Positions 1 to 35,184 of a DNA stretch of 35,184 bases are shown here, in pieces (positions within the stretch are counted from its first letter, which is position 1; every line of letters begins with the position of its first letter). The position numbers and the translations under genes were made by a program. The DNA comes from an uncultured virus (IMG/VR IMGVR_UViG_3300025276_000002) (lineage: Duplodnaviria; Heunggongvirae; Uroviricota; Caudoviricetes): IMG/VR virus record IMGVR_UViG_3300025276_000002. The stretch is one strand, 5' to 3'. The notes below the pieces were generated by a model. That model was not told where the DNA came from, searched no databases, and saw only the letters and a program-made list of their open reading frames with translations.

Positions 1-2
1 TA

Positions 3-317
3 ATGGTAGAGAAACAACTTTGCTTCGGCTGTAATCTATGGGAGGAACGTTTAGAGAAAGATTTCACTAAAGGTAATGTATTCGTCTATAACAGAACAAT
101 GTATTCGATCGGGACATATGGTTTTTCAAAAGAAAAGTATCTAGGTCATGGTGGGACAGTATTTAAGATCACCTATCCTAATGGTAAAGAAGTAGCTAGC
201 AACAATGTTTGGTGTGGTGGCGATTTACCATTATGGTTGACAGAGGGTTTCAAAACGGCTACTATGGAACGGGTGGTAAGTGTGAATGATCTGAACGATG
301 TAAAACACCTTTTGTAA
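3..317 (+). CDS. hypothetical phage protein (may be 5'-truncated by the window edge)
   Basis: 104-aa ORF with a CxxC near the N-terminus, same orientation as the next gene. Confidence 0.6.
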   Translation: MVEKQLCFGCNLWEERLEKDFTKGNVFVYNRTMYSIGTYGFSKEKYLGHGGTVFKITYPNGKEVASNNVWCGGDLPLWLTEGFKTATMERVVSVNDLNDVKHLL

Positions 318-423
318 CGTCAAAATTTTATAAGAATTATTAAGGAGAAAAAAACATGGGTGAGTTAATAAACCTACAAAGAATACAACTTTAGGTTTTA
401 ACCTAGAAACAAAACAGCTAACA

Positions 424-1122
424 ATGAGCAGCAGAGAGATAGCTTCTCTTCTAAACAAGAATCACTCAGATATCAAGCGTAGTGCTGAAAGACTCATAGC
501 ATCTGGAATAATAAACAACGGTCAGCCGTTGGCTGAGTGTGAATTTCAAACCTCTAGAGGAAACAAGTTTACCGAGTACCTATTAGTTAAAAGGGATAGT
601 CTTATTCTTGTAGCTCAAAATAGTCCAGAATTTACAGCACTTATTGTAGACAGATGGCAAGAGCTTGAAAACCAAAGTGAGCCACAGATGACCCAAATGG
701 AGATTATAGCACACAATGCGATGGCGCTAGTAGAGCAAGAGAAACGTATTAACCAAGTTGTACATAATCAAGCTCTACTAGAGGATAAGTTTGAACAACT
801 AAAAGAGAGCACAGCAATACTACCTAAGAGACCAACTAACGCAGAAGGTATTACATTTGTCCGAGCACGTATGCACAAGTTATACAAACTACCACCTCGT
901 GTAGTGAATGAAGTATTGTATAGTTCACCCCATGCACCTAAGCCAGCAGGTCAGGTAAGAAACACACATGAACAAGCAGGAAATGCTACTTACACAGTTT
1001 GGTACACAAGTGATGTATCTAAACTATTCACAAGGTTTGTAGAGGAGTGTGAGTTTGTAACTAAGACGCAAGCTGTACATCCAGACATTGATGGTAGATT
1101 TAAGCTGGTAATAGAATCTTAA
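424..1122 (+). CDS. Rha-family phage regulatory/antirepressor-like protein; natural start probably ATG 356 with a 1-nt indel at 370-372
   Basis: MSSREIA..L.K.H.DI.R and Y.L.KRDSLILVAQ.SPEFTA.IVDRWQELE are typical Rha N-terminal motifs; AGGAG RBS at 343-347 precedes the out-of-frame ATG 356. Confidence 0.85.
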   Translation: MSSREIASLLNKNHSDIKRSAERLIASGIINNGQPLAECEFQTSRGNKFTEYLLVKRDSLILVAQNSPEFTALIVDRWQELENQSEPQMTQMEIIAHNAMALVEQEKRINQVVHNQALLEDKFEQLKESTAILPKRPTNAEGITFVRARMHKLYKLPPRVVNEVLYSSPHAPKPAGQVRNTHEQAGNATYTVWYTSDVSKLFTRFVEECEFVTKTQAVHPDIDGRFKLVIES

Positions 1123-1139
1123 AATTTACAAAATTATTA

Positions 1140-1440
1140 AAGGGTCTTTTTCTAGACCCCCATTTTTTCAGAAAATCTTTATACCCCCATTTTTCAAAGA
1201 CACCATCTTCTTACATAGCCCACCTCTTATAGCCAAGCTCCATAGCCCATTTTCATAGCAAAAATTTTATAGCTGATTTTAAAAGACCCCATCTTCCTAT
1301 ATATTCGAAAGGATCATAAGCTGTTAACATAGGCAAAATTACTACAAAATATTAGAAAGGGTGGTGGGAGTATTAACATAGTCAAAAGTAGTGCTAGTTT
1401 TACAAGAGGGTTAAGTGAAAATATAGACCCGTACCCCCCG
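1140..1440. repeat. non-coding array of short degenerate repeats (ACCCCCATTTTT / GACNCCATCTTC / ATAGCC); possible packaging or terminal-repeat boundary
   Basis: About 9 related units in 1154-1300; AACATAG(G/T)CAAAA twice at about 1326 and 1375; no ORF. Confidence 0.5.
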
Positions 1441-1466
1441 TATGATTCCATCAAATTGTCCAATAT

Positions 1467-1562
1467 AAGCCACTCACAAGCACTCTAAGCAGCGATCGCC
1501 ATATAAGTAATACAATGGCAGCGGGTAGGTTTTAAGACGTCTTAGAATCACATAGAGGAACG
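1467..1562. other. ~96-bp two-armed element 1 (strong-gyrase-site-like)
   Basis: Left arm aagc.actcacaagcactctaagc, right arm cgtcttagaatcacatagagg, AT-rich core, ~10-11-bp phasing. Confidence 0.5.
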
Positions 1563-1603
1563 CATAGCATAGTTGCATAGCAAAGATGTTTATTACAGGC
1601 ATG

Positions 1604-1626
1604 AAAAAGCCCTCAATGGGAGGGCT
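1604..1626 (-). terminator. Rho-independent terminator of the leftward cassettes
   Basis: AGCCCTC-loop-GAGGGCT followed by TTTT on the minus strand. Confidence 0.8.
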
Positions 1627-1644
1627 GGTTACTTTTGATAGTGT

Positions 1645-1833
1645 CTAAAACTCTAACATTGTGCTCTGTCTTAGCTCTTCGCTCCCTAGTTTTTCAATAA
1701 ACCAAAAATATTCATTGCTCCATAAAGGATTAAGAGCAAACCAAGGTGCAGTATAGTAATCACCACCTAGTGTGCGACAATATATTTTAACATCCTGATT
1801 TGATTCTCTTAACTCGTCATAAAGAAGATACAT
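1645..1833 (-). CDS. hypothetical early protein (62 aa)
   Basis: ORF 1645..1848; GAGGAGG RBS favours ATG 1833. Confidence 0.65.
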   Translation of the reverse strand: MYLLYDELRESNQDVKIYCRTLGGDYYTAPWFALNPLWSNEYFWFIEKLGSEELRQSTMLEF

Positions 1834-1844
1834 AAGATCCCTCC

Positions 1845-2114
1845 TCAAAGTGTTTCTAGTTGTGAGCCAATGAACTTAATAACTTGGTTGAATTGTTTAG
1901 TGTCATCAATGTGCGCTGGTAAATCTTCGATCTTGTTGCCGTACACTTGAAACTTAAAAGTGAGTTGATCGCGGTCTGCATTGAACATGTATTCTATTAA
2001 GTTCTCCTCTTCACCTTGAACAAAGATTAATACATTACCATCTTCAATATTTACGTCTAATTGTAATCCGTGCTTTGCTGCAAATGTGTAGTTAGCTTTA
2101 GTAAGCTTTAGCAT
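1845..2114 (-). CDS. hypothetical early protein (89 aa)
   Basis: AGGA RBS and own promoter at 2159-2187. Confidence 0.8.
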   Translation of the reverse strand: MLKLTKANYTFAAKHGLQLDVNIEDGNVLIFVQGEEENLIEYMFNADRDQLTFKFQVYGNKIEDLPAHIDDTKQFNQVIKFIGSQLETL

Positions 2115-2118
2115 TGTG

Positions 2119-2218
2119 TAATTCCTAAATGGTTAAGCAGTATTGCTTCAATAAAGTGATCATCTCATATTCAGATAAGATGATCAACTCTTTTGAGTGA
2201 ATAAAGTTAAAATAGTTT
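2119..2218. repeat. ~100-bp leader/promoter repeat, copy 1 (copy 2 at 2730-2828)
   Basis: taattcctaaatggttaagc.gtattgcttc...gatcatctcatat....taagatgatcaa...aataaagttaaa is shared by both copies. Confidence 0.9.
2158..2187 (-). promoter_or_regulatory. sigma70-like promoter TTGATC-N17-GATGAT with GATC at both hexamers
   Basis: 17-bp spacer, TG extension, inverted repeat TGATCATCT...AGATGATCA. Confidence 0.7.
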
Positions 2219-2261
2219 GAACATTAAAAGCCACCTTTTACAGTGGCCATTACATTTAATA

Positions 2262-2465
2262 TCAATCAAATTCTAGATATAAACAAGATATATCAAGATT
2301 AAGGCTACCTTCAACCTCTTTTAGACTTTCTGTTAATTTCTCTTCAGTTAGATTGAAATTACGCCTTAAGCTATCCCTGAATTGTAAATCTAGTACCATA
2401 CTTAGATGCTTTTCGTGCTGTAAAAACAAGTATAACCCTAGATAGTGTCGCATTTTGTTATCCAT
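2262..2465 (-). CDS. hypothetical early protein (67 aa)
   Basis: AAGGA RBS; flanked by hairpins at 2227-2248 and 2498-2524. Confidence 0.65.
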   Translation of the reverse strand: MDNKMRHYLGLYLFLQHEKHLSMVLDLQFRDSLRRNFNLTEEKLTESLKEVEGSLNLDISCLYLEFD

Positions 2466-2543
2466 ACTACATCCTTAAAAATCTTTTAATTAAAAGTAAA
2501 AGCCCACTAGTCAGAGTGGGCTTTGTTGGTAATGGTTAGTTTA

Positions 2544-2723
2544 TTATAAAATACTATCAATTGATTTAAGTTCTAACGCTGCAATCGCATACTGTGTACC
2601 GTTTGGGTTACGTTCTTGCAGTGACCTAGTAGCGCTTGCTTTGATAGCTTGAATGCCTACTGTGTTAGATTCGTTGATGAACTTAGTAACACATGCGATT
2701 GTTTTAGCAGATAATGTTTTCAT
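2544..2723 (-). CDS. hypothetical early protein, 59 aa (MKTLSAKTIACVTKFINES...DSIL), not in the ORF track
   Basis: Translated by hand; follows leader repeat copy 2 with AGGA RBS. Confidence 0.75.
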   Translation of the reverse strand: MKTLSAKTIACVTKFINESNTVGIQAIKASATRSLQERNPNGTQYAIAALELKSIDSIL

Positions 2724-2729
2724 TGTCGT

Positions 2730-2828
2730 TAATTCCTAAATGGTTAAGCTGTATTGCTTCGATGTATTGATCATCTCATATCTAGCTAAGATGATCAATA
2801 CTTTTCGGTAAATAAAGTTAAATTAGTT
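2730..2828. repeat. ~100-bp leader/promoter repeat, copy 2
   Basis: Direct repeat of 2119-2218. Confidence 0.9.
2769..2798 (-). promoter_or_regulatory. sigma70-like promoter TTGATC-N17-GATGAT with GATC at both hexamers
   Basis: Same architecture as 2158-2187. Confidence 0.7.
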
Positions 2829-3023
2829 GTAATAGTTAGTTAACTTTAAAAAGTTATAATCATTGTTATCTACTAAGATTTTAGCCATTGCGACAGAATC
2901 ACGTTTTAACTTGTATGTAACCTCTTTACATGCTTTTAAATCTTTACCGTTAAAAATGTAAGTAGTATAAGATCCATCTTTATTTTTGTAAGTGTCCAGT
3001 TTAGCTGATTGATAAGTTTTCAT
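2823..3023 (-). CDS. hypothetical early protein (66 aa)
   Basis: AAGG RBS and own promoter at 3077-3105. Confidence 0.75.
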   Translation of the reverse strand: MKTYQSAKLDTYKNKDGSYTTYIFNGKDLKACKEVTYKLKRDSVAMAKILVDNNDYNFLKLTNYYN

Positions 3024-3075
3024 AATGTAAGCCTTAAAATGTAAGTTGTGAAACGTTGTACCGTTCCGATAGAGT

Positions 3076-3105
3076 GATCATCTCATACTTAGATAGGAAG
3101 ATCTA
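3076..3105 (-). promoter_or_regulatory. promoter TAGATC-N17-GATGAT, third copy of the GATC-containing promoter
   Basis: Shares gtgatcatctcata..agata with copies 1 and 2; GATC at 3076 and 3100. Confidence 0.65.
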
Positions 3106-3141
3106 CTATTAAATGCACTTTATTTTAAATTAATTTCTAAT

Positions 3142-3669
3142 TGATAATAGTTATCATCCACCAGCCTCATGCATATATTGATCAGCCTGTCAACATTTTA
3201 TTATTGCCCAGCGTACTATTGATTCAAAGTCAACATAGGCTAAAACGTCCTGTAAGTGATTCTAAGAGGCGATCGGTTTTACCTTAGTGTTAGTATTAAA
3301 ACAAAAAGATCTCTTCATCTGGTAGATCGGACAATAGTTGGCACACTGTTTGCTTAGTTAAATTAGTTATTGATAATCATTATCATCTAGATGCTTAGCA
3401 TGTTTAGCTTGTGAATTGTAGTAATAATTAAGCATATGTATATAACAAACCGTTCTATGTGATTAATTGAAAACGTGCTAGGCTTATCACTCGTTAGATC
3501 TACCATTTGCTAATTGGTATTGATAATTATTCTCAAGTAAGCAGATAAGACTTATTCTCATTTGCAATTGATGGCTATTCTCATTTGTAGTTGTTGAGAA
3601 GAGATCGCATTTGATATCAATTCTCATCTAGAGTTAATGATAACTATTTGCATTTGATATTGATTATCA
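3142..3669. promoter_or_regulatory. Fur-box array 1 (about 9 boxes of the 7-1-7 type)
   Basis: Perfect TGATAATcATTATCA at 3371-3385; 13/14 matches at 3142, 3521 and 3655; further degenerate boxes at 3546, 3569, 3595, 3612 and 3638. Confidence 0.8.
3241..3325. other. two-armed element 2 (strong-gyrase-site-like; right arm weak)
   Basis: taaaacgtcctgtaagtgattctaagaggcg; gtgattctaaga is the reverse complement of the right arm of element 1. Confidence 0.45.
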
Positions 3670-3700
3670 TTTAGAAAATAAAAGCAAGCAAGTTGAGAAT

Positions 3701-3763
3701 TGAAAACCGTTTGACTTTCCCAGTTTTACTATAGATGCTCTGGGGATTTTTCGATCTAGGGTG
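3701..3763 (+). repeat. conserved module-end motif, copy 1 (copy 2 at 13381-13447)
   Basis: TGAAAA-N4-TTGA-N7-AGTTTTACTA-N5-GCTCTGG..TTTT..CTAGGGTG, first ~45 nt in the same register in both copies. Confidence 0.8.
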
Positions 3764-3853
3764 GTCACGATCTAAGGCCAGTTGTAAAACAGCTTGTAAA
3801 ATCCATCAGCCAATGCTACCATTCAATAATCAATTAACTAATAAGGATCAACT

Positions 3854-4111
3854 ATGCTAGAATCAATCAAGAAGACGTTCAACAAACTAGGCTTTAAACA
3901 TCGTCATTATGAGCCACCAGCCAAGCCACGTTGGACTGTAAAGCCATTAGGCAAGGGTTATATCTATTATCAAGATAAGCCAGTCACAAAGCTTTCTGTG
4001 AGCTATTACAGATATACAGGAAATTCATTTAATAATAAGATGTTTAAAGAGATTGAGGCTGTAGCTAGAACGGGTCAAGTACTATTTAAAGGTTATGTAT
4101 CATTTAAGTAA
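3854..4111 (+). CDS. hypothetical protein (85 aa, basic)
   Basis: TAAGGA RBS upstream. Confidence 0.75.
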   Translation: MLESIKKTFNKLGFKHRHYEPPAKPRWTVKPLGKGYIYYQDKPVTKLSVSYYRYTGNSFNNKMFKEIEAVARTGQVLFKGYVSFK

Positions 4112-4160
4112 TTACATGGCCTTACAGCCCAGCACAACAACGATTAAGAGGTATTAGACA

Positions 4161-4250
4161 ATGAGTGGAACACTAGCAGGCGTATTAATATACATTGTAG
4201 CAATATTAGCTATATTACTATTAGTTAAAAATGGGAAGGGTGAACTATGA
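4161..4250 (+). CDS. small single-TM peptide, 29 aa (MSGTLAGVLIYIVAILAILLLVKNGKGEL)
   Basis: GAGG RBS; ATGA overlap with the next gene. Confidence 0.6.
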   Translation: MSGTLAGVLIYIVAILAILLLVKNGKGEL

Positions 4251-4471
4251 AGCGTAGAAAGGTAGAGACAGATCAATTATATGTCAGACTTACAAAGGAT
4301 GTTTCATATGCTAAAGATTTTACAAAAGATCGTTGGTATCCTGTGACTACATGTGACGGCATTTGTGGGCGCATAATTGATAACAGAGGTCTAACATACT
4401 TGTTAGATCTTGATATTATTAAATCCAACATAGTAACGTGGGAATATAAAACAATAAAGGTGACACCATGA
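4247..4471 (+). CDS. hypothetical protein (74 aa)
   Basis: ATGA-coupled on both sides. Confidence 0.7.
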   Translation: MKRRKVETDQLYVRLTKDVSYAKDFTKDRWYPVTTCDGICGRIIDNRGLTYLLDLDIIKSNIVTWEYKTIKVTP

Positions 4472-4557
4472 AGCGTAAGATCCAATTAACGTTAATATGG
4501 CTGGCTGTATTGAGCTTTCCAGCTATGATGATACTATGTGAACTATTAAGCAAGTAA
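4468..4557 (+). CDS. small hydrophobic peptide, 29 aa (MKRKIQLTLIWLAVLSFPAMMILCELLSK)
   Basis: ATGA overlap and AAGGTG RBS. Confidence 0.55.
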   Translation: MKRKIQLTLIWLAVLSFPAMMILCELLSK

Positions 4558-4564
4558 TATCTAA

Positions 4565-4839
4565 TAAGCCCTTGCATACATTGTTGAGGGCTGTTACACT
4601 TTAAGCACACCAACCGAGAACGGTTTAAAACTTCCATGTTACGTATCTGCTTACTAGAACGGACTAACTCAACACGGGGCGGCTGCCTATCTTATAAGCT
4701 GGAAAGGATCGGATCTCCCTGAAACCTTGTGGTCCTGAGACTTGCCCATTGCAGCGGTCTGTTATAATGGCCTTTGTGAATTAGGTTACCAAGTTCCCTA
4801 TCCAGTGATCTAATATTTATCCTTTGTCATTAATCTATG
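4565..4839 (-). ncRNA. candidate ~270-nt non-coding RNA
   Basis: Near-consensus promoter at 4846-4874, GC-richer body with no credible ORF, terminator-like hairpin AGCCCT...AGGGCT at about 4567-4592. Confidence 0.5.
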
Positions 4840-4845
4840 TGTTAC

Positions 4846-4874
4846 ATTGTATAGATCTCTGACTTCCTTGTCAA
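4846..4874 (-). promoter_or_regulatory. sigma70 promoter TTGACA-N17-TACAAT (GATC just upstream of -10)
   Basis: Direct reading of the minus strand. Confidence 0.85.
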
Positions 4875-4892
4875 TAGATTATTTTAAATTAA

Positions 4893-5069
4893 TTAGAATC
4901 TCCTTAATTGTTTAGCTATCACTTTAACTCGTCTTAGTCCTAGTCCTGATACATAACTTGCAGTTTTATAGCTACCACCATATGACAGGGCAAATATCGC
5001 TAGTCTTTGCATCTTACCTGTATTCCTGTTGTAGTTTTGTTGGCTTCTTCTTGGTTTTATAAAAATCAT
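4893..5069 (-). CDS. small basic protein with a probable HTH, 58 aa (…SYKTASYVSGLGLRRVKVIAKQLRRF), not in the ORF track
   Basis: AGGAG RBS; HTH-like pattern in the C-terminal half. Confidence 0.65.
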   Translation of the reverse strand: MIFIKPRRSQQNYNRNTGKMQRLAIFALSYGGSYKTASYVSGLGLRRVKVIAKQLRRF

Positions 5070-5081
5070 GTTGTAAACTCC

Positions 5082-5393
5082 TTAGTTATAATCTGTGTTT
5101 AACATCTCTGCTTCTATTTCCGCCCTGATACCTTGTGCATCTAGGCTGTCATAATATTCATTTTCTGCAAGCACTTCTTCAGGTGTTTGAGGCCAATCAT
5201 CTCTATCAATATAATCCATAAAGGCTATACTAGGATCTAGAAACTCCTCAATAAAATAAGCAACCCAATCAATACGTGACTTGATGCCCTCTTCATCTCC
5301 ATTCCTGACCAACTCTGGAATCTCTTCCATTGATTTCTTTATACCTAACATAACTCGGTAAGATATTGGTTTTAAAAATTCTCCATAGCTCAT
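5082..5393 (-). CDS. acidic hypothetical protein (103 aa)
   Basis: ATGA overlap with the upstream gene; GAGGG RBS. Confidence 0.75.
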   Translation of the reverse strand: MSYGEFLKPISYRVMLGIKKSMEEIPELVRNGDEEGIKSRIDWVAYFIEEFLDPSIAFMDYIDRDDWPQTPEEVLAENEYYDSLDAQGIRAEIEAEMLNTDYN

Positions 5394-5962
5394 ATTTTGC
5401 CCTCTCTTTTTAATTTGTCATATTCATACTGATCAGGATCATAAGTTTTGAGATTTAACTCTTCGCCTTTATGTCTCCACAAATGATCCTGCCAATGCTC
5501 TCTTATAAATTGTTCTGCCATAATCCTTAACTGTATAGTGGGGGATGATGAGAAAACAACAACGTTATTAACTTGCTTACTTACTCCAGATCTAGCCTCT
5601 ATAAGTATTGGATAAATTCCCGATAGTTGATCAGCCATCTTCTTTAAAGTCTTAGGTGTGCAATGCAAATTCTTTGTTAATGCTATCGGCTTTCTAACCT
5701 TAATAAGTGTAATAAGTAGAAATCTTAAACCCTGCAAGCTTTTGTACTGTGTCTTAGGATAACTAGCCTTATACTTCTTGATCATCTGGTCTGCTATTCC
5801 AACTCTTATTGAGTCCCATTCCCCGTATTCCATTGCGGTGTAGCTCGATTGCAGCCCCTGCTTACTGTTATATTTTAACCCTGATTTGGGACTCCTTTTG
5901 CCGTCAACAAGTATCATATCTTCCCCCCTTAGTTGCTGATCCGAGATTTCTAAGATTTCCAT
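5390..5962 (-). CDS. basic hypothetical protein, possibly a winged-helix DNA-binding protein
   Basis: 190 aa; PIALTKNLHCTPKTLKKMADQL resembles an HTH, followed by beta-strand-like segments. Confidence 0.6.
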   Translation of the reverse strand: MEILEISDQQLRGEDMILVDGKRSPKSGLKYNSKQGLQSSYTAMEYGEWDSIRVGIADQMIKKYKASYPKTQYKSLQGLRFLLITLIKVRKPIALTKNLHCTPKTLKKMADQLSGIYPILIEARSGVSKQVNNVVVFSSSPTIQLRIMAEQFIREHWQDHLWRHKGEELNLKTYDPDQYEYDKLKREGKI

Positions 5963-6021
5963 GCATAGAACTATAATACTATACCATAGTAATCTTAATA
6001 TTTAATATACATACCATACGA

Positions 6022-6050
6022 AGTATACATACAGATATTGCATACGTCAA
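6022..6050 (-). promoter_or_regulatory. sigma70 promoter TTGACG-N17-TATACT
   Basis: Directly upstream of the 5962-to-4893 operon. Confidence 0.7.
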
Positions 6051-6196
6051 CACTTAATAGATCTATAGTAATGGTAATCTTAATAGTAATGGTAATAGCT
6101 ATCATTTGTATGCTTGTTTGTATGCCATATTATATAGTTGATAATGTCAACCTTACTTGAGGTTTGGAAGGGGATTCTCCCCCTCCCAACTCCCTT

Positions 6197-6321
6197 GATC
6201 TAGTCTATGTATTGATCTGGATAGTGCGATCTATGGCAGGTAGTATAGTATGCAGATGATCTATGTATGTAAGTTGTGTATGGTGATCTGTACAGTATGC
6301 GTATAATGATCTGTATGATCT
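6197..6321 (+). repeat. cluster of seven co-oriented GATCT sites in a GT-skewed non-coding tract
   Basis: GATC at 6197, 6214, 6228, 6258, 6285, 6308 and 6317, plus 6060 and 6539. Confidence 0.8.
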
Positions 6322-6420
6322 GTTGTATGTATTGTATTATCTATATTTTAGATTGATAAGTAAGTATTGATTGATTAATTAGATATGTATATTAGTCTAT
6401 GATTATCTAGTGTATCATAT

Positions 6421-6518
6421 AAGCTCTTCAATAAGCCTGTAAGCTGTTTAATTATCTACCCAATAGGGTTACTTAGGTTAATAGGTTTAAATCGGTTACA
6501 GGCTGGCTATGGGGCTTG
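6421..6518. other. two-armed element 3 (strong-gyrase-site-like)
   Basis: aagc...agcctgtaagc ... gttacaggct...gcttg; the arms agcctgtaa and ttacaggct are exact inverted repeats. Confidence 0.55.
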
Positions 6519-6616
6519 TATGTTTGATTGTGTTAGTTGATCTGGGTTGTATTGTCTGTGTAACTATGTTGCTATATTAAATAAGTAATAGACTGTTGTT
6601 GTCTATTACTCTTTTA

Positions 6617-6874
6617 TTAGTCTAGTCTGTTTAATCTGTAAAGACATATATCTGTCTCACAGTATGAATTGCCTTCTAGGTACTGAACTACTAATTTAAA
6701 GCCTTGGCTTATTTCTACCAGTCTATACCCTGTCACACCTTCTTCTATTATGTGTTGATAATAATCTTTGAACCAAGATGATTCTATTAAGGATGTCATA
6801 CTATGGTGATCTGTGTATTTTATGTATAGATCTGTGTAATCATCTTTGTATTTTCCTGCACTTATTATGTACAT
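6617..6874 (-). CDS. hypothetical early protein (85 aa)
   Basis: GAGGG RBS. Confidence 0.75.
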   Translation of the reverse strand: MYIISAGKYKDDYTDLYIKYTDHHSMTSLIESSWFKDYYQHIIEEGVTGYRLVEISQGFKLVVQYLEGNSYCETDICLYRLNRLD

Positions 6875-6940
6875 TTATTTGCCCTCTTGTTAGGTTAGAT
6901 ATATGACAGACCTTTTATGATCTGTCATTGTGTTATTAGT

Positions 6941-7138
6941 TTAACTTAATAAATATTTAACTAAATGATCTTTTACTTGGTTAATCTTCCATTGTTGACC
7001 ATCAAAATAGACCTTGTAAGTGCCGTGGGTGGTTTTTAGTATTCTAAATGAGACACCACAATGTGAAATCATATTAACTGATTTTGGATTACGTCTAGTT
7101 GCACGTTTGCATAATTTTAAGATTGTTGATTCTTTCAT
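6941..7138 (-). CDS. hypothetical early protein (65 aa, basic)
   Basis: AAGGTG RBS. Confidence 0.7.
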   Translation of the reverse strand: MKESTILKLCKRATRRNPKSVNMISHCGVSFRILKTTHGTYKVYFDGQQWKINQVKDHLVKYLLS

Positions 7139-7202
7139 ATTATCACCTTGTGATTAGTTGGTTATAATGGTCTGCTCGTTAACACTCACAGATCATTTTT
7201 GT

Positions 7203-7580
7203 TTAGTATTCTTTTAATTTATCTTCAAGCTCTTTGATTCTGGCAAGTTCACCAGTTTTTGCATTATAGCGTAAGCCTCTGCTGATATCAAGTACAAAGC
7301 GGGGTGTGTATATTGCTGCAAAGATGATTACAACACCTATAAGCGCTTCGAATAGTACACCATCTGAACGTAAAAGACTAGAAACAGCGATAATAAAAAA
7401 CGTCACTAGTGCTAAAAGAAAACCACCTAATAAATAACTAGTCCAGCAGCTTACACCAGCCCTGTTAATCAGTATAAACTTATCTGATCTGGTCCAATGT
7501 CGCATAAGTCCGATCAATACATACCCTGACAGTATGACTGTTACTAGTCCAATTACTAAGTTAAAAGCTAATTCATTCAT
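7203..7580 (-). CDS. membrane protein with 3 predicted TM helices
   Basis: Three hydrophobic stretches; AGGG RBS; own promoter. Confidence 0.8.
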   Translation of the reverse strand: MNELAFNLVIGLVTVILSGYVLIGLMRHWTRSDKFILINRAGVSCWTSYLLGGFLLALVTFFIIAVSSLLRSDGVLFEALIGVVIIFAAIYTPRFVLDISRGLRYNAKTGELARIKELEDKLKEY

Positions 7581-7642
7581 AATTATATTTCCCCTATTTT
7601 TATTTAATCTGCTAATACGTTATTGCTTAGCCAGTAACCGCT

Positions 7643-7671
7643 ATATTATAGATCACTGACTAAGGTGTCAA
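7643..7671 (-). promoter_or_regulatory. sigma70 promoter TTGACA-N17-TAATAT (GATC just upstream of -10)
   Basis: Direct reading of the minus strand. Confidence 0.7.
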
Positions 7672-7700
7672 CACTCTATATCAATTAATTTGCATTTAGT

Positions 7701-8111
7701 TTATAAAATTGTAATACCGTTTAAATGATCTATTTCATGTTGTACACAATAGCTTAGTAATCCTTTGCAATTCTTTTTGATTGGTTGCCAATTACGATCA
7801 AAACCTTCAACCGTGATCATCTCATCCCTTTTTAATGTGGCCTGTCTTGAAGGGAATGATAGACAGCCCTCCTTTGAGATCTTTAGCTTGCCACCCTTAC
7901 GAGTGATCACGGGGTTTATAATTTCAGTTCTAAAGCCTTGCACGTTTACAACTATTACTCGGATAGTTAATCCAACTTGGTTCGCAGCAAGTCCGATCCC
8001 TTTTGACGTATCCATTAGAGAAAACATACCATTTATGATCTGACTAATATCTGTCCCTTTCTCTACCTCAGTAGATGTTTGTTTCAGTGTATCATGTGTT
8101 AATTGTAGCAT
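7701..8111 (-). CDS. def: peptide deformylase, short phage type
   Basis: All three PDF motifs are present: GIGLAANQVG, EGCLS and HEIDH. Confidence 0.97.
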   Translation of the reverse strand: MLQLTHDTLKQTSTEVEKGTDISQIINGMFSLMDTSKGIGLAANQVGLTIRVIVVNVQGFRTEIINPVITRKGGKLKISKEGCLSFPSRQATLKRDEMITVEGFDRNWQPIKKNCKGLLSYCVQHEIDHLNGITIL

Positions 8112-8116
8112 TTTTT

Positions 8117-8200
8117 AAGCCTCTCTAAGCGTTTATAATCTATTACCTATACAATCGCCCTAGTAAAAATATTTAAATCAATCCTAGGACTACTACAGGT
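8117..8200. other. two-armed element 4 (strong-gyrase-site-like)
   Basis: aagcctctctaagcgttt ... cctaggactactacagg. Confidence 0.45.
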
Positions 8201-8205
8201 ACATA

Positions 8206-8382
8206 TTATCCAATTAACCAGCTAATTCTGAATACTCGTAACCAGTCTAAAACTATTAATATAACCAAGCTTACAGGGATAAATGCGAACATGCAAGTTT
8301 TGATTACATTTTCAACCTTGTGCATAGTTGATTGAGTTTTCATGTACTGTTCAGTACGTTTTGAGTAAAATTGTTTAGTCAT
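8206..8382 (-). CDS. small protein with a C-terminal TM helix, 58 aa (MTKQFYSKRTEQY...SWLIG), not in the ORF track
   Basis: Translated by hand; fills the cassette between def and 8466. Confidence 0.6.
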   Translation of the reverse strand: MTKQFYSKRTEQYMKTQSTMHKVENVIKTCMFAFIPVSLVILIVLDWLRVFRISWLIG

Positions 8383-8465
8383 TATCTCGGCCTATTATTT
8401 GAATATTATCTCTTAAGGAATAACCCGCATATTACAGGCTATTAATTTAAAAGTAAAGCTTTTAT

Positions 8466-8738
8466 TTAAAGACTCTTTTCAAAGTACCAACCAACTAAAT
8501 TGTCCAGTCTGTACACTGAGCTGTCAAAGTTCATGGCATCATTAATGAGGTAGTTGTTAATACCCTTCAGCTTGATATAAAAACTAATAAATTTACCTGT
8601 ATTAGTCATATAAATTTTATAACCTTGGTTTTTACCATTTACATGAAAATGTGCCTTTTTACCTGTCCAAATGTTAGACCCTGTTATTCTCATATCGGGT
8701 GCCGCCTCATAAGTCTGTACTATAATTTCTGTTTTCAT
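8466..8738 (-). CDS. hypothetical early protein (90 aa)
   Basis: AGGTG RBS; immediately downstream of the tRNA. Confidence 0.75.
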   Translation of the reverse strand: MKTEIIVQTYEAAPDMRITGSNIWTGKKAHFHVNGKNQGYKIYMTNTGKFISFYIKLKGINNYLINDAMNFDSSVYRLDNLVGWYFEKSL

Positions 8739-8761
8739 AATATCACCTGTTTATTGAAAGT

Positions 8762-8838
8762 TGGTACACTGTATAGGATTCGAACCTATAACCTAGACGG
8801 TAGAAACATCTTGCTCTATCCAGTTGAGCTAACAGCGC
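8762..8838 (-). tRNA. tRNA-Arg(UCU) with encoded CCA
   Basis: GCGCTGT TA GCTC AACTGGATA GAGC A AGATG TTTCTAC CGTCT AGGTT ATAGG TTCGAAT CCTAT ACAGTGT A CCA forms a full cloverleaf. Confidence 0.95.
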
Positions 8839-8909
8839 TTTGTAAATTGCTTTGTTAAGATGTAATCATTGTTACATAACTACATCAAGAAAACAACTAT
8901 TAATTTTAA

Positions 8910-9113
8910 TTATTCTTCACTTTCTAACAACTTGATCTCTTCATCCAATTCACGGATCATCTTTTCACATTCTACAATCTTACCAACTAGGTAGCCTTGC
9001 CCGTGTTCGCATGTGTTATCCTCTAACTTTTGTTCAAGTCGTGTTAACTCTTCAAACTCATTTGATAACGCTTGGCGTGCTTCTGTTAAGTTAATCATAA
9101 TTTTAAACCTCAT
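8910..9113 (-). CDS. small acidic coiled-coil protein (start may be ATG 9098)
   Basis: Heptad pattern; own promoter at 9129-9159. Confidence 0.75.
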   Translation of the reverse strand: MRFKIMINLTEARQALSNEFEELTRLEQKLEDNTCEHGQGYLVGKIVECEKMIRELDEEIKLLESEE

Positions 9114-9128
9114 TGTTTAACTTGTTTG

Positions 9129-9161
9129 TAGTGTAGCGGCTAACGTTGGGAGCTGTCAACC
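9129..9161 (-). promoter_or_regulatory. promoter TTGACA-N18-TACACT; 30-bp repeat with 11617-11646
   Basis: tgtagcgg(c/t)taacgttgggagctgtcaacc, one mismatch between copies. Confidence 0.8.
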
Positions 9162-9172
9162 TCTTTTAGTGT

Positions 9173-9328
9173 TTAATTTAATAAATAAGCGTTTAAGTAT
9201 TGAATACTAACTATATTTTGAATGCCTACTTTATCAGCCTTAATTTTAACATTCTCTTCATTTTCGGCACCTATTACACATTGCACGGCTTTAAAATTAT
9301 CCATGTAAATAACCATGTAAGCTTTCAT
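9173..9328 (-). CDS. hypothetical early protein, 51 aa (MKAYMVIYMDNFKAVQCVIGAENEE...)
   Basis: GAGG RBS; upstream leader resembles 11942-12003. Confidence 0.7.
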   Translation of the reverse strand: MKAYMVIYMDNFKAVQCVIGAENEENVKIKADKVGIQNIVSIQYLNAYLLN

Positions 9329-9450
9329 AATTTAACCTCAATTTGTTTACGTGGCTAACACCTTGCTAGCCAGTGATTAAATAGTAATGCAGCTTGATTT
9401 GTATTGCAACCTTTTATTATAAATAATTGCAATTAATTTTAATACCTTTT

Positions 9451-9547
9451 TAAACGTCCTGTAATAGACTGTGATTAATTTAAATCGTTATCTATGCAAT
9501 TGCACTAATGAATAATTAAAGCCGTTTTGGTGCGCTGTGACAGCTTG
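9451..9547. other. two-armed element 5 (strong-gyrase-site-like), overlapping the 3' end of ORF 9505-9786
   Basis: taaacgtcctgtaatagactgtga ... gcgctgtgacagcttg. Confidence 0.5.
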
Positions 9548-9786
9548 TGATTACCTATCACCTTTACAACTTTAGCGTAAATGGTAGCAGGGTTTAAGTT
9601 TATATTATTTACATCGATGATCAATGATCCGTGATATTCCAAAACTGCATCAATACCATCAAAGTTTGTATAAAGTTCTGTCTTGATAGTTTCAAGTAAG
9701 CTATGTTCTACAATGTAATCATACATATTTTCAGTAAATGTAATAGTGTATTCTTTGCCTGTTAGTTTAATATCATTTGTTGCCAT
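9505..9786 (-). CDS. hypothetical early protein (93 aa)
   Basis: AAGGAG RBS. Confidence 0.75.
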   Translation of the reverse strand: MATNDIKLTGKEYTITFTENMYDYIVEHSLLETIKTELYTNFDGIDAVLEYHGSLIIDVNNINLNPATIYAKVVKVIGNHKLSQRTKTALIIH

Positions 9787-9958
9787 CTCTTAAACTCCTT
9801 AAATATTGCATTTGTTGCCACTCTGGATCATCATCCATTTGATCATTAATAACGCTTGACAATGTTTTGGTGATGCTTGGATCATTCTGTCGCTGTTGCA
9901 AGTGTACCAAATAATTCAGATGATCCTTACATACTTTTAATGCAGTTTGTTTACTCAT
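9773..9958 (-). CDS. hypothetical early protein (61 aa)
   Basis: Short overlap with the next gene. Confidence 0.65.
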   Translation of the reverse strand: MSKQTALKVCKDHLNYLVHLQQRQNDPSITKTLSSVINDQMDDDPEWQQMQYLRSLRDGNK

Positions 9959-10022
9959 AGATTGCGGCCTGTGCTAGTGAAAATAAAAGGCGGATAGTTC
10001 ACCGCCACAAAAGGGGGGTTAT

Positions 10023-10457
10023 TTATTCTTCATCACAATCAAAATCTGTCTGATCTAAGTGTTCGCTTAATTGTTCTTGTACGTCTGCATACATTGCATA
10101 AAAAGCTAATGCTTGATGTAAACCGTTTAAACCATCATTTTTAATAATATCGGCTAAACTGTCACCGCAAAGGATGCCATGATCAATAGCATAATCTGAA
10201 TTGGTAGAGTGTTTAAGTATATCTAAATGATAATGATAATAAATTGCGTATTGACTACCGTCCACTATTTCATGTAATAGGCTATCATTTGCCAGATCTT
10301 CTATTTCATCCCTATCAAAACTGATTTGATCACAATCTAGAGCTTCATTAATTGCATAGATAACGCTATCAGTTAAAGATAACACCGCTTGATGGTAGTT
10401 AAAATCAGTGTTTAAGTTTTCAACGTTTTCATAAGATACAGATTTTAAAGTTTTCAT
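10023..10457 (-). CDS. highly acidic Ocr (T7 gp0.3)-like putative DNA mimic / anti-restriction protein
   Basis: LHEIVDGSQYAIYYHYHLDIL recalls the Ocr segment IHMAADNAVPHYYADIF; D/E-rich with an acidic tail; early location. Confidence 0.6.
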   Translation of the reverse strand: MKTLKSVSYENVENLNTDFNYHQAVLSLTDSVIYAINEALDCDQISFDRDEIEDLANDSLLHEIVDGSQYAIYYHYHLDILKHSTNSDYAIDHGILCGDSLADIIKNDGLNGLHQALAFYAMYADVQEQLSEHLDQTDFDCDEE

Positions 10458-10570
10458 AATATTCACTCTTTTTAAATGGTGGCATAATTGCCTGTTAATA
10501 ATAAAAACCGCTTTAGCGGCCTTGTTAAGATGTGCTCAGTATATAACTAAACACACCAACAAAGCAAGCT

Positions 10571-10969
10571 TTAATTTAAGTTATTCTCTAACTCTTCTAA
10601 CTCTTCCGTAAGTCCAGCTATTTCTTTTTCTAACTCTTCGACCTCAGATTCTAGATCAATATATTCGTCTAAATTCATAATATCAAAACTATCAGCAAAA
10701 TCATTTAAACCGCAACGAAACATAACAGGATCATGCTTTTGCATTAAGTCCGATGCATATTCACCACATAGAAATTCACCACATAGAAATTCTATATCGT
10801 CTAGATGATCCTCGTAATGTCCATTTAGCATTGCCTCATAATCACTTGTAATAACATCTTCGAAGTGTGACAGAGGATCATTAGTCATAGATTTGATTGC
10901 AGCCTTGGCGTTAATTAGGTGATCATTGTTAATGATGATAGTTTTGCGAATTTCTGATAATGTAGTCAT
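10571..10969 (-). CDS. highly acidic early protein with a C-terminal coiled coil
   Basis: YxxxLDD...GEYASxLxxxDPxxFRCGxNDFxDS pattern; D/E-rich; GAG RBS before ATG 10969. Confidence 0.75.
   Translation of the reverse strand: MTTLSEIRKTIIINNDHLINAKAAIKSMTNDPLSHFEDVITSDYEAMLNGHYEDHLDDIEFLCGEFLCGEYASDLMQKHDPVMFRCGLNDFADSFDIMNLDEYIDLESEVEELEKEIAGLTEELEELENNLN
10759..10792. repeat. 15-bp in-frame tandem duplication (EFLCG x2)
   Basis: attcaccacatagaa attcaccacatagaa attc. Confidence 0.95.
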
Positions 10970-11070
10970 AATAATATCTCTTTTAAAATGTAATTTGCCG
11001 TTAGTGGCGTTTTGTTTCAATAAGGTAATTCTACTTTATACAGTTTACGCTGTCAACACTTTATTTTGAA

Positions 11071-11229
11071 TTAATCGTTTTCTTTTTCAAACTCTACAAA
11101 TTGATCTGCCCGTTTATTCGCCCTATCTGCTTGCATTGCTAGATCTTGGCCCTTGCGTGTACGTTTGCGATCAATTCGTACCGTTTTAGCTGTGTTTTTT
11201 GTTCGTTTCATTGGTGATACTCTACCCAT
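11071..11229 (-). CDS. small basic protein (52 aa, MGRVSPMKRTK...)
   Basis: AAGGA RBS before ATG 11229; the upstream part of the track ORF is a hairpin. Confidence 0.65.
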   Translation of the reverse strand: MGRVSPMKRTKNTAKTVRIDRKRTRKGQDLAMQADRANKRADQFVEFEKEND

Positions 11230-11305
11230 TTCAATCCATCCTTTTAAATCGTTATTGTGTAGCCCTGTGAGCTGTTTAAACGTCACAAGGCTGTCATTGT
11301 ATTAG

Positions 11306-11572
11306 TTAAGCGATTACTGCCACTCTAGCCGCTATAGAACGCTTGTGAGTCACTACTATAGCCGAGCCGTGAACATTAAAAGCTAGTGATTGAACTTTAG
11401 CAGGTTTTGAAGGAGCTTGCAATGTGTTTGTTTTAATAACCTTGTGAGCTAACCAAGATCCGCAACCATCTTTCCCGCTTGTAGACTTGAAAAGCTTTTT
11501 ACCTGTGCATAGGTTAACACGTTTAACAAAAGTTCGCATCTGTTGGCGGGTAGAGAATTTTAATGTATTCAT
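11306..11572 (-). CDS. basic hypothetical early protein (88 aa)
   Basis: AAGG RBS; own promoter. Confidence 0.75.
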   Translation of the reverse strand: MNTLKFSTRQQMRTFVKRVNLCTGKKLFKSTSGKDGCGSWLAHKVIKTNTLQAPSKPAKVQSLAFNVHGSAIVVTHKRSIAARVAVIA

Positions 11573-11613
11573 AATGTAATACCTTTTAATAATATAATTT
11601 TTGATTGAGTGTT

Positions 11614-11646
11614 AATTGTAGCGGTTAACGTTGGGAGCTGTCAACC
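11614..11646 (-). promoter_or_regulatory. promoter TTGACA-N18-TACAAT
   Basis: Second copy of the 9132-9161 repeat. Confidence 0.8.
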
Positions 11647-11659
11647 GCTTTTTTGGTGT

Positions 11660-11920
11660 TTATTTTAAAGATATAATCTTTAATTCCCAGTTACCTGTCC
11701 CGTGTAAAGATCTGATTAAGTCAGGGCGATCCCTCAGTAGCTGGCCATTACCGAGCTTTTCTGATAAAATTTTAAATTTCATATCATCGGCTATAGACTT
11801 AAAGTCTGCACTGTCAGGTACTATTTTATAGTTAACTATACTCCCGTTAGGATCAATCAAGCAGACTTTACAAGAAAAACCACCAACCACAACGCCGTTA
11901 ACATCTTCGAAAGTTTGCAT
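11660..11920 (-). CDS. hypothetical early protein (86 aa)
   Basis: TAAGG RBS. Confidence 0.75.
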   Translation of the reverse strand: MQTFEDVNGVVVGGFSCKVCLIDPNGSIVNYKIVPDSADFKSIADDMKFKILSEKLGNGQLLRDRPDLIRSLHGTGNWELKIISLK

Positions 11921-12004
11921 AATAAAACCTTATTCTTAAAAGTGGCTAACCCGTTGCCAGCCAGTTATTAAATTTTAATCCAAGTAGATTATAATTGCAA
12001 GTGT

Positions 12005-12136
12005 TTATTTAAAACTCTTTTCAAACTCTTGTAAAGTTAACCCGTTAAACACATGTTCAACTATTTCTGATTGTGTTGCAACTTCAAAAACCCAACCATC
12101 ACGGCATATATGCCAAACGTTGTCTATCTTTTTCAT
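12005..12136 (-). CDS. hypothetical early protein, 43 aa (MKKIDNVWHICRDGWVFEVATQSE...)
   Basis: AGGGG RBS; own leader hairpin. Confidence 0.65.
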   Translation of the reverse strand: MKKIDNVWHICRDGWVFEVATQSEIVEHVFNGLTLQEFEKSFK

Positions 12137-12214
12137 AATAAAACCCCTTTAAATAGTGGCTCCCTGTGAGCCGATGAATACTAATATACAGTGTTATAAT
12201 TTAAACGCAAGCTT

Positions 12215-12439
12215 TTATTTAATTAAATGTGAAATTAATTTATCCTGTTTGATAACATTTGCTAAATTATCACATACATGCGTAACCATGTGGCCCTGTG
12301 GCGAACGTGAACAGGTGTAAAAGTAACAGTGATCATAGTTTTGGTAATGTTCACTGTTTGCACCGTTGTAGCATTGTGCGAGGTTAAACCTGTCTATAAT
12401 ATAAGACACCTGATCATAAGTTGGATTAATCTGTTTCAT
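12215..12439 (-). CDS. hypothetical early protein (74 aa)
   Basis: AAGG RBS before ATG 12439. Confidence 0.7.
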   Translation of the reverse strand: MKQINPTYDQVSYIIDRFNLAQCYNGANSEHYQNYDHCYFYTCSRSPQGHMVTHVCDNLANVIKQDKLISHLIK

Positions 12440-12550
12440 AATATAAAGCCTTTGTTTAAGTTGTTTCAATACGTATAAAGGTACACTATTTTTAAACTAT
12501 TGAAAACAATTTTATTAAAGAATTATTTTTAATAATATTGGTGATCTTTG

Positions 12551-12580
12551 TTGACAGGGTAAAACGTTTGTTTATATAAT
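12551..12580 (+). promoter_or_regulatory. promoter TTGACA-N18-TATAAT (divergent from the leftward cassettes)
   Basis: Consensus hexamers. Confidence 0.85.
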
Positions 12581-12623
12581 AGCGGTACACAAACAGAGAA
12601 TATTATTTAAAAGGGTAAAGATT

Positions 12624-12791
12624 ATGTTTATTATGAAAAGTAGTTTTAAGTATGCATCACCTGTAGCGGGTTATAATGATGTAAAGCTTTTAGAATCGAT
12701 TGGTGTAGAAGGTATTAAAGTTTTACCTAATGCAGAGGCAGTTTTAACAAGGTTGGTTAATAGTGATTATTTACCTACAGGTCAATATTAA
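12624..12791 (+). CDS. hypothetical protein, 55 aa (MFIMKSSFKYASPVAG...PTGQY)
   Basis: AAGGG RBS; consensus promoter upstream; hairpin downstream. Confidence 0.7.
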   Translation: MFIMKSSFKYASPVAGYNDVKLLESIGVEGIKVLPNAEAVLTRLVNSDYLPTGQY

Positions 12792-12842
12792 ATTAATCAA
12801 CAAAAGCCCTTGCAATTTAAAGTGTAAGGGCTTATAGTTCGT

Positions 12843-12933
12843 AACAGATAACAGGTTAGAAGGCGGCTCGGCAGATAACGCAAACTTAAGTTTAAAGCTC
12901 TTGGAATCAATAGAGAGTGGGCGATATTCTGTT
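12843..12933 (+). ncRNA. candidate ~90-nt structured RNA A
   Basis: Promoter TTGCAA-N17-TATAGT (12810-12838); 5' AACAGA pairs with 3' TCTGTT; internal hairpins; no ORF. Confidence 0.45.
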
Positions 12934-12960
12934 AATGTAAATGATTATCAATAACCTAAT

Positions 12961-13055
12961 CAAGCGTCCTGTAACCGATCCTGAGCCTTTTAATAATAAT
13001 CTAATGCAATGACCTATCTATCTAACTAAGGCCCGTTACAGCCGCTTACAGCTTG
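12961..13055. other. two-armed element 6 (strong-gyrase-site-like)
   Basis: caagcgtcctgtaaccgatcctgagc ... gcccgttacagccgcttacagcttg. Confidence 0.55.
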
Positions 13056-13133
13056 TTATATTTGATTTAAATTAATTACAAATAAATTGTATAAACCGCT
13101 TGCACTATTCGACAAGATCTATATACTTGGTTA

Positions 13134-13240
13134 TATCAGCTTAAAGCTGAAAGTCTCCCAAACCACACGGGCAGCGCTTCCCTTTAACGTCCAAATGATT
13201 TAATCATTTTCAGGAGGAATGAAGGGTGGGCGATCGCCAG
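13134..13240 (+). ncRNA. candidate ~100-nt structured RNA B
   Basis: Promoter TTGCAC-N16-TATACT (13100-13127); hairpin TCAGC-TTAAA-GCTGA; stem CGCTTCCCTT/AAGGGTGGGCG. Confidence 0.4.
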
Positions 13241-13380
13241 TAAACAAGATTAATTCTCATTTACAAAGCTAAACTATTCTCGTTTACAAAGTTAAATCTA
13301 AATGATAGCTAATCGCATTAGCATTCCAGCGTAATGAGAATGATTCTCATTTAAGTCAGAATTTTACTGATTCTGGAAAC

Positions 13381-13447
13381 TGAAAATGAATTGAGATTTT
13401 GAGTTTTACTAAGATCGCTCTGGCAAATTTTTATGTACCCTAGGGTG
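13381..13447 (+). repeat. conserved module-end motif, copy 2
   Basis: Aligns with 3701-3763 without gaps over the first ~30 nt and shares GCTCTGG and CTAGGGTG. Confidence 0.8.
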
Positions 13448-13484
13448 TGATTTGTGGGCAGATCCAGATTAGGTGATTTTGTTG

Positions 13485-13513
13485 TTGACAGAAAATCACA
13501 ATTAAATTATATT
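13485..13513 (+). promoter_or_regulatory. promoter TTGACA-N17-TATATT starting the rightward block
   Basis: Near-consensus; -35 sits inside the inverted repeat GTGATTTT...AAAATCAC. Confidence 0.8.
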
Positions 13514-13544
13514 GGATGTGAAATTAATTATTGAGGAGAGTATT

Positions 13545-13682
13545 ATGGAGTTTGATTACTATGAAAAGTTTAAAATAGAGGCAGCACTTGAGTACTTCAT
13601 TAAAAAACTGAAAGAAGAGAATTGCAATCCAGATATGGTTGAGAAATATGAAGACCTGTTAGAGCGTATTGAATTAAGTTAA
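13545..13682 (+). CDS. hypothetical protein, 45 aa (MEFDYYEKFKIEAALE...)
   Basis: GAGGAG RBS. Confidence 0.75.
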   Translation: MEFDYYEKFKIEAALEYFIKKLKEENCNPDMVEKYEDLLERIELS

Positions 13683-13692
13683 GGAGAAAACT

Positions 13693-14220
13693 ATGAACAA
13701 TTTCCTAGTAGGACAAATAGTAAAATTGAAAGAGGATGTACTTCTTTCCAAGTATCAAAATCGAGCCAATAGGCCGCGTGTATTGCAAAACTCTTACCAT
13801 GTGTTAACTCCCAAGGATATTAAAAGAGGCTATTACTTTACTAATATAGGTTCATTTGATTTAAAAGATTGTACAATTGTTCCAGATAACATGCAAGGTT
13901 ACAGGTGGTGTACAAATAAGTCTGGGTTTGATCAGAGCTTGTTAGGTGCAACAACTAAGCCTATCTCTTTAAGCCGTCACCTTAAAATTAAGTATGAACG
14001 TGTTAATAAAGATATCACTACTTACATCTTTATCAAAGATACATTGACAAAGGTGACAGGTCAGATGTATGATATGTGCTTGTACTGGAGAGGGTTGAAC
14101 AACGATCATTACCGTACTAAGTTGAAGACAACTAAAGAAGGCTACGTGATAGGCCGAGATGTATTGATCGAGTATCTATCTGAAAAGAGATTAAATCAGT
14201 GTTATAAATTAGGAGAATAA
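13693..14220 (+). CDS. hypothetical protein (175 aa)
   Basis: AAGGAG RBS. Confidence 0.8.
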   Translation: MNNFLVGQIVKLKEDVLLSKYQNRANRPRVLQNSYHVLTPKDIKRGYYFTNIGSFDLKDCTIVPDNMQGYRWCTNKSGFDQSLLGATTKPISLSRHLKIKYERVNKDITTYIFIKDTLTKVTGQMYDMCLYWRGLNNDHYRTKLKTTKEGYVIGRDVLIEYLSEKRLNQCYKLGE

Positions 14221-14222
14221 GT

Positions 14223-14465
14223 ATGTTAAGTATTATGTCAATAATTGAAAAGAGATATCCTTCAGAGGAGACTTCAAAAGCTGAATGGGAAATAGCTAAT
14301 CTAGCAGGACTACTGGCAATGGTTGGAGGATGTGAGAAAACTATTCTAACAAGACTAGATCAGATGAAGGCAGATGAATTTCTAGGACTATGTATTAGTA
14401 ATGGGATTACATTTAAACTGACACCAGAAAAAGCTCAACAAGTGGTTGCTAAATTAGGAGAATAA
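14223..14465 (+). CDS. hypothetical protein (80 aa)
   Basis: AGGAG RBS. Confidence 0.8.
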   Translation: MLSIMSIIEKRYPSEETSKAEWEIANLAGLLAMVGGCEKTILTRLDQMKADEFLGLCISNGITFKLTPEKAQQVVAKLGE

Positions 14466-14468
14466 ACT

Positions 14469-14915
14469 ATGAAACAAGTATACAACTTATTAGAAACAAT
14501 TGAGCAGGATAAAGAAGTAGTTGCAAAACTGAAGAAGCAATTACATCATGCAGAATCTATTTTAGAGGCTCACACAGTAGCTCTGTCACGTTTAACCACA
14601 ATACCTAAGCTATCACAGCCTAAGTTGAAGAAAGTTGATTACAGTCCTGCTGTGGAGGCAAGAGAGCGTATCACGAAAGAGAACTGGAAGCAGCTTAAAA
14701 TGAAAGAAGGTGATAAGGTAGAAATAGTTAACTCTACTGATGAGGAATTCACAAGAGGTGCTTATCTGGTGACTAATTTAGAAGATCATATGTATAGTGA
14801 AACACTGTTTGTAGAGCTGGATGGCATATGGTATGACTATGGAAGATTCAGAAGTGTATATGGAGAAGACGAACTCTATCTTATTCGTACAAAAGAGGGC
14901 TCACTAAATGACTAA
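14469..14915 (+). CDS. hypothetical protein (148 aa)
   Basis: AGGAG RBS. Confidence 0.8.
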   Translation: MKQVYNLLETIEQDKEVVAKLKKQLHHAESILEAHTVALSRLTTIPKLSQPKLKKVDYSPAVEARERITKENWKQLKMKEGDKVEIVNSTDEEFTRGAYLVTNLEDHMYSETLFVELDGIWYDYGRFRSVYGEDELYLIRTKEGSLND

Positions 14916-15135
14916 TCCAAATATTGAACACATCACAGCAAACTCTAGCAATATTAAAACCATCATGTATAATCATGAAATGGAAGAATTGATGATTGAG
15001 TTTAAATATAATGATAAAGTGTATTGCTATGCAAGTGTACCAGTAGATGTAATTGATGAATTGAAAGGTGCTGATTCAATGGGAAGCTTTGTGGCTAAGA
15101 AGATTAAGAATATATATGATTGGGAGGCGGTGTGA
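14908..15135 (+). CDS. KTSC domain protein
   Basis: SSNI..I.Y......L.IEF....VY.Y..VP......L..A.S.G.F....IK..Y pattern. Confidence 0.9.
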   Translation: MTNPNIEHITANSSNIKTIMYNHEMEELMIEFKYNDKVYCYASVPVDVIDELKGADSMGSFVAKKIKNIYDWEAV

Positions 15136-15136
15136 T

Positions 15137-15298
15137 ATGCACCCTTTAAAAGCCCTGTGTGCAACTGTAAGCTTCTTTCTAGCTGCACTGGTACTATGTG
15201 TCATCTTTTTCATTATCGTTGCTGTGTGCTCACTACAGGTAGTCTGTGAAGAGTGCGTAACAAAACTTAGGAGATTGTTTTATGCCAAACTGTCGTGA
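15137..15298 (+). CDS. small membrane protein (53 aa)
   Basis: GGAGG RBS before ATG 15137; long hydrophobic segment. Confidence 0.6.
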   Translation: MHPLKALCATVSFFLAALVLCVIFFIIVAVCSLQVVCEECVTKLRRLFYAKLS

Positions 15299-15512
15299 AT
15301 GTGGAGACTTTGTAAAGTGGGAGAAAACTAATGGAAAGTATCACCTAGCTGATCATGATTGCAAGCCTAAGCCCAAGAAGGTTGATCCTGATTTTGAGAA
15401 AAGACTTGCACTCGTAAAAGGAGTATGCTTTAATGGTCACAACTTAGAAGAAGGACTGCTTGAATATGTATTAGACAAGGGCAGAACTGATAAATTTATA
15501 TTTAATAAGTAG
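15282..15512 (+). CDS. small putative Zn-binding protein
   Basis: CRECG...HDC; AGGAG RBS. Confidence 0.75.
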   Translation: MPNCRECGDFVKWEKTNGKYHLADHDCKPKPKKVDPDFEKRLALVKGVCFNGHNLEEGLLEYVLDKGRTDKFIFNK

Positions 15513-15522
15513 GAGAAATACA

Positions 15523-15600
15523 ATGAGTGCTGTATACTTTACATTAGTCATATGGCTACTAATATTTCTATTATCTTTTAATGAGGAGGAGGAAGATTGA
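15523..15600 (+). CDS. 25-aa TM peptide (MSAVYFTLVIWLLIFLLSFNEEEED)
   Basis: AGGAG RBS; TGATG coupling to the next gene. Confidence 0.55.
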   Translation: MSAVYFTLVIWLLIFLLSFNEEEED

Positions 15601-15800
15601 TGAAGTTTACACTGCCACTAGAAAATGGTAAATATGAAGTACTTTATGATAATGGAAATATAGAGATATTTAGACATGGAGAACTTTGGAAGAATGAGAC
15701 AGGTAATGGCTTTCTGCACGCATTACTGATGTCACACATAGAATTAGAATGTAAACTGTATGAGTTAGTCAAAGAAGGTAACGGAAAAGGAGAAGATTGA
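15600..15800 (+). CDS. hypothetical protein
   Basis: GGAGG RBS. Confidence 0.75.
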   Translation: MKFTLPLENGKYEVLYDNGNIEIFRHGELWKNETGNGFLHALLMSHIELECKLYELVKEGNGKGED

Positions 15801-16201
15801 TGAGTGAAGAATATAAGAAGTTTGGTGAACTGTCTCGTGCTGAACAAGTAGAACTAGTTGAACATGTGCTGGATGGTGGTGAGGTTGAGATATTTTCTAA
15901 CACATCTTGGCATAATACTGAGATGGTAAAAACAGGGGTTCTATATTTCTATGATGAGTATTGCTACCGCAAATTAAAGTCTGAACTAGATTTACTTAAG
16001 GAGCAGCGTGATGAGTTGGATGAGAAGATCAAAAAGTTTGAAGGTGGTATCAGTGTTGGTGATATTGTTATTAATAAACTTGATGCTTCTAAAAAGGAAT
16101 ATAAAGTGATAAAGTACGCTTTTAATGAATATGACTTCATTATTGGTGGAAACATTTATTCCAAGGCTCAGGTAAAAGATCGGTTTATAAAAGTAAAATA
16201 A
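15800..16201 (+). CDS. hypothetical protein
   Basis: AGGAG RBS; TGATG coupling. Confidence 0.8.
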   Translation: MSEEYKKFGELSRAEQVELVEHVLDGGEVEIFSNTSWHNTEMVKTGVLYFYDEYCYRKLKSELDLLKEQRDELDEKIKKFEGGISVGDIVINKLDASKKEYKVIKYAFNEYDFIIGGNIYSKAQVKDRFIKVK

Positions 16202-16221
16202 TAACAACTAAGGAGAACATT

Positions 16222-17283
16222 TTGAGCAAGAAGATTAAATTAACTGAAGAGCAGATTGTTAAGATTGAAGAACACTTACGTAATGGTGGCACAGTTCGTG
16301 GTGCTGCTCGTGAGGTGCTTGGTAAGGAGAGTCGGGAGAGTACTATTCGATATTATATTCGCAAGGGTATTATTGACTTGGGTGAGGAAGAAGGGTGTGT
16401 GGTAAAGGTTACTAAGTCTGTGGTTGTCAAATCTACCTTAAAAAATATATTTGATATTAAAAAGGATGTGTACAATATAGAAACTGTCACAGAGGTAGGA
16501 GAGGATGTCACTCATCTTATGATACCAGATACTCAGTGTAAACCTGATATAGATATGTCATATCTTGAATGGTTAGGTGATTATATTATAGACAAGCGTC
16601 CAGAAGTCATCATCCATATAGGTGATCATGCAGACATGCCTAGTCTATCTTCCTATGACAAAGGTAAAGGCAAAGCAGAGGGCAAACGTGTACAAAAGGA
16701 TATAGAGGCATCTATAGAAGGCATGAACCGTCTTTTACGTCCTTTGAAGGAGTTACAAGATAAGCAGCGAGAGGAAACGGGCAAAGTACAATATAAGCCT
16801 AAGATGCTGATAACACTAGGAAATCACGAAGAACGGATTATGCGTCATGTTAATGATAATCCAGAGCTAGAAGGGTTTCTTAGCTATGACAACTTAAGAT
16901 ACAAAGACATGGGGTGGGAAGTATACGACTTCTTGAAGCCTGTAGTTGTTAACGGTGTGAGTTATTGCCACTTTATGGCAAACCCTATGTCAGGGAAGCC
17001 GTATGGTGGTATGGCTATGAATGTGCTTAAAAATGTAGGAGAGAGTTTCTGCATGGGACACAAGCAAACACTGGATGTGGCAACAAGATTTCTTCCCGCA
17101 TCAGGGACTCAGCAGTGGGCAATAATTGCAGGTGCATACTATGAGCATGATGAGGGGTATAAAGGCTATCAGGGCAACCATCACTGGAGAGGAATTGTTG
17201 TCCAACACAATGTGAAGAATGGCAGCTTCAATCCTATGTTTGTAGATCTTGCCTATCTCAAACGTAGGTATTATAAGAAATAA
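16222..17283 (+). CDS. calcineurin-like metallophosphoesterase with an N-terminal HTH-like domain
   Basis: IPDTQ, GDHAD, LGNHE, H and GH motifs; TTG start after AAGGAG. Confidence 0.88.
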   Translation: MSKKIKLTEEQIVKIEEHLRNGGTVRGAAREVLGKESRESTIRYYIRKGIIDLGEEEGCVVKVTKSVVVKSTLKNIFDIKKDVYNIETVTEVGEDVTHLMIPDTQCKPDIDMSYLEWLGDYIIDKRPEVIIHIGDHADMPSLSSYDKGKGKAEGKRVQKDIEASIEGMNRLLRPLKELQDKQREETGKVQYKPKMLITLGNHEERIMRHVNDNPELEGFLSYDNLRYKDMGWEVYDFLKPVVVNGVSYCHFMANPMSGKPYGGMAMNVLKNVGESFCMGHKQTLDVATRFLPASGTQQWAIIAGAYYEHDEGYKGYQGNHHWRGIVVQHNVKNGSFNPMFVDLAYLKRRYYKK

Positions 17284-17344
17284 GTTCAATATTCCAAGAC
17301 CCTGCTCTTCATGACTAGGGCCTTTATTCAAGAGGAGAGGAAGT

Positions 17345-18178
17345 ATGCAGTGTGAAGACTTAACAGGGAAAGAAGTAAACGGGTTAATGGTTATAAGTAG
17401 GGCAGAAAACAGGAAAGGCAAAATTGCTTGGAATGTATTATGTCCTTGCGGAAGAGAGAAAGAAAAGACTATGATCTCGGCAGAAGTGAATAGATATAAA
17501 GGAAGTTGCTATTGCTATACAAACATAGCGAACACAGAGCAAGAGAGGGTCATTGTAGGTAAATATCTCTACAGTTATAAAAGTAAAAGATACTATGACT
17601 GTGTTTGTAAGAATTGCGGATCTTTCTTAGAACTGAAGGCTACAGATATTTCCCAAGGAAAGAATGTCTGCGGATGTCAGGTAAGAGAAATCTCAGAAGG
17701 GTCTGGAGAACACCTTGTTATTAAGATATTTAATTCCTCAGAAGAAAACTATTTTGAAATCAAAGTAGACAAGACTGATTATTACAAATACGTGTTTCCA
17801 TTTTTCTGGCACAAGACCAATATGGGATATGTTGCAAGCAGGACAGGTGGAGGAAAGATGTCTTTGTTACATAGATTGATTCTCTCACCTAAAGAAGGTG
17901 AAATAGTTGATCATATAAATGGTGATCCATTGGACAATAGAAGAGTTAACCTGAGAATAGCTACTTCAACTGAGAACAATAGAAACACAAGAGTATCTAA
18001 GAATAATAAAACAGGATACATAGGTGTGTGCAGATCAGGTGAGAAGTTCAGAGCAACTATCACGGTAGACTATAAGAGCATACACTTAGGTGAGTTTTGT
18101 ACAATAGAAGAAGCTGTTTCCGCGAGGAAAGATGCAGAAAGATTATATGGTTTCCATATTAATCACGGGAGAGCTTAG
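17345..18178 (+). CDS. HNH homing endonuclease with a C-terminal AP2-like domain
   Basis: LHRLI...VDHINGDPLDNRRVNLR...EN..N; GYIGV...FRATI...HLG.F.TIEEA..ARK. Confidence 0.93.
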   Translation: MQCEDLTGKEVNGLMVISRAENRKGKIAWNVLCPCGREKEKTMISAEVNRYKGSCYCYTNIANTEQERVIVGKYLYSYKSKRYYDCVCKNCGSFLELKATDISQGKNVCGCQVREISEGSGEHLVIKIFNSSEENYFEIKVDKTDYYKYVFPFFWHKTNMGYVASRTGGGKMSLLHRLILSPKEGEIVDHINGDPLDNRRVNLRIATSTENNRNTRVSKNNKTGYIGVCRSGEKFRATITVDYKSIHLGEFCTIEEAVSARKDAERLYGFHINHGRA

Positions 18179-18179
18179 C

Positions 18180-18746
18180 ATGATCTATACAATGATAGGT
18201 AGCAGAAGCACTCCAGTGAGCGCCCAGAAGGTTCTTATTGAATTTGCATACAAAGCTGCCAGTAAAGGTTTCAAAGGCCGCTCAGGTGCAGCCAGAGGCG
18301 CAGATGCTTGTCTTGAAGAGGGTGTTAAAAGGTTCATAAGAGAGGCTGGATCACCTCGCACTTTGGTAGAGGACTTGCAAGAGGTATATATACCTTGGCA
18401 GGGTTTTAGTGGTAAGAACAAGAATAGGTATGGCATACTCTGTGTTGAGGACTTTGATAATAGAGAAGATGGATTAGCTCTAGCAGAAAGCCTTCACCCT
18501 GCTTGGGACAAGTGTTCTGATGCAGCTAAATTGTTGCATGGTAGAAATCCTTATCAAATCTTAGGAAAGGATCTTAATTCCCCTAGTGATTTTGTAGTTC
18601 TCTGGGGAGTTCCTGAAAGTAATCAAAATCCACTGGTGAAGGGTGGCACTAGGACAGCAATGAAGCTTGCACTGGATAATGATATACCTGTGTACAATAC
18701 AAATACAGTTGAGGGCTTGAATAGAATACTTAACTTCTTTAACTAA
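18180..18746 (+). CDS. SLOG-superfamily (DprA/Smf-like Rossmann fold) protein
   Basis: IGSRSTP, RSGAARGAD, HGRN..QILG, GGT.TA..LA....IPVYN motifs. Confidence 0.8.
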   Translation: MIYTMIGSRSTPVSAQKVLIEFAYKAASKGFKGRSGAARGADACLEEGVKRFIREAGSPRTLVEDLQEVYIPWQGFSGKNKNRYGILCVEDFDNREDGLALAESLHPAWDKCSDAAKLLHGRNPYQILGKDLNSPSDFVVLWGVPESNQNPLVKGGTRTAMKLALDNDIPVYNTNTVEGLNRILNFFN

Positions 18747-18751
18747 TACTT

Positions 18752-18783
18752 CAAGGCACAGCAAGCCCCCCTCTGTGCCTTTT
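18752..18783 (+). terminator. Rho-independent terminator
   Basis: AAGGCACAG...CTGTGCCTT followed by TTT. Confidence 0.75.
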
Positions 18784-18864
18784 CACAATCCACTATGAAA
18801 ACTTTCCAATAATCTGCCATTTCCAACTATTTTCACAATATCCTGTGAATTATCAAATTAACTA

Positions 18865-18894
18865 TTGACACCATAATCTTCTTATATTAATATT
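18865..18894 (+). promoter_or_regulatory. sigma70-like promoter TTGACA-N17-TAATAT
   Basis: Intergenic, upstream of 18941. Confidence 0.65.
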
Positions 18895-18940
18895 CTCATA
18901 TCGGCAGGAAATACTGTCACTACTAGATAGGAGAACAACT

Positions 18941-19411
18941 ATGACCACAACTAACAACGATTCACAACTACGTACATTTAAACTTATTGACAAAGAAGGC
19001 TATCTCAGTAGCCATGCCTGTAACAGTTCAATCCTAGAGGATGTAGGTTGTGAATTCTTCATTGGAGAGATCAATCATAATGGTATGCTAATAAACGAGA
19101 ATATCTCAGACCTAGGACTTATCTCTCCTTATGAATTCAAATTCTTCAAAGAGGTTACAAATGAATCTCCCTCTGAGAGTTCCGCAGCCTTACCAGAACA
19201 GTCTGAATCACAATTGCCATACCAACACCTTATTGATGATTGTAAAACTGTTGACGGCTCTCTGTGCATCCATAAAGAGGGTGTAGTCTTCCTTTGGGAA
19301 GATTCAGAATATGTAATCAATTCTCCTGAGGATTATGATAATTTAATTAATTCAATAAAAGTGTTGCAATCTCTGCAAAAGGTGTATACTATCGAATCAT
19401 TAACTAACTAG
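18941..19411 (+). CDS. acidic hypothetical protein (156 aa)
   Basis: AGGAG RBS. Confidence 0.8.
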   Translation: MTTTNNDSQLRTFKLIDKEGYLSSHACNSSILEDVGCEFFIGEINHNGMLINENISDLGLISPYEFKFFKEVTNESPSESSAALPEQSESQLPYQHLIDDCKTVDGSLCIHKEGVVFLWEDSEYVINSPEDYDNLINSIKVLQSLQKVYTIESLTN

Positions 19412-19422
19412 GAGAATAAACA

Positions 19423-19773
19423 ATGATTAAATCAATTATATTGACAGCAGCACTTTTAGCATCTACACATGCCTTAGCAATCTCAGAGGATACTAAAGAA
19501 AAGATTCACAAGCTATGTATTATGGAAGCACGTTTCGCTGAGAGAGCCGCAATCTTACGTCACAAGACAAATGACATGGGACATGAAGCTGTTACAGATA
19601 TTCTTCGTAAAGCTCCTATCATTCGTCCTATGTTATTAGCATCTTTTCGAACAAAGCGTGTTGAGTCTTCATTCTTCAACAATGATCAAGAAGACGCAAT
19701 CAAATCATTTAAGAATGCATGGTACAACGTATGTGTTGTGGATTGGACTAAAGAGATGAAAGGAGCTAAATGA
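19423..19773 (+). CDS. secreted/periplasmic hypothetical protein
   Basis: Signal peptide MIKSIILTAALLASTHALA; two Cys. Confidence 0.8.
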   Translation: MIKSIILTAALLASTHALAISEDTKEKIHKLCIMEARFAERAAILRHKTNDMGHEAVTDILRKAPIIRPMLLASFRTKRVESSFFNNDQEDAIKSFKNAWYNVCVVDWTKEMKGAK

Positions 19774-19774
19774 T

Positions 19775-20572
19775 ATGACAGATATTCCTAAATATATCGT
19801 GGATCAGTATGAGAACAAGAAAGCCTCTTGTATCCCACGAGCTATTAGTTTCGACTTCACATTAGAAGAGTATTACCGATTCTACAAGCTCAAAGAGTCT
19901 GTAAACTGTTTCTATTCTAATAAGCAGTTTGAGTATGATGCACCAAAGAAAGGGCAACTGTGGGACAACCGACCCACCATTGAGCGTCTAGATGACTCTA
20001 AAGGTTATTCACTCAGTAACTGCGTTTGGACCAATAGCACAGCGAACATGCTCAAGAATAACTATTTCCAGTTAGGTCACAACATTGAAGATGCAGACCT
20101 TGCTTACCGTTCTGTGATTGCTCGAATAGGTAAATTGTTGTCCAACACAGAGGCTCTCAGAGAGGCTCAGAAGCCGTATCTTTCTTTAGGTGATACATTG
20201 CACCAAGAGAACATGAAAGCAGCTCAGGCTCACAGAGAATTGCAGGAAAAGCTAGAGGAAGTATATCTTGCTGAAATGTATTCTAAGTTTGGTAAGCAAC
20301 TTCTTGTAGACTTAAAAGTAAACATGGAGTTGACATTCTCAGAATTTAAACGTACCCTTACTCGTAAGAAGTGTGAAGTAACTAAACGACCACTTCCTGA
20401 AGATGTAAGAGAACGTGCATTATGGATTAAAGATAAGACGGCTAAGGTTGATTTGAGTAATCTTATTTGCACTACAGTTATCATGTCAGAAGCTTTAGAT
20501 ACTTTCTCGGTGAAAGCTGATTTGAGTTATGATATGATGTGTCAATTATTTAAGAAAATTGAGGAGAAGTGA
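19775..20572 (+). CDS. Srd-like / His-Me-finger-like protein with a tandem degenerate domain
   Basis: R.I.F.FTLEE...C.YS...TIER.D.SKGY...N.V...N..K; echoed by LTFSEF...CEVT...D......SNL. Confidence 0.6.
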   Translation: MTDIPKYIVDQYENKKASCIPRAISFDFTLEEYYRFYKLKESVNCFYSNKQFEYDAPKKGQLWDNRPTIERLDDSKGYSLSNCVWTNSTANMLKNNYFQLGHNIEDADLAYRSVIARIGKLLSNTEALREAQKPYLSLGDTLHQENMKAAQAHRELQEKLEEVYLAEMYSKFGKQLLVDLKVNMELTFSEFKRTLTRKKCEVTKRPLPEDVRERALWIKDKTAKVDLSNLICTTVIMSEALDTFSVKADLSYDMMCQLFKKIEEK

Positions 20573-20573
20573 A

Positions 20574-20756
20574 ATGTTAGATGATATTATAATTTATAAA
20601 GGATATGTCATTGAAGTGTCTCAAGGGAGTGAGAACTTCTACGGTGATATTTTTCATGATGGTGACTTAAAGCATTCAGTAGGGGATCCTTCCAAAGGAG
20701 GATGTGTGTCGGAATGTGTAAGTTATATCAATTATCTTATTTCAGAGGAGAAGTGA
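20574..20756 (+). CDS. hypothetical protein (60 aa)
   Basis: GAGGAG RBS before ATG 20574. Confidence 0.7.
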   Translation: MLDDIIIYKGYVIEVSQGSENFYGDIFHDGDLKHSVGDPSKGGCVSECVSYINYLISEEK

Positions 20757-20757
20757 T

Positions 20758-21597
20758 TTGAAAAGTTATGAAGAGCAGTATTTGGATCTTGGTGAGAAGA
20801 TCTTAAAAGAAGGGACACCCATTTTAAACAAAAGAACAGGAGAAACTTGCATTACAATCCCAGAACACACGTTTTATTATGATGTAGGCAACAATCCTCC
20901 TCCTTTGTTAACCACCAAGCAATCTTTTCCAGTAAGTGCTTGGGCTGAGATGCTGGGATATTTAAGAAGATATGAGTGGGCAGATCAGTTTGATAATATT
21001 GGGTCTAAGACTTGGTATGGGAATGCCAATGAGACAGAGGCTTGGCTTAACAATCCACATCGTCTTGGTGAAAACCATTTAGGTGCTGTTTACGGAGCAG
21101 GTCTTCATCCTAGTGAACTTCCTGAATTATTTAATAAACTAAATAACCACTGTGACGATCGTGGACTTGTTATTGACTTTTGGAAACCTGAATTGTTTAG
21201 CAAAGCGGCACTAAGATCTTGTATGTATCGTCACACATTTACAATTATAGGCGACACACTTCATCTGGAGAGTAATCAACGCTCCGTCGATTATGGATGT
21301 GGTCTTAATTTTAATAGTCTACAGTGTTATTTATTACTTAAGTTTTTCTCTCATATCACAGGTCTTAAAGCTGGGAAGGTTAAACATAATATGGTGAATG
21401 TTCATATCTATGGTTCACATGTAGCGGCTGTGAGAGAACAACTATCTAGATTGCCTGATAAAGTAATAGCTAATATAGAAATCTCTGATTGGGTTAAAAC
21501 CTTTGATGATCTTTTACTACCTAATCATGCAAGAGACTACTTTACAATCTCTAACTATAAGCATCAGGGCAAGATCTTGTTTGAGATGGTGGCATGA
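20758..21597 (+). CDS. thyA: thymidylate synthase (Vibrio/Haemophilus-type ThyA)
   Basis: RTG, PLLTTK, W..NANE..AWLNNP, LRSC (catalytic Cys), QRS.D...GL.FN, H.Y..H. Confidence 0.96.
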   Translation: MKSYEEQYLDLGEKILKEGTPILNKRTGETCITIPEHTFYYDVGNNPPPLLTTKQSFPVSAWAEMLGYLRRYEWADQFDNIGSKTWYGNANETEAWLNNPHRLGENHLGAVYGAGLHPSELPELFNKLNNHCDDRGLVIDFWKPELFSKAALRSCMYRHTFTIIGDTLHLESNQRSVDYGCGLNFNSLQCYLLLKFFSHITGLKAGKVKHNMVNVHIYGSHVAAVREQLSRLPDKVIANIEISDWVKTFDDLLLPNHARDYFTISNYKHQGKILFEMVA

Positions 21598-22353
21598 TGG
21601 TAGGTTACACTTACAAAATAATTAACAAAAGAACAGGTAGGGGATATGTAGGATCAACAACAAATGTTGATAAAAGATGGTCAGAGCATAAATACTATCT
21701 GAAAATGAATACCCATCATAACATGAATCTTCAAGCAGACTACAACAATTGTTGTGAAGCAGATTTTGAGATACAAGTAACATATAGTGGTCCTTTATAC
21801 AAAGAGCATGAGCAAATGGTACTAGACCATGCTACAGAGGGGACTCTTTACAATATAGGGAGATCCGCAGTAGGTGGTGATAATTTTACAAACCACCCAC
21901 TCAAAGAGGAGATTAAAACAAGAATATCAGACACTATGAAAAGATTACACAGTTTAGAGGGAGAAGAGGATCCTTGGAGAAATGTTGATTTTAGGGGAAG
22001 TTATAACCCTAACTGGAAAGGTGGTATTGCTACAGATTACAATCTGATATGGGACAAATGCGAATGTGGTGAGGATAAGAAGAAAACATCTTCTTTATGC
22101 TTCAACTGCCATGTAAGTAGCAGGCAGGGAGAGAGGAACGCTTTCTTTGGAAAATCTCATTCAGAGGAGACTAAAGAAAAATTGAGGAGAGCTCATACGG
22201 GGAAGGAGAACAAGAGCTGTTGGGTAGGTGTCTCGATTGAAGGTAAAGTATTCAAGAACATGGTAGAAGTTGCCAAAATATTACCAAGTTTCAAAAGGGA
22301 CTGTGACACATAGGTGTAAATCTAAAAATTTCCCAGATTGGAAATACCTATAA
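21594..22353 (+). CDS. free-standing GIY-YIG homing endonuclease with NUMOD3-like repeats; C-terminus frameshifted (track ORF ends 22313)
   Basis: YTY.I......YVGST..V.KRW.EH; FFGKSHSEETKEKL; +1-frame tail YYQVSKGTVTHRCKSKNFPDWKYL. Confidence 0.9.
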
Positions 22354-22372
22354 ATTAATTCCAAATAAGGTG

Positions 22373-22401
22373 TTGACAACCTCATCACCTTCCCTCATAA
22401 T
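22373..22401 (+). promoter_or_regulatory. promoter TTGACA-N17-CATAAT
   Basis: Near-consensus, intergenic. Confidence 0.75.
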
Positions 22402-22436
22402 CACCTCACCAACAACGAACAAAGAGTAATTTAACT

Positions 22437-23015
22437 ATGTATCAATCAAAATATGATCTCGAAACTTTTAACTTAGAGTTTAACAAAAGATGTAATATCC
22501 TCTCTAAGGCTACATCAACAAGTGGGAGTGACTGCTCTGTTAAAATCAGCATCACAGCGTCTTCTAAGAGACTTGAAGGTGAACTTTGTACCATATGTAT
22601 CTCTGCCTTGCGACTTACATCAGGAGAAAAGGTTACACTGTCTCTACTTCTTTCTTCTGAGAATGGGTATGATAATCCTGTGAAATCTAACTTGTTCGGA
22701 GAAAGATTAGGAACTGTAGATTTAAAAGCAATACTTCCACTTCTTCCAGAGGTATACACAGATAAGATTACAGCTAAAACATACTTAGCTAGAAATCCAG
22801 AGATGCTTGTTAGTCTTCTTTCAAATACGCTAAACACACAATTGTCTATCATTCAAAAGCAAGACAAAGTGATTTCTGATTTAGACTGGTGGGTATCTGC
22901 GATGTATAAAGAGTCGGGAGTGAAGATTAAGAAAACGTTTAACAATGTACTTGCACATATTTCAAATTCAGGTATGATGTCTGAATTGAAGAAGACTTTA
23001 AAAGGAGAAGAATAA
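22437..23015 (+). CDS. hypothetical protein (192 aa)
   Basis: Long ORF; TAATG coupling downstream. Confidence 0.75.
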   Translation: MYQSKYDLETFNLEFNKRCNILSKATSTSGSDCSVKISITASSKRLEGELCTICISALRLTSGEKVTLSLLLSSENGYDNPVKSNLFGERLGTVDLKAILPLLPEVYTDKITAKTYLARNPEMLVSLLSNTLNTQLSIIQKQDKVISDLDWWVSAMYKESGVKIKKTFNNVLAHISNSGMMSELKKTLKGEE

Positions 23016-23302
23016 TGAAACCAACTATTACACCTAATGATTTTGTGCAAATGCAGAAAACAACTAAGACACTAATTGAATGTGTTTTCCAACGTGAAGA
23101 CTCTTTCAAGAAACTTTTATCAAGAAAACGTACACTTATTTTTGACTATGAAATTACCCAAGTACACTTTTCAGGACACGTGGCTAAAGTTGTAATTACA
23201 CTTGACGAAGATGCTTCTGATCTGGTACTTTACTTGAATTTGGATGACATTTATAATTGGTATTGTGAAGAATTTGAAAAGATCAAAAAGGAGAATAAAT
23301 AA
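23015..23302 (+). CDS. hypothetical protein (95 aa)
   Basis: AGGAG RBS. Confidence 0.8.
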   Translation: MKPTITPNDFVQMQKTTKTLIECVFQREDSFKKLLSRKRTLIFDYEITQVHFSGHVAKVVITLDEDASDLVLYLNLDDIYNWYCEEFEKIKKENK

Positions 23303-23799
23303 TGCCATTATCTATGATATTAGCAACAGGCTTAAATGGAGAATTAGGCCAGAACAATCAGCTACTGATGCACATCCCTGAGGACTTGAAGCACTTCAAG
23401 AAGGTGACAGATGGTAAGGTGGTTGTGATGGGCTCAAAGACAGCAGCCAGTTTACCAAATGGAAAACCATTGCCTAATCGGGTGAATATTATAATGACTC
23501 GCCAACCTTATGAAAATGGTTGTGAAGGCTTCTTACGATGTAATGATTATAAAAAGATTCTCAAGATTGCCGAGACAGAAGATGTATTTATTATTGGTGG
23601 AGCTGAGATCTATAAGTTGTTTGAGGAGTATGTGGAGACGGTATATTGGACATATATTTATAAGATCTTTCCAGAGGCAGACACTTATTATAAAGGAACT
23701 TTCCTTTTCAAAAATGAATGGTCACATCATCAAACAAATTATACAGGATTTGAAATACACAAATATTTAAGACTTAAGAAGGAGAATAACAATGTTTAA
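23302..23799 (+). CDS. folA: dihydrofolate reductase
   Basis: A...NG.LG..N.L...PEDLKHFK..T...VVMG.KT..SL...PLPNR.NI; IIGGAEIY; ADTY. Confidence 0.95.
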   Translation: MPLSMILATGLNGELGQNNQLLMHIPEDLKHFKKVTDGKVVVMGSKTAASLPNGKPLPNRVNIIMTRQPYENGCEGFLRCNDYKKILKIAETEDVFIIGGAEIYKLFEEYVETVYWTYIYKIFPEADTYYKGTFLFKNEWSHHQTNYTGFEIHKYLRLKKENNNV

Positions 23800-24346
23800 A
23801 TTAATCACAATCAGCGGCACAGAGTATGATGTAGAATCACCATCATCACAATCATTACTTAACATACTGAATCAGAAGACTTTGGTACTAGACATAGATG
23901 GCTGTGTGAGACAGGCTAAAGACCGTCTGCACCTTATCCCAACAGAAGAAGAGCGCATCAAGTGTTTCTCAGAAGGGAATGCAAATGCAGCTTGGACAAA
24001 GTTTAATGATGCATCAGATACAGACACACCTCTCTGGGGCAATATAAGCGTAGCTAACAAGTTCTATGGTGATCATGCTGTAATGGTATTAACTTCTTGT
24101 ACATACTCTCAGAAAGCCGCTGAGATACTTAAAAAGCAGCTTAAAGAATGGGGAGTGAAGTTTGATATGATATTTATGCGTCATTCTGATAACCACCTTG
24201 AGCCTGTAAATATGAAAGAAGGTTTCATAAAAAGCTTGACTGAGATTGTAGAACCAAGTAACATTGTCTGCATAGATGATTGTGAGAAGAACAATACAAT
24301 GTTCAGAAGTCACGGTTGTACAGCAATTAAAGTTTATTATAATTAA
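23792..24346 (+). CDS. HAD-superfamily phosphatase (polynucleotide 3'-phosphatase-like)
   Basis: DIDG motif I, LTS, MR, K and IDD motifs. Confidence 0.85.
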   Translation: MFKLITISGTEYDVESPSSQSLLNILNQKTLVLDIDGCVRQAKDRLHLIPTEEERIKCFSEGNANAAWTKFNDASDTDTPLWGNISVANKFYGDHAVMVLTSCTYSQKAAEILKKQLKEWGVKFDMIFMRHSDNHLEPVNMKEGFIKSLTEIVEPSNIVCIDDCEKNNTMFRSHGCTAIKVYYN

Positions 24347-24360
24347 GGAGATTGTTAAAC

Positions 24361-24918
24361 ATGAATACACCAAACATCAAACGCCAAGGAGAGCTAATGC
24401 TTCACATCTGTGGAGTAAATGATATGCCTGTGAATAAGTGGATGTCCTTTTTCAAGAATGACGAAGTAGAATGGCTACTCAATACACCAGAGGGTAAGAA
24501 CATTTGCGGACGTAATCCTCTGTCTACTCAGAAGGTGATGGATATTCTGCAAGGTAATGTACCAGAAGCTCCTGTGGCAAGCTCAGACGAGGCTTCTCAG
24601 CAACCAGTACAAAGTATAAGGGTAAGTAACGAACATCCAGTACAGCGCTCCTTCCAAGCTCCTGTGGCTACTACAAGTAAACTTCCTTACATGATTGAGA
24701 CAGATAAAGGTGAGTGTTATAATGTAGACCAAGTTATGAGTCGATTAGAACCTCTCTATAATATTGATGGATTTGTTGAAATATTTAATCAAGCAATGGT
24801 TGACATCAACATCTCACCTGATATAGAATATATCTCAACGGTTAAGAAGAAGACGTTGATTAGTAAATTAAAGACATTGGCTAAGAAAGCCTTAGATGAA
24901 CGAACAGAGGAGATTTAG
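24361..24918 (+). CDS. hypothetical protein
   Basis: AAGGAG upstream; long ORF. Confidence 0.8.
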   Translation: MNTPNIKRQGELMLHICGVNDMPVNKWMSFFKNDEVEWLLNTPEGKNICGRNPLSTQKVMDILQGNVPEAPVASSDEASQQPVQSIRVSNEHPVQRSFQAPVATTSKLPYMIETDKGECYNVDQVMSRLEPLYNIDGFVEIFNQAMVDINISPDIEYISTVKKKTLISKLKTLAKKALDERTEEI

Positions 24919-24921
24919 GAT

Positions 24922-25185
24922 ATGAAGAACTTACCAGAGCTAGATATCAAGCAATATATCAAATTAGCCATCGAAGGGATGCACAAAATGGTAGACGATA
25001 ATAACATGGGGATACCATTAGAAGAGTATACAGATTTTCTTAAATCAACAGAGGGATCTATGTTTAATGCTGGATATATGATTGGAATAGGCTATCACCC
25101 TGACTCTTTGGAGGATCTGAAAAAACCTTTAGAGTCATTGGTACTTGAAGAGTTGGAAGCATTGGTTGAAGAGGAGATACAATAA
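24922..25185 (+). CDS. hypothetical protein (87 aa)
   Basis: GAGGAG RBS. Confidence 0.8.
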   Translation: MKNLPELDIKQYIKLAIEGMHKMVDDNNMGIPLEEYTDFLKSTEGSMFNAGYMIGIGYHPDSLEDLKKPLESLVLEELEALVEEEIQ

Positions 25186-26525
25186 TGGGTAATTTAAAAG
25201 TAAGTAAAATCAATATCAGTAATTTATTAGGCATTGAGGATCTAGAAATCACACCTACAGGTAATGTAGTTGAAATTAGTGGCACAAATGGTCAAGGTAA
25301 GACAAGTGTACTAGAGTCAGTAAAAGCTGCCTTAGGTATCTCAGATTACACCCGCTTACTACGCAATGGTGAAGATTCAGGTCAAGTCACTCTAGACTTA
25401 GGTGATATGAAGCTTGAGCGTAAGTATACTGAGAAAGGTGATAAGCTTAAATTGCAAGGTAAGGTTGCTGGCACAGATAGCTATAGTACATTGTCATCAC
25501 CAGCTAAACTGCTTAAAGGTTTATTTAATCCTAACAGTGTTAACCCTCTCTCACTTCTGAGTGCTAATCCAAAAGAGTTAGTTGATGTTGTACTAGCAGC
25601 TACACCTATGTCTGTGGATAATAAGCTAATGGAAGAATACACAGGTAAAACTTGGGATACAGATGAACATGCACTGACGATTCTTGATCAAGCTACTAAA
25701 GAAATCTTCACTGAGCGTACAGGTATCAATCGTGATCTTAAAACAGCCAAGACAACTTATGAGCAATTACAAGCTACATTGCCCGAGGTAATTCCTAGCA
25801 CTTCTGAGATTGAAGATGAAATTGCACAAAACAATGAAGCTATGGAGAATATTAAATCTGCATCTCGTAAAGTAGGTCGTAATGTTCGTCAAGAGTATTC
25901 AGAGCGATTACTTGCTAAAGAGGATGAAGTGTTAGCTGTAGAGGCTGATATTCAAAAGCTCCTCGAACAGATTGATGATTTAAAAGAAAACAAGGCTAGC
26001 CTACAGGGTGACTTACGAAGTCTCTCTACAGAGCGTGACACGAAAGCTGAGGCTGCTGTTGAAGCTGAACTAGCCAAGGCTGATGATTTACAAGAACGTA
26101 ATCAGCAGTTGTCTAAAGAGTTGTCAGAACTAGGCATATACGCAAACACACAGCGTCAGGTGAACGATTGGAAAGCTAAGGTGAAAGAGTATCAGAAACA
26201 GTCTGATGGCTTTACAGGTGCACTAGAGAGCTTACAGAACTATAAGCAAGACTTGTGTTCTAATCTTCCTATAGAAGGTTTAGAGATTAAAGATAGCATT
26301 CTGACGTTAGATGGTGTACCATTTGAAACACTCAATACAGCAAGCCGTGTTAAATTGGCAATCGAACTTGCTAAGCTGTCAGCAGGTGATTTAGGATTAA
26401 TTCTTATTGACAACAGCGAAGCTTTAGACAAGACTACATATGCTGAGTTTATTAAGCAAGCTAACAAGTCTGATTTGCAATTCATTGTGTCACGAGTTGC
26501 TGAGACAGATTTAACTATTAAGTAG
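25185..26525 (+). CDS. SMC/Rad50-like ABC ATPase with a central coiled coil
   Basis: Walker A GTNGQGKT, long coiled coil, degenerate signature LNTAS, Walker B ILIDNSE. Confidence 0.9.
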   Translation: MGNLKVSKINISNLLGIEDLEITPTGNVVEISGTNGQGKTSVLESVKAALGISDYTRLLRNGEDSGQVTLDLGDMKLERKYTEKGDKLKLQGKVAGTDSYSTLSSPAKLLKGLFNPNSVNPLSLLSANPKELVDVVLAATPMSVDNKLMEEYTGKTWDTDEHALTILDQATKEIFTERTGINRDLKTAKTTYEQLQATLPEVIPSTSEIEDEIAQNNEAMENIKSASRKVGRNVRQEYSERLLAKEDEVLAVEADIQKLLEQIDDLKENKASLQGDLRSLSTERDTKAEAAVEAELAKADDLQERNQQLSKELSELGIYANTQRQVNDWKAKVKEYQKQSDGFTGALESLQNYKQDLCSNLPIEGLEIKDSILTLDGVPFETLNTASRVKLAIELAKLSAGDLGLILIDNSEALDKTTYAEFIKQANKSDLQFIVSRVAETDLTIK

Positions 26526-26535
26526 GAGGATTATT

Positions 26536-26724
26536 ATGTTTAGTTTATCAAAAGTTCAGACATTTGAACTAACAGATTTAGTAGGAAGACGTTTATACAT
26601 TACCAGTTTGAAAGATGAAGGAGGAGAAGGTACTTTGACCTCAGCGTTTGATATGGACAGTGGTGAAGTTTTCGTTTTAAAATATAAACAGGTTGATAAG
26701 AAAGATATTTGTTATGAGTCATGA
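26536..26724 (+). CDS. hypothetical protein (62 aa)
   Basis: AGGAGG RBS. Confidence 0.75.
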   Translation: MFSLSKVQTFELTDLVGRRLYITSLKDEGGEGTLTSAFDMDSGEVFVLKYKQVDKKDICYES

Positions 26725-26953
26725 AAAACTGAGAATACTTGCAGAAACAACTTTAGATGGGTTTCCTGACTTAAGTGTTGAAAGATTTATAGAAGATGCT
26801 GTAGAAGAATGGGATGATCTTTTAGATGATCTGATTTCGATATATACTCTTCATCTAGGAGAAAACACTTCCTGTCTATTTGATTCTAAACATAGAGTTC
26901 TTTGCGAGAAGTTTAAAGACATTTTGGAGAAGTATGATGGGCGTAACAAGTAA
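26714..26953 (+). CDS. hypothetical protein
   Basis: ATG 26714 in the track ORF 26693..26953. Confidence 0.65.
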   Translation: MSHEKLRILAETTLDGFPDLSVERFIEDAVEEWDDLLDDLISIYTLHLGENTSCLFDSKHRVLCEKFKDILEKYDGRNK

Positions 26954-27239
26954 AAGAGGTTTTAAGAAGGGCTATGTAATTCCTGCCAATGCAGAGAATG
27001 TACGTACAGCTAAGCAGCGTAAAGTTGTTGACCCCATAGCTTACAAACCTCCTGAGGATAGACGGGCTTATAAGGTGATTGAGATTATTACTAAGCCTTT
27101 TAAAGAACATGATATGTGGTGGAGATTGATTAAGGTTCAGAAAGCTGATAATTACCGAATCACAGGTATGACAGATGAAATGTTCCTGACCAAAGAAGCT
27201 GCATTGAAATTAAAAATAGGTGATGTTGTTCACCGATGA
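26934..27239 (+). CDS. basic hypothetical protein
   Basis: GGAG RBS before ATG ATG at 26934. Confidence 0.7.
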   Translation: MMGVTSKRGFKKGYVIPANAENVRTAKQRKVVDPIAYKPPEDRRAYKVIEIITKPFKEHDMWWRLIKVQKADNYRITGMTDEMFLTKEAALKLKIGDVVHR

Positions 27240-27246
27240 TACACAG

Positions 27247-27280
27247 AAGCCCTCAGACACGTTCTAAGGGCTTTTATTTT
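27247..27280 (+). terminator. terminator-like hairpin
   Basis: AAGCCCT...AGGGCTT followed by TTATTTT. Confidence 0.55.
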
Positions 27281-27292
27281 AAGGAGGTACGT

Positions 27293-27808
27293 TTGCTCAA
27301 CTTAAGGAAGATAATCGATTACAGTCTAGCAGCATTACTTCTAGGACTATCTATGACATGTAATGCTGGTGACTCTACAAAGTACATACATGATTGCGAT
27401 TACAAAGACAGACAGACACCTTTGACAGCACTTGCTTGTAACATATATTGGGAGGCTCGTGGAGAGTCACTGTCTGGTGCCTTATCTGTAGGGTTTGTGA
27501 CGCTTAACAGGTCTGATTCAGGAAGGTTTCCTGATGGAATAGTTGATGTTGTATATCAACCTTGGCAATTCAGTTGGCACAAAGATGGTAAGTCTGATAA
27601 AGTATATGATAGAGATTCTTGGTTGAAGGTCTTACATATTAGTGTATACTTGCTGGGGATTAAAGATGAAGATTATCACTATGTGGATATTACAGAGGGT
27701 AGTTTATTCTATCACAGTAAGAAGGTAAGTCCTGTGTGGGCGAGTGAAGATAATGTTGTGGTGACTATTGACAATCATTTGTTCTACAAGAAAGACCTTA
27801 AGAAGTGA
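27293..27808 (+). CDS. SleB-like cell wall hydrolase (Hydrolase_2) with a signal/TM segment
   Basis: LACNIYWEARGE, V..V.LNR...RFP, VVYQP.QFSW, I.NH.FY; AGGAGG RBS before TTG 27293. Confidence 0.9.
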   Translation: MLNLRKIIDYSLAALLLGLSMTCNAGDSTKYIHDCDYKDRQTPLTALACNIYWEARGESLSGALSVGFVTLNRSDSGRFPDGIVDVVYQPWQFSWHKDGKSDKVYDRDSWLKVLHISVYLLGIKDEDYHYVDITEGSLFYHSKKVSPVWASEDNVVVTIDNHLFYKKDLKK

Positions 27809-27814
27809 TTTTCG

Positions 27815-27850
27815 AAAAATAGCCCAACCAATTACGGTTGGGCATATATT
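27815..27850. terminator. terminator between convergent blocks
   Basis: GCCCAACC-loop-GGTTGGGC with A/T tails. Confidence 0.8.
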
Positions 27851-27851
27851 A

Positions 27852-28274
27852 TTACTTTCTTCCTAGCACTTTTAATATAAAACCTGCAAACCCTTTGACT
27901 GGTGTTACAATTAATATATTTATAGTATCCGATACAACTCTCTTAACAAATTCAAATGTCTTCGCTGGAGTAGGTATTGCCCATCCTGCTAAGAGTGCAA
28001 ATAATAACAACTCTAGTTTAGACATCCCTTGGGTTATATTCTCAATCTTATCTGCTGTATAGTTAGTATCATTTGTTATTGAATCAGCTTCCTGCTTGAC
28101 CTCAGTCTTGCCTTCCTCAACCTTGATATTGTTCTTCTCCTGCTCATTAGTCTTGCCGATTTGGGCATTAACCTCTAAACTAGGCTTATCTGGGCTGAGA
28201 ATATCTAAAGGATTAAGAGAGGCACAAGATACCATCAGGAGAGCTGTAAGGGCTAACAGGATAGGTTTAAACAC
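27852..28274 (-). CDS. unimolecular spanin-like lipoprotein (T1 gp11-like architecture)
   Basis: Lipobox MVS-C, EVNAQIGKTNEQ segment, C-terminal hydrophobic segments; follows the endolysin. Confidence 0.75.
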   Translation of the reverse strand: MFKPILLALTALLMVSCASLNPLDILSPDKPSLEVNAQIGKTNEQEKNNIKVEEGKTEVKQEADSITNDTNYTADKIENITQGMSKLELLLFALLAGWAIPTPAKTFEFVKRVVSDTINILIVTPVKGFAGFILKVLGRK

Positions 28275-28285
28275 ATTACACCTCC

Positions 28286-28870
28286 TTACGTCTTACTTAA
28301 TGACAGTATCCTTGCAGCGTGTCGTTCTATACGCTTAGGTGTTTGTTTGTAAAGTGCAGAGTCTAATACTTCACCTGCTGCTAATTGATATTCCTTATTC
28401 TTTAGATGAAGAAGTGTCTGCTGAAACTTAGCTAACCTGTTTTCTCCTAACTGGAAGGTCATATTAACAAGTATTAACTTAACTTCACCCTCTGCCCACG
28501 GATAACGCTTTTCAACATTCTCCTTAGCATATCTGTAATCCTTCATCAAAAGCTCAATTGCCTGATGGGATGTGATACATTGTGGTAAGTTATCTCTTTC
28601 TAAGACTAGATGACCTACACCGATTGTAGCGTTTCCCAAGGAATCTTTGTACTGGCAAAGCCTTAAACTTTCATCATTGAATATCTGTGAAGTCTCTTCT
28701 TTCTCTATACGCTGCTCAGTTATACCTGATAAGTCTTCATATATGGGCTTTAATTCGGCCTGTATGAAGAAATAACCAAGAACTAATACTAACACACTGA
28801 GTAGTGAATTAAACGTCCTGTGGACCGTCTGAGAGCGTTCTAGTGATTCATATTCTTCTTTAGTTATCAT
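28286..28870 (-). CDS. T4-type (GH24) lysozyme endolysin with an N-terminal TM (SAR-like)
   Basis: E-X8-D-X5-T triad in ESLRLCQYKDSLGNAT, then IGVGH, NM.FQLG and QTP.R; TM SLLSVLVLVLGYFFI. Confidence 0.92.
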   Translation of the reverse strand: MITKEEYESLERSQTVHRTFNSLLSVLVLVLGYFFIQAELKPIYEDLSGITEQRIEKEETSQIFNDESLRLCQYKDSLGNATIGVGHLVLERDNLPQCITSHQAIELLMKDYRYAKENVEKRYPWAEGEVKLILVNMTFQLGENRLAKFQQTLLHLKNKEYQLAAGEVLDSALYKQTPKRIERHAARILSLSKT

Positions 28871-29375
28871 CTCTTCTCTTATTTTGGTTCACAACATTAA
28901 CTAGGAACTCCTTTACCTCCATAAGTTGTAGTTGATTACGTCCTTCCATAGACCGTATCTCTCCCATTATTGTAAGAGTATCTTCTCTTGACTTTTGGGC
29001 TAATTCAATGACACTATCCTTTGTTGCAGATAGATCACTCTTGATTATATTTAATGACTCATCCATCTTATCAGTCTTCTCTTGCTGATGGAGATGATCT
29101 CTTTCAAGAAGTGTGACACGTTCTTTTGTATCACGACAGTCATCTTTATTATGAGTAACATTGGTACTGACTATTTGTGCAGTATCCTCCAACTCACCCT
29201 TTACTGTATTAATTCTGGTATATAAATCTTCCCTAGTTTTGGAAAGTTGGGTATTGAACCACCATGCGGCAGAACATCCAGCTAGAAGGGCAGATAAAAC
29301 TACCCCCACTAGCCACACTATCATCTTTATATCCTCAAAAGAAATACCAGCCTGTTGTGCTGTAGGTGTCGGCAT
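28860..29375 (-). CDS. putative holin (single TM plus coiled coil)
   Basis: N-terminal TM; directly upstream of and overlapping the endolysin. Confidence 0.55.
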   Translation of the reverse strand: MPTPTAQQAGISFEDIKMIVWLVGVVLSALLAGCSAAWWFNTQLSKTREDLYTRINTVKGELEDTAQIVSTNVTHNKDDCRDTKERVTLLERDHLHQQEKTDKMDESLNIIKSDLSATKDSVIELAQKSREDTLTIMGEIRSMEGRNQLQLMEVKEFLVNVVNQNKRRDDN

Positions 29376-29395
29376 TTTCCTCCCGTTATCCTATT

Positions 29396-29686
29396 CTATG
29401 TATTTTCCTCCAATTCTCTGAAGTACTTAACTATTTCCTGTGTTTGGGTAAGGCTGCATATAAATGGACCCTTTTCTAAGTCACTTATTGATCTAATTGT
29501 TTCATCAGGATCTAGATACTTGAACTTAACATCAGAGTATTCTGCTTCAAGCTTTGGTAAGTCTTTCCTTGTAAAAACCAATAAACGATAGCCACCATAC
29601 AGAGGCGCGTCAGGCCATCTAGATATTAGTGACTCTTGCCAAGATTCAGGCGTTACGAATGCGTATTTTTGATTAGCTATTGACAT
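29396..29686 (-). CDS. hypothetical late protein
   Basis: GGAG RBS; TAATG coupling. Confidence 0.75.
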   Translation of the reverse strand: MSIANQKYAFVTPESWQESLISRWPDAPLYGGYRLLVFTRKDLPKLEAEYSDVKFKYLDPDETIRSISDLEKGPFICSLTQTQEIVKYFRELEENT

Positions 29687-30294
29687 TACACACTCTCCCA
29701 TACATCATCGGTGTAGTTAGGCATGAACGCATCGACATCACCTACTGTTGCAAGTTGGTTTGCACCTTGCTCTTTATTTGTAAGTGGTATGTTATTTACA
29801 ATTATCCCCCCTCTCTCTACTTCAAACTCATGGATTGAGCCACTTAAAAAATACTGTGCCCCGTTATCGTTGGCGCACAGACTATCCACGTAAAACTCTT
29901 TTACTACAGAAAACTCGATAGTATGTGTTCCGCCATCCATAGAAAATTGGGTAGTGTCAACACCATCTATAAGAGTTTCTAGCTTGTTATCTCTTACTAC
30001 AACCGCAGGGTCATCAACTGTAACTGAGTCTATGTATACCCTAGAGGCCCTATTCACCCCGTTATCACCAAACATCATTTCAGCGACGCGAGATATTGAT
30101 GTGAGGTACGAAATCTTAAAAGTAACCACATCGCCGACATATAGTGTTATACCTCGGCTCAATACCCAATACTGACTAAGCCCATCAAGCCTAGCAACGG
30201 ACTTGACAACAGGCTCTTGATCAAAAGGTATATAACTTTTTAAACTGGTATAGTTTTGTAAAACCTCTCCATAATTTTTCTGAATTACATACAT
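29686..30294 (-). CDS. putative virion protein, beta-rich (lectin/LamG-like)
   Basis: LDG..QYW.L ... F.SG.I.EF pattern; late block. Confidence 0.6.
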   Translation of the reverse strand: MYVIQKNYGEVLQNYTSLKSYIPFDQEPVVKSVARLDGLSQYWVLSRGITLYVGDVVTFKISYLTSISRVAEMMFGDNGVNRASRVYIDSVTVDDPAVVVRDNKLETLIDGVDTTQFSMDGGTHTIEFSVVKEFYVDSLCANDNGAQYFLSGSIHEFEVERGGIIVNNIPLTNKEQGANQLATVGDVDAFMPNYTDDVWESV

Positions 30295-30833
30295 TATTTC
30301 CTCGCTTTATGTATTCTTGATATCATATATCTGATATCATATATTGATGTATTCCCTCTAACACTTTCATAATATAATTGACCACCATTTGTCACGAAAT
30401 CTGTTCCTGAAAACAGTAACTCTGTAACAACAAATGTCCTTGCATTATTGACACCTATACCTCTGGGAAATGTAACAGGGATATCTAAAATAGGTTCGTC
30501 TTGACCTATATCAAGTGTGATTTCTCCATATCCTGTGTTAGAGGTTGTATATCTTTTAAAACTTATCCTCAACAAGTAAGCATCTCCGTTTTCATGAGGA
30601 GTGAGTTTATTATCTAAGCCGTTATATAGAGGATCTGTTTCGAGAGGGATCTGTGAACTAATCCCTTCTTGAGCATTATCAGGTATTACAAGTCTCTCAT
30701 CAGAAAGGATGACGAATGGATTATCCACATCATGATCTGTATCTGAATATGTAACCCACCCAGTCATTTCCTGAGCATACCCTTGTATAGATTCTTTACT
30801 TATAGGGACACCATAATTAGAAGTAGTACCCAT
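30294..30833 (-). CDS. putative virion protein
   Basis: AAGGAG RBS before ATG 30833; beta-rich. Confidence 0.7.
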   Translation of the reverse strand: MGTTSNYGVPISKESIQGYAQEMTGWVTYSDTDHDVDNPFVILSDERLVIPDNAQEGISSQIPLETDPLYNGLDNKLTPHENGDAYLLRISFKRYTTSNTGYGEITLDIGQDEPILDIPVTFPRGIGVNNARTFVVTELLFSGTDFVTNGGQLYYESVRGNTSIYDIRYMISRIHKARK

Positions 30834-30843
30834 ACATATCTCC

Positions 30844-31236
30844 TTATGATCTCCCCACAATTGTAATTGCTATATGAGTAGATCCAGTGATAGTATTAAA
30901 TGTAGGTTTTAGTGTTGACATTAAAATATCTGTTGTGATAAAGCTGGGACCTGCTAAGTCTATCTCTCCATCTGGAAGATCATAGAATTCAAACGTTCCT
31001 AGAGGACTTGCAGCCAAGCTCACAGTGCCTGTCATTAAGCCCTTAGCCACTGCATTCTCTTTAGTCAAAAGTGCATTAGGATCGCTCTCTATGAGTCCTG
31101 TGTCACCTGCTGAAACATTCAGTGGTTGTGTTGTTATTGTTATATTTGGAAGACTAGAGTCAACAGTCATAGCTGCTGGATCCATATCACCTACTTCATA
31201 TATCTTTGTATACTTAGATACGATATTGTTAGACAT
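30844..31236 (-). CDS. putative virion protein
   Basis: AGGAG RBS; Thr/Ser-rich. Confidence 0.7.
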   Translation of the reverse strand: MSNNIVSKYTKIYEVGDMDPAAMTVDSSLPNITITTQPLNVSAGDTGLIESDPNALLTKENAVAKGLMTGTVSLAASPLGTFEFYDLPDGEIDLAGPSFITTDILMSTLKPTFNTITGSTHIAITIVGRS

Positions 31237-31248
31237 TCTATACTCCTA

Positions 31249-31755
31249 TTATTTAGACCAAATATCTGTCATATTCTCAACAGCTAATTTATGAGCTTCA
31301 ATTATCTCTGCTGCTGTACATTCAACCATTACACCACTTCCCACATCCGCTGTTGACCAAGGGATTGATTCTACACTGTGCTCTTTAATATAAGTCACAG
31401 CGTTGTGCAAGCGTAGAATGCTTTTCTCATTAGCATCGAAGTTTTTACCTGTTGATGTTGTGACAATTGCTGCATCTAATTGTGATTGACGGCTAGCTTT
31501 AAACAGCTCAATTTCACGCGATGCAATTTCTTCGTCTGTATCACCTTCGACAGTAATTTTACCTTTTGATAATTGAGTCTGAAATTTAGACCAAATATCA
31601 ACAGTATCCTCACCATCAACACGCGTCATACCTTCACGTAAAAAGCCGCTATGAGTTGTATCACCATCTTTAAAAGACCAACCTACCGAGCCGTCATCGT
31701 TTTGCTTGTATTTATCGACTAGCAAAAAGTCGTTATCATTTATGAATTTTAGCAT
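31249..31755 (-). CDS. tail fibre assembly/chaperone-like protein (DUF4376-like)
   Basis: FK..R.......V....FDA.E.S..R.......W..AD...V.CT..E..EA pattern; follows the fibre gene. Confidence 0.75.
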   Translation of the reverse strand: MLKFINDNDFLLVDKYKQNDDGSVGWSFKDGDTTHSGFLREGMTRVDGEDTVDIWSKFQTQLSKGKITVEGDTDEEIASREIELFKASRQSQLDAAIVTTSTGKNFDANEKSILRLHNAVTYIKEHSVESIPWSTADVGSGVMVECTAAEIIEAHKLAVENMTDIWSK

Positions 31756-32819
31756 TAGAAGTTCACCGTTATTTTTGCATCCGAGCTATCTGTAGAAAGT
31801 ATAATTGGTTCATCAACAGGAACACTGTCTAATGGGTTTACCTGCAAGAATACAGCTTTATTGCTTGACTGTGGTCGCATAATAATATCGCTTATACCAG
31901 ATGATATAACAGAGTTTCCAGCGCGGCTTATTATCTTAAAAGTGCCCTCAACGGTAATACTTGTAGGTGATGTTTTTGAGTTTATAGGTAGTACAATGTA
32001 GCAGTTTACCGAACTCCTAGTCCATCCGTGAGCTATCCAATCATCACCGCCGTCACCACCAAATTCATTAAAATTAGTGTTTCCGCTGTGGTACATTTCA
32101 ACCCAATCTTCATAAGGGGTTGCGGTTGATCTTTTTGTTCTAAACAGTATCTTATTCAACTCTGAAGAAGATCTAGAAAAGTACCATTGGTGTGATGTGC
32201 TATTTTGAACACCTGCAATTGGAAGCAGGGTGCCAAAGCCGCTACTTTCTGGCAAATCTCCTGTAGATTCTGAAATTTCAACAGGAATTACCATCATAGG
32301 AAGCCTAACATCACCAAAATCAACGCCTACGCTTGGCCCTGCATTTTCTGAACCCCAGCCACCATACCCAACAGTAAGCAACCTTCCTGCTGTTGTATCT
32401 GTAGTGCTTGTTACAATATTCTTGCTAGCCGCTGTGCCTGTGTTAAAGTCAATAGCTTGCTTAGTTTTCAAAGGTGTCATTATCTTTTCGTCATCAGCAC
32501 CTTCTTGCGCTTCAACTGTGCTAGCAACTGATAATGTATCTATAACACGTCTTAACTCTGCTGTAGCTTCTGCAAAACTTGCATCTGTAGGGTAGGCTAC
32601 TAGTGGTTGGTTTGTTTTTGTCGAGTAAGGCCATGGCTTTGCTAGCTGTATTACCTTATTGCTCCCTGTATCTATATATGCCTTTAGTACTTCAACAGGA
32701 CTAGAGTCCTCAAAGACCAATCCTGATTTTTCTTGAACAATGGAAATATCATCTCCAGTTGTTATTGTTACAACATCTGAGCCATTTGTGACTGATGCTG
32801 ATGTAGCTGTATACCACAT
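31755..32819 (-). CDS. tail fibre protein
   Basis: N-terminal WY..T.SVTNGS; MTPLKT; GTAA..N..TS.TDTTAGRLL.VG.GG.G; W...YH.GN motifs. Confidence 0.88.
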   Translation of the reverse strand: MWYTATSASVTNGSDVVTITTGDDISIVQEKSGLVFEDSSPVEVLKAYIDTGSNKVIQLAKPWPYSTKTNQPLVAYPTDASFAEATAELRRVIDTLSVASTVEAQEGADDEKIMTPLKTKQAIDFNTGTAASKNIVTSTTDTTAGRLLTVGYGGWGSENAGPSVGVDFGDVRLPMMVIPVEISESTGDLPESSGFGTLLPIAGVQNSTSHQWYFSRSSSELNKILFRTKRSTATPYEDWVEMYHSGNTNFNEFGGDGGDDWIAHGWTRSSVNCYIVLPINSKTSPTSITVEGTFKIISRAGNSVISSGISDIIMRPQSSNKAVFLQVNPLDSVPVDEPIILSTDSSDAKITVNF

Positions 32820-32872
32820 AAATTTGTTCTCCTCTTTGTTTAGTTAAAGTATACACTTCCTTGTGCATTTGT

Positions 32873-33193
32873 TTACTTGTGATAATCACCATAAAGGCAG
32901 TGCATAAGTTCATGGCCCAATGTTAGTGCATATTTACCATCCAGATTTATTTTACCTTTAGACATTATGTTTAGCCTACACTCATTTTCTGGGTCATTTA
33001 AATAGTATTTAGCTTCCCCTGCTTTACCTTTCCTTTTAAAGCCTTCTTTTCTTGAAAATTGACTCGCCTCCGTCCTAATAACTTTAACCTTTAGTCACTG
33101 ATCCTCTTTGTTAAACTCTTTTTCTATAAAGGTGGATTGGCATCCAGTCAGTATTGCTGAGGAAAAAATAACAGCTAACGATAAATTTTTCAT
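32873..33193 (-). pseudogene. lipoprotein with an HEXXH motif, interrupted by in-frame TGA at codon 33 (pseudogene, readthrough or sequence error)
   Basis: MKNLSLAVIFSSAILTG-C QSTFIEKEFNKEDQ*LKVKVIRTEASQFSRKEGFKRKGKAGEAKYYLNDPENECRLNIMSKGKINLDGKYALTLGHELMHCLYGDYHK; AGGAG RBS. Confidence 0.8.
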
Positions 33194-33244
33194 ACTTTAA
33201 TCTCCTGAATATATTATTGAAATACTGTTATAGCACAATATTGG

Positions 33245-35184
33245 TTAAGATGTAAGTAAATCCTCATAACTTCTTATGCTAGTTTTTTCCGTTGCCGTAC
33301 TTAAAGGTATAGTCCCTATAACAACACTATACGTGTAAGCCGCGCTAGCTGTACCATTATCAACTACCGTTGTGCTAAAGTTATAATAGTCCCTTGTTGT
33401 GTACTCGCCCTCTGGCGCATCATACTCGACAACCCTAGTGACAATTACATTACCAGCCTCTAAAGTAGTCGAGCCTCTTTTTACCGTGTAAGGTAGTGTA
33501 TACGTGCTTGCCCCGACAGGTGATGGTGAGTTATTGGCTATAACAGTACCACTACCGTTACTACTAATAGTAATCTCAACTTGGTTGCCTGCACTATTAT
33601 GAATCACGGATGCACTATCAGTACCTTGATTGAATTTAGTCTCAATTATTTGTCCAGCAAAAAAACTACCACTAACAAAACCAGTACCATCTTTTTTTAC
33701 AAAGAATGTCGCATTGCTATCGGTCTTGGTGCCACTTCCTGTCCATATCATATATGTTCCATCATCTTCAATCTCAGTGCGTGAGGTTGTACCTTCCGCT
33801 GTGGCAACCTTACTACCTATAACATCACCGCCAACTATGCGAGGGGCATTAATCTCTGTACCAGCTATTAATCTGTCGCCAGCAATAGTACCACTTGCAA
33901 CAATAGACCCATTCACTTGTAAAGCTACACTTACCCATGAGTTACCGTTGTACTGTCTAGCTTGTGAGTCTGTGCCATCTATACGAGTTTGCGTGAATAT
34001 ATCTAGATTAACAGGACTACGACCTACTAACGCAGAGAATCGGCTGTTAGCTGTTGATGTTGTCCATGATATTGATGAGTAAGTTGAACCGTAGAACCCA
34101 GCACCTGATTGACCATCTAAAGGGGTCCTTCCTATTAATTCTGCAATACTCGGCTCATTACCATCTATTAAATCTATTCTAGGACGAGCAAAACGCGTAT
34201 CATAGTAGTTTGCAGCTTCTCTTCGGTAAACCCTATGAAGCAAGGTTGGAGTAGAAGTATCATTTACAAATTCAGAAAAACCTTGTATCCTAGCTCCTGA
34301 TTCTGGGTCATAAACGCCTGATGTATCAGTGTTTGGTGCAGCACTCCCATTATTGCCGTGGACAATACCCACTAAAAGATACCACTTGTACCCCTCTGGT
34401 AAACCAACATCACTGTTAAAGTAGGGGTTGTTATTAGCAGATAAGTCTAGGTTCAAAGCGCCCTGACAACCAAAATATAATCGACTATCAGATTCTGACC
34501 TTCTATAAGCCCAAACAGAAAACCTATAAGATTTTGTTGGATCACCTGAAATAGTCTTAGACCAACCACCTGCTGCTGCACTTTGTGTACCTTCACTCAC
34601 CCAAACAGGTTCTACAACTCCTTCTGGACCTTCTATATTAACAACTTTATTATTAAACTCTGAGCCGTACTGTATAAACTCACCCTGAGAGCCACTAGTG
34701 CCAACCACCCATTCGTCTGCTGGGTTTATTAGGTTAGCTAAAGCATCTTTCCCATCAGCCCCGTCTTCACCTTTGATAATATATTCAGCAGGATTGGACC
34801 ACCCACTTTTGATCCAACTACCATTACTTTGCTGAGAATATCTTGTTGTTGAAATATAAGTGATATCACCTTCTACAAAATAAGGTGTGTCTTGCCATCC
34901 CGTAGGGAATGTCTCTGTTGTGCCATCGAATGTACCTCCCGTAGGGGTAGCAGGAGCACCTGTAGAAGAAGTTATAAATATATTACTTACAAAACTACCA
35001 TCTAAGCCATCAAAATAATCCACACCTTTAACAGGGGTTTCTCCATCACTTATGGTAACAACATCACCAGCACCGTTGTTAATAGTGTAAGTACCATCAC
35101 CATTATCTGTTATCGTAGGGATAGGTGCATTTTCACCATCATATATTGTGGCTTCTTCTGTACCATTAGAAATAGTTACCGATC
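33245..35184 (-). CDS. central tail fibre / host-specificity protein, C-terminal part (frame open to the window edge)
   Basis: GxDGxDG linkers, V.GSIVA.GTI.GD motif, carbohydrate-binding-like insert; frame upstream of 35023 has no stop. Confidence 0.85.
   Translation of the reverse strand, partial: SVTISNGTEEATIYDGENAPIPTITDNGDGTYTINNGAGDVVTISDGETPVKGVDYFDGLDGSFVSNIFITSSTGAPATPTGGTFDGTTETFPTGWQDTPYFVEGDITYISTTRYSQQSNGSWIKSGWSNPAEYIIKGEDGADGKDALANLINPADEWVVGTSGSQGEFIQYGSEFNNKVVNIEGPEGVVEPVWVSEGTQSAAAGGWSKTISGDPTKSYRFSVWAYRRSESDSRLYFGCQGALNLDLSANNNPYFNSDVGLPEGYKWYLLVGIVHGNNGSAAPNTDTSGVYDPESGARIQGFSEFVNDTSTPTLLHRVYRREAANYYDTRFARPRIDLIDGNEPSIAELIGRTPLDGQSGAGFYGSTYSSISWTTSTANSRFSALVGRSPVNLDIFTQTRIDGTDSQARQYNGNSWVSVALQVNGSIVASGTIAGDRLIAGTEINAPRIVGGDVIGSKVATAEGTTSRTEIEDDGTYMIWTGSGTKTDSNATFFVKKDGTGFVSGSFFAGQIIETKFNQGTDSASVIHNSAGNQVEITISSNGSGTVIANNSPSPVGASTYTLPYTVKRGSTTLEAGNVIVTRVVEYDAPEGEYTTRDYYNFSTTVVDNGTASAAYTYSVVIGTIPLSTATEKTSIRSYEDLLTS

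Follow-up and report, generated by a model that had tools for sequence, protein, structure and literature searches.

The early region of this marine phage appears to carry a composite, gene-free control region in two diverged copies, and these may be Fur-loaded boundary modules of the T5 type, that is, putative barriers or insulators; judging from the sequence, we give this joint reading a probability of roughly 0.4. The window (the whole stretch of DNA analysed, 35,184 nt) belongs to a 75,238-nt contig whose record is 78% complete. The phage carrying these Fur-like sites is virulent. Its capsid is closest to that of Shewanella phage KASIA (vB_SspS_KASIA; 73% amino-acid identity), on which ground membership of the T5-like phages was rejected; KASIA and this phage have a four-block gene layout in common, and both encode a single-subunit RNA polymerase.

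Composition of the two module ends

One module end spans 3024-3853 and the other 12850-13511; they are diverged copies of each other that remain collinear, both gene-free and both between diverging genes. In a permissive local alignment of 3540-3763 with 13239-13447, 142 of the 202 ungapped columns are identical, a score reached by none of 300 Markov shuffles; under stringent scoring a 30-nt core alone survives (26/29 identical), with a score that the best of 300 shuffles exceeds. Both ends run in the same order: a 24-30-nt element (at 3243 in end 1 and 12962 in end 2), then the GGCGATCG palindrome (at 3268 in end 1, 13229 in end 2), then Fur-like boxes, and last a tail motif, whose core is at 3722 in end 1 and at 13402 in end 2. 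Rightward ORFs come next, at 3854 and 13512, respectively; the first-pass annotation, which had described the two ends as built alike, was thus right. The first tail copy occupies 3683-3763 (plus strand, core 3722-3743), and the second 13360-13447 (plus strand, core 13402-13423), which is kept in the relative L014 and partly in KASIA at 3525-3690. At end 2 the palindrome GGCGATCGCC (13229-13238) adjoins the left edge of the Fur-like array. The first rightward ORF past region 1 (3854-4111, plus strand; 85 aa, no family) is 96% identical in L014, and the rightward nucleotide-metabolism block past region 2 has a sigma-70-like promoter at 13485-13513 (plus strand, 11/12 match, kept in L014), which starts about 135 nt past the last Fur core.

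Fur cores were scored in the 15-nt 7-1-7 form with at most 3 mismatches, and also against the 19-nt E. coli consensus. The 75,238-nt contig holds 28 such cores, 8 of them in 1.1 kb, where the mean over Markov shuffles is 0.41 and none of 2000 reaches 8. All four cores with at most 1 mismatch in the contig fall at 3142-3669, and five of the seven positions within 4 mismatches of the 19-nt consensus lie inside the two control regions. Region 1 includes a core with 1 mismatch at 3142-3156, a perfect 15-nt core at 3371-3385 (2 mismatches to the 19-nt consensus) and a tandem array at 3516-3680 (cores at 3521 and 3655 with 1 mismatch, at 3612 and 3638 with 3). Region 2 includes a core with 2 mismatches (12936-12950) and a second array at 13239-13352, which matches repeat arrays of T5-like phages and contains a perfect 19-nt palindrome at 13333-13351; this array is weaker than the first, its best cores having 2 mismatches. 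The Fur-box clusters noticed at first reading are therefore far above chance, and the Fur reading holds, as a reading of predicted sites. Fur boxes are rich in A and T, and similar sites might also serve a phage protein.

As a comparison system we used bacterial Fur operators and operator clusters, as described in the available text of Chen et al. 2007 (PMC2189734). Like these, the window has one perfect core and three 1-mismatch cores, and its 19-nt palindrome is a sequence that adjoins iron genes in bacteria; the difference is that the phage sites are mostly without promoter overlap. The exact palindrome matched at least 121 stretches of bacterial genomes, of which 80 were fetched, and 72 of the 80 sites lie outside any ORF of 150 aa or more. 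Iron/metal-uptake or fur genes adjoin it in at least 28 of the 80 loci, a raw count (109 ORFs scanned; TonB-receptor plug, FUR, FeoA/B, FTR1, ferritin, HemS, ZnuA, Zip, Peripla_BP_2 and Iron_transport were counted); an FbpA-type binding protein flanks it in 8 further loci. No iron-related gene was recognised downstream of the phage's own Fur-like sites. The 75-kb record encodes no Fur-family protein, so that the binder would be the host's.

Relatives differ in their Fur cores, and they do not keep the module order. In L014 the order is Fur boxes, element A, gene; the boxes stay ahead of its homolog of gene 3854, with a different sequence at that place. J2-1 has no core at the site corresponding to region 2, and its cluster sits at the opposite extremity of the leftward block. 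A 1-mismatch core of J2-1 (L010 9796) directly adjoins a leftward ORF at its start. H101 and KASIA are nearly core-free, with one core of at most 2 mismatches in 25 kb and none in the first 22 kb, respectively. The module is thus not essential to the lineage, given that L014 is without module 1 and that KASIA, H101 and J2-1 are short of Fur cores.

Element family, cassettes and other gene-free stretches

The element profile was built from 48 copies outside the window. Element B (3238-3310, plus strand) consists of a 30-nt core and a tail ending in an A-rich run, with GGCGATCG at 3268-3275; its profile match (3238-3269) is the only significant one in the window (E 4e-7), and the element aligns with T5, Kenya-K36, UTK0009 and J2-1 and belongs to the same family as T5 inverted repeat B'. 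The element A block (1467-1586, minus strand; 78% identical to L014; GGCGATCG at 1493) contains a degenerate inverted copy of the B core at 1537-1562, with a profile E of 0.5 (1537-1558, minus strand) and a 20-nt inverted match of 90% to 3248-3267. Element D (12962-12994, plus strand) is a degenerate copy of the B core with E 1.2 (12965-12994), and its L014 homolog is significant (E 4.6e-5). An extra degenerate copy inside the leftward block (9452-9475, plus strand) is not significant (E 6.9). Elements A, D and the copy at 9452 are tied to B by direct similarity only; the shared 10-mer occurs exactly three times in 75 kb, always on the plus strand. Element C (6421-6516) gave no profile hit and was rejected as a family member. 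Hence the earlier description of an element of about 96 bp with two arms, opening and closing each module, was not reproduced as one defined unit: of the two opening elements A stands, weakly, and C falls. Nothing tested points to gyrase, whose sites these elements had been taken to resemble.

Inverted element pairs bracket variable small-gene blocks in T5 (6184-6209 and 9261-9303), in H101 (L009 7456-7482 and 8775-8808) and in the window, the orientation being minus then plus in the window and plus then minus in T5 and H101. Fur cores occur on both sides of the element in T5-like loci (in most at about -365 to -191 and at +166), in J2-1 (-205, -77, +191 and +337) and in the window (about -100 and +130). 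In 42 of 73 element loci no Fur core is nearby, so that the element can occur apart from the array.

Module 1 behaves as a discrete unit, as had been supposed: the close relative L014 lacks exactly 1587-3786, between conserved flanks, so that all of module 1 is missing and the gap ends just past the first tail copy. Its five small leftward ORFs (1645-3023, minus strand), one of them with a PHROG family of unknown function, end at a two-way terminator hairpin (1608-1626) that has a homologous hairpin in KASIA. The suggested leftward cassettes with a promoter per gene are borne out by repeats at 2119-2217 (minus strand), 2730-2828 and 3058-3110, upstream of small leftward ORFs; the first two (99 nt) are 86% alike, and the cassette has a sigma-70-like promoter within a palindrome of 12-nt arms holding two GATC sites. 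Spacers of Pseudoalteromonas phage H101 match the cassettes at 86-87% identity, with different genes at that place. The cassettes recall the PeSL (promoter-early stem-loop) cassettes of T4-type phages, which Arbiol et al. are said to have described in 2010, in that repeated spacers with promoters separate the small early ORFs and vary less from phage to phage than the ORFs do; they differ in phage group, in sequence and in the placement of the promoter inside a palindrome with two GATC sites.

The leftward early block of module 2 (6617-12469, minus strand) includes a peptide deformylase (7701-8111) and a tRNA-Arg (8762-8838). Divergent early promoters lie in 12436-12835 (12/12 sigma-70 match at 12551-12580). 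This stretch, which also holds a small plus-strand ORF (12624-12791) and a terminator, is conserved in J2-1 and H101. The genes switch strand, and the GC skew changes, near 12.5 kb. The proteins of the two modules are indeed unrelated, as each of 15 window proteins hit only itself within the window (tblastn, E<=1e-3).

Two other gene-free stretches may mark an end of the genome or of a terminal repeat. First, the C-rich stretch 1162-1466, after the terminator (1140-1161) of a rightward block, is a candidate physical left end; KASIA 339-401 (340-400 nt from its mapped left end) aligns with 1569-1631. Second, 5963-6616, with a C-rich hairpin (6165-6190), seven GATC sites (6197-6317) and element C, is a candidate right end of a terminal repeat, with weak likeness to KASIA 6895-6945; the KASIA repeat has 6,912 bp, according to the available text of PMC8541194. 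The proposed Dam/SeqA platform was not borne out, GATC occurring at 4.6 per kb overall with the 6197-6317 group as the only local cluster.

Likeness to the T5 injection-stop region

T5-like phages carry the same predicted building blocks in the repeat region that holds the injection-stop signal (in T5, Repeat Region 3 of the left terminal repeat, record AY587007). As a query, 13242-13355 matches 22 T5-like records in a repeat region that carries no annotation and lies close to where the terminal repeat ends on the right; the match is inside the annotated terminal repeat in Kenya-K36 and in a gene-free gap in UTK0009. The window Fur array matches T5 direct repeat C (9468-9637), which holds 4 of the 10 Fur-consensus hits (at most 5 mismatches) in 13 kb, matched by none of 1000 shuffles; element B aligns with inverted repeat B' and with the unannotated T5 copy at 9261-9303. 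The likeness to T5 raised earlier is accordingly stronger than the first-pass annotation could know, because sequence homology underlies it.

In both phages a gene-free region borders temporal gene blocks, tandem Fur-like repeats (direct repeat C copies 1-4 in T5) stand beside a GC-rich palindrome, and elements of the inverted-repeat-B' family are found in inverted copies around a variable small-gene block. By position, the GGCGATCGCC palindrome would correspond to T5 palindrome J, the bearer of nick 1. The differences are also clear. The window has two such regions, each flanked by diverging genes, whereas the genes around the T5 region converge; unlike T5, the phage has no DnaA boxes in its first 15 kb (T5 has them in pairs) and no LexA-type palindrome (CTGT, eight A/T, ACAG) in the window, and a search for relatives of A1 and A2 in the 78%-complete record, J2-1 and H101 gave none. 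By-eye inspection of the window revealed nothing resembling T5 direct repeat D. The terminator that follows element A is also present in KASIA, as is a portion of the tail motif, but KASIA has no significant match to the 30-nt element in its first 22 kb (best profile hit E 10).

Possible roles of the control regions

We propose the following. Iron-loaded host Fur would coat the arrays and, together with a binder of the 30-nt element, would form a bulky protein-DNA block at the border between the early cassettes and the next rightward block. This block would oppose any DNA-tracking traffic, for example transcription running on from the strong early promoters, or DNA on its way into the cell. 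Module 1 would be an optional cassette block between inverted element copies, gained or lost by relatives.

The next candidate, which we consider doubtful, is ordinary iron-responsive control, the arrays being Fur operators that serve the rightward operons, or small RNAs that lack annotation, so that expression of these phage genes would be limited to iron-starved cells. Both arrays are upstream of rightward genes, L014 keeps Fur boxes before its 3854-gene homolog despite the differing sequence, and the J2-1 core abuts an ORF start. Core 3142 covers part of the -35 hexamer in a weak promoter match (3151-3179) that would read rightward into element B, so that ordinary repression could act there; the number of promoter-like matches in 1-15000 does not exceed chance (80 against 68.1 +/- 9.7 expected). 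Considering that about 125-135 nt separate the last Fur core from the strong promoter 13485 and from the candidate promoters of gene 3854, a barrier or insulator is likelier than a classic on-promoter repressor. In T5, Kenya-K36 and UTK0009, moreover, the arrays are between gene ends and not before starts, and Rfam finds no small RNA at the arrays.

Staged entry, in which host proteins on both regions halt transfer at about 3.7 kb and 13.4 kb, seems improbable, even with the homology to the T5 region. According to the available text of 10.1101/866236, first-step DNA of T5 is calculated to shear at 9618, within the injection-stop repeat region; in the T5 record this position belongs to direct repeat C copy 4. 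A second first-step band of about 5846 bp, cited in the same preprint, is near the other repeat unit. KASIA, the closest characterised relative, has long, non-permuted terminal repeats, but its authors, in the available text of PMC8541194, doubt a T5-like transfer because the A1-like gene is outside the repeat and A2 is absent. Here, A1 and A2 were not found, region 2 is about 7 kb beyond the candidate repeat end, one or both arrays are missing in relatives, and the role of the repeats in T5 itself is only putative.

Two further explanations are very unlikely. A replicating genome with at least 8 cores per copy might titrate Fur and turn on host iron uptake; in the laboratory, multicopy Fur boxes do relieve the repression of Fur-controlled genes (the Fur titration assay), and a decoy needs no promoter placement, consistent with the array position in T5-like phages, but it leaves the conserved array-element linkage with cores on both sides, and the placement at block borders, unexplained, and relatives manage without arrays. 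Sites for a phage protein (origin iterons or operators) merely resembling Fur boxes would suit the ATTCTCATTT-type units at 23-nt spacing (3554, 3577; 13253, 13276), the Rha/Ant-type DNA-binding protein encoded at 424-1122 and the switch near 12.5 kb, but the best sites are exact matches to boxes adjoining bacterial iron genes, and the arrays are common to unrelated phage lineages with different proteins.

Taken together, the earlier observation is partly confirmed and its interpretation partly supported, and Fur-loaded boundary modules are our best reading. As the same blocks occur where T5 pauses DNA injection, a second group of phages may offer a way to test this long-standing puzzle.

Composite regions at the two module ends

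The gene layout described in the first-pass annotation, with leftward and rightward blocks separated by gene-free stretches, is borne out. Rightward genes end at 1122 and are followed by a terminator and by gene-free DNA (1162-1466); small leftward ORFs (1645-3023, minus strand), gene-free DNA (3024-3853) and rightward ORFs from 3854 (plus strand) come next. A leftward block (6617-12469, minus strand) is then followed by gene-free DNA up to 13511, after which a rightward nucleotide-metabolism block begins on the plus strand. Promoter-per-gene cassettes are also confirmed, as repeated promoter-bearing spacers between small ORFs. These spacers are 86-87% identical to those of Pseudoalteromonas phage H101, while the adjoining ORFs differ between the two phages; a repeated promoter spacer kept across phages with different ORFs is a PeSL-like trait. 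The early promoter cassettes at 2157-2186, 2767-2797 and 3074-3104 each lie within a palindrome whose 12-nt arms span both promoter hexamers and two GATC sites, an arrangement that resembles the operator of a dimeric protein regulating early genes.

The regions that close module 1 (about 1467-3763) and module 2 (about 6421-13447), namely region 1 (3024-3853) and region 2 (12850-13511), are paralogous composite modules made of T5-type parts. Both contain, in identical order, a 24-30-nt element, the palindrome GGCGATCG, Fur-like boxes and a tail motif that ends the module. The palindrome occurs at just three places in 75 kb, each within 30-nt-type elements. In a permissive local alignment of 3540-3763 with 13239-13447, 142 of 202 ungapped columns are identical, and the score of 35 (20.9 +/- 3.8 in shuffles) was reached by none of 300 shuffles; stringent scoring leaves the 30-nt core alone, which is not beyond chance by itself. 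Thus the end motif of about 65 bp that had been claimed is indeed common to both module ends, but it sits within a longer paralogous stretch of weak conservation and is not a separate unit. It does not read as a sigma-70, sigma-54 or phage-polymerase promoter, since the hexamer spacing is wrong by eye and only two copies exist in 75 kb; looser scans gave nothing consistent upstream of late genes. Nor is it an inverted copy of an element arm, as the local-alignment score was reached by 517-1234 of 2000 shuffles.

Each module had also been said to open and close with a two-armed element. The opening element A (1467-1586) is a degenerate inverted copy of the closing element B (3238-3310), but the opening element C (6421-6516) was unrelated in every test run. 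A strict two-module grammar is not supported, and neither are the gyrase and Dam/SeqA readings; the two-armed element belongs instead to the family of T5 inverted repeat B'. The repeats at 6426, 11254 and 12153 were rejected as copies of the 30-nt element, and the 12153 repeat is read, together with similar spacer hairpins, as 5'-leader stem-loops of leftward genes. Module 1 has a history of its own. A close mosaic relative of the window phage, a 91-kb ocean-metagenome contig (L014), lacks exactly 1587-3786, and its Fur-like boxes and element A directly precede a homolog of the 3854 gene; this exact absence argues that module 1 is a real, dispensable evolutionary unit.

Putative Fur boxes and T5-type parts

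For the scan of the rebuilt 75-kb contig we used the 15-nt 7-1-7 Fur core. With up to three mismatches there are 28 cores, eight of them within 1.1 kb, where shuffled sequence gives a mean of 0.41 and none of 2000 shuffles reaches eight. All four cores with at most one mismatch fall at 3142-3669, including a perfect one at 3371, and with a 19-nt consensus (up to four mismatches) five of seven positions lie within the two regions. As an outside check, the perfect palindrome 13333-13351, with any base allowed at its centre, was looked for in bacterial genomes. At least 121 stretches matched, of which 80 were fetched; 72 of the 80 sites lie outside ORFs of at least 150 aa. When the 109 flanking ORFs were scanned against Pfam, at least 28 of the 80 loci (a raw count) had an iron/metal-type protein or Fur as neighbour (TonB-receptor plug, Fur, FeoA/B, FTR1, ferritin, HemS, ZnuA, Zip, siderophore-type binding protein or Fe2+ transport protein), and eight further loci had an FbpA-type binding protein. 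These neighbourhoods fit a Fur-family operator. The Fur-box reading is therefore upheld by above-chance cores and by bacterial use beside iron genes, and the boxes of both regions are predicted sites of Fur-operator quality. A phage-encoded Fur was looked for, and the 75-kb record encodes no Fur-family protein.

The comparison with T5 is likewise supported, by a tandem array of the direct-repeat-C type and by a pair of inverted-repeat-B'-type elements that enclose a variable set of genes. Region 2, used as the query of a sensitive DNA search, matched 22 records of Salmonella and Escherichia phages (102-115 kb), all within 13242-13355, and this segment also aligns directly with the arrays of T5 and of the T5-like phages Kenya-K36 and UTK0009. 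The match in Kenya-K36 falls within the annotated terminal repeat, close to the inner end of that repeat, and the one in UTK0009 falls in a gene-free gap past the pre-early genes. Copies 1-4 of T5 direct repeat C with palindromes E-J (9468-9637) form the same kind of array as that of the window, holding four of the ten consensus matches (up to five mismatches) in the first 13 kb of T5, which none of 1000 shuffles equals. T5 nick 1 lies in the GC-rich palindrome J, adjoining this Fur-like array. A preprint (10.1101/866236) gives 9618 as the calculated shear point of T5 first-step DNA, a position that the T5 record puts in copy 4 of direct repeat C. Close to the left end of its genome, T5 also has a perfect 15-nt Fur core within the dmp gene (233-247 of the T5 record, L145).

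Element B can be aligned with three T5 sequences, namely inverted repeat B' (6184-6209), the stretch 5285-5310 and a copy at 9261-9303 that carries no annotation, as well as with its counterparts in Kenya-K36, UTK0009 and Pseudoalteromonas phage J2-1. A profile made solely from outside copies finds B at E 4e-7 and A as a weak copy at E 0.5, and a 20-nt inverted match supports A. In T5, the inverted copies at 6184-6209 and 9261-9303 bracket the poorly conserved ORF011-017 block, and in H101 an inverted pair brackets three small ORFs. A and B bracket the cassette block in the window, with the orientation of the pair reversed relative to T5 and H101.

When virus contigs were scanned with a 17-base pattern of the element that leaves some positions free, 73 stretches matched, in 59 contigs (57 distinct contexts) of 4 kb to 371 kb, three of them of 355-371 kb. 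The free positions are clearly non-random, so the stretches are relatives and not chance matches. The element lies near both ends in 11 contigs, as would be expected of terminal repeats. At least two Fur cores occur within 1.5 kb of the element in 26 of the 73 loci and none in 42; judged by flanking sequence and the size of the contigs, the 26 look like the T5-like group plus J2-1. In 55 of the 57 contexts the element is not inside a long ORF, and it is independent of the orientation of its neighbours (19 minus/minus, 17 plus/plus, 10 convergent, 6 divergent, 5 others). As a structured RNA it was rejected, with 0 pairs from RNAalifold on 42 sequences, and no Rfam family matches the window or any of 10 element loci; in single-sequence folds its A-run often pairs with a downstream T-run, in shifting registers. 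At one locus (L171) it follows three clustered tRNA genes of its own strand at a distance of 14 nt. The 30-nt element, represented in T5 by inverted repeat B', is a widespread, undescribed intergenic phage element.

Other T5 features differ. The three TTWTNCACA matches to the DnaA box in the window all lie outside its first 15 kb, unlike the paired DnaA boxes in the 131-bp inverted repeats (IRC/IRD) of T5. The window also contains no LexA-type palindrome (CTGT, eight A/T, ACAG). In T5 there are two perfect copies, at 6137 and 9332 (palindrome D), which lie inside inverted repeats D and D' (L145 6137-6152 and 9332-9347) beside DnaA boxes and the Fur array. Such palindromes are also found at loci L143 (3693 and 5416) and L144 (6951), and within 60 nt upstream of the element in 18 of the 57 contexts. 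Fur cores are almost absent in Shewanella phage KASIA and in H101, and the J2-1 cluster is located elsewhere.

The phage, its relatives and its genome ends

The window comes from a 75,237-nt linear virus record (G001) with an estimated completeness of 78%. The record continues leftward by another 665 nt of rightward coding DNA, so the left edge of the window is not a genome end. It encodes an 880-aa single-subunit RNA polymerase, a primase/helicase, a Dda-type helicase, the large terminase subunit, capsid and tape-measure proteins, thymidylate synthase, dihydrofolate reductase, two homing endonucleases, lysis genes and a tail protein with a T5 pb4-spike domain. The capsid protein shares 73% identity with its KASIA counterpart, with no T5-like phage among the matches listed. 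Among named phages, the DNA search gave only J2-1 and H101 as relatives, and these over short stretches. Virus contigs scanned for exact DNA patterns gave four chance matches in one scan and none in another, and the proteins of 13693-14220 and 5390-5962 led to no relatives.

Several genes stand out. The RNA polymerase gene (G001:C1:6266-8908, outside the window) heads the late-gene strand of a siphovirus, as in KASIA; a promoter consensus for this polymerase was sought and not found. Part of tRNA-Arg(TCT) (8762-8838, minus strand), at 8771-8835, is 98.5% identical to the tRNA-Arg of the otherwise unrelated Vibrio cholerae phages JA-1 and VCO139. In the early block, a peptide deformylase (7701-8111, minus strand; Pfam E 5.5e-40) is 100% identical in L014. 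The thymidylate synthase gene (20758-21597) is flanked by homing endonuclease genes, an HNH gene (17345-18178) about 2.6 kb upstream and a GIY-YIG gene (21594-22313) directly after it.

According to its published description, KASIA has a direct terminal repeat of 6,912 bp, which is non-permuted and was mapped by PhageTerm, its own RNA polymerase, the four-block gene layout also seen in the window phage, and an A1-like gene outside the repeat with A2 absent (PMC8541194). KASIA 339-401, near the mapped left end, aligns with window 1569-1631, and the DNA at its right repeat boundary resembles 6150-6200 by eye. On this analogy a terminal repeat may tentatively be placed at about 1.2-6.2 kb, in which case region 1 would lie inside it and region 2 outside. 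In the assembled contigs of the public runs, depth is 19.7 left of 6325 and 6-14.6 right of it, with contig breaks at 6325-6395, compatible with a repeat boundary or, equally, with strain mixtures; only covered parts serve as evidence here. C-rich, ORF-free stretches with short repeated words follow the last rightward gene at 1162-1466 (0.3 kb) and in J2-1 (L010 7456-9400, about 1.9 kb), and may mark genome ends. KASIA (L146) carries a CCCTCCCC-type run at 1-30, just inside its left end, and at 6913-6935, just beyond the right repeat boundary; such a run could mark where DNA is cut when the terminal repeat is made.

A putative Fur checkpoint

In the favoured reading, iron-bound host Fur would coat the arrays. 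The main promoters start 125-135 nt past the last Fur core (an 11/12 match at 13485, conserved in L014, and candidate promoters of gene 3854), and the core at 3142 is the sole one that overlaps a promoter match, a weak one. The arrays of T5-like phages are placed between gene ends. This placement and the distance to the main promoters incline us towards a barrier or insulator where blocks meet, in preference to plain repression. A perfect early promoter (12551), the small ORF that it serves and a terminator come immediately before region 2, where a barrier could keep read-through out of the next block.

A pause in DNA entry at these regions, as also proposed in the first-pass annotation, would agree with their homology to T5 and with the terminal repeat of KASIA. 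The proposal is weakened, however, because region 2 would lie outside the repeat and because A1 and A2 are missing: no relatives were found in G001 (78% complete), J2-1 or H101, an empty search that is little proof. The 526-aa ORF beside the gene-free region of J2-1, considered as an A1 relative, matches hypothetical proteins of T4-like phages instead. Overall, the observation is confirmed in part, and its interpretation is supported in part, for the Fur reading and the T5 analogy.

T5 stops injecting its DNA after 8% of the genome, and the mechanism has been a puzzle for more than 50 years; we know of no host factor established for it. The available part of the T5 preprint proposes DnaA and mentions neither Fur nor iron (10.1101/866236). 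In the open literature searched, we found no paper tying Fur to the injection-stop region. The Fur array and the 30-nt element of T5 recur in a marine phage whose capsid is different, which has an RNA polymerase of its own and in which neither DnaA nor LexA boxes were found; this suggests that the array and the element make up the region's conserved core. We propose, with a probability of only about 15%, that long-terminal-repeat siphoviruses, from enteric T5 to the marine KASIA/J2-1 type, share a portable checkpoint consisting of a host Fur operator array and a hairpin-prone 30-nt element, where host iron status would set the hand-over from the early DNA that enters first to the remaining genome; with two checkpoints, the window phage would process its genome in three stages. 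The shared array and element may make the old T5 injection-stop puzzle approachable via Fur and iron.

Follow-up and report, generated by a model that had tools for sequence, protein, structure and literature searches.

Fur-type boxes clustered in the early non-coding DNA of an uncultured marine phage

Results

A gene-free tract between divergent early operons

The stretch of DNA analysed here, referred to as the window, spans 35,184 nucleotides and is part of a 75.2-kb IMG/VR record of an uncultured marine phage (IMGVR_UViG_3300025276_000002; CheckV completeness, 78%). A 446-aa ATPase of this phage shows 51% identity to its counterpart in Shewanella phage KASIA and 46% to that of Colwellia phage 9A, both siphoviruses, and the early non-coding DNA is in part similar to that of Pseudoalteromonas phage H101. 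Replication and transcription genes include those for a single-subunit RNA polymerase, a primase/helicase, a Dda-like helicase and a DNA polymerase; thymidylate synthase, DHFR, several HNH and homing endonucleases and a peptide deformylase are also encoded. Three HNH/homing endonuclease genes (17345-18178, 19775-20572 and 21594-22313) lie among nucleotide-metabolism genes, and a tRNA-Arg(TCT) is found at 8762-8838. A 36-nt repeat, the copies of which (9132-9167 and 11617-11652) are 94% identical, reads on the minus strand as a TTGACA promoter for leftward early genes.

Leftward early genes end at position 3023 and rightward genes begin at 3854. The largest ORFs within the tract separating these divergent early operons, hereafter module 1, encode 39-48 aa, and none of them has a Pfam match; moreover, the 48-aa ORF has lost its start codon in a related contig, L078. 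The tract can therefore be considered gene-free, as had been proposed from a first reading of the sequence alone. An Rfam search over positions 2400-4200 yielded nothing meaningful, and a tRNA search of module 1 found none. A leftward small RNA candidate (3375-3285) was discarded because its predicted folding was no better than that of shuffled sequences (z = 0.86). Genome-wide k-mer enrichment was dominated by coding bias. As for the neighbouring proteins, one of 190 aa has no relatives among metagenome contigs and one of 85 aa has none in the phage collection. Many of the early ORFs are of no known function. The features of module 1 are listed below.

3024 to 3853, no strand: module 1, gene-free tract of 830 nt (from ORF lists; no Pfam match for the small ORFs)
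3057 to 3103, minus strand: promoter-like palindromic element upstream of a leftward gene, with copies at 2140-2192 and 2751-2803
3142 to 3156, no strand: Fur-type box 1, TGATAATAGTTATCA, 13/14 in the motif scan, in the place of a DnaA box in H101
3246 to 3320, plus strand: conserved non-coding element extending from CGTCCTGTAAG to AGATCTCTTCA (repeat family D7)
3371 to 3385, no strand: Fur-type box 2, perfect TGATAATCATTATCA in the motif scan; 17/19 to the classical 19-mer at 3366-3384
3512 to 3672, plus strand: tandem array of 27-nt core units at 48, 43 and 43 nt, containing seven 7-1-7 sites (repeat family D1)
3690 to 3745, plus strand: conserved 3' element TTGA..AGTTTTACTA..GCTCTGG, also present in module 2, with a similar element in H101

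Number and quality of the Fur-type sites

The consensus for Fur binding is a 7-1-7 inverted repeat, TGATAATnATTATCA, also represented as a 19-nt sequence made of three hexamers. The sequence-only reading had counted about nine matches to the core of this motif in some 530 bp, with a perfect site at 3371 and near-perfect ones at 3142, 3521 and 3655. The motif scan confirmed this picture: TGATAATNATTATCA is matched perfectly at 3371 and at 13 of 14 positions at the other three locations, and the nine sites consist of the boxes at 3142 and 3371 plus seven in the interval 3521-3669, five of the nine being weak (2-4 mismatches). Sites with at most one mismatch to TGATAATNATTATCA number four in the whole 75-kb record, all of them inside 3142-3669. 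When two mismatches are allowed, the 35-kb window contains 7 sites versus 0.72 expected; the maximum in shuffled sequences was 4 and none of 100 shuffles reached 7. The local background was assessed by first-order Markov simulations of module 1 itself, hence AT-matched (n = 500). Not one of the 500 simulations attained the observed counts, whether of four sites with at most one mismatch or of six with at most three, and the same was true at two mismatches. The density that had been claimed thus exceeds what an AT-matched background would produce.

The seven sites of the array, said to be 17-26 bp apart, are indeed spaced by 25, 23, 26, 17, 26 and 17 nt going from 3521 to 3655. Their quality is uneven: mismatches to TGAKAATNATTMTCA amount to none at 3521, two at 3546, three at 3569, four at 3595, two at 3612, three at 3638 and one at 3655. 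The half-sites in this phage come in two variants, TGATAAT and TGAGAAT. In the phage units, the extension TCATTT[G/A]CA is more uniform than in bacterial sites, where TTT is found beside 8 of 64 half-sites, and could mark a binder other than Fur. At the position of box 1, the relative L078 carries a poorer box, CGATAACTATTCTCA. The match at 3366 is the best in module 1 to the 19-mer. Secondary matches with four mismatches are found at offsets of 3 or 6 nt from the strong sites (3142/3145, 3365/3371/3374, 3515/3521 and 3655/3661), in part because of the hexamer repeat itself. Overlapping sites and a 3- or 6-nt offset pattern are also described for clusters of Fur sites (Chen 2007, PMC2189734).

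A unit of 43-48 nt containing two sites is repeated in tandem about 3.5 times to form the array, which is in part the result of a recent tandem duplication. The contig of a relative (mollusc metagenome, run X3) matches positions 3334-3500 and 3636-3784 and has 20 other letters instead of the 135 nt at 3501-3635; hence, the copy number of the array is not strictly conserved. Such tandem copies, and a relative's contig without those 135 nt, are what one would expect if the repeats were a functionless by-product of duplication. We regard this explanation as highly improbable, since the boxes at 3142, 3371 and 13335 (the latter in module 2, see below) are isolated and not tandem copies, the palindromes are perfect and the boxes recur in unrelated phages.

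Promoters and other conserved elements

Scanning of the array for promoter-like sequences returned 9 weak matches versus 9.9 expected from shuffles and no strong one, in line with the initial impression that the sites overlap no obvious promoter. Boxes 1 and 2 are overlapped by weak promoter-like matches only (9/12). Canonical sigma-70 promoters are found elsewhere, for example at 12551 and 13485. As no convincing promoter overlaps the boxes, promoter occlusion of the classical Fur type is not evident.

Each of the small leftward genes is preceded by a promoter-like palindrome, TTGATCATCT..AGATGATCAA (2140-2192, 2751-2803 and 3058-3110), that is conserved in H101, in the TARA contig L092 and in L078. 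One possible reading of this element is TTGATC-17-GATGAT plus a TG extension. Searching metagenomes with the pattern of this element produced 117 loci, two of which (L078 and L092) are true relatives; the same pattern identified only H101 in viral contigs, where the pattern of the 3' element gave four chance matches. The element AACGTCCTGTAA.. occurs three times in the window (3246-3320, 9452-9475 and 12962-12985) and is found in either orientation in H101. Clustering of GATC sequences was considered as a sign of an origin and rejected, the enrichment spanning the whole early region and not module 1 specifically.

A second module

A region paralogous to module 1 was identified some distance to the right. 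Its features are the following.

12840 to 13545, plus strand: module 2, paralogous gene-free module upstream of a rightward early/middle operon (identified by alignment)
12936 to 12950, no strand: weaker box TGTAAATGATTATCA, two mismatches in the motif scan
13253 to 13296, plus strand: two 23-nt direct repeats ATTCTCATTTACAAAGCTAAACT, each a half-box with its extension (TRF, 1.9 copies, 90% matches)
13335 to 13349, no strand: perfect palindrome TGAGAATGATTCTCA, a G-variant Fur-type box from the motif scan

Modules 1 and 2 share the element beginning with CGTCCTGTAA, the 23-nt direct repeats ATTCTCATTTACAAAG and the 3' element AGTTTTACTA..GCTCTGG. In both, the start of a box is separated by 68 nt from the start of GTTTTACTA (3655 to 3723 in module 1, 13335 to 13403 in module 2). 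A degenerate version of the pattern detects five sites with at most one mismatch in this phage, all of them within the two modules.

Resemblance to bacterial Fur operators

The exact sequence TGAGAATNATTCTCA was scanned over one genome per bacterial species. The scan returned at least 121 loci, 80 of them with flanks, and Pfam was run on the 96 ORFs starting within 350 nt on either side of these 80 loci, gene classes being assigned by hand. In 32 of the 80 loci listed, the sequence lies just upstream of an iron or metal gene, a raw count obtained without a control pattern. Among the 32 are genes for Plug (TonB-dependent receptor; 5 loci), FTR1 permease (4), Fur itself (3), ZnuA (4), FbpA-like binding proteins (5) and ECF sigma factors (3), as well as single loci with FecR, FecCD, Peripla_BP_2, HemS, HbpS, Haem_bd, Ferritin and Rubrerythrin. 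A strict count, in which the binding-protein and sigma classes are omitted, leaves 24 of the 80 loci listed. Three of the listed loci belong to Alteromonadales related to the likely hosts (Thalassotalea, Cognaticolwellia and Paraglaciecola). A crude test placed 31 of the 80 listed sites inside an open frame of at least 120 aa.

Judging from this genomic context, the G-variant TGAGAAT palindrome behaves as a real Fur-family operator, and both half-site variants, TGATAAT and TGAGAAT, match operators of this family. The Fur-type identity assigned in the sequence-only reading thus gains support from the 32 bacterial loci and from the recurrence of the boxes in unrelated phages of Fur-bearing hosts. 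Two arguments against Fur had been entertained. The one based on the TGAGAAT variant was dropped in view of the position of the palindrome upstream of iron and metal genes. The one based on the extension, TTTGCA, is weakened by the fit of this sequence to the third hexamer of the 19-nt box (F-x-R-R) and by its recurrence in T5, in coliphage PD06 and in the viral contig L446.

Position relative to a presumed terminal repeat

Contig depth was examined in two sequencing runs in which the phage is present and which possibly represent its source sample. In run X1, the depth is 19.7 over positions 1-6325 of the window (one 14.7-kb contig) versus 10.4 over positions 6784-12627; the second run shows a similar, noisier drop. 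Since contig depth is about twofold over positions 1-6325, module 1 probably sits inside a long terminal repeat, approximately 2.3-3.1 kb from its presumed end. Module 2 lies outside this presumed repeat. The depth falls in a second gene-free tract, with the following coordinates.

5963 to 6616, no strand: tract devoid of genes, containing GATCT(A/G)T repeats (eight) and a motif rich in G/C; depth falls about twofold here

This tract is the probable end of the terminal repeat. A motif near 6170-6190, ggggattctccccctccc, and the GATCT(A/G)T repeats resemble the terminal-repeat boundary of KASIA, the repeat of which measures 6,912 bp according to its description (PMC8541194). By analogy, the layout would resemble that of T5, in which pre-early genes directed leftward are followed by a divergent region without translated sequence, then by genes directed rightward and by a repeat-rich tract across the repeat end.

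DnaA boxes in the homologous modules of relatives

Homologous modules exist in H101 (KR534323; L018 3440-3700 and, on the reverse strand, L022 1700-1100) and in the TARA contig L092, each carrying four perfect DnaA boxes. The modules of both also contain about eight TGTTAAC repeats, and one of the DnaA boxes occupies exactly the position of the Fur-type box at 3142. A search for the DnaA box TTATNCACA in module 1 and module 2 found none. Fur-type sites with at most one mismatch number one in the 132 kb of H101, zero in KASIA and two, isolated, in 9A. As KASIA and 9A are close relatives at the protein level and do without the array, the latter is not needed by the whole group. A tract of KASIA (L023) that spans the terminal-repeat boundary contains, at 6625-6710, four direct repeats of AGTTTCTGCACCC just upstream of the leftward operon.

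DnaA boxes accompanied by TGTTAAC repeats, as found in the homologous modules of H101, constitute a classical origin layout, and module 1 is itself repeat-rich and AT-rich. One could thus imagine that the module is a replication origin, with iteron-like repeats set in AT-rich DNA of a divergent intergenic region. We find this improbable given that neither module has a DnaA box, that no initiator gene was found nearby, that there are two modules and that the sites are irregularly spaced (17-26 nt). Furthermore, the DnaA boxes of the T5 terminal repeat are not considered an origin in a preprint on that phage (Davison, 10.1101/866236, section 3.3.3). The presence of DnaA boxes in the H101 and L092 homologues argues that modules of this kind do recruit host proteins.

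The same boxes in other phages

In the genome of T5 (AY587007, 121.7 kb), all sites with at most one mismatch are located in the terminal repeats, at 233, 9579 and 9614 and at the corresponding copies in the right repeat. The sites at 9579 and 9614 fall within palindromes G and I, in copies 3 and 4 of direct repeat C, and belong to Repeat Region 3, defined as direct repeat C copies 1-4 and palindromes E, G, H and I in the left terminal repeat. The site at 233-247, a perfect TGATAATCATTATCA, is inside the coding sequence of the pre-early gene dmp. Direct repeat C/palindrome units of the TGAGAATCATTATCA type are present in the window phage as in T5. In the Davison preprint (10.1101/866236), the shear point of first-step transfer is calculated at 9618 and the region is put forward as a candidate injection stop signal; DnaA boxes are covered there, and Fur and iron have no occurrence. 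This region is conserved in 637 phage records, and its units are still recognisable, as TGCGAATCATTCTCAttcgca, in three T5-like phages that have diverged. A tblastn comparison of 17 T5 terminal-repeat proteins with the 75 kb of the record gave nothing below E = 0.1. In particular, A1 and A2 had no match in these 75 kb, about 7.7 kb of the presumed repeat being outside the record.

A further example is provided by the coliphage vB_vPM_PD06 (NC_052653; 12.5 kb), in which five boxes occupy about 110 nt of gene-free DNA. More generally, IMG/VR was scanned for two perfect boxes 2-30 nt apart; the scans returned at least 122 and 91 loci, and at least 164 loci were examined. Three or more sites, and up to 14, are present in 99 of the at least 164 loci listed, and 153 of 164 listed arrays lie outside any open frame of at least 100 aa. 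For listed contigs of 30 kb or more, a hand count placed 19 of 40 loci in the terminal tenth of the contig. Very regular non-coding arrays of 7-14 perfect Fur-type boxes were seen in the uncultured viral contigs L454, L519, L388 and L529, an example being the eight copies of cttatTGAGAATGATTCTCAttatc near the end of a 96.8-kb contig. A scan of viral contigs with AAATGAGAATCATT gave mostly single chance matches. These phages have the motif in common, and hosts that possess Fur, but no phage protein that could be detected as shared. Our literature search, from which subscription journals were largely absent, found no account of a Fur-box array in a lytic phage.

These comparisons bear on the possibility that the boxes are operators or iterons of a DNA-binding protein made by the phage, such as a pre-early regulator or a replication initiator, and that their likeness to Fur sites reflects convergence or mimicry. 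This protein would follow the pattern of plasmid Rep proteins, which bind palindromes as dimers and direct repeats as monomers. The direct repeats do share an extension past the 7-1-7 core, ATTCTCATTT[G/A]CAA, many of the early ORFs are functionally unassigned, and related phages hold other repeats in the same type of tract (TGTTAAC in H101, AGTTTCTGCACCC in KASIA). Differing repeats among relatives are what co-evolving phage proteins would produce. However, the core with its extension is also found in T5, PD06 and many uncultured phages, and the window phage has no homologue of a T5 terminal-repeat protein; the extension can be accommodated as hexamer three of the 19-nt Fur box, and the two half-site variants are those of Fur-family operators. 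Furthermore, a search of the surroundings of the modules for Rep, helix-turn-helix or Fur-like proteins found none, and only a Rha-like protein lies at 424-1122. We consider a phage-encoded binder unlikely. Across the 75 kb, no gene of the Fur family was found.

Discussion

The Fur-type sites of module 1 occur far beyond chance expectation, match genuine Fur-family operators and recur in analogous DNA of unrelated phages. The initial description of the feature was accurate as to the sites; it had overlooked module 2, the fact that the array arose by tandem duplication and the existence in H101 of a version with DnaA boxes. We propose that module 1 is a cis-acting array of host Fur operators, placed on early-entering phage DNA, where it would pause or anchor that DNA or gate it according to iron. 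We give this reading, which is built on sequence comparisons, about an even chance. Binding of Fur, the location in a terminal repeat and every functional step are what we infer, and the model that follows is to be read in that light.

Upon entry of the DNA into an iron-replete cell, Fe(II)-Fur dimers would load onto the strong boxes at 3142, 3371, 3521 and 3655 and, in module 2, onto that at 13335. Fur would then spread across the weaker units between the strong boxes. The outcome would be that some 150 bp separating the divergent early operons become a nucleoprotein block. This block might work in cis, pausing or anchoring the phage DNA in the course of its entry, as proposed for the T5 repeats; alternatively, it might act as an iron-dependent gate on early transcription. 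In neither case would it act at a classical Fur-repressed promoter.

The model could be extended by supposing that Fur serves as a host-factor checkpoint on the first-entering DNA of phages with long terminal repeats, and that H101 and, in part, T5 use DnaA likewise. Iron-loaded Fur would polymerise along the array and hold or gate the incoming genome, so that injection and the early programme depend on the iron state of the cell. With DnaA filling this role in sister lineages, one module could be exchanged for another as a landing pad for a host protein. In this general form the idea is unlikely.

The sequence-only reading had put first a DNA sponge, the other options being an iron-dependent roadblock or anchor. 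As phage DNA multiplies, the boxes of a sponge would draw Fur away from host operators, so that iron uptake and iron-sparing functions of the host are derepressed to the benefit of the iron enzymes of the phage. Multicopy Fur boxes do titrate Fur, as seen in the FURTA assay, and the phage carries roughly ten or more boxes per genome unit, distributed over two modules. It also encodes, as had been stated, a peptide deformylase (7701-8111, minus strand); a link between this enzyme and the array is pure speculation. On the other hand, the arrays of T5 are in first-entering DNA, beside the injection pause, and the same may hold here; a location of this kind points to a role at single copy and not to a sponge that depends on copy number. 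T5-type phages are characterized by early shut-off and degradation of host DNA, and derepression of host genes would be futile if the window phage degraded host DNA early as they do. Finally, relatives manage without the array. The sponge therefore fits the context less well than a cis-acting element of early-entering DNA, and we think it quite unlikely.

A cis-acting array of Fur operators would have implications beyond this phage. The injection pause of T5 has been known for decades and, to our knowledge, has no accepted cause; Fur would be a concrete and easily tested host candidate. The boxes are present in this marine phage, in coliphages from two further families and in at least 164 loci of uncultured viruses, which suggests that non-coding phage DNA commonly recruits Fur. 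In much of the ocean, bacterial growth is iron-limited, and the outcome of infection would thus be coupled to iron supply by any phage element able to read or perturb Fur. Lastly, the swap between Fur-type and DnaA boxes at homologous positions amounts to a natural experiment on the host needs of the modules.

Comparison with known systems

The closest parallel to bacterial Fur operators and Fur site clusters (Chen 2007, PMC2189734) lies in the 7-1-7 inverted repeat, the three-hexamer layout and the overlaps of 3 or 6 nt; T and G variants both occur at position 4 of the half-site. Unlike those operators, the phage boxes overlap no recognisable iron-gene promoter, nine sites in 530 nt plus a second module are far above what is typical of an operator, and the carrier is a lytic phage.

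With H101 and L092, the window phage shares the flanking promoter-like elements, the CCTGTAAG..AGATCTC element, a similar 3' element and the location of the first host-factor box, which is at the same position after AAATTAATTTC. The difference resides in the boxes themselves, four perfect DnaA boxes and TGTTAAC repeats replacing the Fur-type boxes. Coliphage PD06 is phi92-like, and its units, TGATAATGATTCTCAtttacaaa, match the ATTCTCATTTACAAAG of module 2; this E. coli myovirus has no detectable relation to the window phage outside the array.

The array also resembles Repeat Region 3 of T5, a phage with two-step DNA transfer. Both are untranslated, repeat-rich early DNA associated with a long terminal repeat, which is only presumed in the window phage. 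The units of T5, aaaTGAGAATCATTATCATTTGCA, and those of the window phage, TGATATTGATTATCATTTAG and ATTCTCATTTGCAA, are of the same sequence type, and all sites with at most one mismatch in either genome lie within early, repeat-associated DNA. The T5 array differs in that it closes the repeat and adjoins DnaA boxes and the 7.9% nick, whereas that of the window phage is separated from the presumed repeat end by about 2.3-3.1 kb and has divergent operons on its two sides, in which respect it resembles T5 Repeat Regions 1 and 2. The window phage also differs in having no DnaA box in its modules and no match to A1/A2, and in carrying module 2 outside the presumed repeat.
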